A stretch of DNA of 64,000 nucleotides from a bacterium. GTDB lineage: Bacteria > UBA8248. The notes under the pieces were generated by a model. It made no database searches and was not told the origin of the DNA. It was given only the letters and a program-made list of their open reading frames with translations. Location of the stretch: assembly GCA_965199855.1 (NCBI GenBank), contig OZ241326.1, positions 1,088,001 to 1,152,000 on the forward strand, given 5' to 3'. The position numbers and the translations under genes are program-made. Of this stretch, positions 1-64,000 are shown one piece after another. The first letter of the stretch is position 1. The number at the start of each line of letters is the position of its first letter.

Positions 1-113
1 TCGCCGAACTCGCGCGGGAGGTGATTCCCCTTTGCGCGGAGGTGTTCGATGCGCCCGTCTCGGTGGAGGCCGACCCGGCGCGAATCGCGGAGGCGCTCCC
101 GCGCGCTTCGTGA
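1..113 (+). CDS. 3' end of an unidentified upstream gene (partial)
   Basis: Frame from position 3 reads AELAREVIPLCAEVFDAPVSVEADPARIAEALPRAS then TGA 111-113, just before the ExbB start. Confidence 0.4.
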   Translation, partial: AELAREVIPLCAEVFDAPVSVEADPARIAEALPRAS

Positions 114-117
114 GCCG

Positions 118-888
118 ATGAATCCGTCCGGCGGAAAGCGGCGCCTGGCCGCGGGCCTGGCGGGCGCCTTCGCGCTGCTCGCGGCGTCGCCCGCGCTCGC
201 CGCGCAGGCGGCCTCGTGGTGGGGCTTCACGCCCGGGGCGTGGGAGCTCCTCAAGAAGGGGGGCTACACGATGATCCCCCTGGGGGTCTGCTCGGTCGTC
301 GCGCTCGCGGTGACACTCGAGCGGCTCCTCGCCCTCAGGCGGAGAAAGGCGCTGCCCGACGATCTGGTCGCCGCCTCCGAGAGATACTGGCGGCGCGGCG
401 ACCTGACGGCGGCGGCCGACGTATGCGAGCGCTTCGACGCGCCTCTCGCGCGGGTGCTGAGGGCGGCGCTCGCCCGGCGCCGCCTGGGGCTGGGCGAGAT
501 GGAGCGCGCCATGATCGGCGCGGGCCAGCACGAATCGACCGTCCTCTCGCGCAACCTGCGCGCCCTGGGCGTCATCGCCAACCTCGCGCCGATGCTGGGG
601 CTGTTCGGCACCGTCGTGGGCATGATTCGCGCCTTCGACGTCATCAGCCGCGCCGGAACGGGGAATCCGAATCTGGTGGCGGAGGGAATTTCCGAAGCCC
701 TGTTCACCACGGCGGCGGGCCTTTTGATAGGCATCCCCTCCCTGGCGGCGTATCACTTTTTCCGCTCGCGCGGGGATCGCCTCCTGTTCGAGATGGAATC
801 CATCGCCCTGTCGCTCCTTCAGAGCCTGGCGGCGCAGGCCGACGAACTCCCCCGGGGGCCGCGCGGCGCGCCCCGCGAGGGGGCCTGA
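118..888 (+). CDS. exbB: MotA/TolQ/ExbB proton channel family protein
   Basis: APMLGLFGTVVGMIRAF and GISEALFTTAAGL motifs; N-terminal signal-like segment; start taken at ATG 118. Confidence 0.9.
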   Translation: MNPSGGKRRLAAGLAGAFALLAASPALAAQAASWWGFTPGAWELLKKGGYTMIPLGVCSVVALAVTLERLLALRRRKALPDDLVAASERYWRRGDLTAAADVCERFDAPLARVLRAALARRRLGLGEMERAMIGAGQHESTVLSRNLRALGVIANLAPMLGLFGTVVGMIRAFDVISRAGTGNPNLVAEGISEALFTTAAGLLIGIPSLAAYHFFRSRGDRLLFEMESIALSLLQSLAAQADELPRGPRGAPREGA

Positions 889-1289
889 TGCGCTTTCGGC
901 GCGGCGGGGAGGAGGACTACAGCCTCCAGCTCACGTCGCTGATAGACGTGGTGTTCCTGCTCCTGATCTTCTTCATGGTGTCCACCTCCTTCGTGGACTT
1001 CACCCGCAGGCTCGACATCCAGCTGCCCGAGAGCGAATCGGGCGCCGAGGTTGTCGAGAAAAAATCGTTTCTCGTCGAAGTCGGCGTGGAGAAGCGAATC
1101 TCCCTGAACGGCGAGCCTGTCGCGCTGGAGGCGCTCGAAGGCCGGCTGAAGGCGGGCGTCGAGGGAGGAGGATTCAAGCGCTCCCTGATGCTCAAGGCGG
1201 ACAGGCGCCTCGATTACGGCTACGTGGTCAGGGTGATGGGACTCGTCTCCCGGGCGGGCGTCCGTGACATCTCGCTGGCGATGAAGTAG
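888..1289 (+). CDS. exbD: ExbD/TolR biopolymer transport protein
   Basis: LTSLIDVVFLLLIFFMV motif; TGATG overlap with exbB stop. Confidence 0.9.
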   Translation: MRFRRGGEEDYSLQLTSLIDVVFLLLIFFMVSTSFVDFTRRLDIQLPESESGAEVVEKKSFLVEVGVEKRISLNGEPVALEALEGRLKAGVEGGGFKRSLMLKADRRLDYGYVVRVMGLVSRAGVRDISLAMK

Positions 1290-1347
1290 CGCGGAGAGGC
1301 GCCTCGGGCGCGCCCCGCGTTTTCCGGCTCGACGATGGAGAAAAAGC

Positions 1348-2013
1348 ATGACGCGCGGGCGGGCCGACTCCACGGTCTCCATGCCGCGGAAGCCGGGCGC
1401 CGTCACGCGCCTTCTTCTGCTCCGGCACGGCGCGGCCGAGGGGTCGAGGGAGGGCCGCTTCTACGGCGCCACCGACGCGCCGCTGCTGGCCGAGGGCGAG
1501 GCGCAGGCGCGCGAGGCGGCCGCGCGCGCCGCGGCGTGGCTGAGGGCGGCGGAAACCGCGCTTTACGCCAGTCCGCTCGTCCGCTCCGCGCGAACGGCGG
1601 AGATTCTGGCGGGGGCGATGGGGCTGGACGCGAAGCCGCGCGTCGTCCCCGAAATCGCCGAGCTTCGCCTGGGCGACTGGGAGGGGGAGACGCATGGCTC
1701 CCTCATGGAGAAGAGCCCCGCGCGCCTCCGCGCGCACTATGAGAACTTCGTCCATTCCGGGCCGCCGGGCGGCGGGGAGTCGCTGGCGGAGCTCGCCGCG
1801 CGCGTCCTGCCCGCGCTTCGCCTCCTGCGCGGGCGCGAGAGGGGGAAGAACGTCATCGTCTGCGGCCACGCGGCGGTGAACCGGGTGATTCTGTGCGACG
1901 CGCTGGGCGCGCCGCTCGACAGCTTCTTCCGGCTGGAGCAGGACTTCGCCGCGCTGAACGTGATCGATTATCATGAAGGCGGCGCCCCCCTCGTCCGCGC
2001 CATGAACGCCTGA
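1348..2013 (+). CDS. Histidine phosphatase family protein (CobC/PGM-like)
   Basis: LLRHG, ASPLVRS, GDWEG, GGESL and CGHAAVNR motifs; start could also be 1381. Confidence 0.85.
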   Translation: MTRGRADSTVSMPRKPGAVTRLLLLRHGAAEGSREGRFYGATDAPLLAEGEAQAREAAARAAAWLRAAETALYASPLVRSARTAEILAGAMGLDAKPRVVPEIAELRLGDWEGETHGSLMEKSPARLRAHYENFVHSGPPGGGESLAELAARVLPALRLLRGRERGKNVIVCGHAAVNRVILCDALGAPLDSFFRLEQDFAALNVIDYHEGGAPLVRAMNA

Positions 2014-2113
2014 GCGCCGCCCTCGCGCGCGGGTTCGCTCTCGGCGCGCGATGGAATGATGACTTTCCGGCGAAAATTTTCTATATTCCCCGTTTTCGCT
2101 TCGCGGAGAAGCC

Positions 2114-3412
2114 ATGCGGCTCATCGAGAAGATCCGGAAGAGGCGGGTTCGCGCCTGCGTGGTGGGGCTGGGCTACGTCGGCCTGCCGCTCGCCCTGGAG
2201 CTCGCCCGCGCCGGCTACCGGGTCGTCGGCCTGGACGCGGACGCCGCCCGCGTCGGCGCCCTGCGGGAGGGGAGGAGCTACATCACGGACGTGTCCGGGG
2301 AAAGCCTCTCCGGGGCGCTGGAGACGGGCCGCCTGGAGTTCGCCTCCGACGAGCGGGTGCTCGGCGAGGCGGACGTCATCAGCATCTGCGTTCCCACGCC
2401 CCTGGGCAAGACGGGCGATCCGGATTTGTCCTTCGTGCGGGCCGCCCTGGAGAGCGTCAGGCGCCGCCGCCGGCGGGGGCAGCTCTACGTGCTCGAAAGC
2501 ACGACCTGGCCGGGCATGACCGAGGAGGTCGCCCTGCCGCTCCTCTCCGAGGAGGGGTGGAAGGCGGGCGAGGATTTCTGCCTCGCGTTCTCGCCCGAGC
2601 GCGTGGACCCCGGAAACGAGCGCTACGGCACGAGAAACATCCCGAAGGTCGTGGGCGGCGTGACGCGAACCTGCGCGGACTGCGCCTGCGCCTTCTACGA
2701 GGGCGGCATCGACAGAATCGTGCGCGTCGGCTCGCCCCGGGCCGCCGAGATGGTGAAGCTGCTGGAAAACACCTTCCGCAGCGTCAACATCGGCCTGGTG
2801 AACGAGATGGCGAAGATGTGCCACGCCCTCGACGTGGACATCTGGGAGGTGATCGAGGCGGCGAAGACGAAGCCGTTCGGCTTCATGCCCTTCTATCCCG
2901 GCCCGGGCCTGGGGGGGCACTGCATTCCCGTGGATCCCCTCTACCTCTCCTGGAAGGCGCGGCAGGCGGGCTTCGAGTCGAGGTTCATCGAACTGGCCGA
3001 GCAGGTGAACAACTCGATGCCCCCGTTCGTCGTGGAGCTCGTCGCGAAGGCGCTCGGCGAGAGGGGCAAGGTGCTGAACGGCGCGAAGACGTTGCTGATA
3101 GGGGTAACCTACAAGGCGGACGTGGCCGACCTCCGCGAGAGTCCCGCCCTGGACGTCTGGCTGCGGCTGGAGCGGCTCGGCGCCGTCGTCTCCTATTCGG
3201 ACCCTTACGTGCCGGAAATCGACGTCCACCCCATCAAGGCGCGGTCGCGGCCCATCGACGCCGGTTCGCTCCGCGAATACGACTGCGTGGCGCTTCTGGC
3301 GAACCACAGGTCACTGGACAGAAAGCGCATCTACGATCACGCGCGCTGCATCGTGGACACCCGGAACGCCTTCGCGGATTTCGGACGAAGCGACCATCTG
3401 GTCGGGCTGTGA
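2114..3412 (+). CDS. Nucleotide-sugar dehydrogenase (UDP-GlcNAc/UDP-ManNAc dehydrogenase family)
   Basis: GLGYVGLP, ICVPTP, LESTT, FSPER and GGHCIPVDP motifs. Confidence 0.92.
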   Translation: MRLIEKIRKRRVRACVVGLGYVGLPLALELARAGYRVVGLDADAARVGALREGRSYITDVSGESLSGALETGRLEFASDERVLGEADVISICVPTPLGKTGDPDLSFVRAALESVRRRRRRGQLYVLESTTWPGMTEEVALPLLSEEGWKAGEDFCLAFSPERVDPGNERYGTRNIPKVVGGVTRTCADCACAFYEGGIDRIVRVGSPRAAEMVKLLENTFRSVNIGLVNEMAKMCHALDVDIWEVIEAAKTKPFGFMPFYPGPGLGGHCIPVDPLYLSWKARQAGFESRFIELAEQVNNSMPPFVVELVAKALGERGKVLNGAKTLLIGVTYKADVADLRESPALDVWLRLERLGAVVSYSDPYVPEIDVHPIKARSRPIDAGSLREYDCVALLANHRSLDRKRIYDHARCIVDTRNAFADFGRSDHLVGL

Positions 3413-3478
3413 CGCCGCGCGGCTCCGGCGGGAGGCTCGCGCTTTTCGCGCGTCCCGAAAAATAACGCCCCGGGGCGG

Positions 3479-3507
3479 TTGACATCGGCGGGCGCATGGG
3501 GTTTATT
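3479..3507 (+). promoter_or_regulatory. sigma70-like promoter of rplM-rpsI
   Basis: TTGACA 3479-3484, 17 bp spacer, TTTATT 3502-3507. Confidence 0.55.
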
Positions 3508-3616
3508 GCGGCCTCGCTCCCGGAAGGACGCTCGCCGTCCGCGCGGGAGGCTTGGCGGGGCTGTCCATGCGCCTTCGTCCCGCCCGGCATGGTTCGCGAT
3601 TCAAGGAAGATGGCCG

Positions 3617-4066
3617 ATGAGAATGTACAAGAGGACGCCCGTCCTCACGAAGGAGCAGGCCGGCGCGCGGCGCGGCTGGGTGCTGGTGGACGCCAAGGAG
3701 CAGACCCTGGGGCGCCTTTCCACGCGCGTGGCGACGCTGTTGCGCGGGAAACACAAGCCGGACTGGAGCCCCCACGTCGACAACGGGGAGTTCGTCGTCG
3801 TCGTGAACGCGGAGCGGGTCGTGCTGACGGGCCGCAAGCTCTCGGACAAGAAGTATTACCGGCATTCCGGCTACCCCGGCCATCTCAAGGAGGTGAGCGC
3901 GGGGCGGCTGCTGGCGACGCGCCCCGAGCGCGTGATTCGCCACGCCGTGCGGGGAATGCTGCCGAAGAACAAACTGGGCCGCGCCCTGCTGCGGAAGCTG
4001 AAGGTCTATGCGGGCGAGGCGCATCCGCACGAGGCGCAGCGACCCGAAGCGGTTGGACTGGGCTAG
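3617..4066 (+). CDS. rplM: 50S ribosomal protein L13
   Basis: [27 protein letters not shown] and RGMLPKN motifs; AAGGAAG RBS before ATG 3617. Confidence 0.97.
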
Positions 4067-4093
4067 AACTCTCAAGAGGCTCCCGGCGTCGAT

Positions 4094-4489
4094 ATGGCCA
4101 CGATACCCAAGAGCTACGCCACCGGAAAGCGAAAGACCTCCGTCGCGCGCGTCTGGCTGGAGCCGGGCGACGGCAGGATTCTCGTCAACAACACGCCGGC
4201 GGACGAGTATTTTCTCCGCGCCACCTCGCTCATGGTGATCAAGCAGCCCTTCGAGCTGACCGAGACCTGGGGCAGCTACAACGTGCGCGCCACCGTGAAG
4301 GGCGGGGGACTCACCGGCCAGGCGGGCGCCGTTCGCCACGGCATCTCGAAGGCGCTGCTGGACGTGGACCCTGCGTTTCGGACGATTCTCAAAAAAGCGG
4401 GCCTCATCACGCGCGACTCCCGCGTCAAGGAGCGCAAGAAATACGGACTCAAGGGCGCGCGCAGGAGCTTCCAGTTCTCAAAGCGCTGA
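4094..4489 (+). CDS. rpsI: 30S ribosomal protein S9
   Basis: [21 protein letters not shown], ends [19 protein letters not shown]. Confidence 0.98.
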
Positions 4490-4508
4490 TCGCCGCGGCA
4501 GTCGGTTC

Positions 4509-4539
4509 GGGGGGCTGGCTTTCGTCAGCCCCCCTTTTT
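4509..4539 (+). terminator. Rho-independent terminator after rpsI
   Basis: GGGGGGCTGGC-TTTC-GTCAGCCCCCC followed by TTTTT. Confidence 0.85.
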
Positions 4540-4580
4540 GCGCGAAAAACGGGCGGCGGACTTTTTCGGGACGAGGCGTC

Positions 4581-4619
4581 CGGGAGGGAGCGAGACATGC
4601 CGAAAGTCGCCGTGGTGGG
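4581..4619 (+). repeat. Direct repeat copy 1 of the argC RBS/start region
   Basis: 38/39 identical to 5451-5489; begins mini-ORF 4597-4635 MPKVAVVGAREE. Confidence 0.9.
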
Positions 4620-4636
4620 CGCGCGGGAGGAGTGAA

Positions 4637-5428
4637 GTGCGGAAAACCCTGAAGCGTCTCTTGCGTTTCGCCGAGGCTCTCGCGCGCCCGCTCGGCCTGA
4701 GGCTGTTCCTGCTGAGGGACGCGAGGGAAGCGGACTACTGCGTTCTGGACAAGAATATGTGGTCGCCGTTTCAGGAGAAGAACGAGAACGTGCGGCTATA
4801 CGAGAGGGGGCTTGAAAAAGTCGATGGCGCTGCGTCGGACAGCATCTACCGGCGGTTGCGCTTCTACAGCCTGTTCCAGATGATCCGGCACGTGCTTTCC
4901 CGAAGCGTCCCGGGCGACTTCGCGGAGTGCAGCGTATGGAAGGGGCATTCCGCGTGGTGCGCCGCCGCCTTGATGCGGAAGCATGGAGGCTCGAGGCGGC
5001 TCCACATTTTCGACTCTTTCGAGGGGCTGTCGGAGCGCGGGCGGGAGGACGGAACGAGGTTTTCCCTCAGTCCACGGAAGCTGGCGGAGGAGAGGCGGCT
5101 TTTCGCCTGCGGCGAGGAGGTCGTCCGCGAAAACCTGGAGGAGTTCGATTTTCTGGATTTCTACAAGGGGTGGATCCCGAGCCGCTTCGACGACGTGGCG
5201 GACAGGGCGTTCGCCTTCGTCCATATCGACGTGGATTTGCATCAGCCGACGATGGATTCGCTCGAGTTCTTCTTCGAGCGGCTGAGCCGGGGAGGCGTCA
5301 TCGTCGTCGATGACTACGGACACACCTCTTTCGAGGGATGCACCAGAGCGGTGCGGGAGTTCATCGGGAAGCATGATCCCGCGCTGTTCTACGAGACGCC
5401 GATGGGCGGCGCGTTCATCGTCAAATAG
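4637..5428 (+). CDS. TylF/MycF/NovP-related O-methyltransferase
   Basis: VPGDFAECSVWKG, FDSFEGL, KGWIP, FVHIDVDL and GGVIVVDDY motifs; GGAGGAG RBS before GTG 4637. Confidence 0.85.
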   Translation: MRKTLKRLLRFAEALARPLGLRLFLLRDAREADYCVLDKNMWSPFQEKNENVRLYERGLEKVDGAASDSIYRRLRFYSLFQMIRHVLSRSVPGDFAECSVWKGHSAWCAAALMRKHGGSRRLHIFDSFEGLSERGREDGTRFSLSPRKLAEERRLFACGEEVVRENLEEFDFLDFYKGWIPSRFDDVADRAFAFVHIDVDLHQPTMDSLEFFFERLSRGGVIVVDDYGHTSFEGCTRAVREFIGKHDPALFYETPMGGAFIVK

Positions 5429-5450
5429 GGAGGCCCGGCGGCGGGCGCTT

Positions 5451-5489
5451 CGGGAGAGAGCGAGACATGCCGAAAGTCGCCGTGGTGGG
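5451..5489 (+). repeat. Direct repeat copy 2 (functional argC RBS/start)
   Basis: Matches 4581-4619. Confidence 0.9.
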
Positions 5490-6504
5490 AGCCACGGGAT
5501 ACACGGGCTTCGAGCTGCTGAGGCTTCTCGCCTCGCACGGAGGCGCGGAGGTCTCGGCCATGACCTCCGAGACCTACGCGGGCAGGGGGGTGGAGGAGGT
5601 GTTCCCCGCTCTCGCCTCCGCCGTCGAGGGCAGGCTCGAGAAATTCGACCTCTCCGTCTGCGAGGGCGCCGACCTCGTGTTCTGCTGCCTGCCCCACCGG
5701 GTGGCGATGAACGCCGTGCCGCCCCTGCTGGAGGCGGGGCATCGGGTGGTGGATTTCTCCGCCGACTACCGCCTGCGGGACGCGAGCGTCTATGAAGCCT
5801 GGTACAAGACCCGGCACGCCTCGCCCGGGTGGATACCGGAGGCCGTCTATGGCCTGCCCGAGCTCTACCGGGAGGAGATCAGGAAGGCGCGCCTCGTCGC
5901 CAACCCGGGCTGCTACCCCACGGGAGCGATTCTCGCGCTGGCGCCGCTTCTGGCGGCGCGCCTCGTCGATCCCGCGTCCATCATCGTGGACGCGAAGTCG
6001 GGCGTTTCGGGAGCGGGCCGAAAGGCGGACCTGCCGCTTCAGTTCGGCGAGGTGAACGAGGGCTTCCGCGCCTACGGGGTGGGGAGCCATCGCCATACGC
6101 CGGAGATCGAGCAGGAGCTCTCCGCCGTCCTGGGCGAGGACGCGCGGATTTCGTTCACGCCCCATCTCGCGCCCATGACGCGGGGCATTCTCTCGACCAT
6201 CTACGCCGGCGCCGCGGGCGCGGCCGACGCGGCCGCCGCCCGCGCCGCGCTCGCGGACGCCTACGCGGAGGAGCCCTTCGTCCGCCTCATGCCCGAGGGC
6301 GCGCTTCCCGGCGTGGCGCAGGTGGCGGGCTCGAACTACGCGGACATCGGGCTGGCGCGCGACGCGCGGACGTCGCGCTTCGTCGTTGTGGCGGCGATAG
6401 ACAATCTGGTAAAAGGCGCGTCGGGAGCGGCGGTTCAGAACATGAACCTCATGCTCGGGCTTCCCGAGACGCAGGGGCTTCTCCATCCGGGACTCTGGAT
6501 GTGA
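5467..6504 (+). CDS. argC: N-acetyl-gamma-glutamyl-phosphate reductase
   Basis: GATGYTG, VANPGCYPT, SGVSGAGR and DNLVKGASG motifs. Confidence 0.97.
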   Translation: MPKVAVVGATGYTGFELLRLLASHGGAEVSAMTSETYAGRGVEEVFPALASAVEGRLEKFDLSVCEGADLVFCCLPHRVAMNAVPPLLEAGHRVVDFSADYRLRDASVYEAWYKTRHASPGWIPEAVYGLPELYREEIRKARLVANPGCYPTGAILALAPLLAARLVDPASIIVDAKSGVSGAGRKADLPLQFGEVNEGFRAYGVGSHRHTPEIEQELSAVLGEDARISFTPHLAPMTRGILSTIYAGAAGAADAAAARAALADAYAEEPFVRLMPEGALPGVAQVAGSNYADIGLARDARTSRFVVVAAIDNLVKGASGAAVQNMNLMLGLPETQGLLHPGLWM

Positions 6505-7715
6505 GCGAACGCGACTTCATACGGCCCGTCGAGGGCGGCGTCTGCGCGGCGGCGGGCGTGCGCGCCGCGGCCGTCGCCGCGGGCATCAAGGCGTCCGGCA
6601 GGCCCGACATGACGCTGCTCGCCTTCGACCCCCCGGCCGAGGCCGCCGGCGTCTATACCCGAAACAGGATATGCGCAGCCCCCGTCGCCCTGTGCCGCGA
6701 GCGCGTCGGCAGGGCGCCCCTGCGCGCGCTTCTCGTCAACAGCGGCAACGCGAACGCCTGCACGGGCGAGCAGGGCTACACAGACGCCGCGCGCCTTTGC
6801 GCCGAGGTGGCCCGCGCCCTCGACTGCCCGGAGGCGCAGGTCGCCATGTCCTCGACGGGACTCATCGGCGCGCCGCTCCCGATGGATCGGATGATCGCCC
6901 GAATCGGGGAGCTCGCCGCCGGCCTTTCCGCGGAAAACGGCCGCGCGGCGGCGGAGGGCATTATGACGACCGACACGCGGCCCAAGGAGTTCGCCGCGCG
7001 GGTGAGCGCCTCGGCCGGCGACTTCGCCATCGGCGGCATGGCCAAGGGCGCGGGGATGATCGCCCCGGACATGGCGACCATGCTCGCCTACGTCGTCACC
7101 GACGCCGCCCTCCCCCGGGCCGATTTGCGGGCGCTCCTGGCCGCCGCCGCGGACAAAACCTTCAACTGCGTGACGATAGACGGCGACACCTCCACGAACG
7201 ACACGGCGATTCTGGCGGCGACGGGCGCGTCCGGCGCGGCGGTGGAGTCGGCCGAGGACATGGAGCGGTTCGAGGCGGGGCTGCATCGGGTGTGCAGGGA
7301 GCTCGCCCTGGCCATCGCGCGCGACGGCGAGGGGGTGAACAAGGTGGTGGAGGTGCGGGTCGCCGGCGCCGCCAGCGAGGGGCAGGCGCGCCTGGCGGCG
7401 AAGGCGGTTTCGGAGAGCCTGCTGGTGAAGACGGCGATTCACGGCGAGATGCCCAACTGGGGGCGGGTGTTCGCGGCGGTCGGCCGCAGCGGCGCGGACC
7501 TCGCGCCGGAGAGGATGTCGCTCAGAATCGGGGACGTGGAGGTGATGCGCGGCGGCGCGCCCGTCCCGGGCTGGGCGGACGCCCTGCCCCCCGTGCTCGC
7601 GCGCTCCGAATACGGCCTCGAGCTCGGGCTGGGCGCCGGGGAGGCGGAGGCCGTTTTCTGGACGACGGACCTGAGCGCGGAATACGTCCGCTTCAACGCG
7701 GACTACAAGACCTGA
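6501..7715 (+). CDS. argJ: Ornithine acetyltransferase/N-acetylglutamate synthase
   Basis: NSGNANACTG, KGAGMIAPDMATML, DGDTSTND and ARDGEG motifs; GTGA overlap with argC stop. Confidence 0.96.
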   Translation: MSERDFIRPVEGGVCAAAGVRAAAVAAGIKASGRPDMTLLAFDPPAEAAGVYTRNRICAAPVALCRERVGRAPLRALLVNSGNANACTGEQGYTDAARLCAEVARALDCPEAQVAMSSTGLIGAPLPMDRMIARIGELAAGLSAENGRAAAEGIMTTDTRPKEFAARVSASAGDFAIGGMAKGAGMIAPDMATMLAYVVTDAALPRADLRALLAAAADKTFNCVTIDGDTSTNDTAILAATGASGAAVESAEDMERFEAGLHRVCRELALAIARDGEGVNKVVEVRVAGAASEGQARLAAKAVSESLLVKTAIHGEMPNWGRVFAAVGRSGADLAPERMSLRIGDVEVMRGGAPVPGWADALPPVLARSEYGLELGLGAGEAEAVFWTTDLSAEYVRFNADYKT

Positions 7716-7896
7716 AGCCTCCCTGCGGACGGCTTGAATCCTCCCCGCTCCTGTGAGACATTCGCCTCGCCGGGCGGCGGCGGAGCCGCGCGGCGCGAGA
7801 CTCGTCCGAAATCAAATCGCTGAAAATTCGGCCTCCTCCGCCGGGAGGCCGGCAGGGCCCCGCCTCGATGAAAGGCGGGGCGAAAGGAGCGTCCCC

Positions 7897-8694
7897 GTGA
7901 CCCCGATTACGCTGCGCGAGCTGCTGGAGGCCGGCGCCCACTTCGGGCACCAGACCACCCGATGGAACCCCAAGATGCGCCCCTACATCTTCGGCGCGCG
8001 AAAGGGCATCTACATCATCGACCTGCAGAAGACCCTCAAACTGTTCAACGCCGCGCGCGAGGCGGCGCGCGACATCGCGGCGAAGGGCGGCAAGATCCTC
8101 TTCGTGGGGACGAAGCAGCAGGCCCAGGAGATCGTGAGGGAGGAGGCGGGCGGGATCGGGATGCCCTACGTCACCCAGCGCTGGCTCGGCGGCACGCTCA
8201 CGAACTTCGCCACGATAAAGAACTCCATCGCGCGCCTCGTCGATCTCGAGACGATGAAGAACGACGGCACCTTCGCGCTTCTGGCGAAGAAGGAGGCGGT
8301 CAGGCGCGAGAAGGCCATGGCGCGGCTGGACAAGTTTCTGGGCGGCATCAAGCGCATGGAGAAGCTGCCCCAGGCGATGTTCGTCATCGACACGGCGCAT
8401 GAATACAACGCCATCCGCGAGGCCAGAAAGCTGGGCCTTCCCATCATCGCGGTGGTGGACACGAACTCGGACCCCGACGGGGTGGACCACGTCCTGCCGG
8501 GCAACGACGACGCCCTGCGCTCGATTCGCTTCTTCGTCTCCCGCATGGCGGAGGCCGTCGCCGAGGGCCTCGCCCTGCGCAGGGAGACGGGCGCCGAGGA
8601 CGTGGAGGCCGTCGTGGCCTCGGGCGACGCGGTGGCGGCGGAGATGATGGCGGCCGCCGCGGCCGGGGGGAGCGCCGGGGAGGCGAAGAAGTAG
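7897..8694 (+). CDS. rpsB: 30S ribosomal protein S2
   Basis: [28 protein letters not shown] and PGNDDA motifs; AAGGAG RBS before GTG 7897. Confidence 0.97.
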
Positions 8695-8743
8695 CCGTTC
8701 GTTTCGGGCGCGGCCCGGATTTTCACGAGGAGAGGCTCAGGGA

Positions 8744-9613
8744 ATGGAAGTGACGGCCCAGATGGTCAAGGAGCTGAGAACCCGCACCGGCGCCGGCGTC
8801 ATGGACTGCAAGGAGGCGCTCCGGGAGAACGCGGGCGATTTCGAGGAGGCGGCGCGCTATCTGAGGGAAAAGGGGCTTTCCAGCGCGGCGAAGAAGGCGG
8901 GGCGCGCCGCGAGCGAGGGCCAGGTGTTCGCCTCCCTCGGGGAGGACGGACGCACGGGCGCCATCGTCGAGGTGAACTGCGAGACCGACTTCGTGGCGCG
9001 CACGGAGGACTTCCAGGCGCTCCTGGAGGCCGCCGCGCGCCGCGTGAAGGAGCAGGGCGGGGAGGGCTTGGCCGAGGCGCTCCGGGAGAAGGCGACGGAG
9101 GCCGTCGCCCGGCTGGGCGAGAACATCGTCATCGCGCGCGGGGAGCGCCTCGCGCTGGGCGAGGGCGAGGCGGGCCGGGTGGCCTCCTATATCCACCCGG
9201 GCGGGCGGGTCGGCGTCCTGCTCGCCTTGAGGTGCGAGACGCCGGCGAGGGCCGGCGAGGCCGCCTTCGCCGAAGCCGCGCGCGATCTGACGATGCACAT
9301 CGCGGCGAGCGCCCCCCGGTATCTCTCCGAGGAGGAGATACCCGAGGCGGTTCTCCGGAGCGAGCGCGAGATTCTGCTCGCCCAGCAGAGGGATTCGGGA
9401 AAGCCCGACAGCATTCTGGAGAAAATCGTCGAAGGGCGCATCAAGAAATACAAGAAGGAGATTTGCCTGCTCGATCAGCCGTTCGTCAAGGACGCCGATC
9501 AGACGGTGCGGGCGTATATGAAGGCCAGGGGCGAGGAGATGGGCGAGGAGATTCGGGTTTCCTCTTGGGCGCGCTTCCAGCTCGGCGAGGCCGCCGCGCC
9601 GGAGGAGGGGTAG
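8744..9613 (+). CDS. tsf: Elongation factor Ts
   Basis: [16 protein letters not shown] and [10 protein letters not shown] motifs; follows rpsB. Confidence 0.97.
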
Positions 9614-9674
9614 TCCCCCGCCGGGGCGCCTGCTCCCCGCCTTCCTCGACGTTCCGAAGCTTCCGGGGGTGCGC

Positions 9675-10451
9675 ATGAGAGGCGGCCTGCGATTCGGGAG
9701 GATTCTGCTCAAGCTCTCGGGCGAGGCGCTGGGAGGCGAACTCAGGCACGGCATCGATCACGCCGTCGTGGACGACATCGCGCAGGAAATCCGCGAGATT
9801 CACGAGATGGGGGTCGAGGTCGCCGTCGTCGTGGGCGGCGGGAACATCTTTCGGGGCGCGGCGGCGGCCGCCGCCGGCATGGAGCGAACCAACGCCGACT
9901 ACATGGGGATGCTCGGCACCGTCATCAACGCGCTCGCGCTTCAGCACGCGCTCGAGAAGGCGAGCCTCGCCACCCGCGTCCAGAGCGCCGTCCACATGGC
10001 CGAGCTGTGCGAGCCCTACATCCGGCGGCGCGCGGTGCGCCACATGGAGAAGAGCCGGGTGGTCATCTTCGCCGGCGGCACCGGAAACCCCTACTTCACG
10101 ACCGACACCACCGCGAGCCTCCGGGCGATCGAGGTGGGCGCCGAGTGCATCCTCAAGGCCACGAACGTGGACGGCGTCTTCTCCGCCGACCCCAACGAGG
10201 ACGACACGGCGAGGTTCATCGACGAGCTGACCTACATCGAGGTGCTCAACCGCCAGCTCGCCGTCATGGACACCACCGCCGTCAGCCTGTGCATGGACAA
10301 CGATCTGCCCATCATCGTCTTCAACCTCCTCAAGCCCGGCAACATCCGCCGCGTCGTGGAGGGGGAGCAGGTGGGGACGCTGGTGCGCGCCTCCCGGGCG
10401 GGCGCGCTCCGCCGGGCGGCGCCGGCGCCCCGGCGGGGGAGGGCGGGATGA
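9675..10451 (+). CDS. pyrH: UMP kinase
   Basis: [17 protein letters not shown] and [11 protein letters not shown] motifs. Confidence 0.97.
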
Positions 10452-10485
10452 GCGCCCCCGGACTTCCGGCGAAGGGAGACGGGCT

Positions 10486-11040
10486 ATGGACGAGGTGATC
10501 GCCGCGCTGAAGAAGAAGATGCAGTCCACCCTGGAGTCCTACAGGTCGGAGACCGCCCGCGTGCGCACCGGGCGCGCCTCGGCGAATCTCGTCAGCGGCG
10601 TGATGGTGGAATACTACGGCGCGCCCACGCCCCTGAGCCAGCTCGCCTCCCTGAGCGTGCCCGAGCCCCGGCTCATCGTGGTCCAGCCCTTCGACCTGAA
10701 CTCGCTGGGCGACATCGAGAAGGCGATTCAGGCGGCGGAGCTGGGCCTCAACCCGGCGAACGACGGCAAGATCATCCGCGTGCCCGTGCCGCCGCTCACC
10801 GAGGAGCGGCGCAGGGAGATGGTGAAGCTGGTGAAGAGGATGGCGGAGGAGCACAGGGTCGCGCTCCGCAACGTCCGGCGCGAGGGCAACGACAGGATGA
10901 AGGAACTCGAGAAGAAAAAAGAGATCGCCGAGGACGACCTCCGCAAGGGGCAGGGCGAGGTTCAGAAGCTCACGGATCAGTTCGTCTCGGAGCTGGACGC
11001 CCTGCTCGCGGCGAAAGAGAAAGAGATTCTCGAAGTATAG
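10486..11040 (+). CDS. frr: Ribosome recycling factor
   Basis: VRTGRAS and PPLTEERR motifs. Confidence 0.97.
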   Translation: MDEVIAALKKKMQSTLESYRSETARVRTGRASANLVSGVMVEYYGAPTPLSQLASLSVPEPRLIVVQPFDLNSLGDIEKAIQAAELGLNPANDGKIIRVPVPPLTEERRREMVKLVKRMAEEHRVALRNVRREGNDRMKELEKKKEIAEDDLRKGQGEVQKLTDQFVSELDALLAAKEKEILEV

Positions 11041-11058
11041 CCGTTCACGGGAGCGGAC

Positions 11059-11823
11059 ATGGAGCGTCGCATCGACCCGCGCATCGAGCTCGAACGGCTT
11101 CCCCGCCACATCGGCGTCATCATGGACGGGAACGGCCGCTGGGCGAGGCAGCGCCTTCTCCCCCGGGTCGCGGGCCACCGCGAGGGCGTGAAGGCCGTGG
11201 ACAGGGTGGTGGCCCACGCGCGGCGCATGGGGGTCGGGGCCCTCACCCTCTACAGCTTCTCGCTCGAGAACTGGAACCGGCCCCGGGACGAGGTGGACGC
11301 GCTCATGGACATTCTGGCGGACTACCTCGAGCGCGAGCTGCAGCGGATGCTCCGGGAGGGCATCCGCTTCAACACCATCGGACGCGAGGATGACCTGCCC
11401 CTGTTCGCGCAGGAGATCGTTCAGCGCGTCCGGGAGCGGACGGCGGATCAGGACGGGATGACGCTGACCCTCGCGCTGAGCTACGGGTCGCGGCGCGAGA
11501 TCACCGACGCGGCGCGCGCCGTCGCCGAGGAGGTGCGGAGGGGGATTCTCCAGCCCGAGGAGATCGACGAGCGCGACCTCGAGCGCCATCTCTACACGGC
11601 GGAGCTCCCCACGCTCGACCTGCTCATCCGCACGAGCGGCGAGCTCAGGCTTTCCAACTACCTTCTCTGGCAGGCGGCCTACGCGGAGCTGTATTTCACG
11701 GACGTCAAATGGCCGGAGTTCGGCGAGCGCGAGCTCGAAAGCGCCGTTCTCGCCTACCAGGCCCGGGTGCGGAAGTTCGGCCTCACCGAGGAGCAGTTCG
11801 CGGCCCGGAAAACCGGGCTTTGA
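11059..11823 (+). CDS. uppS: Undecaprenyl diphosphate synthase (isoprenyl transferase)
   Basis: HIGVIMDGNGRWA, FSLENWNRP and IRTSGELRLSNYLLWQ motifs. Confidence 0.97.
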   Translation: MERRIDPRIELERLPRHIGVIMDGNGRWARQRLLPRVAGHREGVKAVDRVVAHARRMGVGALTLYSFSLENWNRPRDEVDALMDILADYLERELQRMLREGIRFNTIGREDDLPLFAQEIVQRVRERTADQDGMTLTLALSYGSRREITDAARAVAEEVRRGILQPEEIDERDLERHLYTAELPTLDLLIRTSGELRLSNYLLWQAAYAELYFTDVKWPEFGERELESAVLAYQARVRKFGLTEEQFAARKTGL

Positions 11824-12614
11824 CCCGCCTCCTCAGCGCCCTGGCGCTCGCCGCGCCCGTTCTCGCCGTCCTGCTCCTCGCTCCTCCCGCAGCGTTTCTC
11901 TTCATGGTGGTTCCGCTCGTCTTTCGCGCGGGCTGGGAGCTTCAGAGCCTCCTCAACCTTTGCGGGGGGCGCGCCGCCGGGGCGTGGCAGGGGGCGCTGG
12001 ACGCCTCCGCCTTCGCGCTCGCCGTCTGGGCGGGCGGCTTCTGGCCGGCGCTGGTTCTGGCGGTGGTCGCGCTTCGCGCTCTCCCGGGCGCGCTTTCGGG
12101 CCGCGCCCCCGGCGGGAGTCTCGCCCTGGCGGGAGCGCCGCTTCTCGGGGCGGCGTGGGTGGGCGGCGCCGGCGGGCTCATCGCGCTTCTCAGGGACTCG
12201 CCGGGCGGCAGGGAGGCCGTCTTTTTCCTGCTCGTAGTCGTCTGGGCGAACGACATAGCGGCCATGTTCACCGGAAGGGCGATCGGGCGCAGAAAGCTCG
12301 CGCCGCGAATCAGCCCCGCGAAGACGGTGGAGGGAGCGATAGGGGGCGTCCTCGCCGGCGTTCTGGCGGGCGCCGCCGCGGCGCGCTTCATGGGCGCGCC
12401 CGGCGTAGGCCCCTGGCTGGCGGCGCTCGCGTCCGCGCTCATCGGGGCGTTCGCGCTGGCGGGAGACCTGGCCGAGTCGGCGCTCAAGCGCGCCGCCGGG
12501 CGCAAGGACGCCTCGGACATCATCCCCGGCCACGGAGGGCTGCTCGACAGAATTGATGGTTTGCTCGCGGCGGTGCCCGCGTTCTACTATTTTCTGCATT
12601 GGGCGAGGCCTTGA
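11820..12614 (+). CDS. cdsA: Phosphatidate cytidylyltransferase
   Basis: ISPAKTVEG, GDLAESALKR..KD and IPGHGGLLDRIDG motifs; TTG start overlapping uppS stop is inferred. Confidence 0.93.
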   Translation: MTRLLSALALAAPVLAVLLLAPPAAFLFMVVPLVFRAGWELQSLLNLCGGRAAGAWQGALDASAFALAVWAGGFWPALVLAVVALRALPGALSGRAPGGSLALAGAPLLGAAWVGGAGGLIALLRDSPGGREAVFFLLVVVWANDIAAMFTGRAIGRRKLAPRISPAKTVEGAIGGVLAGVLAGAAAARFMGAPGVGPWLAALASALIGAFALAGDLAESALKRAAGRKDASDIIPGHGGLLDRIDGLLAAVPAFYYFLHWARP

Positions 12615-12648
12615 GGGAACCGCTCGTTCCTCGCGCGCGGAGCGAAGC

Positions 12649-13821
12649 ATGAAGCGGCGAAAGATAGCCATACTCGGCTCCACGGGCAGCATCGGAGAAA
12701 ACGCCCTTCGCGTCGCCGCGCAGTTTCCCGAGAGAATCGAGGTGGCGGCGCTCGCCGCCGGCGCGAACTGGGAGCGCCTCGCCGAGCAGGCGAGGCGGTT
12801 CAGACCCCGGCTCGTCGCCCTGGCGGACCCGGGCGCCGCGGCGCGGGCGAGAGACGCCCTCCCTCCCGGAATCCGCGCGCTCTCGGGCGAGGAGGGGCTG
12901 CGGGAAGCCGCCGCGGGCGCGGGCGCCGACCTCGTGGTCTCCGCCCTGGTGGGCGCGGCGGGGCTTCGGCCCACGCTGGCGGCGATCGAGGCGGGCGCCT
13001 CGATCGCGCTGGCGAACAAGGAGGCGCTCGTCATGGCGGGGGCGCTCGTCACCTCGCGGGCGCGGGCGCGCGGCGCCGCGCTTCTTCCGGTGGACAGCGA
13101 GCACGCGGCCGCCGCGCAGGCGCTGGAGGGGAGACCCCGCGCCGAGGTGAAGCGCGTCGTCCTCACGGCTTCGGGCGGGCCCTTTCGGAACCACACGCCG
13201 GAGGCGATGAAGAGCGTCTCGCCCCGGGAGGCGCTGAAGCACCCGAGCTGGAAGATGGGCCCCAAAATCACCATCGATTCCGCCTCGATGATGAACAAGG
13301 GCCTCGAGATCATCGAGGCACGCTGGCTCTTCGACTTGAAGCCGGAGCAGGTGGACGTGCTGGTTCACCCGCAAAGCGTCGTGCACGCGCTGGCGGAGTT
13401 CGTGGACGGCAGCTTCGCGGCGCAGATGAGCGCGCCGGACATGCGGATTCCCATCGCGCAGGCGCTCTTCTCGCCCGAGAAGCTGCCCGTCGAGGCGCCG
13501 CGGCTCGACCTCGCCGAGGTCGGCGCGCTGACCTTCGAGGCGCCCGACCCCGGACGGTTTCCCTGCCTTCTCCACGCGCGGGAGGCGATGCGCGCGGGCG
13601 GAACGGCGCCCGCCGTCCTCAACGCGGCGAACGAGGTGGCCGTCGCCTCCTTCCTGGCGGGGGCGTCGGGGTTCATGGACATTCCGGACGTGGTGGGCGC
13701 CGCGCTGGAGGCCCACGAGAACCGGGGCGCGGAGTCGCTCGAGGCGATCCTGGAGGCGGACGGCTGGGCGCGCGCCTGCGCCGCCGCCCGGCTGAACGGG
13801 GCCGCCGCCCGGGGCCGATGA
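12649..13821 (+). CDS. dxr: 1-deoxy-D-xylulose-5-phosphate reductoisomerase
   Basis: ILGSTGSIG, LANKE, PVDSEH, HPSWKMGPKITIDSA and NKGLE motifs. Confidence 0.97.
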   Translation: MKRRKIAILGSTGSIGENALRVAAQFPERIEVAALAAGANWERLAEQARRFRPRLVALADPGAAARARDALPPGIRALSGEEGLREAAAGAGADLVVSALVGAAGLRPTLAAIEAGASIALANKEALVMAGALVTSRARARGAALLPVDSEHAAAAQALEGRPRAEVKRVVLTASGGPFRNHTPEAMKSVSPREALKHPSWKMGPKITIDSASMMNKGLEIIEARWLFDLKPEQVDVLVHPQSVVHALAEFVDGSFAAQMSAPDMRIPIAQALFSPEKLPVEAPRLDLAEVGALTFEAPDPGRFPCLLHAREAMRAGGTAPAVLNAANEVAVASFLAGASGFMDIPDVVGAALEAHENRGAESLEAILEADGWARACAAARLNGAAARGR

Positions 13822-14288
13822 ATCCTCCGCGGGCGTGCGGCGCGCCGGCGAAGTTCATCGCCACGCTGGGCGGACTGGGCGGGTTTCCCCGCGCGCCGGG
13901 CACGGCGGCGTCGCTGGCGGCCGTCGCGCTCTACGCCGCGCTCCACGCGGCGAACCGCTGGCTTCCCGTCGCGTTCCTGGCGCTCCTGGCGCCGCTCGCC
14001 GTCTGGGCGGCGGGGAAATACGCGGCGGAGGCGAGGCGGCGCGACCCCCCGGAGGTCGTCGCGGACGAGTGGGTGGGCCAGTTCGTCTGCCTCGTCGGGG
14101 TCGCTCCGGGGGCGGCGTCGCTGGCGGCGGGCTTCCTGCTGTTTCGGGCCTTCGACATCCTGAAGCCGCCGTTCGTCCGCCGTCTGGAGAGGTTGCCGGG
14201 CGGGGCGGGCGTCGTGGCGGACGACGTGGCCGCAGGCGTCATGGGGCGCGCCGCCCTGTTCGGCCTGGCGCAGCTGGGCGTGGTCTGA
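13818..14288 (+). CDS. pgpA: Phosphatidylglycerophosphatase A
   Basis: APGTAAS, DPPEVVADE, FRAFDILKP and GVVADD motifs. Confidence 0.92.
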   Translation: MNPPRACGAPAKFIATLGGLGGFPRAPGTAASLAAVALYAALHAANRWLPVAFLALLAPLAVWAAGKYAAEARRRDPPEVVADEWVGQFVCLVGVAPGAASLAAGFLLFRAFDILKPPFVRRLERLPGGAGVVADDVAAGVMGRAALFGLAQLGVV

Positions 14289-14307
14289 TTCCCGGGGAGG
14301 CGAGGAA

Positions 14308-14805
14308 ATGGCGGAATCCCTGGAGGAGCGGCTCGGGGCGCGCCTGCTCGCGCGGGGCTGGCGCATCGCCACGGCGGAGAGCTGCACGGGCGGGCTGATA
14401 GCCAGCCGCATCACCGACGTCTCCGGCAGCTCCGCCTGGTTCGGGCAGGGCTTCATTACCTACGGCAACGAGGCGAAAATGGCGCTTCTGGGCGTGCCCG
14501 AGGCCGTCGTGGCGCGCGAGGGCGGGCCCGGCGCGGTGAGCGAGGTCTGCGCGCGGGCGATGGCGGAGGGCGTCCGAAGGGCGGCGGGCGCCGAGGTCGG
14601 GCTTTCCGTCACAGGCATCGCCGGCCCCACGGGCGGAAGCGCGGAGAAGCCGGTGGGAACGGCGTATATGGCGCTCGCCCTGCCTTCGGGCGTCTCCTGC
14701 CGGCATCATCTGTTCCGGGGTTCGCGCCTTGCGGTGAAGGCGCAGGCGGCGGCGGCCGCCCTCGAAATGACGCTGGAAGCCCTGGCGCGCCCCGGGGAGG
14801 AGTGA
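14308..14805 (+). CDS. cinA: CinA C-terminal domain protein (NMN deamidase PncC)
   Basis: AESCTGG, SGSS and TGIAGPTGGSAEKPVG motifs. Confidence 0.92.
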   Translation: MAESLEERLGARLLARGWRIATAESCTGGLIASRITDVSGSSAWFGQGFITYGNEAKMALLGVPEAVVAREGGPGAVSEVCARAMAEGVRRAAGAEVGLSVTGIAGPTGGSAEKPVGTAYMALALPSGVSCRHHLFRGSRLAVKAQAAAAALEMTLEALARPGEE

Positions 14806-14893
14806 CGCGCCCCGCTCCTGAGGCGCGCCGCGCCGGTCTCCCGGGCGGGCCATGCGCGCGTCCTCGCGCCGCCCCCGCGTAAGGAGGCTCCCC

Positions 14894-15469
14894 ATGCGCG
14901 CGTTCGCGGCGATTCCGTTCGGCGAGGAAGAGCGCGAAATCCTCGATTCCCTCCAGCACTCGCTCGCCGCCATGCCCGCCCTCGCCGATTTTCGCTGGGC
15001 GAGAGCCGGCGGCGTTCACCTGACGCTGCGCTTTCTGGGCGAGATAGAGGAGGCGCGGGCGGAGGCCGCCGCGGAGGCGCTGCGCCTGGCGGGGAAGGAC
15101 GCGCCCGCCTTCGAGGTTCCCCTGGAGCGCTTCGGCGTCTTTCCGCATCTCAAGCGGCCGGGCGCGCTCTGGGCGGGGCCGCAGCAGGCGCCCGCGCCTC
15201 TGGCGGCGCTCGAAGCGCGCCTCTCGCGTCATCTGGCGGAGGCGGGGTTTCCCGCGGAGGATCGCCCCTTTCGCCCGCACATGACGCTGGCGCGCCGCCG
15301 CTCGCGGGATCGCCCGCCCGCGGGCCTCGAGGGCGAGCTGGAAGTCGCCGAGCGGCGCTGGCTCTCGCCGCCTCCCCTCCTGCGCGCGCGCGAGGCCGTC
15401 CTTCTCCGGAGCGAGCTGGGCCCCGGCGGCGCGGTTCATACCACCCTGGCGAAGGTCGCGCTGGGGTGA
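14894..15469 (+). CDS. thpR: RNA 2',3'-cyclic phosphodiesterase (2H family)
   Basis: Two HxT motifs (HLTLRFLG, PHMTLAR); AAGGAGG RBS; lies between cinA and recA. Confidence 0.92.
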   Translation: MRAFAAIPFGEEEREILDSLQHSLAAMPALADFRWARAGGVHLTLRFLGEIEEARAEAAAEALRLAGKDAPAFEVPLERFGVFPHLKRPGALWAGPQQAPAPLAALEARLSRHLAEAGFPAEDRPFRPHMTLARRRSRDRPPAGLEGELEVAERRWLSPPPLLRAREAVLLRSELGPGGAVHTTLAKVALG

Positions 15470-15691
15470 GGGGACTCCCGGCGCGGGCGATTCGCTCGTC
15501 TCGCTGCGTCCGTCCAGGCGGCCAGGGCATGGAAAATCGCACGCACGCCGGGAGTTTCCTGAATGCCGGACGAAAGAGAAAAACGAGGCTCTGCCCGGAA
15601 TGCTTCAAGAGATGAATCTCCGCCTGCGAGATGCTTTGTCCCTCCGCTCCGTGAAAAAATGCTTTTTCACCCGAATTTTCGCTTTTTATAC

Positions 15692-15721
15692 TTGATTCGC
15701 GTCCTCGTTTTCGCGTATATT
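15692..15721 (+). promoter_or_regulatory. sigma70-like promoter of recA
   Basis: TTGATT-18 bp-TATATT in an AT-rich intergenic patch. Confidence 0.55.
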
Positions 15722-15914
15722 TGGCGAAAATCAGACGCCGCCCCGGGTTGCGGGAAGCGGTCGGCATGGAGAGGGAAGCCCGCGCCGCGCGAATTCTCCG
15801 GGCGCGAGGGCGCATAAGGGCGCTTTCGCGTTGCGCGGAGAGGGCGAATCCCCTACATTCATGCCGTCCCCGCCCGGCGCGCCGCCGCGTTCCTCCGTCC
15901 AAGGGAGTTTTTCG

Positions 15915-17030
15915 ATGAACCTCAAGAACGGTTCCCCCGCCTTCAAATCCGAGAACCCGCAGGAGCGCGAGCGCCGCGACAAGGCGCTCGACATGGCCTT
16001 CAACCAGATCAACCGCCAGTTCGGCAAGGGCTCCATCATGCGCCTGGGCGAGGGGCCGGGCGTGGAGGCGATTCAGTCCATCTCGACGGGGGCGGTCTCG
16101 CTCGACGCCGCCCTGGGCTGCGGGGGGGTGCCGCGCGGGCGCATCGTGGAGATATTCGGCCCCGAATCCTCGGGCAAGACGACCATCGCCCTGCAAATCA
16201 TCGCGGAGGCGCAGTGCCGGGGCGGCATGGCCGCCTTCGTGGACGCGGAGCACGCCCTCGACCCGCTCTACGCCAAGGCGCTGGGCGTCAAGACGGACAG
16301 CCTCATCCTCTCCCAGCCCGACACGGGCGAGCAGGCTTTGGAGATCGCCGAGATTCTCACGAGCAGCGGCTCGCTCGACGTGGTCGTCATCGACTCCGTG
16401 GCCGCCCTCGTGCCGAAGGCGGAGCTGGAGGGCGACATGGGGGATCACCACGTGGGGCTTCAGGCGCGGCTCATGAGCCAGGCGCTCCGCAAGCTCACCG
16501 GCGTGGTGCACAGAAGCCACACCTGCTTCATCTTCATCAACCAGATTCGCATGAAGATCGGCGTCATGTTCGGAAACCCCGAGACCACCTCGGGCGGAAA
16601 CGCGCTCAAGTTCTACTCCTCGGTGCGCATGGACATCCGGCGGATCGCCGCCATCAAGGAGGGCGACAGCAACGTGGGCAACAGGACGCGGGTGCGCGTG
16701 GTGAAGAACAAGCTCGCCCCCCCGTTCCGAACGGCGGAGTTCGACATCATGTTCGGGCGGGGCGTCTCGAAGGAGGGCGACGTGCTCGATCTGGCCGTCG
16801 AGCGCGGCGTCGTCGGCAAGACCGGCGCGTGGTATTCCTTCAATGAGGAGCGCATCGGCCAGGGGCGCGAGAACGTGAAGCGGTTTCTGGGCGAGAACCC
16901 GGACGTGTTCGCCGAGATCGAAAGGCGGGTGCGGGGCGCGCTCGGCATCGGCGGGCCGGAAGCGGCCGCCGCGCCGGAGACCCCCGCCCCGCGCGCCGGG
17001 GAGCCTCCCCGGGCGGCTGCGCCCAGGTGA
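15915..17030 (+). CDS. recA: Recombinase RecA
   Basis: [44 protein letters not shown] motifs. Confidence 0.99.
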
Positions 17031-17070
17031 GGAAGCCCGCCTCGAAGCGGCCGAGAGAAGGAGAGGCGTC

Positions 17071-18222
17071 ATGGGCGAGAGCCGATCGGCCGGGGCCGCG
17101 TCTTCCTCTGCGGGTGAAGCCTTTTACCGGAGCGGCGCGTTCTGGACGGCGCGGCAGCGTCAGGCGAACCGCATTCACGAGATAAGCTACCGCGCCTGCT
17201 TCAAGCCGCAGCTGCCCGCCTATTTCATCGAGAGATTCACGGACAGGGGCGACGTGGTTCACGACCCGTTCATGGGGCGCGGAACGACCCCGGTGGAAGC
17301 CGCCCTGCGCGGGCGAATCCCCTACGGCAGCGACATAAACCCCTTGAGCCGCGCGCTCGTCGAGCCGAGAATCAACCCGCCTTCCATCGGGGCGATCGCA
17401 GCCCGGCTGCGCGGCGTTCCCTGGCGGGATTTTCGGGACATCGAGCATGAGGAGCTGCTCGTATTCTATCATCCCGACACGCTTCGGCGGATTGAGGGAT
17501 TGCGCCGCTGGCTGGCGAAGCGGGAAGAAGCGGGCGAACTCGACAAGGCGGATCGGTGGATCAGGATGGCGGCGATAAGCCGGCTGACGGGGCATTCATC
17601 GGGCTTCTTTTCCGTCTATACCATGCCTCCCAATCAGGCGGTAAGTCCGGCGCGCCAGAAAAAGATCAACGAAAGGCGCGGACAAACCCCGCCGTTCCGG
17701 GACGTTCCGCGCCTCATCGCCAAAAAGTCGAAGGTCCTGCTGTCCCAGGAGAGGCCCGAGGCGCGCGAAAGCCTCTTTCTGACCCGTCCTTCTTCCGAAA
17801 CGCCCGAAATACCCGACGCCTCCGTCGCGTTGACGGTAACGTCGCCTCCCTTTTTGAACATCGTCGACTACGCTTCCGACAACTGGCTGCGGTGCTGGTT
17901 TCTGGGGGTTGATCCGGCGGCGATTCCGGTGACGCAGCGCCGCCGCGCGGACGAATGGCAGGGTTTCGTCAGGGGCGCCTTCGTCGAGCTCGCTCGAATC
18001 ACTCGACCGGGCGGGCGCGTCGCCTTCGAGGTAGGGGAGGCGCGCAACGGCGCGCTGCGTTTGGATGACTATGTCCTGAAGGCGGTGGACGGTCTGCCCT
18101 TCGACGCCCTCGGCGTGCTCGTCAATCAGCATGAATTCACCAAGACCTCGAATTGCTGGGGGATTTCCAACAACCAGAAGGGCGTGAACAGCAACCGGGT
18201 TGTTCTGCTGAAGCGGCAATGA
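17071..18222 (+). CDS. Site-specific amino-DNA methyltransferase (N4-C/N6-A family, SPP-type)
   Basis: Motif I DPFMGRGTT precedes motif IV TSPPF (alpha arrangement). Confidence 0.85.
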   Translation: MGESRSAGAASSSAGEAFYRSGAFWTARQRQANRIHEISYRACFKPQLPAYFIERFTDRGDVVHDPFMGRGTTPVEAALRGRIPYGSDINPLSRALVEPRINPPSIGAIAARLRGVPWRDFRDIEHEELLVFYHPDTLRRIEGLRRWLAKREEAGELDKADRWIRMAAISRLTGHSSGFFSVYTMPPNQAVSPARQKKINERRGQTPPFRDVPRLIAKKSKVLLSQERPEARESLFLTRPSSETPEIPDASVALTVTSPPFLNIVDYASDNWLRCWFLGVDPAAIPVTQRRRADEWQGFVRGAFVELARITRPGGRVAFEVGEARNGALRLDDYVLKAVDGLPFDALGVLVNQHEFTKTSNCWGISNNQKGVNSNRVVLLKRQ

Positions 18223-18331
18223 CGGAAAGCGGGCGTGAAAAGAAGCTGGAAGAATTGCCGGCGCGCTGCGCGCATTCGCTGAGGAACGCCTTCCGGTGAG
18301 GCCGCCATTGACGAAATCGTCCGCCGTTCCC

Positions 18332-19477
18332 GTGAGCCAGAAGCATCTGGGCTATGAGGACCGGGTGAATCTGGGCAGCTGCTACACCCCTCCCGCCTGC
18401 GTGAGGCTGGCGTGGGAGATGCTCGCCCCCCGGGTGGATTCGGAGACGGTCATCCTGGACAGCGCGTGCGGATACGGGCGTTTTCTCGAAAGCGCCCGGC
18501 AGCGCGCCGTGATCGGGTGCGACCTGGACGAGGCCGCAGTCGCCGTGGCGAGGCGAAGCGGGGCGCGCGCCAGATTCTTTCAGGCCAACTCCCTGCGCGG
18601 CGTCCGCCGCTCGAAGTTCGGCGTCCCCGAAGGCGCCAGGCTCGCCGTCGTCGGCAATCCTCCCTACAACGACCGCACCTCCCTGATCCGGCGGGGAATC
18701 AAAAGCGCCTCCTTCGACGTGGATGAGGACATCGCCCGCCGGGATCTCGGGCTGTCGTTCCTGCTCTCCTACGACAAGCTGAAGGCCGACCTGGTCTGCG
18801 TCCTGCACCCCCTCTCCTACCTCATCAAGCCCGCCAACTTCAGGCTGCTGGGAAGCTTCGCCGCGAACTACAGGCTGATGGAGGGGCTGCTCATCAGCAG
18901 CGGCGAGTTTCTCGAATCCGCCGGGCTGGCGCCGTTTCCCATCGCAATCGCCCTTTACGCCAGAGACCCCGAAGGCATGGCGCATGACTTCATTCGCGCC
19001 TTTCGCTTCCGAACGGGGGGCGCGGCCCATTTCCGCCTCGATGACTTCGACTACGTCTCCCGCTATATCGACAAGTATCCCCGGCGAAGGAGCCGCGCGC
19101 CGGCGGGCCGGGAGCCTCTGTTCTTCTGGACGATGCGCGACGTCAACGCCTTGCGGAGAAACCGCACTTTCGTGAAAAAGCGCGGCGCCCATACGATCGA
19201 GATAGACGAGGGGAAGCTCGACTACTATGCGTACGTGGACGTTTTCAAGAGAAACCTCCACAGGCTGCCCTTCTATTTCGGCAACTGCGACGTGATGATA
19301 GACGATGAGTCGTTCAGGCGGCATCGGGACTGGTTCATGCTGGACGCCGTGAATCACCATCCGCATCTGAAAGGGCGGGTTCGGACGAATCTCCCCCCGG
19401 ACGCCGGAGAGCCGGAGACGAGGGACAGAATCGACGGGTATTTCCGGCGTCTGCTGGGGGAGCATCATGCGGGTTGA
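18332..19477 (+). CDS. N6-adenine DNA methyltransferase, putative M.PabI-like
   Basis: LGSCYTP (motif X), LDSACGYGRF (I) and GNPPY (IV), gamma arrangement; overlaps next gene; start could be 18296, 18308 or 18332. Confidence 0.85.
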   Translation: MSQKHLGYEDRVNLGSCYTPPACVRLAWEMLAPRVDSETVILDSACGYGRFLESARQRAVIGCDLDEAAVAVARRSGARARFFQANSLRGVRRSKFGVPEGARLAVVGNPPYNDRTSLIRRGIKSASFDVDEDIARRDLGLSFLLSYDKLKADLVCVLHPLSYLIKPANFRLLGSFAANYRLMEGLLISSGEFLESAGLAPFPIAIALYARDPEGMAHDFIRAFRFRTGGAAHFRLDDFDYVSRYIDKYPRRRSRAPAGREPLFFWTMRDVNALRRNRTFVKKRGAHTIEIDEGKLDYYAYVDVFKRNLHRLPFYFGNCDVMIDDESFRRHRDWFMLDAVNHHPHLKGRVRTNLPPDAGEPETRDRIDGYFRRLLGEHHAG

Positions 19478-20246
19478 CGAGCAGAACCGGCGCATCCTCG
19501 TTGATATTCCCCTCACCGACCCGACGGGAAAATTCAGGGTCAAGTCGAGAAGATTCTTTTATGAATACGGCGTTCCCCACGCGGGCAGACAAAAGCCCTT
19601 TACCCGGGAAAACTACGTGGAATGGCAAATCAGTTATGACGTGGAAATGAAAAAACTAAGGGAGAAGCCTCGCCTCACCACCTTGCCCGATAAATTGTTT
19701 CCTGCGAACAACGGCAAGACCAAGGCGTTTTATGAGCTGTCGGAATATCTCTACTACTTCCATACGTGGGGCTGCGTGTCCGACGCGGAGTTAAAGGATA
19801 TGCGGAGGTTTTTATGCGGCCTGGGAGAGGACGATTTGTTGTCGAATCACGGGGACTGCAAAATAAAGCGGACCCATCCCGTTGAAAAGAAAATCAACGA
19901 CACGCGATTTTTCGGAATGACGCTGGAATATCCGCAACTGATTTACAAGTTCGAGGATTATGAAATTATCGTGGAAATCACGATAAGAGAGAAGCAGAGA
20001 GCGATCGGCGTTCAGCCGATGCTCTACCTTTGTTTTCCGATAACCGAACTCAGGACGAGCGACAATCTGATTGGCAGAACGGCGAAAGTAAAAGAACATG
20101 GACAATTCCTTTTGGATGAGGGCAACTACAGTGTCCTCGTCGAAATGGCGAGGATTTTCGGGATGCTCAGCCCCTCCCACAACAGGGACATGATCGCCAT
20201 TCTGGAAGCCGTGGCGGGAGAGGCGCAGGGAGCGCCGCCCCCGTAG
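19467..20246 (+). CDS. R.PabI-family restriction DNA glycosylase (HALFPIPE fold)
   Basis: IPLT..TGKFRVK, YVEWQISYD, YELSE, KQRAIGVQPMLY and FGMLSPSHNRD motifs recognised as the PabI family; visibly AT-richer than its neighbours. Confidence 0.8.
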   Translation: MRVDEQNRRILVDIPLTDPTGKFRVKSRRFFYEYGVPHAGRQKPFTRENYVEWQISYDVEMKKLREKPRLTTLPDKLFPANNGKTKAFYELSEYLYYFHTWGCVSDAELKDMRRFLCGLGEDDLLSNHGDCKIKRTHPVEKKINDTRFFGMTLEYPQLIYKFEDYEIIVEITIREKQRAIGVQPMLYLCFPITELRTSDNLIGRTAKVKEHGQFLLDEGNYSVLVEMARIFGMLSPSHNRDMIAILEAVAGEAQGAPPP

Positions 20247-20359
20247 GCGCCGCCCGGGCGCGGGCGGGAGAGGCCGCATCCTGGAGCGCGCCGCCTCGCC
20301 CGTGCTATATTCCCGCCTCCGCGCCGTTCGGCGCGCGGCTTTTTCCGGGGGGCGAACCC

Positions 20360-21307
20360 ATGCGGGCGGTCTTCTTCGGCGCCTCCGAATTCGCCGCGCC
20401 GACGCTCGAGGCGCTGGCGGCCTCCTCCATCGAGATAGCGGCCGTGTTCACGCGGCCGGACAGGCCGGCGGGCAGGGGGCGCAGGCCGACGCCTCCGCCC
20501 GTCAAGGCGCGCGCGCGCGCGGCGGGGCTGCGCGTCCTCCAGCCGGAGAGGGTGCGCGCCGCCGACGTCGAGCGGTTCCGGCCCGACGTGGGCGTCGTCG
20601 CGGCCTACGGCCAGATTCTGGGGGGGAAGCTGCTGGCGGCGCCCCCGCTGGGGGTGGTGAACCTGCACCCCTCGCTTCTTCCGCGCTGGCGGGGCGCCGC
20701 GCCGATCCAGCGCGCCCTGCTCGCGGGAGACGCCGAGACGGGCGTCTGCGTGATGCGCCTGGTTCGCGCGCTCGACGCCGGGCCCGTGCTCGCGCGGCGC
20801 GCTACGCCTATCGGGCCGAGGGAGACCGCGGGCGAGCTTCACGACAGGCTCGCCGTCCTCGGCGCGGAGCGGATGGTGGAGACGCTGATGAGGCTCGAGC
20901 GCGGAGAGACCGAAGAGGAGGCGCAGGACGACTCCCTCGCCACCTACGCGGAGAAGCTCCGAAAAGAGGAGGCCGCCCTCGACTGGCGCCTTCCGGCGCG
21001 CCGTCTCGACCGCCTGATTCGGGGGCTGAACCCCTGGCCGGTGGCCGCGGCGGACTGGCCGGGCGTGGCGAACGGCCCGGTGCGGATATGGCGCGCCTGG
21101 CCGATGCCGGGCGCCTCCGGCGGCGCTCCCGGCGAGATTCTGGGGATTTCGGAATCGCCCGGGGGCGAGGGCGTTCGCGTGGCCGCGGGCGAGGGCGACC
21201 TGGTGATTCTCGAGGCGCAGCCGCCGGGGAAGAAGAGGATGGCGGCGACCGCCTTCGCCAGAGGGTATCCGTGCCGGCCGGGGCTCGCGCTCGGAGGCGG
21301 GGCGTGA
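20360..21307 (+). CDS. fmt: Methionyl-tRNA formyltransferase
   Basis: PDRPAGRG, VAAYGQIL and NLHPSLLPRWRGAAPIQ motifs. Confidence 0.96.
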   Translation: MRAVFFGASEFAAPTLEALAASSIEIAAVFTRPDRPAGRGRRPTPPPVKARARAAGLRVLQPERVRAADVERFRPDVGVVAAYGQILGGKLLAAPPLGVVNLHPSLLPRWRGAAPIQRALLAGDAETGVCVMRLVRALDAGPVLARRATPIGPRETAGELHDRLAVLGAERMVETLMRLERGETEEEAQDDSLATYAEKLRKEEAALDWRLPARRLDRLIRGLNPWPVAAADWPGVANGPVRIWRAWPMPGASGGAPGEILGISESPGGEGVRVAAGEGDLVILEAQPPGKKRMAATAFARGYPCRPGLALGGGA

Positions 21308-22665
21308 GCCGAAGCGCCGCGCCGTCGGGAAAAAGCGTCCGCTCTCCCCGCCCCGTCCGGCGGGCGGCGCACGCCGCCCTGCTCTCCTTCGGGAGGCGCC
21401 CCGCCGCCGCGGACGCGCTGGTCAGGCGCTTCTCCTCGCCGGGCTTCGACGCGCGCGACCGCGCGTTTCTGCGCGAGCTGATCTTCGGCGTCCTGCGGTG
21501 GCGCAGCCGGCTGGATTACGTTGTCGGCCGCTTTCTCGACAGGCCGGGCCTGCCGCCCCCGGCGCGCGAGGCGCTGCGGCTGGGCGCCTATCAGCTTCTG
21601 TTCATGGACCGGGTTCCCCCGCGCGCGGCGGTGGACGGCGCGGTTTCCCTGCTGGACGGCCGCGATCTGGACTGGGCGAGAGGGCTGGTGAACGCCGTTC
21701 TGCGCAAGGCGGCGGCGTGCGGGGTCTCCCCGCCCCGGGGCCGGGAGGATTATCTCACCCTCTGGGAGTCGCATCCCAGATGGCTGGTGAGGCGCTGGAT
21801 GCGGCGGCTGGGCGCGGACGAGGCGCAGAGGCGCTGCCGGGCGAACAACGAGGAGGCGCCGGTCGTCTTTCGCGCGAACGCGCGGGCCGTGAGTCCCGAA
21901 AGGCTGAGGGAGCGGCTCGACGGCCAGGGCGTCGCCGCGCGCGCCGGGTGCGTCGATCCCGATTGTCTGGTATTCCTTCCCGATGAGAGCGCGCCCGGGG
22001 CGCGCTTCACCGACGCGGCGGCCTGGCGCGAGGGCGCGTTCGTCGTGATGGACGAGGCGTCGAGCCTCGCGGCGCGCCTCGCCGCGCCCGCCCCGGGCGA
22101 GAGGGCGCTGGACGCCTGCGCGGCCCCCGGCGGGAAGACGGCCTGCCTCGCCTGGGCGGTGGGGCCCGAGGGGAGCGTCGCGGCGGGGGACCTGGCGGCC
22201 CGCAGGCTCGCCCGCCTGAAGGCGAACTGCGCCAGGATTCGGGCGGACGCGAGGCTTTTGCGGATGGACGCGGCGAGGCCGCCCTTTCGCCAGGCGTTCG
22301 ACCTCGTGCTCGTGGACGCGCCGTGCAGCGGGCTGGGCGTGCTCAGGCGGCATCCCGACGCGAGGTGGCGCGTGCGGGAGGAGGATCTGGCGGCGCAGGC
22401 GCGCCGGCAGAGGGCCGTTCTGGAGGGCGCGGCCGGGGCGGTGCGCCCGGGGGGGAGGCTGGCGTATTCGGTCTGCTCGAACGAGCCCGAGGAGACCGAG
22501 GAGGTCGTCTCCTCCTTTCGGACGCCCGGCTTCATCCCGCTGCGGGACGGCGGCGCCCTTCCGCAGGGGGCGAGAGGCTTTCTGGGCGCGGACGGGGCGC
22601 TCCGGATCGCGCCGGGAGCGGGGCTGGACGGCTTTTTCGCCATGTCCTGGCGCAAAGAGGGCTGA
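21304..22665 (+). CDS. rsmB: 16S rRNA m5C967 methyltransferase RsmB/Sun
   Basis: NusB-like N-terminus; LDACAAPGGKT, LVDAPCSGLG and YSVCS motifs; follows fmt. Confidence 0.92.
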   Translation: MSRSAAPSGKSVRSPRPVRRAAHAALLSFGRRPAAADALVRRFSSPGFDARDRAFLRELIFGVLRWRSRLDYVVGRFLDRPGLPPPAREALRLGAYQLLFMDRVPPRAAVDGAVSLLDGRDLDWARGLVNAVLRKAAACGVSPPRGREDYLTLWESHPRWLVRRWMRRLGADEAQRRCRANNEEAPVVFRANARAVSPERLRERLDGQGVAARAGCVDPDCLVFLPDESAPGARFTDAAAWREGAFVVMDEASSLAARLAAPAPGERALDACAAPGGKTACLAWAVGPEGSVAAGDLAARRLARLKANCARIRADARLLRMDAARPPFRQAFDLVLVDAPCSGLGVLRRHPDARWRVREEDLAAQARRQRAVLEGAAGAVRPGGRLAYSVCSNEPEETEEVVSSFRTPGFIPLRDGGALPQGARGFLGADGALRIAPGAGLDGFFAMSWRKEG

Positions 22666-22671
22666 GCAAAA

Positions 22672-23610
22672 TTGCTGCGCGCGATTGCTAGGGGGATTTT
22701 CCTGACGGCGCTCCTCATCGCGCTGGGCTTCGCCGGGGGCGCCGTGGGCCTCTACGCGTTCCGGGGAGGAGAGGGCGTTTTTCTGCCCCAGGTGGCGGGC
22801 CTCGACGTGGTGCGCGCCCTCGAGCTGCTGGGGGAGAAGGGCATCTCCATCCGGGCGGCCGAGCGCGTGTTCAGCGACGCCGCGCCCGTGAACCACGTCG
22901 TGCGCCAGCACCCTCCCGGCGGACGCCGCATCCGCAAGGGGAGAATCGTGTCGCTCACCCTCAGCAAGGGCTCGCGGGACGTGGCGGTGCCGGCGGTCGT
23001 GGGGGAAAACCTGGTTCGCGCGGAGACGCTCATTCGCCTCAAGGGGCTTCGCGTTCGCCTGGTGGAGCGGCTGTTCGACGCCGCGCGGCCCATCGATCAG
23101 GTCGTGGGCGTCTGGCCCCGGGAGGGCGCGAGCGTCCGGCGCGGCGAGGGCGTGATTCTCGTCGTGAGCCAGGGGGCGCGCGAGCGCGCGTACGTCATGC
23201 CCTCCCTGATTGGGGAGCCCGTCAACAAGGCGCTGGATCGCGTCCGCGCGCTGGGGCTCGCCGCCGGGCGCGTGCGCTACGTGGATCGCCCCGGCTCCCT
23301 GCGGGGGTCGGTCGTCTCGCAGATACCGCCGCGCGGGCAGCGCGTCCTGGCCGGCCATCGCGTTCACGTGGACGTGGCGCGCGGAGGCGATCAGATCGCC
23401 GGCAACTTCATCGTTCTGCGCTACCGCGTCCCGGAGGGAAGGCCGCGGCGCCGGCTCCGCGTGGAGCTGGAATCGAACGGCGAGACGCGCGAGGCGCTCT
23501 CCCGCAGCGCGCGCGCGGGCGAGGAGATTCACCTGCTCGTGCGGGTGGAGGGCAGAGCGAAGGCGAGAATCTTCCTGGACGACCGGCTGGTCGAAGAGCA
23601 GACGCACTGA
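22672..23610 (+). CDS. Membrane-anchored PASTA domain protein
   Basis: N-terminal TM helix then about three PASTA-like repeats (LPQVAG, VPAVVG, MPSLIG). Confidence 0.8.
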   Translation: MLRAIARGIFLTALLIALGFAGGAVGLYAFRGGEGVFLPQVAGLDVVRALELLGEKGISIRAAERVFSDAAPVNHVVRQHPPGGRRIRKGRIVSLTLSKGSRDVAVPAVVGENLVRAETLIRLKGLRVRLVERLFDAARPIDQVVGVWPREGASVRRGEGVILVVSQGARERAYVMPSLIGEPVNKALDRVRALGLAAGRVRYVDRPGSLRGSVVSQIPPRGQRVLAGHRVHVDVARGGDQIAGNFIVLRYRVPEGRPRRRLRVELESNGETREALSRSARAGEEIHLLVRVEGRAKARIFLDDRLVEEQTH

Positions 23611-23639
23611 GGGGGAATCGCGGCGTGCCCAGGCCCGAC

Positions 23640-24302
23640 ATGACGCCCGGAAGGATTCGTGTGGCGCCCTCCCTGCTGTCGTGCGCCTTCGAGCGAATGG
23701 GGGAGGAGATAGCGGCGGTGCGCGAGGCCGGAGCGGACTGGCTGCACTTCGACGTCATGGACGGCCACTTCGTGCCGAACATTTCGGTGGGGCCTCTGGG
23801 CGTCCGGGCGGCGAGAAGGGCCGCGCCCGGCATGACGCTCGACGCGCACCTGATGATTTCGGAGCCTGATCGATACATCGACGCTTTCGCGGAGGCGGGC
23901 GCGGACGTCCTGACGGTTCACGTGGAGGCGCCGAGGCACATCCACCGAACCCTCCAGAGCATACGCGCGTCCGGGGCGGGCGTCGGGCTGGCGCTGAACC
24001 CCGGAACGCCGCTTTCGGAAATAGAGGACTTGCTGCCGGAGGTGGACGTGGCGCTCGTCATGAGCGTCAACCCGGGCTTCGGCGGCCAGGCGTTCATCCC
24101 CGCCTCCCTGGGGCGCATCCGGCGCCTGCGGGAGATGATAGAAGCGCGCGGGCTGTCGGCGCTGATAGAGGTCGACGGCGGCGTCACGCCCCGCAACGCG
24201 GCGGAAATACGCGCGGCGGGCGCGGAGGCGCTCGTGGCCGGCTCCGCCGTGTTCGGCTCGCAAGACTACGCGGAGGCCATACGCGGCATCAGGGGGAAAT
24301 GA
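23640..24302 (+). CDS. rpe: Ribulose-phosphate 3-epimerase
   Basis: HFDVMDGHFVPN, MSVNPGFGGQ and EVDGG motifs. Confidence 0.97.
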   Translation: MTPGRIRVAPSLLSCAFERMGEEIAAVREAGADWLHFDVMDGHFVPNISVGPLGVRAARRAAPGMTLDAHLMISEPDRYIDAFAEAGADVLTVHVEAPRHIHRTLQSIRASGAGVGLALNPGTPLSEIEDLLPEVDVALVMSVNPGFGGQAFIPASLGRIRRLREMIEARGLSALIEVDGGVTPRNAAEIRAAGAEALVAGSAVFGSQDYAEAIRGIRGK

Positions 24303-24413
24303 GCGCGCCGTCCCCGGTTGACACCCTCCCTCCAAAATCCTTATATGTTTCGTTTCTCATTCGGCGCGGCGGGCGAAAATTCGGCGCCGCGCGCCGGCCG
24401 GTTGGAGCGTTCG

Positions 24414-25748
24414 ATGTTCGAGGGCTTGAAAGAGCGTCTGGGCGGCGTCTTCCGGGAGCTGAAGAGCCGGGGCGTCCTGGGGGAGGAGCAGGTCGATTCC
24501 GCCCTTCGGGAGATTCGCCTGGCGCTGCTCGAAGCCGACGTGAACTTCAGGGTCGCGAAGGAGTTCGCGGCGAAAATCCGCGAGGATCTGGTCGGCGCGG
24601 AGCGCGCCGCGCATCTCGATCCCTCCCAGCAGGTCGTCAGGGCCGTTCAGGGGCGCCTCGTGGAGCTCATGGGGGCGCGGAGCGCTCCGCTCGCTCGCGC
24701 GGCGCGCGGCGTCACCACCCTGCTGCTGGTCGGACTCCAGGGGTCGGGAAAGACGACGACGGCCGGCAAGCTCGCCCTGAGGCTGAGAAGCGGGGGGCTG
24801 CGCGTTCTTCTGGCGCCGGCGGACGCCGCGCGGCCGGCGGCCGTCGAGCAGCTGGAGAGGCTGGCCGCGCGGGCCGGCGCGGATTCGTTCGACTCCGGGG
24901 GAATGTCGAATCCCGTGGAGATCGTCCGGCTGGCGACCGAGCGCGCCCGGAGCGAGCATTTCGACTACTGCATCGTGGATACCGCGGGCAGGCTGCACGC
25001 CGACGATGAATTGATGGACGAGCTGAAGCGGATGAAGGAGGCGGCGCGGCCGGACGAGACGCTTCTGGTGGCGGACGCCATGACGGGCCAGGAGGCGGTG
25101 AATCTCGGCCGGGCGTTCGCCGGACGCATCGGCATCACGGGCGTCGTGCTGACGAAGCTGGACGGGGACGCCAGGGGCGGCGGCGCCCTTTCGCTCCGCG
25201 CGGCGACGGGCGTGCCCGTCAAGCTGGTCGGCGTGGGCGAGAAGCTCGACGCGCTGGAGGAGTTTCACCCCGAGAGAATGGCCTCGCGCGTTCTGGGCAT
25301 GGGCGACGTCATGTCCCTCATCGAGAAGGCGGAGGCCGCCCTTTCCGCGGACGGCGCGCGGTCGATGGCGGAGTCCATGGGCGGGGGGTCGTTCACCCTG
25401 GAGACGATGAAGGAGCAGATTCTCCAGATGCGGAAGATGGGCTCGGTGGGGGAGGTCATGTCCATGATTCCGGGCCTGGGGGCCAGGATGCCCGACGCGG
25501 ATATCGACGAGGCGGAGCTCTCCCGCGCGGTGGCCATCATCGACTCGATGACGCCCGCCGAGCGGGGGCGGCCCGACATCATCAAGGGCAGCCGCAGGAG
25601 GCGCATCGCCGCCGGCAGCGGAACCCGGGTGCAGGACGTGAACCGCCTCCTCCGGCGGTTCTCTCAGACGCGGAAGCTGATGAAGCGGCTTTCCGGAAGC
25701 GGCGGAAAGAAGCAGATGCGCAGAATGCGCCAGATGATCAACTTTTAA
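24414..25748 (+). CDS. ffh: Signal recognition particle protein
   Basis: GLQGSGKTT, DTAGR, TKLDGDARGG and SRRRRIAAGSG motifs; TTGACA at 24318 upstream. Confidence 0.97.
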   Translation: MFEGLKERLGGVFRELKSRGVLGEEQVDSALREIRLALLEADVNFRVAKEFAAKIREDLVGAERAAHLDPSQQVVRAVQGRLVELMGARSAPLARAARGVTTLLLVGLQGSGKTTTAGKLALRLRSGGLRVLLAPADAARPAAVEQLERLAARAGADSFDSGGMSNPVEIVRLATERARSEHFDYCIVDTAGRLHADDELMDELKRMKEAARPDETLLVADAMTGQEAVNLGRAFAGRIGITGVVLTKLDGDARGGGALSLRAATGVPVKLVGVGEKLDALEEFHPERMASRVLGMGDVMSLIEKAEAALSADGARSMAESMGGGSFTLETMKEQILQMRKMGSVGEVMSMIPGLGARMPDADIDEAELSRAVAIIDSMTPAERGRPDIIKGSRRRRIAAGSGTRVQDVNRLLRRFSQTRKLMKRLSGSGGKKQMRRMRQMINF

Positions 25749-25759
25749 GGAGAAAAGCC

Positions 25760-26005
25760 TTGAGCGTAAAGATCAGGCTCGCGCGCGGCGGCATGAAGAA
25801 GGCGCCGCGCTACCGCGTCGTGGTGCAGGATGAGCGGATGCCGCGCGACGGCCGCTTCATCGAGAGCATCGGACGCTACGACCCCTCGCAGGAGCCGGCG
25901 TTCATCGGCATCGACCTGGAGAAGGCCAGGGCCTGGATGGCCAAGGGCGCCATTCCGACCCGGACGGTCAGGAACCTGCTGGACAAGGCGGGCATCAACG
26001 ATTAG
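25760..26005 (+). CDS. rpsP: 30S ribosomal protein S16
   Basis: VKIRLARGG.KK.P.YR and PRDGRFIE motifs. Confidence 0.96.
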   Translation: MSVKIRLARGGMKKAPRYRVVVQDERMPRDGRFIESIGRYDPSQEPAFIGIDLEKARAWMAKGAIPTRTVRNLLDKAGIND

Positions 26006-26014
26006 GGACGCCCC

Positions 26015-26521
26015 GTGAGCGGGAAGGTGGCCGTGGGCGTCGCGCTGAGGCCGCACGGCCTCAAGGGCGCCGTGCGGGTGGAGCCCTGGCTCGACGACGT
26101 CGACGCCTACGGGCGGATCGGCGAGGTGGCCTCCGGGGAGGCGCCCGCGAGAAGGTTCGAGGTGGAGTCCTTCCACCGGGGCGGCAAGGGGGCCGTCGTC
26201 TGGAAGTTCGCGGGAATCGACGCCCCCGGGGACGCCGAGGCGCTGCGGGGGATGGTTTTTCTCGCGGACAGGAAGTTTCTGGCCGGCCCCGAGGAGGGGG
26301 TGCTCTATTTCGAGGACTTCGAGGGCCGCGACGTCGTGGACGAGGCGGGGCGCCTCCTGGGCCGCGTGGCGGACATGTTCGGCGCGGGCGGAAGCGACGT
26401 CATCGCCATCCGCACGCCGGGGGGAGGGGAGTTGCTCGTGCCGGCGACGCGCGAGGTCGTGCTGAGGCGCGAGGGCGCGCGCTGGATTTTTCGCCCCCCC
26501 GCGTTCGACGACGAGGATTGA
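26015..26521 (+). CDS. rimM: Ribosome maturation factor RimM
   Basis: PHGLKGAV and AEALRG motifs; position between rpsP and trmD. Confidence 0.9.
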   Translation: MSGKVAVGVALRPHGLKGAVRVEPWLDDVDAYGRIGEVASGEAPARRFEVESFHRGGKGAVVWKFAGIDAPGDAEALRGMVFLADRKFLAGPEEGVLYFEDFEGRDVVDEAGRLLGRVADMFGAGGSDVIAIRTPGGGELLVPATREVVLRREGARWIFRPPAFDDED

Positions 26522-26535
26522 GGGGCTTCGCTCTC

Positions 26536-27258
26536 ATGCGCATCGACGTTCTTTCCGTGCTCCCGCGCATGGTGGAGGAGGCGTTTCGGGAGGGCGTCGT
26601 GGGGCGCGCGGCGCGGCGCGGGTTGCTGGAGCTCAAGGTCTGGAGCCTGCGGGACTTCGCCGAGGGCGCATACCGGCAGACCGACGACGCGCCCTTCGGC
26701 GGGGGGGCGGGCATGGTGATGAAGCCGGAGCCCATATTTCGCGGCGTTCAGGCGATTCGGGAGGACGGAGAGGGCGAGCCGCTCAAGGCGCTGCTCACCC
26801 CCCAGGGGCGGCTGTTCGATCAGCGAACCGCCGCGAGGCTCTCCCGGGCTCCCTGGCTGCTCCTCATCTGCGGGCGATACGAGGGCGTGGACGAGCGGGT
26901 GAGCGCGCTGTGCGCGGACGAGGAGATATCGATCGGCGACTACGTGCTCTCGGGAGGGGAGATTCCCGCCATGGCCGTCGTGGACGCCGTGGGGAGGCTC
27001 CTCCCCGGCGTTCTGGGCAACGCGGATTCCGCCGCCCGGGAGAGCTTCGCCGACGGCCTTCTCGATCACCCCCACTACACGCGGCCGGCGGAGTTCGCGG
27101 GCGTCCGGGCGCCGGAGGCGCTCCTGTCGGGCGATCACGAGGCCGTTCGCCTCTGGAGGAGGCGCGAGGCGCTTCTGAGAACGCGGGAGAGGAGGGGGGA
27201 TCTTTTCGAGCGGGCCGAATTGAGCGACGAGGATTCGCGCCTGCTGGAATCTTCCTAG
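26536..27258 (+). CDS. trmD: tRNA (guanine37-N1)-methyltransferase
   Basis: DDAPFGGGAGMVMKPEP, CGRYEGVDER and SIGDYVLSGGE motifs. Confidence 0.97.
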   Translation: MRIDVLSVLPRMVEEAFREGVVGRAARRGLLELKVWSLRDFAEGAYRQTDDAPFGGGAGMVMKPEPIFRGVQAIREDGEGEPLKALLTPQGRLFDQRTAARLSRAPWLLLICGRYEGVDERVSALCADEEISIGDYVLSGGEIPAMAVVDAVGRLLPGVLGNADSAARESFADGLLDHPHYTRPAEFAGVRAPEALLSGDHEAVRLWRRREALLRTRERRGDLFERAELSDEDSRLLESS

Positions 27259-27273
27259 GGCGGGGCGCGGGCG

Positions 27274-27846
27274 TTGGGCGGCGTCTATCTCGCGCTGATT
27301 CACCATCCGGTGCTGGATCGGGAAGGCGCCGTCGTGACCTCTTCCGTCACGAGCCTGGACTTGCACGATCTCGCCCGCGTGGGCCGCACCTATGGCGTCT
27401 CGGGCGTGTTCGTGATACACCCCTCCGCTCCCCAGCGCGCCTTCGTCGGGCGGGTGATAGGGCATTTCGTGGAGGGCCGGGGGCGGGCGCTGCATCCGCA
27501 GAGGGGCGAGACGCTCGAGTTCCTGGAAGTCCTGCCGTCGCTGGACGCGCTCGTCGAGGAGGTCGAGCGCAAGGAGGGGGCGAGGCCGCGCCTCGCGGCG
27601 ACGACGGCCAGGCGAGTCCCGCGCGCGGCGGCCTACGGCGGTCTGCGGGAGGAAATCAGGAAGAAGGCCGCCCCGCTCGTCCTCCTGTTCGGCACGGGCT
27701 GGGGGCTGGCGGCGGAGGCTCTGGAGCGCGCCGACCTGGTTCTGCCTCCCGTGCGCGCGGAGGCGGATACGGGGTTCAACCATCTTTCGGTTCGCGGCGC
27801 GGCGGCGATTGTGGTAGATCGCATTCTCGGCGAGAGGCGGGCGTGA
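27274..27846 (+). CDS. SPOUT-class RNA methyltransferase (DUF2168-type, trmD-associated)
   Basis: [32 protein letters not shown] and FNHLSVR motifs. Confidence 0.85.
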
Positions 27847-27877
27847 GGCCCGCCTCCTCAGGACAAGGAGCGGGCGG

Positions 27878-28225
27878 GTGAACATCATCGATAGAATCGA
27901 GCGCGAGGGAATGCGCAAGGATATCCCCGATTTCGAGCCGGGCGACACCGCGCGCGTCCACGTGAAGATCGTCGAGGGCGACAAGGAGCGCGTTCAGGTG
28001 TTCGAGGGCGTCGTCATCGGCAGGCGGGGCGGCGGACTCCGCGAGAGGTTTCGCGTCCGCAAGCTCTCCTACGGCGTCGGCGTGGAGCGCATCTTCCCGG
28101 TGCACTCTCCGAGGATCGACAAGATAGAGATCACCCGCAAGGGCCGGGTGCGCCGCGCGAAGCTCTACTATCTCCGGGCGCGCAAGGGCAAGGCGGCGCA
28201 GGTGAAGGAGCGCCGCAGAAGATAG
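27878..28225 (+). CDS. rplS: 50S ribosomal protein L19
   Basis: [20 protein letters not shown] and [10 protein letters not shown] motifs. Confidence 0.98.
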
Positions 28226-28272
28226 CGCGGGCGCGAGCCTTTCCTCCCGCCCCGGCCCTTTCGCCTTCTCCC

Positions 28273-29262
28273 TCAGCCCTCCAGAAAATTCTGCGTCTCG
28301 GCGTATAGCGCCTCCCGGCTCCATTCATACTGGGCGAAGTGGGTGGCGTCTCCCAGGACGACGGAGCGCTTCCCCCGGCTGTTCGTCAGCGCGCGGTATG
28401 CGGCGGCGAAGATGGGGTCGGTCGAGCTTCGGTCGTGGTCTCCCCGGATGGTCAGAACCGGACAGGTGATTTTCGCCGCGTCGTAGAGCGGCTTGTTGCG
28501 CGAGCGATCGTAGGCGTCCGCCATCGCGCCGTTGGGAACGCGGACGGCGGGAATCCTCCGGCGCGCGCCCTCGGGGTCGAACCTGAGCTGCTCCGTCCAG
28601 AATCGCCTGATCGCCTTCTCCGCTCTCCACTTTGAATGCCGCCCCTTCGGGATGCTCCCGTCCCAGCGCGCCCGCTGGTAGCGCTCCGTGACCCAGCGCC
28701 ACGCCCCGCTTCGGGGGTCCCAGCGGCCGGGCCGCGCGGGGTCTTCCCGAAGGGCGGCCGCATCGGGGTCGTCGTATGCGTAGAAGGGGGCGTAGAGGAC
28801 GAGGCGGCGGACGCGGGCGCGGTTCGCGGCGGTGAAGGCGGCCGTGGTCGTGGTGCCCCACGACCAGCCGAGGAGGTTGAGCCTGCCTACCCCGTCTTTC
28901 GCGCGGATGAACCGCGCGGCGGCGTCGATGTCGCGCACCGCGGTGATTCCCCGCACGGCCGGGGGTTGCCCCCTGGGGCTTCGGAGCATTTCCGGCGGTC
29001 GCGTGGAGGGGCCGTATCCCCGGACGCAGAGGGCATAGACGCGAAAGCCCCGGCCGGCGATGAAGTCCATCCACGAATAGCCGGGCAGCGGCAGGTCGAA
29101 GGCGACGGGCGAGGGGGTGCTTTGCCCGTGCGCCATGAGCAGCGTGGCGGCGGCTTCGGCCTTCTCCATGCCCCGGGGCTTCTTCTCCCGCAGATGCAGC
29201 TTGACGCCGGGGTCGTGGGAGTCGATGAGGTAGTCCTGCCGAACGATTCCGGCGGCGGCCAA
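28273..29262 (-). CDS. Alpha/beta fold hydrolase
   Basis: HG oxyanion motif, RGYG.S, GWSWG nucleophile elbow, GDHD and C-terminal ATH. Confidence 0.85.
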   Translation of the reverse strand: MAAAGIVRQDYLIDSHDPGVKLHLREKKPRGMEKAEAAATLLMAHGQSTPSPVAFDLPLPGYSWMDFIAGRGFRVYALCVRGYGPSTRPPEMLRSPRGQPPAVRGITAVRDIDAAARFIRAKDGVGRLNLLGWSWGTTTTAAFTAANRARVRRLVLYAPFYAYDDPDAAALREDPARPGRWDPRSGAWRWVTERYQRARWDGSIPKGRHSKWRAEKAIRRFWTEQLRFDPEGARRRIPAVRVPNGAMADAYDRSRNKPLYDAAKITCPVLTIRGDHDRSSTDPIFAAAYRALTNSRGKRSVVLGDATHFAQYEWSREALYAETQNFLEG

Positions 29263-29342
29263 GGCGTCTCCTCCGGTTCGGGGAATTCGGCGGCATTATC
29301 CCGGATTTTCGGGCGCGGCCCAAGCGGCGGCGGGCTTCGCCC

Positions 29343-29371
29343 TTGAGGCCCCCCGGATTCCTCGCTATATT
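29343..29371 (+). promoter_or_regulatory. sigma70-like promoter of rnhB
   Basis: TTGAGG-17 bp-TATATT. Confidence 0.5.
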
Positions 29372-29401
29372 GCGGAAATCCGCCGCCCCGCGTGGTCTTT
29401 C

Positions 29402-30001
29402 ATGTATTCCATCGAACGCGCTCTAGCAGGCGAAGGCGCGGCCGCCGTGGCGGGCGTGGACGAGGCCGGGCGCGGCCCTCTGGCGGGCCCGGTGGTGGCC
29501 GCCGCCGTGGTGCTGGACCCGGAGAATCCCGTTCACGGGCTGGACGACAGCAAAAAGCTCTCCCCGCGCCGCAGGGAGGCGCTGCTTTCCGAGATTCTCG
29601 CCAAGGCGCGCGCCGTCGCGCTGGCGGCGGCCGGCCCGCGCGAGATCGAAAGGGCGAACGTCCTGCAGGCCTCCCTTCGCGCGATGGCGACCGCCGTGGA
29701 GAGGCTGCGCCTCGCGCCCGCCCACGTCCTCATCGACGGGAACAGGAAGATTCGCACCCCCCTGCCGCAGACCCCTCTGGTGAAGGGGGACGCGCGGTGC
29801 GCCTGCATCGCGGCGGCGAGCGTGGTCGCCAAGGTGCATCGGGATCGGGTGATGGCGCGGATGGACGCGCGGTTTCCGGGCTACGGCTTCGGCAGGCACA
29901 AGGGATATCCCACGCGGCGTCACCTCGCCGCCCTGGCGCGGCGCGGCCCCTGCCGCATCCATCGCCGGACGTTCCGGGGCGTCCCGGCGGTCGGGAGGTG
30001 A
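29402..30001 (+). CDS. rnhB: Ribonuclease HII
   Basis: AGVDEAGRGPLAGPV, DSKKL, IAAASVVAK and HKGYPT motifs. Confidence 0.97.
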   Translation: MYSIERALAGEGAAAVAGVDEAGRGPLAGPVVAAAVVLDPENPVHGLDDSKKLSPRRREALLSEILAKARAVALAAAGPREIERANVLQASLRAMATAVERLRLAPAHVLIDGNRKIRTPLPQTPLVKGDARCACIAAASVVAKVHRDRVMARMDARFPGYGFGRHKGYPTRRHLAALARRGPCRIHRRTFRGVPAVGR

Positions 30002-30008
30002 GGACGCC

Positions 30009-30368
30009 GTGAGCCGGGCGGAGGGAGAGCGCGGCGAGGAGGCGGCCGTGAGGTTCCTGCGCCGCCGGGGCTACGAGATTCTCGAGCGAAATTATCGCGG
30101 GGCGCGCTACGAGGTGGACGTCGTCGCGCGCGAGGGGGAGGTGCTCGCGTTCGTGGAGGTGAAGGCCAGGGCGGCGGGCAGGTCGCAAAGCGGCGCGGAG
30201 GCGGTGGATTGGCGGAAGCAGCGCAGAATCGAGCAGGCCGCCCGGCACTACCTGATGACCCACCCGGAGGCGCGGGACCGCGTCTGCCGCTTCGACGTGG
30301 TGCTGCTGGAGGCGGAGGCGGGGAAAAAGCCGAAAGCCAAGGAACTGCTGAGGGACGCCTTCCGCTAG
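30009..30368 (+). CDS. yraN: YraN/UPF0102 family protein
   Basis: GE..A..FL, FVEVKAR and CRFDVV motifs; follows rnhB. Confidence 0.92.
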   Translation: MSRAEGERGEEAAVRFLRRRGYEILERNYRGARYEVDVVAREGEVLAFVEVKARAAGRSQSGAEAVDWRKQRRIEQAARHYLMTHPEARDRVCRFDVVLLEAEAGKKPKAKELLRDAFR

Positions 30369-30507
30369 CGTCTTCTTCCAGATGAATTTTGCGGAGCGGC
30401 GCCCGCGTCGGCCTGTTTTCGCCGCCGGCGCCTTTGTCCGTGGAGAAAATTCCCGATCGGGCGCGCGGCTTCCGCCGGGCCGGACGCTAGAATCCCCTCG
30501 CCCGCTC

Positions 30508-31287
30508 TCAGGGGTTGCGCGCGGCTATCAGGCGAAGCCCCAGGAGGGTGAGGTCGGGGTTGATCAGGTCGAATACCTTCGCCTCTTCGCTGAAGACCAG
30601 GCTCTGCCCGCCCGTCGCGACCACTTTCGCCCCCTCTCCGAGTTCGGCCTTCATGCGGGCGACGATTTCCCGCACCAGGCCCCGGTATCCGTAGGCGATG
30701 CCGGACTGGATGCTGTGGACCGTGTTCTTTCCGATGACCGAGGGGGGAACGGCGGTTTCGACCCTGGGGAGCCGCGCCGTCCGGTCGATGAGCGCCTCCA
30801 GCGCGATTCCCAGGCCGGGCGAGATGGCGCCGCCCAGGTATTCCCCGGCGGCGGACACCGCGTCGAAGGTGATGGCCGTGCCGAAGTCCACGATGACGAG
30901 CGGCCCGCCGTAGAGATGGTGGCCGGCGGCGGCGTTGACGATTCTGTCCGCGCCCACCTCGCGGGGGTTGTCGTATTTTATGGCGATTCCGGTGCGCGTT
31001 CCCGGGCCGACGACCAGCGGCTTCGCGCCGAAATAGCGCTTCGCCATCTCCTCCAGGGTCGGCGCCAGGGGGGGAACGACGCTCGCTATGACCATGCGCC
31101 CCACGTCCGACATGCGGCGCCCCTCGACCCGAAACAGGCCCTCCATGAGAATGGCCAGCTCGTCCGTCGTGCGGCGCGCCACGGAGCCGAGCCTCCAGCT
31201 CGCGAGCAGCGCCTCCCCGTCGAAAAGCCCCACGACGGTCTGCGTGTTGCCCACGTCGATGGCCAGCAAGTGGCCGCCCCGGCTCAC
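30508..31287 (-). CDS. coaX: Type III pantothenate kinase
   Basis: AIDVGNT, VGADR, DFGTAITFD, GGAISPG and ATGG motifs. Confidence 0.95.
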   Translation of the reverse strand: MSRGGHLLAIDVGNTQTVVGLFDGEALLASWRLGSVARRTTDELAILMEGLFRVEGRRMSDVGRMVIASVVPPLAPTLEEMAKRYFGAKPLVVGPGTRTGIAIKYDNPREVGADRIVNAAAGHHLYGGPLVIVDFGTAITFDAVSAAGEYLGGAISPGLGIALEALIDRTARLPRVETAVPPSVIGKNTVHSIQSGIAYGYRGLVREIVARMKAELGEGAKVVATGGQSLVFSEEAKVFDLINPDLTLLGLRLIAARNP

Positions 31288-32051
31288 GCGCCCTCCACCT
31301 CGCCGGAATCCAGCCTCTCGACGGCGCCGTCCGCGGTCTCGAGCAGCAGGCGGCCCGCCTCGTCGACCCCCTTGGCCGTTCCGTTCATCTTCTTGTCCGG
31401 GAGGCGGACGGAGACGCTCTCGCCCAGGTGATCGCACAGGCGAAGCCAGCGCTTCCGGGCGGGGGCGAAGCCTTCCGCCTCATATTCCTCAAGCCGCGCG
31501 GCGATGCGCGCGAGAAGGACGCGCAGCAGGCGCGCCGCGTCGGGAACCCGCCCCCCCGCCAGAAGGAGGGAGGAGGCCGATTCGCGCAGCGCGGGGGGAA
31601 AATCGGCTTTGTCCGCCGCGAGGTTGACGCCGACGCCCGCGGCGACGGCCGGCGGCTCGCCGGGGAGGGCGGCGCATTCGCAGAGGATTCCCCCGATTTT
31701 TCTTTTTCCTATTCTCAGGTCGTTCGGCCATTTGAGCCCCACGCGGCGGCCCGCCGCCTCCTCGATGCCCTCGGCGACGGCGACGCCCAGGAGGAGCGTT
31801 ATGGCCTGCGGGACTTCCGTCCGGCGGGCGGGCCGGAGCAGCGCCGAGAAATACAGCCCGCCTCCGGGCGGGGAGAACCAGGCGCGTCCCCGCCTTCCCC
31901 TGCCCCGGGTCTGGGAGATCGCCCGGACGACGAGGCCCCCGGCCTCGCCTTTTCGCGCCCGCTCCAGAACCAGATCGTTGGTGGAAGCCGTCTCATGGAT
32001 GGTTTCGACGCGCCAGGCCGGCCCCCGCTCGCGCGCGGCGGTGGGGCGCAT
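31284..32051 (-). CDS. birA: Biotin--[acetyl-CoA-carboxylase] ligase (no HTH domain)
   Basis: STN, QTRGRGRRGRAW.SP, KWPND and KIGGIL motifs. Confidence 0.93.
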   Translation of the reverse strand: MRPTAARERGPAWRVETIHETASTNDLVLERARKGEAGGLVVRAISQTRGRGRRGRAWFSPPGGGLYFSALLRPARRTEVPQAITLLLGVAVAEGIEEAAGRRVGLKWPNDLRIGKRKIGGILCECAALPGEPPAVAAGVGVNLAADKADFPPALRESASSLLLAGGRVPDAARLLRVLLARIAARLEEYEAEGFAPARKRWLRLCDHLGESVSVRLPDKKMNGTAKGVDEAGRLLLETADGAVERLDSGEVEGA

Positions 32052-34673
<2,622 letters not shown>

Positions 34674-34676
34674 GGG

Positions 34677-35408
34677 CTATTCTCCGCGTTTGATTTTTTC
34701 GATTTCCCGCAGAACGATTCGCTCCATCAGGTCGGGAAGGCGGGCGACCACGACGGCCTCGACGCGGCCCAGCAGGGCGGGGACGGCTTTTTCGATGTTT
34801 TCCTCCAGAAGTTTCCGGATGGCGGGAGCGAGAGCCGCGGCGTCGAGCGCGGGCGGCTCCTCCTTCCCCCCGGCGGGGTCTTTCGCTTCCGGGCGGCTCT
34901 CCTCCGGCGGGGGAGACCCGGGCCGCTCCGCCGCGCCGGCCGCGGGCGGCGGGGATTCCTCCAGGATTTCCTCGATCATCGCCTCCTCCAGGGAGTCCGA
35001 ACCCTCCCGCTCCCAGGCCCCGGGCGCGGGCGCCGCGCCCCCCCCGGCGATGAGGCGCTCCACCTCCCTCGTGAACGTCTCCGGCCTGAAGGGCTTCTCG
35101 ACGCGCCCGGCGGCGCCGACCTCCGCGATTTCCGCGTCGCTGAGCGCCCTGCGCGCGCTCGTCAGGATGAGAAGGGGCGTCCGGGAGAACTCCGGCCTCT
35201 CGCGCAGGCGGCGGCAGAACGCCAGGCCGTCGGAGCGCTCCATGTCCACGCTGACGACGAAGGCGTCCAGCGGCGTCGTCTCCGCCATGGTGAGGGCCGC
35301 GTCGGCGCTCTCCGCCGCGTGGACGTGGATTCTCCTGCCCCTGAAGGCCAGCTCCGCGACGCGCTGAACCAGAAGGCTCTCTTCGAGTAGAAGCAGGTTG
35401 GTCGCCAT
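34677..35408 (-). CDS. Atypical receiver-domain protein with Pro/Glu-rich linker and helical C-tail (RomR/PopZ-like)
   Basis: Receiver fold (DGLAFCRRLR, TPLLILT, KPF) lacking the canonical Asp residues; C-terminal LPDLMERIVLREIEKIK. Confidence 0.7.
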   Translation of the reverse strand: MATNLLLLEESLLVQRVAELAFRGRRIHVHAAESADAALTMAETTPLDAFVVSVDMERSDGLAFCRRLRERPEFSRTPLLILTSARRALSDAEIAEVGAAGRVEKPFRPETFTREVERLIAGGGAAPAPGAWEREGSDSLEEAMIEEILEESPPPAAGAAERPGSPPPEESRPEAKDPAGGKEEPPALDAAALAPAIRKLLEENIEKAVPALLGRVEAVVVARLPDLMERIVLREIEKIKRGE

Positions 35409-35531
35409 GCGTCGGTCCTCGTCCGGGCGTCCGCTCGATGAGCCGGAGAGAGGAGAGAGAATTCGCGTTCAGGCGCCCTTTGGGGACGCCTGCGCGCTCT
35501 TGTGCCGGTCGGGCCGCTCCGCATCATGCCA

Positions 35532-36632
35532 TTACCGCGATTCGCGGGTCAACCGCGTCCGCCCTCCGCGCCGGTAGCGGCGGACGGCGCGGCGGTGCTC
35601 TCGGTAGGTGCGCGAGAATTGATGGCCGCCGTTTCGGGTCGCCACGAAATACAGGTATTTCACCTTGGCGGGATGGAGGGCCGACTTGATGGACGCGAGC
35701 CCCGGGCTCGCGATCGGCCCCGGGGGAAGCCCCCGGTAGAGGTAGGTGTTGTAGGGAGAATCGTGGCGCAAGTCCTTTTTCGTAAGATTTCCGTCGAAGC
35801 GGGGCAGCCCGTAGATGACGGTGGGGTCGCTTTGAAGGCGCATTCTTCGCTTGAGGCGGTTGATGAATACGGCCGCGACGAGGGGGCGCTCGCTGTCCAG
35901 CGCGGTTTCCTTCTCGATGATCGAGGCCAGCGTGAGCGCCTGGTGGACGGTGAAGCCCATCGCCTTCGCCCGCCGCTTGAGCGCGGGCGTGAACTTTCTC
36001 CTCATGGTGAGAGCCATGGCTCCCAGAATCTTTCCGGCCTCGACTCCCTCCGGGAAGCGATACGTGTCGGGGAAGAGATACCCCTCCAGGGAGTCCGCCG
36101 GAATCCGCAGCTCCCGAAGGAGGGAAGCGTCCCGCGAAAGCCGCAGAACCTCCTCCTCGCCGGCGAGCCCCGCGCGGCGAATCGCCCTCGCGATTTCCCT
36201 GACGCCGTAGCCCTCGGGAATGGAGAGCGTTCGCCGGGCGACCTCTCCCCCGGAGAGGCGGCGGTATATCTCCCGCGGCGGCATGGACGCCTTGAGCGCA
36301 TAGACGCCCGCCTGAACGCTTCTCGCCCCACCCCTCAGCCGCGCCTGAAGGTGAAACAGGAGGGGGCTGCGGATGAGGCCGTTTGTCTCCAGGAGGCCGA
36401 GAATCTGTCCGAAGGACATGCCGGGGCGGACGTGGATTCGCCTCGCCCGCTCCGCCTGCGGGTCGGCGGGCCGGCCGAAGTCGCTCTCCAGGTATAGGTA
36501 GCCGACGAGGAGGGCGCACAGGCCCGCGAGCGAGAAAAGCCCCGCCCGGAGCTTTCCGCGCCGCCCGCGTCCTCCGGCGTCCGCCGCCGGCTCGCGTCCG
36601 CCGCCTTCCTTCGGGGGCGCGCTTTCGCTCAT
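35532..36632 (-). CDS. mltG: Endolytic transglycosylase MltG
   Basis: LEGYLFPDTY, LASIIEKET, LQSDPTVIY and SPYNTY..GLPPGPI motifs. Confidence 0.95.
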   Translation of the reverse strand: MSESAPPKEGGGREPAADAGGRGRRGKLRAGLFSLAGLCALLVGYLYLESDFGRPADPQAERARRIHVRPGMSFGQILGLLETNGLIRSPLLFHLQARLRGGARSVQAGVYALKASMPPREIYRRLSGGEVARRTLSIPEGYGVREIARAIRRAGLAGEEEVLRLSRDASLLRELRIPADSLEGYLFPDTYRFPEGVEAGKILGAMALTMRRKFTPALKRRAKAMGFTVHQALTLASIIEKETALDSERPLVAAVFINRLKRRMRLQSDPTVIYGLPRFDGNLTKKDLRHDSPYNTYLYRGLPPGPIASPGLASIKSALHPAKVKYLYFVATRNGGHQFSRTYREHRRAVRRYRRGGRTRLTRESR

Positions 36633-37069
36633 GGGGAGACCGGACGCCGCGCTCTTTGGCGATCCAGGTAGGTCTGAAGGATGAGCTGCGCCGCGATGAC
36701 GTCGCGCCTCTCCTTCTTCCTGCCGGGCTTCGTTCCGGTTTCGTTCAGAACGCGCTCCGCCTGCGCCGTGCTGAGCCGCTCGTCCCACTTCCTGACGGAA
36801 ACCTCGAGATGGCTCCGCAGCAGCCTTATCAGGCTTCTCGCGCGCTTCGCCCGCGCCGTGTCCCGGTTCGAGAGGCCGACGGGGTGGCCCACCACTACCA
36901 GCCGAACCTCATGCTCCCGGACGACGCCGCGCACATCCTCCACCAGCTGGCGGTCGCTTCGCCTTTCGATGAGGCCGAGCGGCTGGGAGGTCAGCCCCAG
37001 GGAGTCGCTGATGGCGAGCCCCACGCGCTTCTCGCCAAAGTCCATTCCCAGAACGCGGGGACGGCTCAT
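36629..37069 (-). CDS. ruvX: Holliday junction resolvase-like RuvX/YqgF
   Basis: LGMDFGEKRVGLAISD, WDERLST and D.IAA.LILQ motifs. Confidence 0.93.
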   Translation of the reverse strand: MSRPRVLGMDFGEKRVGLAISDSLGLTSQPLGLIERRSDRQLVEDVRGVVREHEVRLVVVGHPVGLSNRDTARAKRARSLIRLLRSHLEVSVRKWDERLSTAQAERVLNETGTKPGRKKERRDVIAAQLILQTYLDRQRARRPVSP

Positions 37070-38709
37070 TTTTCGGCTGGCTTCGTCCGGGCGTCGTCGG
37101 GACGGGGCATTTCAATCCGGAACCGCTCGAGGGTGGAGTGCGTCGCCCTGTCCAGCGAGGCGAGGGATTTGTGATAGTCGATGAGGGCGCGGGTCTCCTG
37201 CGTGAGCGCGTTGGCGAGGGCCTCCTGATCCTCGAGAATGTCTCTGCTCGTCGAGAGGCCGACCTTGAATTTCTTCTCCTGGGCGTCGAGGCGCTCCTCG
37301 GCCAGCCTCCTGGCGACGCGCGTGGCCTCTATGCGCTTGACGTCCACGCGAACCCGGCGCGCGGCGCGCCGGACCGCCTCCATGACGGCCTGCCGCTTCT
37401 GGTGATAGGAGGCGATCGTCCGCGCGTGTCTGAGCCGCGCCTGGCGGTAGCTCGCCTCCGCCGCCCTGTTCCCGAGGGGGATGCGGAACGAGAGGCCGCC
37501 GGAGAGGGAGTATCCGTCGTCCTCGAACTGCTCGCTCAGCGCCCTCCCGCCGCTCCGCGCGAGAGAGTTGCTGGAGGCGGAGGCGCTCAGGTCGAGCTCT
37601 GGCAGCAGGTTCCGCTTCGCCGCCTTCATGTCGATCCTTCTTTTTTCGATTTCGATGCGGGCGCTCTCCAGGTCCGCGCGCGCGCGCAGCGCCCCGAGCG
37701 TGAGCCGCGTCTCGTCCACCTTGACGGCCTTGAACGCCGGCTTGTCGGTCGGCAGGATGCTGACGCCCCAGGAGGAGGGGTCGTCCGTCACGTTCAGGAG
37801 CATCTTCAGGGCGTCTTCGCGATCCTTCACCTCGCGCTCCGCCACGAGAAGGGCTTCTTCCCGGGAGGCGACGGTGGCCTGGGCTTCCGTGATCTCTATC
37901 GGCGCGAGGGTGCCGACCTCGACCTGAATCCTGTTTCTTCGCAGCAGATCCTTGGCGAGGCCGAGGGATTTTCGCCGGAACTGCAGGTTCTGGATGGAGA
38001 AGACGAGATCCCAGTAGGCCTGTTCGACGGCGTCCACCGTCTCGATGACCCTGCTTCGGTAGGCGTGGAGCGTCTGCTCCCTCGACGCCGCGGCCACCCG
38101 TATTCTCGCCTCGTTGAAATCGACGCCGAAGTTCCTGAGCAGAGGCTGTCTGATGGTGAAGGTGAGGCCGGTGCGAAAATTCGGATTGAAGGAGTTCTGC
38201 GGGGAGTTCGTCGATTCCCGGACGCCCTCGAAGATGAGCGAATACTCCGCGCCCGTGACGATCCTCCGGCGGATGCCGCCCGACGCCGACTGGGCGCTCG
38301 TCGTCAGGCCCTCCCCCGCCGTGAACAGCCGGCTCGCCGTGTCGAGCCTGGATTTTCTCGCGGAGACGTCCGCCACGGCGGCCGGATCGAACGCGGCGCG
38401 CTCCCTGACGACTTCGCTTTCCGCGATGGGGGGGGCGAACCCGGCGATGGTGATGTCGAAATTGCGCGCGAGGGCGAGGCTCACGGCCTCCCGCGCGGAC
38501 AGCGCCAGGCGGGGGCCCTTGACGATCGGCGGCGGCACGCCGCTGCGCGGCCGCTCGAAGGACGCTTCCCCGGGAATTTTCGCGGGAGCTTCCTCCGACG
38601 CGGCGCCGGGCTTCGGCGCGGGGGCCGCCCCGGCGAGAAAGGGGGTCGGCGCCGTGAGGAGGATGGCGAGCGCGGCGATGCGGGAGAAGAAGCATCCGGG
38701 CGGTTTCAT
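37066..38709 (-). CDS. TolC family outer membrane protein
   Basis: Signal peptide; QPLLRNFG, VEQAYWDL and F.VGLSTS motifs; start reset to ATG 38709. Confidence 0.88.
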   Translation of the reverse strand: MKPPGCFFSRIAALAILLTAPTPFLAGAAPAPKPGAASEEAPAKIPGEASFERPRSGVPPPIVKGPRLALSAREAVSLALARNFDITIAGFAPPIAESEVVRERAAFDPAAVADVSARKSRLDTASRLFTAGEGLTTSAQSASGGIRRRIVTGAEYSLIFEGVRESTNSPQNSFNPNFRTGLTFTIRQPLLRNFGVDFNEARIRVAAASREQTLHAYRSRVIETVDAVEQAYWDLVFSIQNLQFRRKSLGLAKDLLRRNRIQVEVGTLAPIEITEAQATVASREEALLVAEREVKDREDALKMLLNVTDDPSSWGVSILPTDKPAFKAVKVDETRLTLGALRARADLESARIEIEKRRIDMKAAKRNLLPELDLSASASSNSLARSGGRALSEQFEDDGYSLSGGLSFRIPLGNRAAEASYRQARLRHARTIASYHQKRQAVMEAVRRAARRVRVDVKRIEATRVARRLAEERLDAQEKKFKVGLSTSRDILEDQEALANALTQETRALIDYHKSLASLDRATHSTLERFRIEMPRPDDARTKPAEK

Positions 38710-39003
38710 AAAAATCCTCGCTCCGCTTTTCCGATGGCGCGTCCCTTGAAGCTCCTTTGACGCGGGTCGGGACGGCGCTTCCATTTTCGCGGCCGCCTGC
38801 GGCTCCATATTACTCGCGCGGCGATGAAAAAGGAAACGGATTCCGGCTTCCGGTCCGCGGCGCTTCCCGCAAACGAGGGAGACGGGGCGAGCCGCTTCGT
38901 TTCTTGCGCGATGGCGCGGCGCTCTGCTAGAAGTGTTCCCGCGAGAGACATCGGCGGCGCGGCCGCTTTCCGCAGGGCGCGATTCTTCCGGGGTGGGCGA
39001 TCG

Positions 39004-39936
39004 GTGGAAGTTTTTGAGGGGGTGGACGCCTACGACGGCGAAAGCTCCCCCTCGATATTGAGCATCGGAAATTTCGACGGCGTTCATCTCGCTCATCGGG
39101 AGATTTGCCGGCTCCTCCGGGAAGAGGCCGCTCGGCGCGGCGGCAGAAGCGTGATATTGACGTTTCATCCGCACCCGCTCTCCGTCGTCGCTCCCGAAAG
39201 GCAGCCCCCCCTGATGACGACCCTGGAGGAGAAGCTGGCGCGCCTGGAGGCGCAGAACGTCGACGCCGTGGTGATCGAGAAGTTCACGCCGCGCCTGGCG
39301 CGAACCGGGGCGGGGGACTTCGCGCGGCGGATCGTCGGCGAGGGGCTCCGCGCCTCGCTGGTGGTCATCGGCTTCAACTTCCGCTTCGGGAAGGGGCGCG
39401 CGGGAAACGTCGAGCTGCTGCGGCGCGAGGGGGCGAACGCCGGGTTCGAGACGCGCGCGCTGGAGCCTTTCATGTTCGAGGGCAGGCGCGTGAGCAGCAC
39501 GGAAATACGAAAGCTGCTGCTGGGCGGAGAAGTGGAGGAGGCTGCGCGCCTTCTCGCGCGGCGCCACCTGATAGAGGGGAGGGTGGCGCGGGGCGACGGA
39601 CGCGGCCGCCGAATCGGCGTCCCGACGGCGAACGTGGACTATCCCCCCGTCCTGATTCCCGAGAACGGGGTCTATGCCTGCTGGGCGCAGATCGAGGGAA
39701 GGGAGAGCCTGCGGCGTCCCGCCGTGACGAACGTCGGAACCCGCCCCACGTTCGGCGCGAAGGGGCGGACGATCGAGGCCCATCTGCTGGACTGGGAGGG
39801 AGACCTTTACGGAAAGCCGCTTCGGGTGGAGTTCGTCTCCCGCCTGCGCGAGGAGAGGAAGTTCTCGGGCCCCGAGGAGCTCGTCGCGCAGATTCGCCTC
39901 GATATCGAGAATGGCCGGAAAAAACTGAACGCCTAG
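39004..39936 (+). CDS. ribF: Bifunctional riboflavin kinase/FAD synthetase
   Basis: IGNFDGVHLAH, TFHPHP, VSSTEIR, G.PTAN and NVGTRPTF motifs. Confidence 0.96.
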   Translation: MEVFEGVDAYDGESSPSILSIGNFDGVHLAHREICRLLREEAARRGGRSVILTFHPHPLSVVAPERQPPLMTTLEEKLARLEAQNVDAVVIEKFTPRLARTGAGDFARRIVGEGLRASLVVIGFNFRFGKGRAGNVELLRREGANAGFETRALEPFMFEGRRVSSTEIRKLLLGGEVEEAARLLARRHLIEGRVARGDGRGRRIGVPTANVDYPPVLIPENGVYACWAQIEGRESLRRPAVTNVGTRPTFGAKGRTIEAHLLDWEGDLYGKPLRVEFVSRLREERKFSGPEELVAQIRLDIENGRKKLNA

Positions 39937-40559
39937 GCGAGAAGCCCTCTCAGTCCGTCGTAGAGGAAGAACGCCCCGAACCCGCACATGGCCCACGCGC
40001 AGCCCCGCTCGATTCTCCTCCATCCGGCCTCGCCGATCATCCGGCTCCCCCGGTTCGACGACCAGGTGATGAGGAGGGCCCATGCGGCGTCCGCCAGCAG
40101 GTGGACGGCGATCATCCCCGCCAGGCCGGCCAGCCACCCGAATTCGTCCGTTCTCGCAATGAGGCCGGCGCCGACGGTGAGCCACCACAGAACCCAGTAG
40201 GGGTTCAGCGCGGTGAGCGCGGCGCCGCCGGCGAGGGCGCTCCGCTGACGCATCCTCTCTCCCCCGGAGGGCGAGGCGCGGGAACTCCCGAACGCGCCGC
40301 GTCCCAGATAGAGGAGCGCGGCGCCGCCCGCCAGAGCGACGCCCTCGCGCGTCCCCGGCGTCTCGAGGAAGGGCTGAAGACCCATGAACAGGGCGAGGAT
40401 GAGCGGAATTTCGGCCAGGGCGTGTCCGAGGGTAATCCAGACGCCGGCCCACGGGCTTTCCCTGCCCCGCATGATGAGCAGCGCGGTGAGGGGGCCCGGC
40501 GACATGACGCCGCTCAGGGAAATGGCGAGGATGAACCCGTAGAAGGCGAGCAGGCTCAT
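39933..40559 (-). CDS. LysE family transporter
   Basis: SGVMSPGP, GHALAE and NPYWVLWW motifs; hydrophobic. Confidence 0.85.
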   Translation of the reverse strand: MSLLAFYGFILAISLSGVMSPGPLTALLIMRGRESPWAGVWITLGHALAEIPLILALFMGLQPFLETPGTREGVALAGGAALLYLGRGAFGSSRASPSGGERMRQRSALAGGAALTALNPYWVLWWLTVGAGLIARTDEFGWLAGLAGMIAVHLLADAAWALLITWSSNRGSRMIGEAGWRRIERGCAWAMCGFGAFFLYDGLRGLLA

Positions 40560-40801
40560 GGCTTCGCCGCGTCCTCGGCGAGCAGACGGCGCAGCCGCCC
40601 GGCGTCCAGGTGAAACTTGAAAGCCTTTGTCGCGCCCAGGTAGCCGACGGGCACCTCCTCGCCGTGCAGGCGCGCCAGTTCCGGGCTGGCGTCCACGTCG
40701 ATTTCCTCGACGGCGAGGTCGGGAAAGCGCAGCCGCAGCGCCGCTTTCGCCTCCTCGCACAGATGGCACGCGCTTCGGGTGTAGAGGGTGAGCTTTCGCA
40801 T
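40556..40801 (-). CDS. Glutaredoxin-like protein (DUF836 type)
   Basis: LYTRSACHLC CxxC motif and EEVPV. Confidence 0.85.
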   Translation of the reverse strand: MRKLTLYTRSACHLCEEAKAALRLRFPDLAVEEIDVDASPELARLHGEEVPVGYLGATKAFKFHLDAGRLRRLLAEDAAKP

Positions 40802-40865
40802 GGTCTGAAAGTCCGCTTCGGGTTCGGGGGCGTTTTCGGGCCGCCCGATGATAGCAGACGCCCGC

Positions 40866-41363
40866 GCGGGCGGCTCCCGAACCACCCGCGCGCCCGTCGA
40901 ACGGATTGCTTTCGTAGGGACAACCCCCTGTGGTTGTCCGTCATTGAGGATGGGGAACGATCACAATCCCCTGGATTCCGGCCTTCGCCGGAATGATGAC
41001 GGGGCGAAAATGGTTTTGTAGGGGCGGTTCGTGAACCGCCCGTTTGGGGTGGTCGCCCATGGACGCCGGTTCCGTAAAAGCGGGCCCCAAGACCGCCCGT
41101 TTTCAAGAACGATTCGCATCGGAGGCAGCGGGGCGTTCCCGAACGCTCCCTACGGGTTGCGCGTCGTCGAGATGCGAACGCGGTGCCGGACAACCACAGG
41201 GGGTCGTCCCTGCGAAATGATGAAGCCCGCGCCCCGCGCCGAACGACGGGCGGGGCGCATATATGCGCCCCCTACGGAACCGTCGCCAACCCCTGGGCGG
41301 GCGGTTCACGAATTGTGGGGCGACCCCGGGGAGGGGGCGTCCCTACGGAACCGTCGCCAACCC
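40866..41363. repeat. Mosaic cluster of REP-like palindromic elements
   Basis: GTAG-headed hairpins such as GTAGGGGCGGTTCGTGAACCGCCC 41018-41041; 30 bp inverted repeat 40911-40940/41187-41216 (2 mismatches); 23 bp direct repeat 41270-41292/41341-41363; CTGGATTCCGGCCTTCGCCGGAATGA 40971-40996. Confidence 0.75.
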
Positions 41364-41720
41364 GCAAACGGGACGCATGAATGAAAACGCCCGCGGCGTC
41401 CCGTCCCGCGCCGGAGAATTCGCCGGGCGGAGGCGTTTCCCCGGGCGTTTGAAGAAGAACCGCCCGCGCCGAAAAGCCGCGCGTGAATGTCTGCGAATTT
41501 CTGCAAAATCAGACAAATTCACGGCCTTATCCCGCAAATAGGGAGCTGTTTTCCACCTTTTAGAGACCCCTTTGACGACCCTTTGACCATTCCGCCCGGC
41601 CCCGGTTCTCCCGCCTTCTTTCCCCTCCGGAGGCGCACTCCCGCCGCATCTGAAATATAACCCGGCCTAGCCCCGCCGCCGCCTCGCAAATGCGGGCAAA
41701 TGCGGGCAGACGCGCGCGAT

Positions 41721-41736
41721 TGTTCCACGTGGAACA
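41721..41736. other. parS centromere-like site (ParB binding)
   Basis: Perfect palindrome TGTTCCACGTGGAACA, extending to 20 bp at 41719-41738, matching the widespread parS consensus; intergenic. Confidence 0.85.
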
Positions 41737-41818
41737 ATTTGAGGGGCGCGCCGGGCGGATTTCCGGCGCGCTTCGGGGAGACATGGGGGGATGTATTCGG
41801 ATTCATCGCCCCGAATCC

Positions 41819-41847
41819 TTGACAACGCGCTCGCCCCGATATAGGAA
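41819..41847 (+). promoter_or_regulatory. Probable promoter of tRNA-Leu
   Basis: Perfect TTGACA 41819-41824; the -10 element is weaker. Confidence 0.45.
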
Positions 41848-41866
41848 ATGACTGCCGAATCTTCTC

Positions 41867-41950
41867 GCCGGAGTGGCGGAACTGGTAGACGCGCTAGATT
41901 CAGGTTCTAGTGGGCTTCGGCCCGTGGAGGTTCAAGTCCTCTCTCCGGCA
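41867..41950 (+). tRNA. tRNA-Leu(CAG)
   Basis: Acceptor stem GCCGGAG/CTCCGGC, D-loop with GG, anticodon arm CTAGA-TTCAGGT-TCTAG, long variable arm, GGTTCAAGTCC T-arm; CCA not encoded. Confidence 0.96.
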
Positions 41951-42007
41951 CAATCAAAAACCGGACGAACCGCGCCGCGGGTTCGCGCTTCCGCTTCGAG
42001 AGACCGC

Positions 42008-43261
42008 ATGAGGATCGTCGAGGACGAACTGTCCAACGGGATTCGCGTGGTGACGGCCGAGCGCCCCGAATCAGCGGCCGTGGCGTTCCATATCTATTTC
42101 GGCTGCGGCGGCCGCCATGAGCGCGACGAGGTGGTGGGCGTGTCGCACGCGCTCGAGCACATGGTCTTCAAGGGGACGCCCTCCAGGACGACCCTCGACA
42201 TCGCGCGCGAGATGGAGGGAAACGGGGCGTCCGTCAACGCCAATACGGCGCCCGAGCGCACCTGCTATCACTTCACGGCGCCGGCCGACGCCTTCGCCGC
42301 CGTCCTGGAAGTCTATGCCGACGCGGTGAACAACTGCCTGCTCGACAAGGAGGAGTGGAGCAGGGAGCGCCGGGTCATCCTCGAGGAACTGAAGATGTAT
42401 GAGGACATGCCGCGCGTCTGGGTGTCGGACATGCTGGAGACCACCATCTACAACCTGCAGATGGGCGTTCTCGGAAACCGGGAGACCATCAACGCCATAG
42501 AGCCGGAGCACATGCGCGAGTTGACGGAAACGTGGTACGTCCCGGGCAACACCGTGATTTCCGTGGCGGGCGGCGTGAGGCGCGAGGAAGCGGTGGCGCT
42601 CTCCGAGCGATACTTCGGCGACCGCGCCGGAAGCGGCGAGAAGCCCGCCGCCCCCGCCCTGCCGGAGGAGAGCGCCGCCAAGGTCGCCGCCCAGGCGCGC
42701 CAGACGGATCAGGTGAATCTCGCCCTCGGCTTTCGCGCCTTCGGGCTGGATCGCGAGGACGGCGCCCCGCTCCGCGTGATGTGCGACATCCTGGGCGGGA
42801 AGATGAGCAGCAGGCTGTTCACCGAGGTGCGCGAGAAGCGCGGGCTGGCCTACAGCGTGGGCGCCGCGCCGCATCGCCACACCGATGCGGGCATGGTCGA
42901 GATGAAGGCGGGCGTGGCGCTCGAGAAGGCGGTGGAGGCGACCGAGGTGATGCTCTCCGAGACGGGAAGGTTCAAGACCGAGCCGGTGACGAACCAGGAA
43001 CTGGAGGAAGCGAAGCGCCACATCAAGGGAGGCCTCCAGATACACGAGAGCTCGCAGTATCACGCGGGTCGAAACGGCTCGAACCTCATGCTCCGGGGCA
43101 GGATTTATCCCGTGGAGGAGGAGTTGGCGGACATCGACGCCGTGCGCGCGGAGGACATCCTGCGCGTGGCCGAGGAGGTTTTCCAGGAAGAGCGGCTGAC
43201 GGGCGCGGTGATAGCGGAGAAGGACCTGGGGGCGGAAATCGAGGCGGCGCTCAGAATCTGA
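42008..43261 (+). CDS. M16 (pitrilysin) family zinc peptidase
   Basis: HALEHMVFKGT (HxxEH) and SSRLFTEVREKRGLAYSV; start reset past the tRNA. Confidence 0.93.
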   Translation: MRIVEDELSNGIRVVTAERPESAAVAFHIYFGCGGRHERDEVVGVSHALEHMVFKGTPSRTTLDIAREMEGNGASVNANTAPERTCYHFTAPADAFAAVLEVYADAVNNCLLDKEEWSRERRVILEELKMYEDMPRVWVSDMLETTIYNLQMGVLGNRETINAIEPEHMRELTETWYVPGNTVISVAGGVRREEAVALSERYFGDRAGSGEKPAAPALPEESAAKVAAQARQTDQVNLALGFRAFGLDREDGAPLRVMCDILGGKMSSRLFTEVREKRGLAYSVGAAPHRHTDAGMVEMKAGVALEKAVEATEVMLSETGRFKTEPVTNQELEEAKRHIKGGLQIHESSQYHAGRNGSNLMLRGRIYPVEEELADIDAVRAEDILRVAEEVFQEERLTGAVIAEKDLGAEIEAALRI

Positions 43262-43292
43262 CGCGAGGCGGGCGGGGGAAGCCCCCGGGAGC

Positions 43293-44213
43293 TTATCGAG
43301 ATCGAGCGGGTTCGGGCGTCGGACTTCTCATCAGAATGACGATTCGCCGGTTTTTGGCGCGCTCCTCCCCGGTGTCGTTCCCGGCCGCCGGGCGGTGGAA
43401 GGAGTAGGCGGCCGCGGAGAGGCGCCTGGGGGAGACGCCTTTCGACTCCAGGAACTTGACGACGGCGATGGCGCGCGCGGCCGAGAGCTCCCAGTTCGTG
43501 GGGTAGCGGCGGGCGAGGCTTCTCCGAATCGGGCGATCGTCCGCGTGGCCTTCTATCTGAATCAGCTTGTCTTTTTCCTTCCGGAGAAATTCCGCGATCT
43601 TGGAGAGCGCGCCGGCGCCTTTTCGCCGGATGGCGGCGCTCCCGGAATCGAACAGCAGGCTGTTCACGATGTTCACGCGGAGCAGGCTCCTGGTTCGCCG
43701 CAGGGTGATGAGCTGCTCTTCCAGTTTTTCGTTCATCCGCGTCAGGTCCGCTTCCAGCTTCTGGGCGCGGCCGGCCTCCGCGCGCGCTTTCTCCTCCAGC
43801 TCGCTTCTGATGAGGTCGGTCGCGGAGGCCTTCTCCGCGATGAGCCGGCTCATCTCCTGAACCCGGGCTTCGAGAAGCGCCTTTTCGCTTTCGAGGCGCC
43901 GCACCTCCCCGTCCCGCCCGCTCGCGGCTTCCGGGCGTCGGTTCGCAGCGTCCGTCCGGCTCCTCCCCTGAACCTGAGGGGCCGCCTCGCTTCCCGCCTT
44001 TTCGGGGGGCGGCCCCCCGGCTTTTATTCGCCGCTGCCCGGCCTCGAGGCGGGCGACTTCCCGCCGCAACTTCGCGGAAGCCTCCTTTTCTTCCGAAAGC
44101 TCGATTTCGCGCTTTTGGAGCGCATCCCTCGCGGAGCCCATCTGCTGGGCGAAGTATCCCGTCCCGCCGAGAAGGGCGGCGGCAATCACCCCTATCGAGA
44201 CGCGAAGGCCCAA
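43293..44213 (-). CDS. OmpA/MotB family protein with coiled-coil stalk
   Basis: LLFDSGSA, IEGHADD, NWELSAARA and AKNRRI motifs; N-terminal TM segment. Confidence 0.88.
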   Translation of the reverse strand: MGLRVSIGVIAAALLGGTGYFAQQMGSARDALQKREIELSEEKEASAKLRREVARLEAGQRRIKAGGPPPEKAGSEAAPQVQGRSRTDAANRRPEAASGRDGEVRRLESEKALLEARVQEMSRLIAEKASATDLIRSELEEKARAEAGRAQKLEADLTRMNEKLEEQLITLRRTRSLLRVNIVNSLLFDSGSAAIRRKGAGALSKIAEFLRKEKDKLIQIEGHADDRPIRRSLARRYPTNWELSAARAIAVVKFLESKGVSPRRLSAAAYSFHRPAAGNDTGEERAKNRRIVILMRSPTPEPARSR

Positions 44214-44370
44214 GGTTGCGCTCCTTTCAGGGGCGACGAGCGGCGCCTCGTCCCTCCCCGCCTGCCCGGGCGCGGGTTCGGGAGAAATTCAGCGGCGGCG
44301 AGCCTGATGCGTCCCGGAGACGGGCGAGCCGGGGAGGGCCCCGGCTCTTTCCGAAGACGGAAGCCCCGCT

Positions 44371-45081
44371 TCAGTCGCGCGACGCGCCCAGCAGCTGCGT
44401 AAGATAAATGAACATCATGATGAAATCGAGATAGAGCTCGAGCGCCGCCATGATGGAGGCGCGCCTGCCCGTTTCGTTGTCCGTGTCCTGGGCGTAGGCG
44501 TATTCCTTCATCTTCTGGGTGTCGTAGGCCGTCAGTCCCGCGAAGATGAGAACGCCCAGGACGCTGATGGCGAAATGAACGGCGGAGCTGGCCATGAAGA
44601 CGTTGACGACGCTGGCGAGGATGACGCCGATGAGGCCCACCATGCAGAAATTGCCCACTCCGGAGAGGTCTTTTTTCGTCGTGAAGGCGAAAAGGGTCAA
44701 TCCGCCGAACGCGCCGCCGGTTACGAAGAACGCCTGGGCGACCGAGGTGAGCGTGTAGCGCAGGAGCAGGGTGGAGACGGTGACGCCCAGCGTCGCGCTG
44801 TAGAGCAGAAACAGGAGGGCGCCCGCCTGCCAGCCCTTGCTGCGCATGACCGGCCGGATGGAGAAGACCAGGGCGAGCTGGACGCCGATGACCAGGAACA
44901 CCGAGATGGAGCTCCCGAAGATGAACTGGATGGCGGCGGGAGAGGACGCGACGTAGAGCGCGCTGAAGCCCGTGACGAATAGCCCCAGCGTCATCCATCC
45001 ATAGACGCGCTGCATGAAGGCGGCGGCGTCCCGCGCGATGACGCGCTGTCCGGTGGAGCGGGTGAAGTCTTGAGAGCGCAT
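44371..45081 (-). CDS. Bax inhibitor-1/YccA family membrane protein
   Basis: FM..VYGWM..GL, TKKDLS, GLTAYDTQK and AL.LYLDFI motifs. Confidence 0.92.
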   Translation of the reverse strand: MRSQDFTRSTGQRVIARDAAAFMQRVYGWMTLGLFVTGFSALYVASSPAAIQFIFGSSISVFLVIGVQLALVFSIRPVMRSKGWQAGALLFLLYSATLGVTVSTLLLRYTLTSVAQAFFVTGGAFGGLTLFAFTTKKDLSGVGNFCMVGLIGVILASVVNVFMASSAVHFAISVLGVLIFAGLTAYDTQKMKEYAYAQDTDNETGRRASIMAALELYLDFIMMFIYLTQLLGASRD

Positions 45082-45278
45082 TTCAGAGTTCCTCCCGAAA
45101 AAAACCGATTGTCCGGCAGCCTGGCTGAGGCGGCGAAGCGCATTCTCGAAACCTTCGCGTCTGACGCCCCCTGCTCCCGGGCGCGTCAAACGTGATCGTC
45201 CAAGAGTATATCTCATTCGACGGGTGTTTTTGTAGCCCCCAAACGCAGTTTTCCGGAGGCGATGATGTATTCGGGGCG

Positions 45279-45307
45279 CGTCATTCCGGCGGGAGCCGGG
45301 AATCCAG
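45279..45307. repeat. REP-like palindrome (GTCATTCCGGC...GCCGGGAATCCAG)
   Basis: Reverse-complement relative of 40971-40996. Confidence 0.6.
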
Positions 45308-45422
45308 CGTTTTCCCGTCGGGTCCGGCTTGTTGCTTTCGCCCCGATGACGATGAGAAGCGGCAAACCCGTCAACGCGCGTCAAGCATGTTGGCGCCTTC
45401 CCGGATTATGGGGAGAGGCGCG

Positions 45423-45462
45423 TTGACCTGGATAATAAGGCGCCATACAATCAGGCTCCATA
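45423..45462 (+). promoter_or_regulatory. sigma70 promoter of marR with overlapping candidate operators
   Basis: TTGACC-17 bp-TACAAT (45423-45451); TAAGGCGCCATA 45436-45447 and TCAGGCTCCATA 45451-45462. Confidence 0.65.
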
Positions 45463-45481
45463 ACATTTTCGGAGCTTTCCG

Positions 45482-45997
45482 ATGTTCCACATGAAGGAGC
45501 TGCCCAGCGAGGAGGACTTCCGCACCCTCGCGCCGGAGTATTCCTCTCTGGATACTTCCTCCGTCATGCTGTTTTATCTTTTTCTGCGGGTCGGCAGCGA
45601 CATGCTCACCGCGTTCGAGACGTATCTGGCCGATCACGGCGTGTCGCAGGGCAGGTTCATCGTCCTGTTGCTGCTTCTGCGCTCGCAGGTGAGAAACAAC
45701 GGCTCGGGCCTCGGCCCCTCCGAGCTGGCCAGACAGGCGGGCGTTACGCGCGCGACGATGACGGGACTGATGGACGGCCTTCAGCGCGACGGCCTCATCG
45801 ATCGCCTCGACCATCGCGGCGACAGGAGAAAGGTCATCGCGCGCCTGACGCCGAAGGGCAGGGAGAGCCTGAACGCCATTTTTCCCGACTATTATTCGCG
45901 CATCGCGGAGTTGATGAACGACCTGGAGGACGAGGAGAGGGAAAAATTGTCCGCCCTTCTCCACAAGGTGAAGAACAAGGTGCATTCGTTGAAGTAG
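45482..45997 (+). CDS. MarR family transcriptional regulator
   Basis: PSELARQAGVTRATMTGLMDGL...DRR...LTPKG winged HTH. Confidence 0.92.
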   Translation: MFHMKELPSEEDFRTLAPEYSSLDTSSVMLFYLFLRVGSDMLTAFETYLADHGVSQGRFIVLLLLLRSQVRNNGSGLGPSELARQAGVTRATMTGLMDGLQRDGLIDRLDHRGDRRKVIARLTPKGRESLNAIFPDYYSRIAELMNDLEDEEREKLSALLHKVKNKVHSLK

Positions 45998-46086
45998 GCG
46001 CTCCGCGCCCGCGCTCGACGATGAAGCGTTTCTTTGCTCACAAGGTTCGACAGAGGAAATCCTCACCGGAGAAGGAGAACGCGGCG

Positions 46087-47331
46087 ATGCCGAAACCTAA
46101 GGTGATCATCCAGCTGTATCCCATGCTGCCGACGGAGAGCCGGGAGGAGCGCGAGCGGAAAAGACCCCTGGCCAGGGACAGGGATTTGTATCACCACGTG
46201 CTCCATGAATGGCTCGACATCGTGAAGGCGGCCGACGAGATGGGCGTGTGGGGCGTCAGCACCATCGAGCACCATCTGCACTCCGAGGGCTATGAGGTGG
46301 GCCCCAATCCCGGGGTTCTCAACGCCTGGTGGGCCGCGCAGATCAAGAACGCGCGCGTCGGCGCGCTCGGCTACGTCATGGCGACGCAGGATCCGGTTCG
46401 CGTGGCCGAGGAGACGGCCATTCTCGATCACATCACCAAGGGCAAGTTCTTCTGCGGCGTGGCGAGGGGGTATCAGTCCAGGTGGGCGAACGTCCTGGGG
46501 CAGTTCAGCGACACCCGGGCGACCGTCTCCTCGGATTTGGGCGGCGCCGACGACGTGAAGAACCGCGACATCTTCGAGGAGCGCGTCGAGATGCTTCTCA
46601 AATTCTGGCAGGAGGATTCGGTGGAGGTGAAGGGGGATTTCTACGAGATTCCCTATCCCTACGAGGAGGGCATCGACTACCCCGCCTGGAAGAGCGCGCG
46701 CGACGCCGGCGCCATCGGCGAGATCGGCGACGACAGCCGCGTGCGGAAGGTGAGCGTCGTTCCCAAGCCCTATCAGGAGCCGTATCCGCCCGTGTTCCAG
46801 GCCGTGAGCGCGAGCGCGGACTCCATCAGGTTCGCGGCGAGGCACGGGTTCCGGCCCGTCTATTTCACCAAGCTGGAGAAGATGGAGGAATTCTCCCATC
46901 TCTACGTGGAGGAAGGGGTCAGGGCGGGCCACAACTTCGCGCACGGGGAGCGGCAGTGCGTGTGCCGGTGGATTCACGTGTCGGACACCGAAGAAGAGTA
47001 TGACGAGAAGCTCAGGAGATACGATCAGGACATCTACCAGAATTTCTACGTCCCCTTCTTCCCCCAGTTCCCGGACGACACGGAAAGCATCGACTGGATT
47101 GCGAACATCAAGGAGAGCGGCATCTTCCTGGGAGGGCCGGTGGAGAGGCTCAAGCGCGAATGGGAGGAGACGTACGAAAAGGTGCCCTCCGAGTTCATCA
47201 CCCTGATCTGGCACTACGCGCAATGCCCCAAGGAGGAGGTCATCTACGAGCTGGAAACCTTCATGACGAAGGTGTGGCCCGACCTGGAATGCCCGGTGTC
47301 GAACGGCGTCACGGTCGGCGGCGTCGCCTGA
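46087..47331 (+). CDS. LLM-class (luciferase-like) flavin-dependent oxidoreductase
   Basis: EHH, DPVRVAEE.AILDH.TKG, GVARGY and PKPYQ.P.PP motifs. Confidence 0.9.
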   Translation: MPKPKVIIQLYPMLPTESREERERKRPLARDRDLYHHVLHEWLDIVKAADEMGVWGVSTIEHHLHSEGYEVGPNPGVLNAWWAAQIKNARVGALGYVMATQDPVRVAEETAILDHITKGKFFCGVARGYQSRWANVLGQFSDTRATVSSDLGGADDVKNRDIFEERVEMLLKFWQEDSVEVKGDFYEIPYPYEEGIDYPAWKSARDAGAIGEIGDDSRVRKVSVVPKPYQEPYPPVFQAVSASADSIRFAARHGFRPVYFTKLEKMEEFSHLYVEEGVRAGHNFAHGERQCVCRWIHVSDTEEEYDEKLRRYDQDIYQNFYVPFFPQFPDDTESIDWIANIKESGIFLGGPVERLKREWEETYEKVPSEFITLIWHYAQCPKEEVIYELETFMTKVWPDLECPVSNGVTVGGVA

Positions 47332-47398
47332 TTTTCTTGACGATGCGGCCCCCCGCGCGGCCGGCGGGGGCGTCGGGGTCGTTTTCAAGGAGAGAGCC

Positions 47399-48112
47399 AT
47401 GTATGAGATCATCGATCTGAGCCAGGAGATCTACACCGACGCGCCCAGGTTTCCGGGGCATCCGGCGACGAAGGTCGAATACGTCGCCAGGCACGAGGAC
47501 GCGGCGAACGCGCCCATCAAGCCCAAAGACATCACCTACGCGGCCATGATGCTCCACATGTGCGATCACGGGCCGACGCACACCGATTCGGTCAGCCATA
47601 TCGACGAGCGCGAAACGGCGCCGAACATCGATCAGGCGCCGCTGGAGTGGTTCATCACCCGGGCGGTGGCGCTGGACTTCACGGGCAAGGTCGAGCCGAT
47701 GGAGGAGATATCGCTGCGGCTGCTTCAGGATGAGCTTTCGGCGGCGAATCTGACGCCCCCCAGGGACGGGACGCTTCTTTTCACGGGCGGGCACTTCAAG
47801 CGCACCTATCCTGCGGACGACTACCTCACGACGTATCCGGGGCTGGGATACGAAGCCGCGAATTTTCTCTACCGAGAATGCGGCGTGGTGAACATCGGCC
47901 AGGACGCTCCCAGCATCGACGCGGGCGTGAACACCACGGAGCTCACGTTTCCCTGCCACGTGCTTTGCCGCGAACTCCAGCGCCACAACACCGAGAACCT
48001 GGCGAACATCGAGGCGGTGGCGGGCAGGGAATTTCTCTACGTGGGACTGCCCCTGAAAATCCGGCAGGGCACGGGGTCTCCCGTTCGCGCCGTCGCCGTG
48101 ATGAACCTGTGA
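47399..48112 (+). CDS. Cyclase family (kynurenine formamidase-like) metal hydrolase
   Basis: IIDLS, HGPTHTDSVSH, YPGL, ENL and PLKIRQGTGSPVRAVA motifs. Confidence 0.9.
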   Translation: MYEIIDLSQEIYTDAPRFPGHPATKVEYVARHEDAANAPIKPKDITYAAMMLHMCDHGPTHTDSVSHIDERETAPNIDQAPLEWFITRAVALDFTGKVEPMEEISLRLLQDELSAANLTPPRDGTLLFTGGHFKRTYPADDYLTTYPGLGYEAANFLYRECGVVNIGQDAPSIDAGVNTTELTFPCHVLCRELQRHNTENLANIEAVAGREFLYVGLPLKIRQGTGSPVRAVAVMNL

Positions 48113-48239
48113 GGCGAGGGGAAGGGCGGCCGCTTCCGTTTCCGGCGAGCGGGCGCGGGGCCGTTTTTCGGGCCGCTTTCCTTGTCCTCGCCTTGCCGCA
48201 ACGAAGGGGTTTTCTCGTTTCGTGAGGAGCTTTGCGGAT

Positions 48240-48590
48240 ATGTCGAAGATGGCGGACTGGTATTACCATCGCTCCGGCTGAAAGACCTGCGCCAAAACGC
48301 AAGCGTTTCTTGCGTCGAAGGGCATCGGGGTGTCCGATCAGGCGAACGCCAAAAAAGACGCCATTGATGAGGGCGGGGTCGATCCCGTTCTGCGGGGCGT
48401 AACGGATATCTATTCGACCAGGGGCAGGAAGGTGCTTCACCTGAGCATGAAAAAAGGAAAGCCCGCGCGCGAAGAGGCGCTGGCTCTCCTGCTGGGCCGT
48501 TCGGGCGCGCTCAGAGCGCCGGTTATCAGGCATCGAGGCGCTCTCATCGTCGGATTCGACGAGGAAACATACGCCCGGGTTTTCAAATGA
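48240..48590 (+). CDS. ArsC/Spx-like redoxin selenoprotein (Sec at 48279-48281)
   Basis: GAGGAG RBS, ATG 48240; reads MSKMADWYYHRSG-U-KTCAKTQAFL in frame into ORF 48330-48590 (LRAP...IVGF); SECIS-like hairpin 48297-48315. Confidence 0.85.
48297..48315 (+). promoter_or_regulatory. Candidate bacterial SECIS element
   Basis: Stem ACGCAAG/CTTGCGT, loop CGTTT starting 22 nt after the UGA. Confidence 0.65.
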
Positions 48591-48606
48591 GCGGCGTCTC
48601 GGCGGC

Positions 48607-50061
48607 TTAGAGGGCCAACTGGCCCCGGGTGGGCTCCGCTCAGCAGAACCAGGATTCGCTCAGCCGCGGCGGGCGAATCCGATCCGGCGAGAAGACGGCC
48701 TTCGGGTCCGCCTGATCGGGACGCTCCAGTATGTCGGCCGCCAGTCGGCGGACGTTCGCAAACGTAGCGGCGGCGTCCTCGCAGCGCGCGGCGGCGTCTT
48801 CCGCGAGAGCAAGCGCCTCCTCATGCAGTTTGTCCATCCTCTCGTCCGGATGCTCCCAGCGATGGATGAAGTTCTCCGCGTCGAGCTCCTTGAGGTATGG
48901 CGCCATGTGCGGAGAGTCGAGCAGGCGGGAGCCCGGCGGCACGAGAAGCCTGATGGCCATTTGAATGGGGTCCACCTCGTCGATCAAGGCGCGCTCTTCG
49001 ATGAAGTCCAGCAGATCGAAATAATCCTGCGGGCTCGTCCACGGCGTGAACGCGACGAGCGACGGCCTGATGGAAAGGCCCGCCTCCCGCGCCGCCCTCA
49101 CGACGCGGAACACGTCCTCTCTCGAGTGCCCCTTGGCCAGATGCCGAAGCGCGAGGTCGCTTAAAGACTCGACCGCGGTGATGAAGAACGCGCAGCCGCT
49201 TTCCCGGAACTGCGGCAGGAGCTCCTCGTGCCTGACGAGATGCTCCACCTTGGCCGTGAAGTCGAAAGTGAGGGAGGGGAACCGCTCCCGGAAGGCGCGC
49301 GTGAGCCGAACCGCGTGGGCCGGCCCGTTGAGGAAGTCCGGGTCGGCGAAACTGATGTGCCGCGCCCCCCGCGCGGCCAGATATTCAATATCCTCCAGCG
49401 CCTTCTCCTGCGGCACGACGAAGAAGCGGCCCTCATAGACCGGCGGAATCGGGCAGTGAAGACACAAATGCTTGCAGCCACGGCTCGCCTCGACGGCTCC
49501 GGCGGGATAGCGGCGGCCGTCCCTTATGAGGTGGGCGTATGTCTGAATCGCGGGCAGAGGCTCCCGCTCGGGCGTGAGCAGGGGAATTTTTTCAAGATAT
49601 GGGCCGGAAGTCCGCTCTCTCGTGGCCGCGCCCGGAACCTCGATGACGCCCGAGGCTCGGGACAACCCTTGGACGAGCTCGAGGAGCGGCCGCTCAAACT
49701 CCCCGCCGATGGCCGAATCCGCGCCGTTTTCGAGCAGATAGTCCTTGTTGAGCAGGCCGTAGAGGCCGTAGAAGCAGATGTGGCATTCGGGGTTCGTCTC
49801 GCGTATTCTCGCCGCCACCCCCACGCCGAGCCTGAGCGCCGTGTGCATCGGCACGCTGATGCCCGCGAATTTCGCTTTCGAGACTTTCGCCTCGGAGAAA
49901 TCCTCCGCCGCCACGTCCATCGCCCAAGGTTGAAAGCCCGCTTCGCGCAGGAAGGCCAGGGGCGAGGCGACGGCCAGCGGCTGGCGTCCCAGCTCGTAGC
50001 AGGAAACGAGAACGACGGCGCCGGGCGCCTTCCACCCGTTCGTGTTGCCGTTTCGGCTCAA
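48607..50061 (-). CDS. Radical SAM selenoprotein with B12-binding-like N-terminus and CUAEP tail (Sec at 48642-48640)
   Basis: CxxxCxxC motif (RGCKHLCLHC); reading through TGA gives SESWFC-U-AEPTRGQLAL then TAA 48609-48607. Confidence 0.88.
48611..48626 (-). promoter_or_regulatory. Candidate bacterial SECIS element
   Basis: Minus-strand stem GGGGCC/GGCCCT, loop AGTT starting 19 nt after the UGA. Confidence 0.65.
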
Positions 50062-50086
50062 GGCGAACCCTCTCGCTTCGCCAGGT

Positions 50087-50118
50087 AAAAAGCCCCGGGC
50101 GACATGAGCCCGGGGCTT
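50087..50118 (-). terminator. Rho-independent terminator after the IscA/HesB gene
   Basis: Minus strand GCCCCGGGC-TCATGTC-GCCCGGGGC followed by TTTTT. Confidence 0.75.
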
Positions 50119-50140
50119 GCGGTCTGCTGTCGGCTCCCGC

Positions 50141-50524
50141 TCACGTGGTGAAGGATTTGCCGCAGCCGCACATGCTCATCGCGTTCGGGTTGTTGATCTT
50201 GAAGCCCGAGCCTTGCAGGGTATCGACGAAATCGATCTCCGTTCCCGCGATGACGGGGTAGCTCCGGGGATCCACGAACACGTCGAAGCCCTCGGCGGAG
50301 AACACCTTGTCCTCCGGGTGGGCGGACTCCTCGAAATAAAGGCCGTAGTTGTAGCCCGAGCATCCGCCGGCCGTGACGGCCAGGCGAAGGCCGTGGCCGC
50401 TTTTCCCCTCCGCCGCCAGAATCTCGATCACCTTTTCATTGGCGGCCGAAGTCACGGAGAGGCCTTCAAGCGCCTGCGGCTTTTGCTGGGACTGGTCGAA
50501 CAGGGTGATCGTTGCATCCGGCAT
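50141..50524 (-). CDS. HesB/IscA/ErpA iron-sulfur cluster carrier
   Basis: GGCSG..Y and NPNA...CGCGKSF motifs. Confidence 0.95.
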   Translation of the reverse strand: MPDATITLFDQSQQKPQALEGLSVTSAANEKVIEILAAEGKSGHGLRLAVTAGGCSGYNYGLYFEESAHPEDKVFSAEGFDVFVDPRSYPVIAGTEIDFVDTLQGSGFKINNPNAMSMCGCGKSFTT

Positions 50525-50609
50525 GGGTCGCTTCTCCTCATGGCGATTGATTTCTGGTTTTCGCGCCTTCACGCGCGTCAGTGTTCTCACGTCTTGCTTC
50601 ACCTGATGA

Positions 50610-50637
50610 ATATTACCCTTTTTCGCGTCTTTTGCAA
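50610..50637 (-). promoter_or_regulatory. Candidate promoter of the IscA/HesB gene
   Basis: Minus strand TTGCAA-16 bp-TAATAT. Confidence 0.45.
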
Positions 50638-50837
50638 GGGCCGCAGCTTTCGGATCCTTGGAATCGGACGTTTACGGGGAAGCGAGGTTTTTCCGGGATT
50701 GCTCGGGCAAAAGGATTTCTCGATCACAGGTTCGCTTTTTTCTGCGTCTGATAGGGGACAAAGAGTTCGACAAGACGAAAGTGGTAGATTATATGCGTTA
50801 TGAAATAATAAAATTTGATAATAATACACTAAAATAC

Positions 50838-50867
50838 TTGACAATTTTGGCATCCGAACGCTATATT
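50838..50867 (+). promoter_or_regulatory. sigma70-like promoter of clpB
   Basis: TTGACA-18 bp-TATATT preceded by a very AT-rich UP-like tract (about 50785-50837). Confidence 0.7.
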
Positions 50868-50969
50868 TCTCTTGCGTCAAGGGCCGAAGCCGCCTTCTCA
50901 TCCGGTATTCATCAGGTCTTGGACGCCTCCAAGCGTATCGGAATTTGTCTGAATCTGGAGCATATTCGC

Positions 50970-53603
50970 ATGAATTTTCAACATTTCACCCACAAGACGC
51001 AGGAAGCGCTCCAGCACGCCCAGGAGTTGGCGCAACTGAGGGGACACCAGGGCGTAACCCCCGCGCACGTGCTCCTGGCGCTTCTGGATCAGCCCGAGGG
51101 CGTGCTCGCGCCCCTCGTCGAGAAAGCCGGGGCGAACGCCCAGGCGTTGAACCGGGATATCGAAGCCTTCCTGAAGAAACTTCCGCAGATTACGGGAAGC
51201 GGCGCGTCCATGTATGTAACGCCCGAGTTGGCGGAACTTTTCGAGGCGGCCCGGCGCGAGGCGAAGGCTATGGCGGACGAATACGTGAGCGGCGAGCACC
51301 TGCTCCTGGCCGCGCTTGATGGCGGCGGCCCCGAGGTCGTGAAAATTCTGCGCGCGGCCGGCCTCGACCGGGAGCCCGCGCTCGCCGCGCTCAAGGATAT
51401 CCGGGGAAACCAGCGGGTCACCGATCAGGACGCCGAGAGCCGCTACCAGGCGCTCGAGCGCTTCGCCATCGACCTCACCGCGCAGGCCCGGTCCGGCAAA
51501 CTCGATCCCGTCGTGGGCCGCGACGAGGAAATCAGGCGCGTCATGCAGGTGCTCTCCCGGCGATCGAAGAACAACCCGGTGCTCATCGGAGACCCCGGCG
51601 TGGGCAAGACGGCGATTGTCGAGGGCCTGGCCCAGCGCATCGTGAACGGCGACGTGCCGGAGGGCCTGAAGGGCAAGCGCCTGCTCAACCTCGACATCGG
51701 CTCTCTCGTCGCGGGCTCGAAGTTCCGGGGCGAGTTCGAGGACAGGCTCAAGGCCGTGCTGAAGGAAGTGAGCGAATCGGCGGGCGAGATCATCCTCTTC
51801 ATCGACGAACTGCACACCGTAGTGGGCGCGGGCGCGGCGGAGGGGGCGGTGGACGCCTCGAACCTGCTCAAGCCGGCCCTCGCGCGCGGAGAGTTGCGCT
51901 GCGTGGGCGCCACCACGCTGGATGAATACCGAAAGCACATCGAGAAGGACGCGGCGCTCGAGCGGCGCTTTCAGCCCGTCGTGGTGGATGAACCCGGCGT
52001 CGAGGACGCCATCTCGATTCTGCGCGGCCTCAAGGAGAGGTACGAGATTCACCACGGCGTCCGCATCCTGGACGGCGCTCTGGTCGCCGCCGCCGCGCTC
52101 TCCCATCGCTACATCAGCGACCGCCATCTGCCCGACAAGGCCATCGACCTGATTGACGAGGCCGCGAGCGGACTGCGCCTCGAACTGGACAGCCTGCCCA
52201 AGGAAATCGACCGTCAGGAGCGCGAGCTTCTTCGCCTGCGCATCGAGGGGCGCGCCCTGGAGCAGGAAGAGGACGAGGAGAGCCAGGAGCGGCTGGCCCA
52301 CATACGCGAGCAAATCTCCCTGCTGGACGAGCAGAGCAAGGAGCAGCGAAGCCGGTGGGCGGAGGAGAAAAAGGCCATCTCGCGGGTGCGCGAACTCAAG
52401 GAGCGCGTCGAGGAAACGAGGGCGGAAGCCCAGCGCGCGGAGCGCGAGGGGGATTTGGGACGGGCGGCGGAGCTTCGCTACGGCCGGATCATCGAGCTGG
52501 AGAAGGAGATGGCCCAGGCGGAGGCGCGTCTCAGGGAAGAGAGCGACGGACGGATGCTGAAAGAGGAGATTCGGGAGGACGACGTGGCCGCCGTCGTGAG
52601 CCGCTGGACGGGCGTCAACGTGAGCGCGCTGCTCGAGACGGAACGGGAGAAGCTCCTGCGCATGGAAGAGAACATCCACAAGCGCGTCGTGGGCCAGGAC
52701 CGGGCGGTGGAGGCCCTCTCCGAAGCCGTGCGCCGCGCTCGCGCGGGCGTCATGGACGAGAACCGCCCCATCGGTTCGTTCATCTTCCTGGGACCCACCG
52801 GCGTGGGCAAGACGGAGCTCGCCCGCGCGCTCGCGGAGTTTCTGTTCGACGACGAGTCGGCGATGATTCGCGTGGACATGAGCGAATACATGGAAAGACA
52901 CGCCGTGGCGCGGCTCATCGGCGCTCCGCCCGGGTACGTCGGCTACGACGAGGGCGGGCAGCTCACCGAAGCCGTGCGAAGAAGACCCTATTCCGTGCTT
53001 CTGCTGGACGAGATTGAAAAGGCGCATCCCGAAACGTTCAACCTGCTCCTGCAGCTGCTCGACGACGGGCGGCTGACGGACGGGCACGGCCGCGCGGTCG
53101 ATTTCAGAAACGCCGTCGTCATCATGACGAGCAACGTGGGAACCGCCGAACTCTCCCGGAGCAGGATCGGCTTCGTCGGGGGCGGGCTGGAGGAGCAGGC
53201 CGATCAGTCCGAACAGGTGCTCGCGGCGCTTCGCGAGGTTTTCCGGCCCGAGTTCCTGAACCGGATCGATGAGATCATCGCCTTCCGCGCCCTCACGAGG
53301 GAGCAGATTCGCGAGATCGTGGACATTCGGCTGCGCGACCTCGAAAAGCGCCTCGAAGCGCAGAAAATCAGACTGCGCCTCACGAACGCCGCCAAGGACT
53401 TTCTGGCCGAGCGCGGCTACGCTCCCGTCTATGGCGCGCGGCCGCTCAAGAGGGCGATTCAGGCGCATGTCCTGAATCCGCTCAGCAAGAAGCTGCTGGC
53501 CGGAGATTTCGAGGCGGGAGAGACCGTCGAGGCCGATCATGAAGAAGGAGCGGATGCGCTCTCCTTCGCCGTCGTCATGGAGGCGGAAGCGGTGAGGGCC
53601 TGA
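50970..53603 (+). CDS. clpB: ATP-dependent chaperone ClpB
   Basis: Two AAA+ modules ([16 protein letters not shown]), coiled-coil M-domain with [16 protein letters not shown]. Confidence 0.97.
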
Positions 53604-53688
53604 GATCTTGCGGCGCGCGGTCGAACGAGCGGGGAGCGCGGCTGAGCCTGCATGGAACCTTGATTGGATCGGATAAGGAGAAAGGCTG

Positions 53689-55611
53689 ATGTCAAAGGTC
53701 ATCGGAATCGATTTGGGCACCACCAACTCGGTCGTCTCGGTCATGGAGGGCGGGCAGCCCACGGTCATTTCCAACCAGGAGGGGAACCGCACGACGCCCA
53801 GCGTCGTGGCGTTCACGGACGACGACGAGAAGCTCGTCGGCCTCGTGGCCAAGCGCCAGGCGGTGACGAACCCGGTGAAGACCATTTACTCCGTCAAGCG
53901 CTTCATGGGCAGGCGCTTCGCCGAGGTGCCCGAGGAAGTCGTCATCGTGCCCTACGAGGTTGTGAAGTCGGACAACGGCGACGCGCGCATCAGGATCAGC
54001 GGCAAGGAGCACGCCCCGCCCGAAATATCGGCGAGCGTGCTGCAGAAGCTCAGGCAGGCGGCGGAGGACTACCTGGGGGAGAAGGTGACCGAGGCGGTCG
54101 TCACCGTGCCCGCCTACTTCAACGACAGCCAGCGTCAGGCGACGAAGGACGCCGGGAAGATCGCCGGCCTCAACGTCCAGCGCATCATCAACGAGCCGAC
54201 GGCGGCGGCGCTCGCCTACGGCCTCGACAAGAAGACGGATCAGACCATCGCGGTCTATGACTTCGGCGGCGGCACGTTCGACATCTCCATCCTCGAGGTG
54301 GGCGACAACGTGGTCGAGGTGAAGGCCACGAACGGCGATACGCACCTGGGCGGCGACAACATCGATCAGCGCGTCATCGAGTGGATGGCGGAGGAGTTCA
54401 GGAAAGATCAGGGAATCGACGTATCGGGCGACCCCATGGCGCTCCAGCGTCTGCGCGAGGAATCGGAGAAGGCGAAAATCGAGCTGTCGAGCTCCATGGA
54501 GACGGCGATCAACCTGCCGTTCATCACGGCGGACGCCTCGGGCCCCAAGCACCTGAACCTCAAGCTCACGCGCGCGAAGCTCGAGCAGCTGACGGGCGAT
54601 CTGGTGGAGAAGACGCTGGGCCCCTGCCGGCGCGCTCTCGACGACGCCAAGCTCCAGCCCGGAGACATCGACGAGGTGGTGCTGGTGGGCGGCTCCACGA
54701 GGATGCCCCTGGTGCAGGAGATGGTGGAGAAGTTTTTCGGAAAGGAGCCCCACAAGGGCGTGAACCCGGACGAGGTGGTGGCGGTCGGCGCGGGCGTGCA
54801 GGGCGGCGTGCTGGCGGGCGACGTCAAGGACGTTCTTTTGCTGGACGTCACGCCGCTTTCTCTGGGCATCGAGACCCTGGGCGGCGTGTTCACCAAGCTG
54901 ATCGAGCGCAACACGACGATACCGGTCAAGAAGAGCGAAATCTTCTCCACGGCGGCGGACAGCCAGCCCTCCGTCGAGGTGCACGTCCTCCAGGGAGAGC
55001 GCGAGATGGCCGCGGGCAACCGCGCTCTGGGCAAGTTCCATCTGGTCGGCATCCCTCCGGCGCCCCGGGGTGTTCCGCAGATCGAGGTGACCTTCGACAT
55101 CGACGCCAACGGCATCGTGAACGTCTCCGCCAAGGACCTCGGCACCGGAAAGGAGCAGGCGATCACGATCACGAGCTCGAGCGGCCTCTCCGAGGAGGAG
55201 ATCAACAATATGGTGTCCGAGGCGGACGAGCACGCCGAGGAGGACAAGAAGCGCCGCGAGGCCGTCGAGACGAGAAACGCGGCCGACAGCATGGCCTACA
55301 ACACGGAGAAGATGCTGAAGGAAAACGGGGAGAAGGTGCCCGAGGCGGACAGGAAGGAGATAGAAGAGGCCATCGCCGCGCTTCGGGCGGTTCTGGAGAA
55401 GGAAGACGCGGCGGCGGAGGAGATCGCGGAGGCGCAGTCGAAGCTCGAGGCGGCCTCGCACAAGCTCGCCCAGGCGATGTATGAGCAGGCGAGCCAGGGC
55501 GACGGCGCCGGGGGAGAGTCCGCCGGCGGGACGGACGGAGCGCCCGAGCCTCCTCCCGCGGGCGACGTGGTGGACGCGGAGTTCGAGGAGGTGGACAAGG
55601 ACAGGAAGTAG
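53689..55611 (+). CDS. dnaK: Chaperone DnaK
   Basis: [17 protein letters not shown] and DFGGGTFD motifs. Confidence 0.99.
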
Positions 55612-55635
55612 CGCTCCTGCCCGGATGAGGACGAA

Positions 55636-56586
55636 ATGCCCAAGCGCGATTACTACGAGATTCTGGGAATCGATCGGAGCGCTTCGGAGGCGGAGCTCAA
55701 GCGCGCCTTCAAGAAGCTCGCGCGGAAATACCACCCCGACGTGAACCCGGGGGACAAGAAGGCGGAGGAGCGCTTCAAGGAGATCAGCGAGGCATACGCC
55801 GTTCTCTCGGACAAGGAGAAGCGCGGACGATACGACGCCATGGGCCATGCCGCTTTCGGCGGAGGGAGCCCCTGGGGCGAGGGCGGCGCCGCGCCCGGCA
55901 TGGAGGACATTCTGCGCGAGTTCGGCTTGGGCGACATTCTGGGAGGGATGTTCGGCGGCGGCCGCGCGGGACGCGGGGGCTTCGGCGCGCGGCCTCGGCA
56001 GCCCCGGCGCGGCCAGGATTTGAACTACTCCATGGAGATCGGCTTCGACGACGCCCTCAAGGGGCTCAACACCACCATCACCGTGCCCAAGACCGCGCAG
56101 ACGGACGGCGGAATCGAGCGCACCACCGAGCGCATTCAGGTGAAGATACCGCCCGGCGTCTCCAACGGCTCGCGCATTCGCCTGGCGGGGAAGGGGGAGT
56201 CTTCCCTGAACGGGGGAGCGCAGGGCGACCTCTTCATCGTGACGAAGGTGCGCGATCATCCCTTCTTCGAGCGCAAGGGGGACAACCTGTATCTCGAACT
56301 TCCCGTCACCCTCGGCGAGGCGCTGCTGGGCGCGCGCGTGGAGATCAACACCTTCGAGGGAGCGACGAAGATGACGATTCCCCCCTCCACCCAGAACGGG
56401 CAGGTTTTCAGGCTTCCGGGAAAGGGGGCTCCGAAGCTGAAGGGCTCCGGCCAGGGCGATTTATACGTCACCATCAGCGTCATGCTGCCGGAGAGGATGG
56501 ACGAGGAAAGCAAGGAGATCGTCCGCGAACTGGAGAGGCGCAACCCCGCGTCGCCGCGCGCGAACATGACGGGCGTGAGCCTGTAG
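55636..56586 (+). CDS. Class II J-domain protein (CbpA-like, no zinc finger)
   Basis: HPD J-domain, G/F region and DnaJ C-terminal domain; no CxxCxGxG repeats. Confidence 0.92.
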
Positions 56587-56616
56587 GCGCAGGGCGAGCG
56601 CATCCGGGAGAGAAGC

Positions 56617-57024
56617 ATGGCGCGCAGAAGCGTGAGGAGCGGACGCTACACCATCGGCGCGGTGGCCGAGATGTTCGGCGTCCATCAGCAGACGCTCCGG
56701 CTCTATGAGCGCGAGGGGCTGATAGACCCCGGCCGCAGCGAGGGCCGGACGCGCTATTACTCGGAAGAGGATTTGGAGCAGCTCGAGGTCATTCTCGCGC
56801 TCACGCGGGACATGGGCGTGAATCTGGCGGGCGTCCAGGTCATCATCGAACTTCGCGAGAAGCTCATGCGGGCGCTCGAGCGCCTGGGCGAACTCGAAGA
56901 GCTGCTCGAGAGCCGCGCGTTCGAGGATTTCCGCGAGCGGATGAGCCGCGCGACGCCCGAGATGCGGGCCATGATCCCCGCGGTTTCGGCCAAGCTCGTT
57001 CGCTTCAGAAGGAGACGAGGATGA
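56617..57024 (+). CDS. hspR: MerR-family heat-shock repressor HspR
   Basis: [17 protein letters not shown] and GVNLAGV motifs; follows the J-protein gene. Confidence 0.88.
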
Positions 57025-57878
57025 GTACGAACTCCATAAAGTCCTTTTTGCTGCTCGGCCTGCTGACGGGGCTGATTTTGCTCATCGGAAACCTCGTCGG
57101 CGGAACGGGCGGGCTGATCGTCGCCCTGCTCCTGGCCGTGGGGCTGAACGGATACAGCTACTGGTATTCGGACAAAATGGTTCTGGCCGCCACGGACGCG
57201 CGCGAGGTTCTGCCCGAGCACGCGCCGGAGCTCTACGGCATGGTGGCGGAGCTCGCGCGGCGCGCGAACCTGCCCATGCCGCGCGTCTACGTCATCCCCG
57301 AGAGCGCGCCGAACGCCTTCGCCACGGGACGAAACCCGGAGAACGCCGCCGTCGCCTTCACCGAGGGGATTCTGCGCGAGCTCGACCGCGAGGAGCTCGA
57401 AGGCGTGGCCGCGCACGAGCTCGCCCACGTCAGGAACCGCGACATTCTGCTGAGCACCATCGCCGCCTCCCTGGCGGGCGCCATCATGTATATCGCGCAG
57501 ATGGCGCAGTTCGCCGCTTTTTTCGGCGCCTACGGCAGGGATGACGAGGAGGAGGGCGGCGGAGGCCTGCTGGGAATCATCGTCGCCGCCATCGTGGCTC
57601 CCGTCGCGGCTACCCTGCTCCAGATGGCGGTGAGCCGCTCGCGGGAGTATCTGGCCGACGCCACCGGGGCGCGCATCGCCGGCGCGCCCGTCGGGCTGGC
57701 GAACGCCCTGCGCCGCCTGGACGCGGCCTCCCGCCGGGAGGAGCTCGCCTGCGCGAGCGAGGCGACGGCCCACATGTATATCGTCAACCCCCTTGCGGGC
57801 GGGGGGCTGGCGAGTCTGTTCAGCACGCACCCGCCGATGGAGGAGCGCATCCGGCGGCTGATGGAGATGAGATACTAG
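57021..57878 (+). CDS. htpX: Zinc metalloprotease HtpX
   Basis: [23 protein letters not shown] and FSTHPP motifs. Confidence 0.95.
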
Positions 57879-57899
57879 GCTTGGGGAGGAAGTCGTCGC

Positions 57900-58625
57900 A
57901 TGAAAGGCGAAAGAATCGAGAGCGGGACGGGCGATGAGGACGGGCTGAAGGCGAAAGCCCCCGCGGGAGAGCCGGAGCGCGCCGCGCCCGCTGAAGAGGA
58001 GGAGAAGGAAAAGCCGCGCGTCGTGGACAGGCGCCGCGTCAGGGAGGGCGGCGAAATCAGCGAGGAGGACGCGGAGGCGGCCGAGAGCGTCCCGCGCGTT
58101 CCCGCCTATGTCGAGCAGCTGCAGGCGAAAGTCGCCGCCGCCGAGGAGAAGCTCAGGCGGCACATCGAGCGAATCGACAAGGAGGCGGCTGACTTCCGGG
58201 CGCGCCAGGAGCGCGAAATGGAGCGCAGAACCCAGGAAGCGAAGCGGCAGGCGGTCTCCGGCTTTTTGGACATCGCCGATGATCTGGCGCGCGCCACGGC
58301 GGCCGCGGACGGCGGCGGGGGCGAGGGAGGATCGCTCGAAACCCTGGCGCAGGGGGTGCGGATGATTCAGGGCCGCTTCTTTCAGGAGCTGGCGAACCTG
58401 GGGGTGGAGCCTCTCGAGGCGGTGGGCGCCGCCTTCAACCCCGAGGAGCACGAGGCTGTACGGATGGTCGAGGTGAGCGATGAGGCGCGGGACGGCCTTG
58501 TGGTGGAGGAATTCTCCTGCGGCTACCGGCTGGGCGGCGCGATTCTGCGGCCCGCGCGCGTCTCGGTGGGCAAATACGCGGGCGAGCCGCCGGCGCAGGC
58601 TGTTGAACCGGACGCGCGCGCGTAG
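57900..58625 (+). CDS. grpE: Nucleotide exchange factor GrpE
   Basis: FNPEEHEAV and GYRLGGAILRPARVSV motifs. Confidence 0.93.
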   Translation: MKGERIESGTGDEDGLKAKAPAGEPERAAPAEEEEKEKPRVVDRRRVREGGEISEEDAEAAESVPRVPAYVEQLQAKVAAAEEKLRRHIERIDKEAADFRARQEREMERRTQEAKRQAVSGFLDIADDLARATAAADGGGGEGGSLETLAQGVRMIQGRFFQELANLGVEPLEAVGAAFNPEEHEAVRMVEVSDEARDGLVVEEFSCGYRLGGAILRPARVSVGKYAGEPPAQAVEPDARA

Positions 58626-58668
58626 TATCTTCGCGTGCTTCGATTGTCGGGATAGATAAAGGAAAAGC

Positions 58669-59793
58669 ATGAACGGGCGGGATTACTACGAGGTGCTGGG
58701 CGTCGGCCGCGACGCGAGCGACGCCGACGTCAAAAAGGCGTATCGCGCGCTGGCGATGAAGCATCACCCGGATCGCAACCCGGGCGACGCGAAGGCGGAG
58801 GAAGCGTTCAAGGAGGCGTCCGAAGCCTATCAGGTGCTGAGCGATCCCGCGAAGCGAAGCGCGTATGATCGCTTCGGCCACGACGGGCTTCGGGGGATGG
58901 GACATCAGGGATTCTCGAGCTTCGACGATATTTTCTCCTCGTTTGGGGACATTTTCGGGGATCTGTTCGGAGGAGCGTTCTCGGGAAGGAGCACCCGGCG
59001 CGGCGGGCCGCAGAAAGGCCGCGACCTCGCCTATCAGCTGGAACTGACCTTCGAGGAGGCGGCGGCGGGCGTCGAGCGCGAGATCGAGTTCGAGCGGCCG
59101 GCGGAGTGCGTCTATTGCGGCGGCAGCGGAGCCGAATCGCCCGACGCCATTCGCGCTTGCGCCTCCTGCGGCGGCAGCGGCCAGATGTCCTATCGCCAGG
59201 GGTTCGTCACCTATTCCACCACCTGCGCGGACTGCGGCGGCGCGGGCTCCGAAATCGTGGAGCGCTGCGCGGAATGCCGGGGCGCCGGACGCCGCCGGGA
59301 GCGGAGGAAGGTGAAGGTGAAGATTCCGCCCGGCGTGGACGAGGGCGCGAGGCTGCGCCTTCGGGAAGAGGGCGAAGGGGGGGCGAAGGGGGGGCCGGCG
59401 GGCGATTTGTTCGTCGTCGTCTCCCTGCTCGATCACGAGGAATTCGAGCGCGACGGGGCGGACGTGGCGAGTCGGGTGGGCGTCACGTTCTCCCAGGCGG
59501 CGCTGGGCGGCAGGATGAAGGTTCGGACGCTGCATGGAGAATCCGAGATCGAGATACCCCAGGGCGTGCAGTCCTCTGAAGTCATCCGGTTGAGAGGCGA
59601 GGGCTTCCCGCGCCTCGGCAGGAGCGGGCGCGGCGACCACATCTTCCTGGTGCATGTCCGGACGCCGACGAAGCTGACGCCGGACGAGGAGCGGCTGTTC
59701 GCCGAATTGTCGGAAATCGAGCGCGGGAAGGCGGAGAAGAACGGAGCCGGGGAAAAGGGTGTTTTCGATAGGCTGAGCTCTCTTTGGGGTTGA
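58669..59793 (+). CDS. dnaJ: Chaperone DnaJ (class I)
   Basis: HPD motif and four CxxCxGxG repeats. Confidence 0.96.
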
Positions 59794-59854
59794 GCGCGCG
59801 TTTGAATGAGGCGCGACGCCGCGGTTTTCGGCGCCCTTCATCGGAGGCTGATCG

Positions 59855-60373
59855 ATGGAAGATGAAAACGCAGAGCCCAAAGGATTCAAGGTTTCCGACC
59901 GAAGATTCTCCGTAAGGGGATACGAAGACGAGGAAGCGCCGGATTCGGGCAATGAGGGACGGCTCGTCTCTGTGAGCGACGCCCCTGTGAGCGCCGCGCC
60001 CGATGCCGTTCCGGCGTCGCCCGGGCCGCCCCCGGAGGGTGGGCCGGCCCCATTCGAGGCGGCTTCCGAACCGGAGTCCAAGGCGGAGACGCCGCCCGCC
60101 GAGCAGGATGCGGACGAGGGCGAGGAGGACAAGAGTTTTGAGATGCTCATCGCCATCGTGCAGTCCAACGCCTTGGCGGCGATGGGCATTCATCCCCAGA
60201 CGGGCGAGCGCGTCGGGGGGGCGGAGCCGAGGAGCTCCAAGATGTTCGTCGATCTGTTCGGCGTTCTCAAGGAGAAGACGAAGGGCAATCTTGCGCCCGA
60301 GGAGGAGCAGCTTCTGAATCAGGTTCACTCGGATCTGCAGATGGTATATGTTCGGGAGGTAGGGTTCGGGTAG
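59855..60373 (+). CDS. DUF1844 domain protein
   Basis: GFKVSDRR N-terminus and L.EKTKGNL..EE..LL motif. Confidence 0.75.
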   Translation: MEDENAEPKGFKVSDRRFSVRGYEDEEAPDSGNEGRLVSVSDAPVSAAPDAVPASPGPPPEGGPAPFEAASEPESKAETPPAEQDADEGEEDKSFEMLIAIVQSNALAAMGIHPQTGERVGGAEPRSSKMFVDLFGVLKEKTKGNLAPEEEQLLNQVHSDLQMVYVREVGFG

Positions 60374-60452
60374 GCTCGACCGCTCCCCGGGATTGCCGGG
60401 TGGATCGCTTTCCTCGCTCCTCATCTTTTCATGCCTCACGCCGGGAGGTTCC

Positions 60453-60728
60453 ATGGCCGCGTCAACGACTTACGACGAAATGTTTGAAGAGGTGCTCGGC
60501 GTCGTCAAAAACCGCTTTTTGCTCTCGGTGCTGCTCGCCAAGCGGGTCGCGCAGCTCAGGCGGGGAGCGGAGCCCCTGGTTCCCGCGCAGCCCCAGGAGA
60601 CGCCCGAGCAGATCGTGTTCCGGGAAATCATCGAAGAGAAACTGGAGTGGAGAAAGAGCGCGGCGGCCCTTGATCTGACGGATGCGGATCACGGCTTCGA
60701 GGACGGCGGCTTCGACGACGGAGAATAG
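60453..60728 (+). CDS. rpoZ: RNA polymerase omega subunit
   Basis: NRFLL..L.AKR..QL..G..P and REI motifs. Confidence 0.85.
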   Translation: MAASTTYDEMFEEVLGVVKNRFLLSVLLAKRVAQLRRGAEPLVPAQPQETPEQIVFREIIEEKLEWRKSAAALDLTDADHGFEDGGFDDGE

Positions 60729-60769
60729 CCGCGCCCGGACTCCGGGCCGCCGCTCGGCCGGACGGCTTT

Positions 60770-61921
60770 CTATCGCTTTCTGAGAAACTCGCCCACTTTC
60801 TCCAGGCCGGCCTCGATGTTCCCGATAGAGTTGCAGTAGGAGAATCGAAGAAATCCCTCCCCCGCCGGGCCGAAATCCGCCCCCGGCGCGACCGCCACGC
60901 CGGTGGCCTCCAGAATCTCCTTGGCCAGCGCCAGGCTGTTCGCGCCATGCTCGCGCGCGTCGGCGAAGGCGTAGAACGCGCCCGTGGGCTCGTGAAGCAT
61001 TTCGAGGCCGATCTCCTGGAGGCGCGCGATCATGATTTTGCGCCTTTCATCGTAAATCCCGCGCATCCGCTCCGCCTCCGGCAGGCCCTCCCTCAGGGCG
61101 GCGATCGCCGCGCGCTGGACGAAGGCGTTCGCCGAAACGAAGTAGTTTTGCTGAAGTATCTCGAGGGGGCGGACGTATTCCGGCGGGACGATGAGATAGC
61201 CGATGCGCCAGCCCGTCATGGCGAAATACTTCGAGAAGCCGTTGATGATGAAGCAGCTCTCAGAAAACTCGAGCGCCGTGCATTCCGCCTCCCCGTAGCT
61301 GAGGCCGTGGTAGATCTCATCGGATACGATGGGCTTTCCCAGCGCCGAGAGCGCCTCCATCTCCCGCCGGGACAGCGACGCGCCCGTGGGGTTCGAGGGC
61401 GAGTTGACGAGGATGGCCCTGGTTTTCGGGGTGATGAGGCCGCGGACGGCGTCCGCCTCCGGCGCGAAGCCGTTCTCCGCGCGGGTCGGCGCCAGCACGG
61501 GCTTCCCGCAGGCGGAGAGGATGAAGGCCGGGTAGCAGGCGTAGTGCGGGTCCGAAATGATGATCTCCTCGCCCGCTTCGATGAGCGCGGAGAAGAGGGT
61601 CAGCATTCCGGGGCTGGTGCCGTTCGTCACCACCACGCGCTCCGGCGATATGGAAACCCCGTATTTCCCGCGATAAAAATCCGCTATCGCCTCGCGCAGT
61701 TCGGGAAGCCCCAGCGCCGTCGTATAGTGGGTATGGCCGGCGCGCAGCGCGCTTTCGGCCGCGCGGGTGACGACCTCGGGCGTGTCGAAATCAGGTTCGC
61801 CCACCTCGAGATGGATGACCTCGCGGCCCTCGGCCTCCAGCTGTTGGGCGCGCTCGAGGATGTCCATCACCAGGAAGGGCTTGATGCCGGAGATGCGCGC
61901 TGGCAGGGGGGGCTTCGTCAT
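60770..61921 (-). CDS. Class I/II PLP-dependent aminotransferase
   Basis: GEPDF, NSPSNPTG, SDEIY and GFSKYFAMTGWRIG motifs. Confidence 0.93.
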   Translation of the reverse strand: MTKPPLPARISGIKPFLVMDILERAQQLEAEGREVIHLEVGEPDFDTPEVVTRAAESALRAGHTHYTTALGLPELREAIADFYRGKYGVSISPERVVVTNGTSPGMLTLFSALIEAGEEIIISDPHYACYPAFILSACGKPVLAPTRAENGFAPEADAVRGLITPKTRAILVNSPSNPTGASLSRREMEALSALGKPIVSDEIYHGLSYGEAECTALEFSESCFIINGFSKYFAMTGWRIGYLIVPPEYVRPLEILQQNYFVSANAFVQRAAIAALREGLPEAERMRGIYDERRKIMIARLQEIGLEMLHEPTGAFYAFADAREHGANSLALAKEILEATGVAVAPGADFGPAGEGFLRFSYCNSIGNIEAGLEKVGEFLRKR

Positions 61922-62135
61922 CTTGCGGGGCCTCCCTGGTCCGCGCGGGTGAAATCCCTCGCGCAAGGGATTTCGCGGGCGGTTGCCCACCTGCAAGGCT
62001 AGTGATAAACTTCGCTCAGTTCAAGAGACAGGCGGGATTTTCCGACGCGTCGCCGCGCGGAGGATCCCGAGGCTTTCCGCCCCCGATCCTTTTTCCCGAA
62101 CCGGATGCGGGGCTCCGCGAGAAAAGGGGAGTCCT

Positions 62136-62429
62136 TTGACGAAAATCGACATCATCAACCTCGTGTCGGACGACACGGGCCTCAGCAAGGTGAAGGCGGA
62201 AGAAGCGGTTGAGACGATCATCGACACGATCAAGGAGTCGCTGCGGAACGGGGACTCCGTCATCCTGAGGCGCTTCGGCTCCTTCCAGGTGCGGGCGAAG
62301 AACGCCCGCGTGGGGCGCAACCCGAAGACGGGAGAGGAAGCCTCCATCAGCGCGCGCAAGGTCGTGCGCTTCAAGGCGGGCAAGCACTTCAAGGAGGCGG
62401 TGAACGGCGCCGAGGTGACGTTCTATTGA
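62136..62429 (+). CDS. HU/IHF family DNA-binding protein
   Basis: FGSF, GRNPKTGE and VRFKAG motifs; TTG start. Confidence 0.93.
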   Translation: MTKIDIINLVSDDTGLSKVKAEEAVETIIDTIKESLRNGDSVILRRFGSFQVRAKNARVGRNPKTGEEASISARKVVRFKAGKHFKEAVNGAEVTFY

Positions 62430-62451
62430 CCTTGTTCCGCCCGGACGCCGG

Positions 62452-63483
62452 CTAGCCCATCAGCATGGCGTCTCCGTAGCTGTAGAACCGGTAGCCTTCC
62501 CGAACGGCCTCGGCGTAGGCGCGCAGAAGTCTCTCCCTTCCCGCGAAGGCCGCCGCGAGCACGAGCAGGGTCGAGCGCGGCAGGTGGAAGTTCGTCAGTA
62601 GCATGTCCGTCATCCGAAAGCGGAACCCCGGCCGGATGAACAGGCGCGCGCTGAACTCTCCCGGCTTCAGGATTGCGCCCCGCGCCGCCGCCTCGATATG
62701 CGCGGATTCCAGCGCCCGCACCACCGTCGTCCCCACGGCCAGGAGGCGCCCGCCGCCCGCCTTCGTCTCGTGGATGGCGGAGACGGCCTCCTCCGTCAGG
62801 ACGCACGCTTCCGGCTCCATCTCGTGTTCTTCGATGTTTTCCGCCTGAACGGGCCGGAACGTTCCGGCCCCCACGTGGAGGGTGAGCCTGGCGGCGCGGA
62901 CGCCCGCGTCTGATATCTCCTTCAGCATTTTCGCGCTCAGGTGCAGGCCCGCCGTCGGGGCGGCCGCCGCCCCCGGGTTTCGCGCGAAAACGGTTTGATA
63001 GCGCTCCTTGTCGATGGCCTCGGCGCCTCTGCCCAGATAGGGCGGAATCGGCATCTCTCCAAAGGATTCCAGCCATTCGGGGAGATCGCGCGAGGAGGAG
63101 AATTCGAGCTCCCGCTCCCGGCCCGGAGGCCCGAGAACGGCGCGATGCGCCTCGTCGAAGACGATGGTTTCCCCTTCTTTCAGGGGACGATTGGCGCGCG
63201 CCATGGCGCGGAACCTCCCGGGGGAGAGCTGCTCGAGCAGCAGCACTTCCGCCCGCCCGCCGCTTTCGCGCCTGCCGCGAAGTCTCCAGGGGTTCACCTT
63301 CGTTTCGTTCAGGACGAGCAGATCGCCGGGACGCAGAAGGCGCGGCAGGTCGGCGACGCCGAGATGCTCAGCCGCTTCGCCCGCTTCGGGGAGATGAAGG
63401 AGTCTGGCGTCTTCCCGGTTCGGCGGCGGGTATCGGGCGATGAGGCTCCGGGGCAGGCGGTAGTCGAAATCGGCCAGTTTCAT
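62452..63483 (-). CDS. queA: SAM:tRNA ribosyltransferase-isomerase
   Basis: DFDY.LP, PPY, RYQTVFA, AAPTAGLH, LHVGAGTF, TNFHLP.S and YRFYSYGDAM motifs. Confidence 0.97.
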   Translation of the reverse strand: MKLADFDYRLPRSLIARYPPPNREDARLLHLPEAGEAAEHLGVADLPRLLRPGDLLVLNETKVNPWRLRGRRESGGRAEVLLLEQLSPGRFRAMARANRPLKEGETIVFDEAHRAVLGPPGRERELEFSSSRDLPEWLESFGEMPIPPYLGRGAEAIDKERYQTVFARNPGAAAAPTAGLHLSAKMLKEISDAGVRAARLTLHVGAGTFRPVQAENIEEHEMEPEACVLTEEAVSAIHETKAGGGRLLAVGTTVVRALESAHIEAAARGAILKPGEFSARLFIRPGFRFRMTDMLLTNFHLPRSTLLVLAAAFAGRERLLRAYAEAVREGYRFYSYGDAMLMG

Positions 63484-63517
63484 GCGCTTCACGAAGAAGG
63501 ATTCACTGCCCCGCGGC

Positions 63518-64000
63518 TTAGCGCCTTTCGACCGCTTCATCGGGACGTGAGGGAGCGATGTCCGCCTGCGCCCCGACTTTTTGTTCCGGGTGGAAGAGCT
63601 TCCACATCGCCTGCCGCAGAACGCCCCGCATCACCCGAATCTCCCTCTCGTCCGGCCCGAGCCTGTCAAGCATCCTCCGAAACGCGCGCGCCACGCGGTC
63701 CGGATCGTTGTGGGGGACGAAGCCTATCCGCGCCATGGATTCCAGCAGATGATCCACGAGGCCCTCGATTTCCTCGCGCGAGGCGCGCCGGCGCTCTTCC
63801 GGATGGTTCGGTCGCCCGCCGTCCGCCAGGGGCGGAACTCCCGCCTGTTCCGCGCTGAAAAGCTCCCACAGAACGACCAGGACGGCCTGGGAGAGATTGA
63901 ACGATTCGCCGCCGGGCAGGGCCGGGATGATCAGCCTCTCCTGGCACAGGCTCAGCTCCTCCGTGAACAGGCCTTTGTCCTCCGGTCCGAACACCAGTCC
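63518..64000 (-). CDS. TrmJ/LasT SPOUT RNA methyltransferase (5'-truncated by window edge)
   Basis: FGPEDKGL and SFNLSQAV motifs. Confidence 0.85.
   Translation of the reverse strand, partial: GLVFGPEDKGLFTEELSLCQERLIIPALPGGESFNLSQAVLVVLWELFSAEQAGVPPLADGGRPNHPEERRRASREEIEGLVDHLLESMARIGFVPHNDPDRVARAFRRMLDRLGPDEREIRVMRGVLRQAMWKLFHPEQKVGAQADIAPSRPDEAVERR

Follow-up and report, generated by a model that had tools for sequence, protein, structure and literature searches.

ArsL, the radical SAM enzyme of arsinothricin biosynthesis, forms a C-As bond. In published accounts of it, SAM is cleaved to MTA and a 3-amino-3-carboxypropyl (ACP) radical, and a Cys-rich C-terminal tail binds As(III). The nearest paralogue family of ArsL consists of radical SAM (seleno)proteins with a CUAEP or CCAEP tail (NF040546, an NCBIfam equivalog). 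A bioRxiv preprint (Haft, 2022; 10.1101/2022.07.06.499078) calls this family "uncharacterized" and describes CU motifs otherwise in metal-handling selenoproteins; among the literature searched, it alone named the family, and no assigned function was found. A second family, the ArsC family (seleno)proteins (NF041106), is listed in a 2026 review (PMC13188914) as "arsenate reductase-like protein, UxxC," whereas the arsenate-reductase selenoprotein in the same review has UxxS. Both families, and Sec in each, are already catalogued; the initial annotation of the DNA analyzed here had recognized the two as individually known.

Gene content of the locus

The 64-kb stretch of bacterial DNA that we analyzed (the window) contains one member of each family, encoded by convergent genes that have an in-frame TGA each and exactly 16 nt between their stop codons (48591-48606). 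The ArsC-like gene (48240..48590, plus strand) runs from an ATG at 48240 to a TGA at 48588-48590 and encodes 116 aa; its internal TGA (48279-48281) is residue 14, in the context HRSG-U-KTC. The product scored 113.8 bits against NF041106 (cut-off 85) and carries the U-x-x-C motif as G-U-K-T-C. We found no difference between this protein and its family, and its UxxC distinguishes it from the UxxS of the arsenate-reductase selenoprotein (PMC13188914).

The radical SAM gene (48607..50061, minus strand) runs from a TTG at 50061 to a TAA at 48609-48607 and encodes 484 aa. Its product matched PF04055 and scored 638.3 bits against NF040546 (cut-off 500) over residues 16-483. The CX3CX2C motif is CKHLCLHC (49476-49453), and the in-frame TGA (48642-48640) is residue 474, within SESWFC-U-AEPTRGQLAL; the CX3CX2C motif and the C-[U/C]-A-E-P tail are both conserved across an 81-row alignment. 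The protein itself is indistinguishable from the rest of NF040546, with Sec at the family's known site. The setting differs, in that the window's clade has iscA upstream and a convergent ArsC-like gene, and not the Nfu, ATP-grasp, and DUF169 genes that are common elsewhere in the family.

The iscA gene (50141..50524), which encodes an A-type Fe-S carrier resembling IscA and ErpA, lies 79 nt upstream of the radical SAM gene, also on the minus strand. On the plus strand, the ArsC-like gene is preceded, in order, by genes for a MarR-family regulator (45482..45997; PF01047, 37.1 bits), which is the first gene of that unit, a 415-aa luciferase-like monooxygenase (LLM; 46084..47331; PF00296, 79.4 bits), and an arylformamidase-like "putative cyclase" (47399..48112; PF04199, 80.4 bits). 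The LLM scored below the cut-offs of all NCBIfam subfamilies, and the cyclase scored 45.7 against TIGR03035 (cut-off 223). In five related loci (L001-L005) MarR is 85-88% identical, the LLM is 92-94% identical, and the cyclase is present. In L007 the LLM is 79% identical, tblastn detected no marR at E ≤ 1e-5, and the cyclase was not found, the ORFs that fill its gap having no Pfam match. The genes, coordinates, motifs, and spacing given in the initial annotation were thus correct to the base, and its identification of the ArsC-like gene and its placing of marR-LLM-cyclase ahead of that gene agree with the family matches above.

We consider it probable that these genes form two convergent transcription units that are neighbors mainly by descent: one of iscA and the radical SAM selenoenzyme, and the other of marR, LLM, cyclase, and the ArsC-like selenoredoxin.

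Evidence on selenocysteine decoding at the two UGA codons

We compared the radical SAM gene with 80 loci, a nonrandom sample made up of the best-scoring loci from at least 596 species-level genomes. The Sec site is TGA in 53 of these, TGC or TGT in 22, and not assessable in 5, and the ten codons that follow the UGA encode AEPT.GQ, a motif shared with the Cys forms. A hairpin (48611..48626, minus strand; GGGGCC-AGUU-GGCCCU) 16 nt past the UGA lies entirely within the coding tail. RNAalifold analysis of 49 Sec-form sequences recovered five pairs at this site, four of which have compensatory changes. Stems of 4-8 bp with a GU-containing loop are present there in 50 of 52 Sec-form genes, whereas in the 22 Cys-form genes the best stems are scattered in position, with a median length of 4 bp (Mann-Whitney p = 2e-6), so that the covarying hairpin is restricted to TGA forms. 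The gene thus has both features expected of a bacterial selenoprotein gene, a UGA aligned with Cys in homologues and a downstream SECIS hairpin. The alternation of TGA with Cys codons and the TGA-specific covariation make it well supported that residue 474 is decoded as Sec.

For the ArsC-like gene, the codon is TGA in 7/7 related loci and Cys in a homologue (P0140), and the 13 codons before it encode a DWYYHR.G strand that is conserved in 7/7 loci. A candidate SECIS hairpin (48298..48314, plus strand; CGCAAG-CGUUU-CUUGCG), 19 nt past the UGA, keeps 6/6 pairs in 8/8 aligned sequences with zero compensatory changes, and its single-sequence fold is no better than those of shuffled sequences. Cys thus occupies both sites in homologues, and both products pass the cut-offs of NCBIfam selenoprotein families, in agreement with the two Sec codons that were originally proposed.

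Were the two UGAs plain stops or lesions, Cys473 would be the last residue of the radical SAM protein, and the product of the ArsC-like gene would be an N-terminally shortened protein of 86 aa, if that gene were not a pseudogene. Public gene calls look like this: 100 of 120 listed radical SAM homologues end exactly at W[FY]C (18 read W[FY]C-C-AEP), the RefSeq CDS of Thermomicrobium roseum ends at the TGA, and 15 of 20 ArsC-like matches begin past the UGA (76-86 aa). The 64-kb window also contains none of selA, selB, selC, or selD, and its sole tRNA is tRNA-Leu. However, this reading is scarcely credible given that the motif beyond the radical SAM UGA is shared with Cys forms, that the hairpin covaries in TGA forms only, that the strand ahead of the ArsC-like UGA is conserved, and that Cys replaces Sec at both sites in homologues.

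The radical SAM protein and its neighbors

The second-best NCBIfam match of the radical SAM protein was ArsL (NF040542; 283.8 bits, residues 17-426), and it is 33% identical over 421 residues to an RCCLKC-tail protein from a Bacillus cereus plasmid, which confirms the kinship to ArsL noted in the initial annotation. It falls short of the ArsL family, whose cut-off is 450, and its tail reads WFCUAEP rather than RCCLKC. The two proteins share their domain order, and in both the C-terminal tail is rich in Cys. In contrast to ArsL, the tail of the window's protein is ~58 residues longer, does not align to the ArsL profile (the match to which ends at residue 426 of 484), and has C-U where ArsL has CCxxC. 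Two further cysteines, C21 (81/81 alignment rows) and C290 (79/81), are specific to the CUAEP-tail family; the ArsL-type protein used for comparison has N and V at these positions. As a mere lead, the additional conserved Cys/Sec residues, four in all, point to a possible auxiliary or sacrificial cluster.

The adjacent carrier scored 116.7 bits against TIGR00049 (cut-off 58.8) and matched PF01521, which places it among the A-type carriers; it is below the equivalog cut-offs for ErpA (102.8 vs. 117) and IscA (92.4 vs. 150.6). Its ligand cysteines C55, C119, and C121 are invariant in nine sequences. The position and strand of iscA are identical in L001-L008, with an Rrf2 regulator ahead of iscA and the radical SAM gene in L006, L007, and L008; in five other loci, CDGSH, SufT-like, or ferredoxin genes adjoin the radical SAM gene. 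Across the 80 loci, IscA, Nfu, or an IscA-Nfu fusion is encoded within 6 kb of the radical SAM gene in 35, and in 26 of those 35 it is on the same strand at a distance of 300 nt or less. A Pfam scan confirmed 30 of 31 carrier members (6 IscA only, 4 fusions, and 20 NifU). YggX is found in 10 further loci, which brings Fe-S/iron carriers to 45/80 loci, or to 40/59 when only loci flanked by 1 kb or more on each side are counted. On the radical SAM tree, adjacency to an IscA domain changes at least 4 times and adjacency to a NifU domain at least 9 times, although short contigs inflate both counts. The carrier link, which the initial annotation had pointed out for this locus, therefore recurs in three domain architectures and several phyla. 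We conclude that iscA and the radical SAM gene are the functional unit and that it is the Fe-S carrier, not the redoxin, that accompanies the radical SAM protein across bacteria.

Lipoyl synthase and NfuA are an established pairing of a radical SAM enzyme with an Fe-S carrier, and here similarly a radical SAM gene adjoins the gene for a carrier of its own, of the A type or the Nfu type. The IscA protein would load or repair the Fe-S cluster(s) of the enzyme. All of the chemistry of the radical SAM protein and the redoxin is inferred. The two paralogues share their N-terminal domain and CX3CX2C core. The core would cleave SAM reductively; ACP-type cleavage is an extrapolation from a paralogue at 33% identity. 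The flexible tail, ending in vicinal Cys473-Sec474, may hold or activate a soft substrate atom, or may form a redox-active selenenylsulfide. The product would be amino-acid-like, as with ArsL.

The wider neighborhoods contain amino-acid-tailoring genes. Genes of the ATP-grasp L-amino-acid-ligase type occur near the radical SAM gene in 32 of 80 loci, formyltransferase genes in 7, and PLP decarboxylase genes in 4, and DUF169 is another recurrent neighbor across phyla. An ATP-grasp gene is also found near RCCLKC-tail radical SAM genes on two Bacillaceae plasmids, so that such genes occur in the company of both the CUAEP-tail and the ArsL-type proteins. Neither ATP-grasp nor DUF169 genes lie close by in the clade to which the window belongs, so that a different product may be made in that clade. 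The literature searched nowhere joined DUF169 with radical SAM, or radical SAM with selenocysteine and arsinothricin.

The selenoredoxin and its adjacency to the radical SAM gene

The ArsC-like protein matched the Pfam superfamily PF03960 (35.6 bits), which is common to ArsC and Spx/MgsR. In an alignment, its U-x-x-C motif falls where Spx has the redox motif CxxC. Spx/MgsR itself (TIGR01617) was the next-best family and was rejected at 37.6 bits (cut-off 75.05). In the catalytic apparatus of E. coli R773 ArsC, a Cys acts with an arginine triad. R92, in the LRAP motif of the window's protein, is invariant, and the same motif is common to Spx. The 10 families found at E ≤ 10 included no arsenate-reductase model, the glutaredoxin-type TIGR00014 among those missing, although very weak matches may be lost to the filters of HMMER in such a search; the best PDB matches had E values of about 0.01. 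By this family test the protein is not an arsenate reductase, and the role as a metalloid reductase that was first suggested for the gene is not supported. The protein is more probably a thiol/selenol-disulfide oxidoreductase of the ArsC/Spx/YffB superfamily, encoded at the end of the marR-LLM-cyclase unit.

The initial annotation proposed an organo-arsenic or organo-selenium pathway in which As(V) or a selenium oxyanion is the substrate of the ArsC-like protein, the reduced metalloid passes to the Cys-Sec tail of the radical SAM enzyme, the latter makes a C-As or C-Se bond, and IscA supplies clusters. The paralogy with ArsL, the As(III)-binding tail described for ArsL, the CU motifs of metal-handling selenoproteins (Haft, 2022), and a MerT-like gene 562 nt from the radical SAM gene in one locus (L078) are all in keeping with this proposal. 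We nevertheless regard it as very improbable. The redoxin's nearest relatives are of the Spx type; the window contains no ars genes, including arsM and Acr3, and no arsenic families were found among the recurrent radical SAM neighbor clusters that were scanned. The one ArsL-family locus examined, from Bacillus cereus, adjoins arsR, Acr3, arsC, arsD, and arsA, unlike the CUAEP-tail locus, and the CUAEP tail has no homology to RCCLKC. The family is also widespread, being present in at least 596 species-level genomes of many phyla, and a general function therefore fits better than a niche arsenic antibiotic. The gene identities, ArsL kinship, and Fe-S link of the initial annotation stand, as do the Sec codon of the radical SAM gene and, probably, that of the ArsC-like gene; its metalloid pathway is not supported.

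We searched the 80 loci for ArsC-like genes by tblastn and with an HMM on all six frames, reading through TGA. An ArsC-like gene lies beside the radical SAM gene in 7/8 reference loci of one clade (9 tree rows, SH-aLRT 99) and in 0/72 loci elsewhere, where no ArsC-family gene was found within 10 kb (54 of the 72 extend 1 kb or more to each side); the next-best match beyond the seven had E = 0.11. The arrangement is therefore kept in genomes other than this one and, unlike the carriers, is confined to a single clade. The clade's reference loci span 62-81% radical SAM identity and include records titled Tectomicrobia and Nitrospinae. ClpB, DnaK, BI-1, and M16 peptidase genes are syntenic in it as well, and so shared ancestry explains the conservation of the adjacency as readily as function does. 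Because this unusual tail-to-tail selenoprotein pair is kept at such identities, selection for adjacency is possible.

Vicinal Cys-Sec tails work as redox arms in thioredoxin reductase. By analogy, the UxxC selenoredoxin could re-reduce a Cys473-Sec474 selenenylsulfide (or Se-S adduct) at each turnover, in a metalloid-free reaction, with the convergent arrangement keeping the two genes co-inherited. Besides the adjacency and the alignment with the Spx redox motif, this fits the observation that all eight redoxins and all eight adjacent radical SAM proteins (the window and seven loci) are Sec forms. An unrelated thioredoxin-fold protein, a BrxA/B bacilliredoxin, is encoded directly 3' of the radical SAM gene in L056 and L074, which hints that a redoxin partner may be a recurrent need. 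We still think this role unlikely, as a search within 10 kb found no ArsC-family gene in the 72 loci outside the clade, a clade member (L006) has a flavin oxidoreductase in place of the ArsC-like gene, the whole surrounding block is syntenic, and the two genes, being convergent, are not co-transcribed. Two units that adjoin mainly by descent remain our preferred reading.

A more speculative extension, to which we give little weight, is that the CUAEP-tail family is a widespread, previously undescribed selenoenzyme that bonds a chalcogen or metalloid to carbon, the clade's UxxC selenoredoxin recycling its Cys-Sec tail. An atom of S, Se, or a soft metalloid, held by Cys473-Sec474 together with C21 and C290, would trap an ArsL-like ACP radical. 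The atom might be part of an auxiliary cluster that is sacrificed. This would account for partners such as IscA, Nfu, or YggX that are dedicated to the enzyme, and the ATP-grasp enzyme would go on to ligate the unusual amino acid so formed.

Taken alone, the locus is one more member of two catalogued selenoprotein families, and most public gene calls cut genes of both these families short. The radical SAM tree (81 rows) includes Nitrospirota, Planctomycetota, Acidobacteriota, Chloroflexota, Gemmatimonadota, Rokubacteria, and Poribacteria. The cultured Thermomicrobium roseum DSM 5159 carries the Sec form, and so the chemistry is testable. The useful part of the analysis is the neighborhood survey, in which the nearest paralogue family of ArsL, usually a selenoenzyme, is accompanied by Fe-S carriers and amino-acid-tailoring genes. 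If the bond-forming reading were true, the clade of the window would have a catalytic pair of two selenoproteins.

Convergent selenoprotein genes and their families

The initial annotation had described two convergent genes with in-frame TGA codons, and both TGAs and the 16 nt between the two stops were verified in the sequence. The ArsC-like gene (48240–48590, + strand) reads MSKMADWYYHRSG-U-KTCAK..., with the TGA at 48279–48281 and the stop at 48588–48590. The radical SAM gene (50061–48607, − strand) contains the motif CKHLCLHC (49476–49453, − strand) and ends ...PPRLSESWFC-U-AEPTRGQLAL, with the TGA at 48642–48640 and a TAA stop at 48609–48607. The neighbours are also as annotated: a gene for an A-type Fe-S carrier (50524–50141, − strand) ends 79 nt before the start of the radical SAM gene on the same strand, and marR, a luciferase-like monooxygenase (LLM) gene, and a PF04199 cyclase gene lie upstream of the ArsC-like gene on the + strand.

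The radical SAM protein passed the cut-off of NF040546, “CUAEP/CCAEP-tail radical SAM (seleno)protein”, with 638.3 bits where 500 are required, and its second-best family was ArsL (NF040542), at 283.8 bits, below the cut-off of 450 and with the alignment limited to residues 17–426. The ArsC-like protein, at 113.8 bits for a cut-off of 85, falls in NF041106, “ArsC family (seleno)protein”. Both genes are real, the UGA of the radical SAM gene is well supported as a selenocysteine (Sec) codon and that of the ArsC-like gene is a probable one, and both selenoprotein families of the locus are already catalogued, with no function given to either in the literature consulted: NF040546 is termed uncharacterized in a preprint that remarks on its CU motif (Haft 2022, 10.1101/2022.07.06.499078), and NF041106 is entered as “arsenate reductase-like protein, UxxC” in a 2026 review that gives the TIGR00014 arsenate-reductase selenoprotein separately, with UxxS (PMC13188914).

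In the window, scans for promoters and terminators did not rise above chance (2 promoter-like sites where 1.1 were expected, 6 terminator-like sites where 5.8 were), and neither the terminator scan nor an inverted-repeat scan found anything between the convergent stops. The region between the cyclase gene and the ArsC-like gene is weakly conserved except at the ribosome-binding site, and so is no evidence for or against co-transcription of the ArsC-like gene. A heat-shock block adjoins the locus at 50970–59790 (clpB, dnaK, and genes for a DnaJ-like protein, a MerR-family regulator, and an M48 [HtpX-like] peptidase, with grpE and dnaJ). Elsewhere in the window, the G+C content falls to 0.596 at 18001–20000, compared with about 0.67–0.73 around it. 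At this dip, after recA, 17071–19477 holds an ORF with a DNA-methylase domain and a 393-aa ORF without a Pfam match, an insert that may be acquired and restriction-modification-like. A 1375-aa ORF (37069–41193, − strand) has a C-terminal outer-membrane efflux (OEP) domain as its sole Pfam match, and its first ~1150 residues have none.

Selenocysteine decoding and the nature of the redoxin

Among 120 listed homologues of the radical SAM protein, 100 stop at W[FY]C and 18 run on as C-AEP. We scanned species-representative genomes, which yielded at least 596 relatives, and retained the best 80 loci (L001–L080); in these the Sec site is TGA in 53, TGC or TGT in 22, and not assessable in 5. In the Sec forms, a hairpin whose loop is (A)GUU(N) stands 16 nt past the UGA. 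RNAalifold, run on 49 Sec forms, gave a consensus of five pairs, four of them showing compensatory changes, and 50 of the 52 Sec forms have a stem of 4–8 bp at this position. The best stem has a median length of 6 bp in Sec forms versus 4 bp in the 22 Cys forms, where it falls at scattered places (Mann-Whitney p = 2e-6). In the window, the hairpin (48626–48611, − strand) lies within the coding tail and stops short of the neighbouring gene. Single-sequence folds of the 67–68 nt past each UGA did not outperform shuffled sequences (z = −0.27 and −0.02), so the case for a SECIS is purely comparative. No sel genes or tRNA-Sec were found within the window, where Rfam at the gathering threshold returned tRNA-Leu only. 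A crude search of the window for further cases of an in-frame TGA plus hairpin recovered the radical SAM gene and one antisense artefact only; it was not sensitive, as its filters missed the ArsC-like gene.

The TGA of the ArsC-like gene is kept in all seven related loci, the 13 codons ahead of it encode a conserved DWYYHR.G strand, and one homologue (P0140) has Cys at the Sec site. A hairpin at 48298–48314 is kept in 8/8 sequences, without compensatory change. A word-indexed homologue search with this protein gave 20 matches, mostly from its own clade, and is a poor guide to the wider distribution of the family.

The initial annotation had proposed the ArsC-like protein as a redoxin that supplies reduced metalloid. 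Identity as an arsenate reductase was not supported: none of the arsenate-reductase models matched the redoxin at E ≤ 10. Its best solved relatives in a sequence search of the PDB are Spx proteins, which are remote (E about 0.01) and on whose CxxC the U14-x-x-C17 of the redoxin is aligned. Identity as an Spx-type regulator was rejected on score, as Spx/MgsR, the next-best family, reached 37.6 bits against a cut-off of 75. The protein is a member of the ArsC/Spx superfamily, best described as a putative UxxC thiol/selenol oxidoreductase.

Genomic neighbours of the radical SAM gene

The window and L001–L008 group as a single clade (SH-aLRT 99) in a tree of 81 radical SAM rows. When the window proteins were used in a tblastn search, a convergent ArsC-like gene 22–163 nt from the radical SAM gene turned up only in L001–L005, L007, and L008. 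An HMM built from the ArsC-like sequences of the clade, run on the six-frame translations of the 80 loci with readthrough of TGA allowed, found the same seven loci (E ≤ 1e-55; next best E = 0.11). The adjacency of the two genes occurs within the clade, in seven of its eight loci (8/9 rows with the window), and in 0 of 72 loci outside it, 54 of which have flanks of 1 kb or more on each side. In L006, a flavin oxidoreductase gene lies downstream in place of the ArsC-like gene. The synteny of the clade also covers ClpB, DnaK, IscA, LLM, BI-1, and M16 peptidase genes, so a conserved adjacency is indistinguishable from conserved gene order. The redoxin is a clade-specific neighbour, and its coupling to the radical SAM protein is possible but unproven.

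We also clustered the ORFs within 6 kb of the radical SAM gene and scanned the representatives against Pfam and NCBIfam. The link to an Fe-S carrier held up: a cluster of IscA, Nfu, and fusion proteins occurs at 35/80 loci, in 26 of them with the carrier gene on the same strand and no more than 300 nt away. By Pfam, 31 of its members comprise 6 with IscA only, 4 IscA-NifU fusions, 20 with NifU (with or without Nfu_N), and 1 without a match. YggX (PF04362) occurs at 10/80 loci, all in Chloroflexota; a carrier or YggX is present at 45/80 loci, and at 40 of the 59 with flanks of 1 kb or more on each side. Genes for CDGSH, SufT-like, or ferredoxin proteins adjoin the radical SAM gene in L012, L025, L049, L065, and L069. 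On the tree, adjacency requires at least 4 changes for IscA-domain and at least 9 for NifU-domain genes, counts that are inflated by short contigs. A gene for an Rrf2 (IscR-like) regulator lies directly upstream of iscA and the radical SAM gene in the sister lineages L006 (424–903), L007 (2–418), and L008 (5546–6082), and in L025 (9064–9645), from Elusimicrobia; it is absent at this place from the window and L001–L005, which have a divergent clpB there instead. These results support the view that iscA and the radical SAM gene are a functional unit.

Other recurrent neighbours encode an ATP-grasp protein with an L-amino-acid-ligase C-terminal domain (32/80 loci), DUF169 (21/80), a formyltransferase (7/80), an MFS/Atg22 transporter (6/80), and a PLP decarboxylase with an FGE-sulfatase-domain protein (4/80, Planctomycetota). 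Outside the window's clade (L010–L080), the typical order is the CUAEP/CCAEP radical SAM gene followed by Nfu/NifU-type, ATP-grasp L-amino-acid-ligase-type, and DUF169 genes (for example, L068:10001–13769, L012:10001–14724, and L070:10001–13048), an array that looks like a conserved small-molecule operon. A literature search found no paper combining DUF169 with radical SAM. BrxA/B bacilliredoxin genes occur at 3/80 loci, directly 3′ of the radical SAM gene in two from Gemmatimonadota (L056:11513–12000 region, L074:6296–6787); this is a second, unrelated small redoxin beside the family. A cluster of MerT-like mercuric transport genes spans three loci at varying distances; in L078 (4348–4833) the MerT-like gene is on the opposite strand, 562 nt upstream of the radical SAM gene.

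Relationship to ArsL-type enzymes

No arsenic family was found among the neighbour representatives scanned from the 80 loci. Gene context thus gives no support to a metalloid role, and the selenium-dependent metalloid pathway of the initial annotation was not borne out by it. A tblastn search of plasmids with the radical SAM protein gave 37 records. One of them, the megaplasmid of Thermomicrobium roseum DSM 5159, encodes a 51% identical protein annotated as CUAEP/CCAEP-tail; the other 24 matches listed have about 33% identity, and 23 of these are named RCCLKC-tail proteins. The RCCLKC-tail gene of Bacillus cereus pAH820_272, whose product is 33% identical to the window protein over 421 residues, lies amid genes for two ArsR proteins, a MIP channel, Acr3, ArsC, ArsD, ArsA, MarR, and ATP-grasp; a Priestia plasmid has the same core without an ars operon within the stretch shown. 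The island on these Bacillaceae plasmids (L082:453–13209, L083:1672–10781) has genes for MarR, a CMD/AhpD-like protein, ATP-grasp, ArsR, an RCCLKC-tail radical SAM protein, aquaporin, and a GTP-binding protein; an ATP-grasp gene thus accompanies ArsL-type genes too.

A PDB sequence search with the radical SAM protein matched the radical SAM core only, remotely (5.7e-8), and returned no ArsL structure. According to the ArsL papers, three of the six cysteines conserved in ArsL serve the cluster and the other three, in the tail, bind As(III); an ACP radical is also reported there. In our alignment, C196, C200, and C203 are present in 81/81 rows, as is C21 (codon 50001–49999), whereas C290 (codon 49194–49192) is Cys in 79/81. 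Among the rows present, C473 is kept in 76 of 77, and 54 of 76 have U at residue 474, the other 22 having C. C21 and C290 correspond to N and V in the single ArsL-type protein used for comparison. The CUAEP family thus differs from ArsL in having four extra conserved chalcogen residues (C21, C290, C473, and U474), arranged differently, which possibly form a second metal or cluster site. We consider ArsL-like chemistry with an amino-acid-like product the likeliest mode of action of the radical SAM protein.

The T. roseum gene (L081:8968–10440, NC_011961.1) has a TGA at the CU site (10402–10404), where the RefSeq CDS ends although AEPLEDPSGPVA continues in frame; no ars genes lie beside it, its neighbours coding for an aminotransferase and an MFS transporter. 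As a cultured organism with a Sec-form CUAEP-tail radical SAM protein, T. roseum DSM 5159 is a tractable organism in which to test the family.
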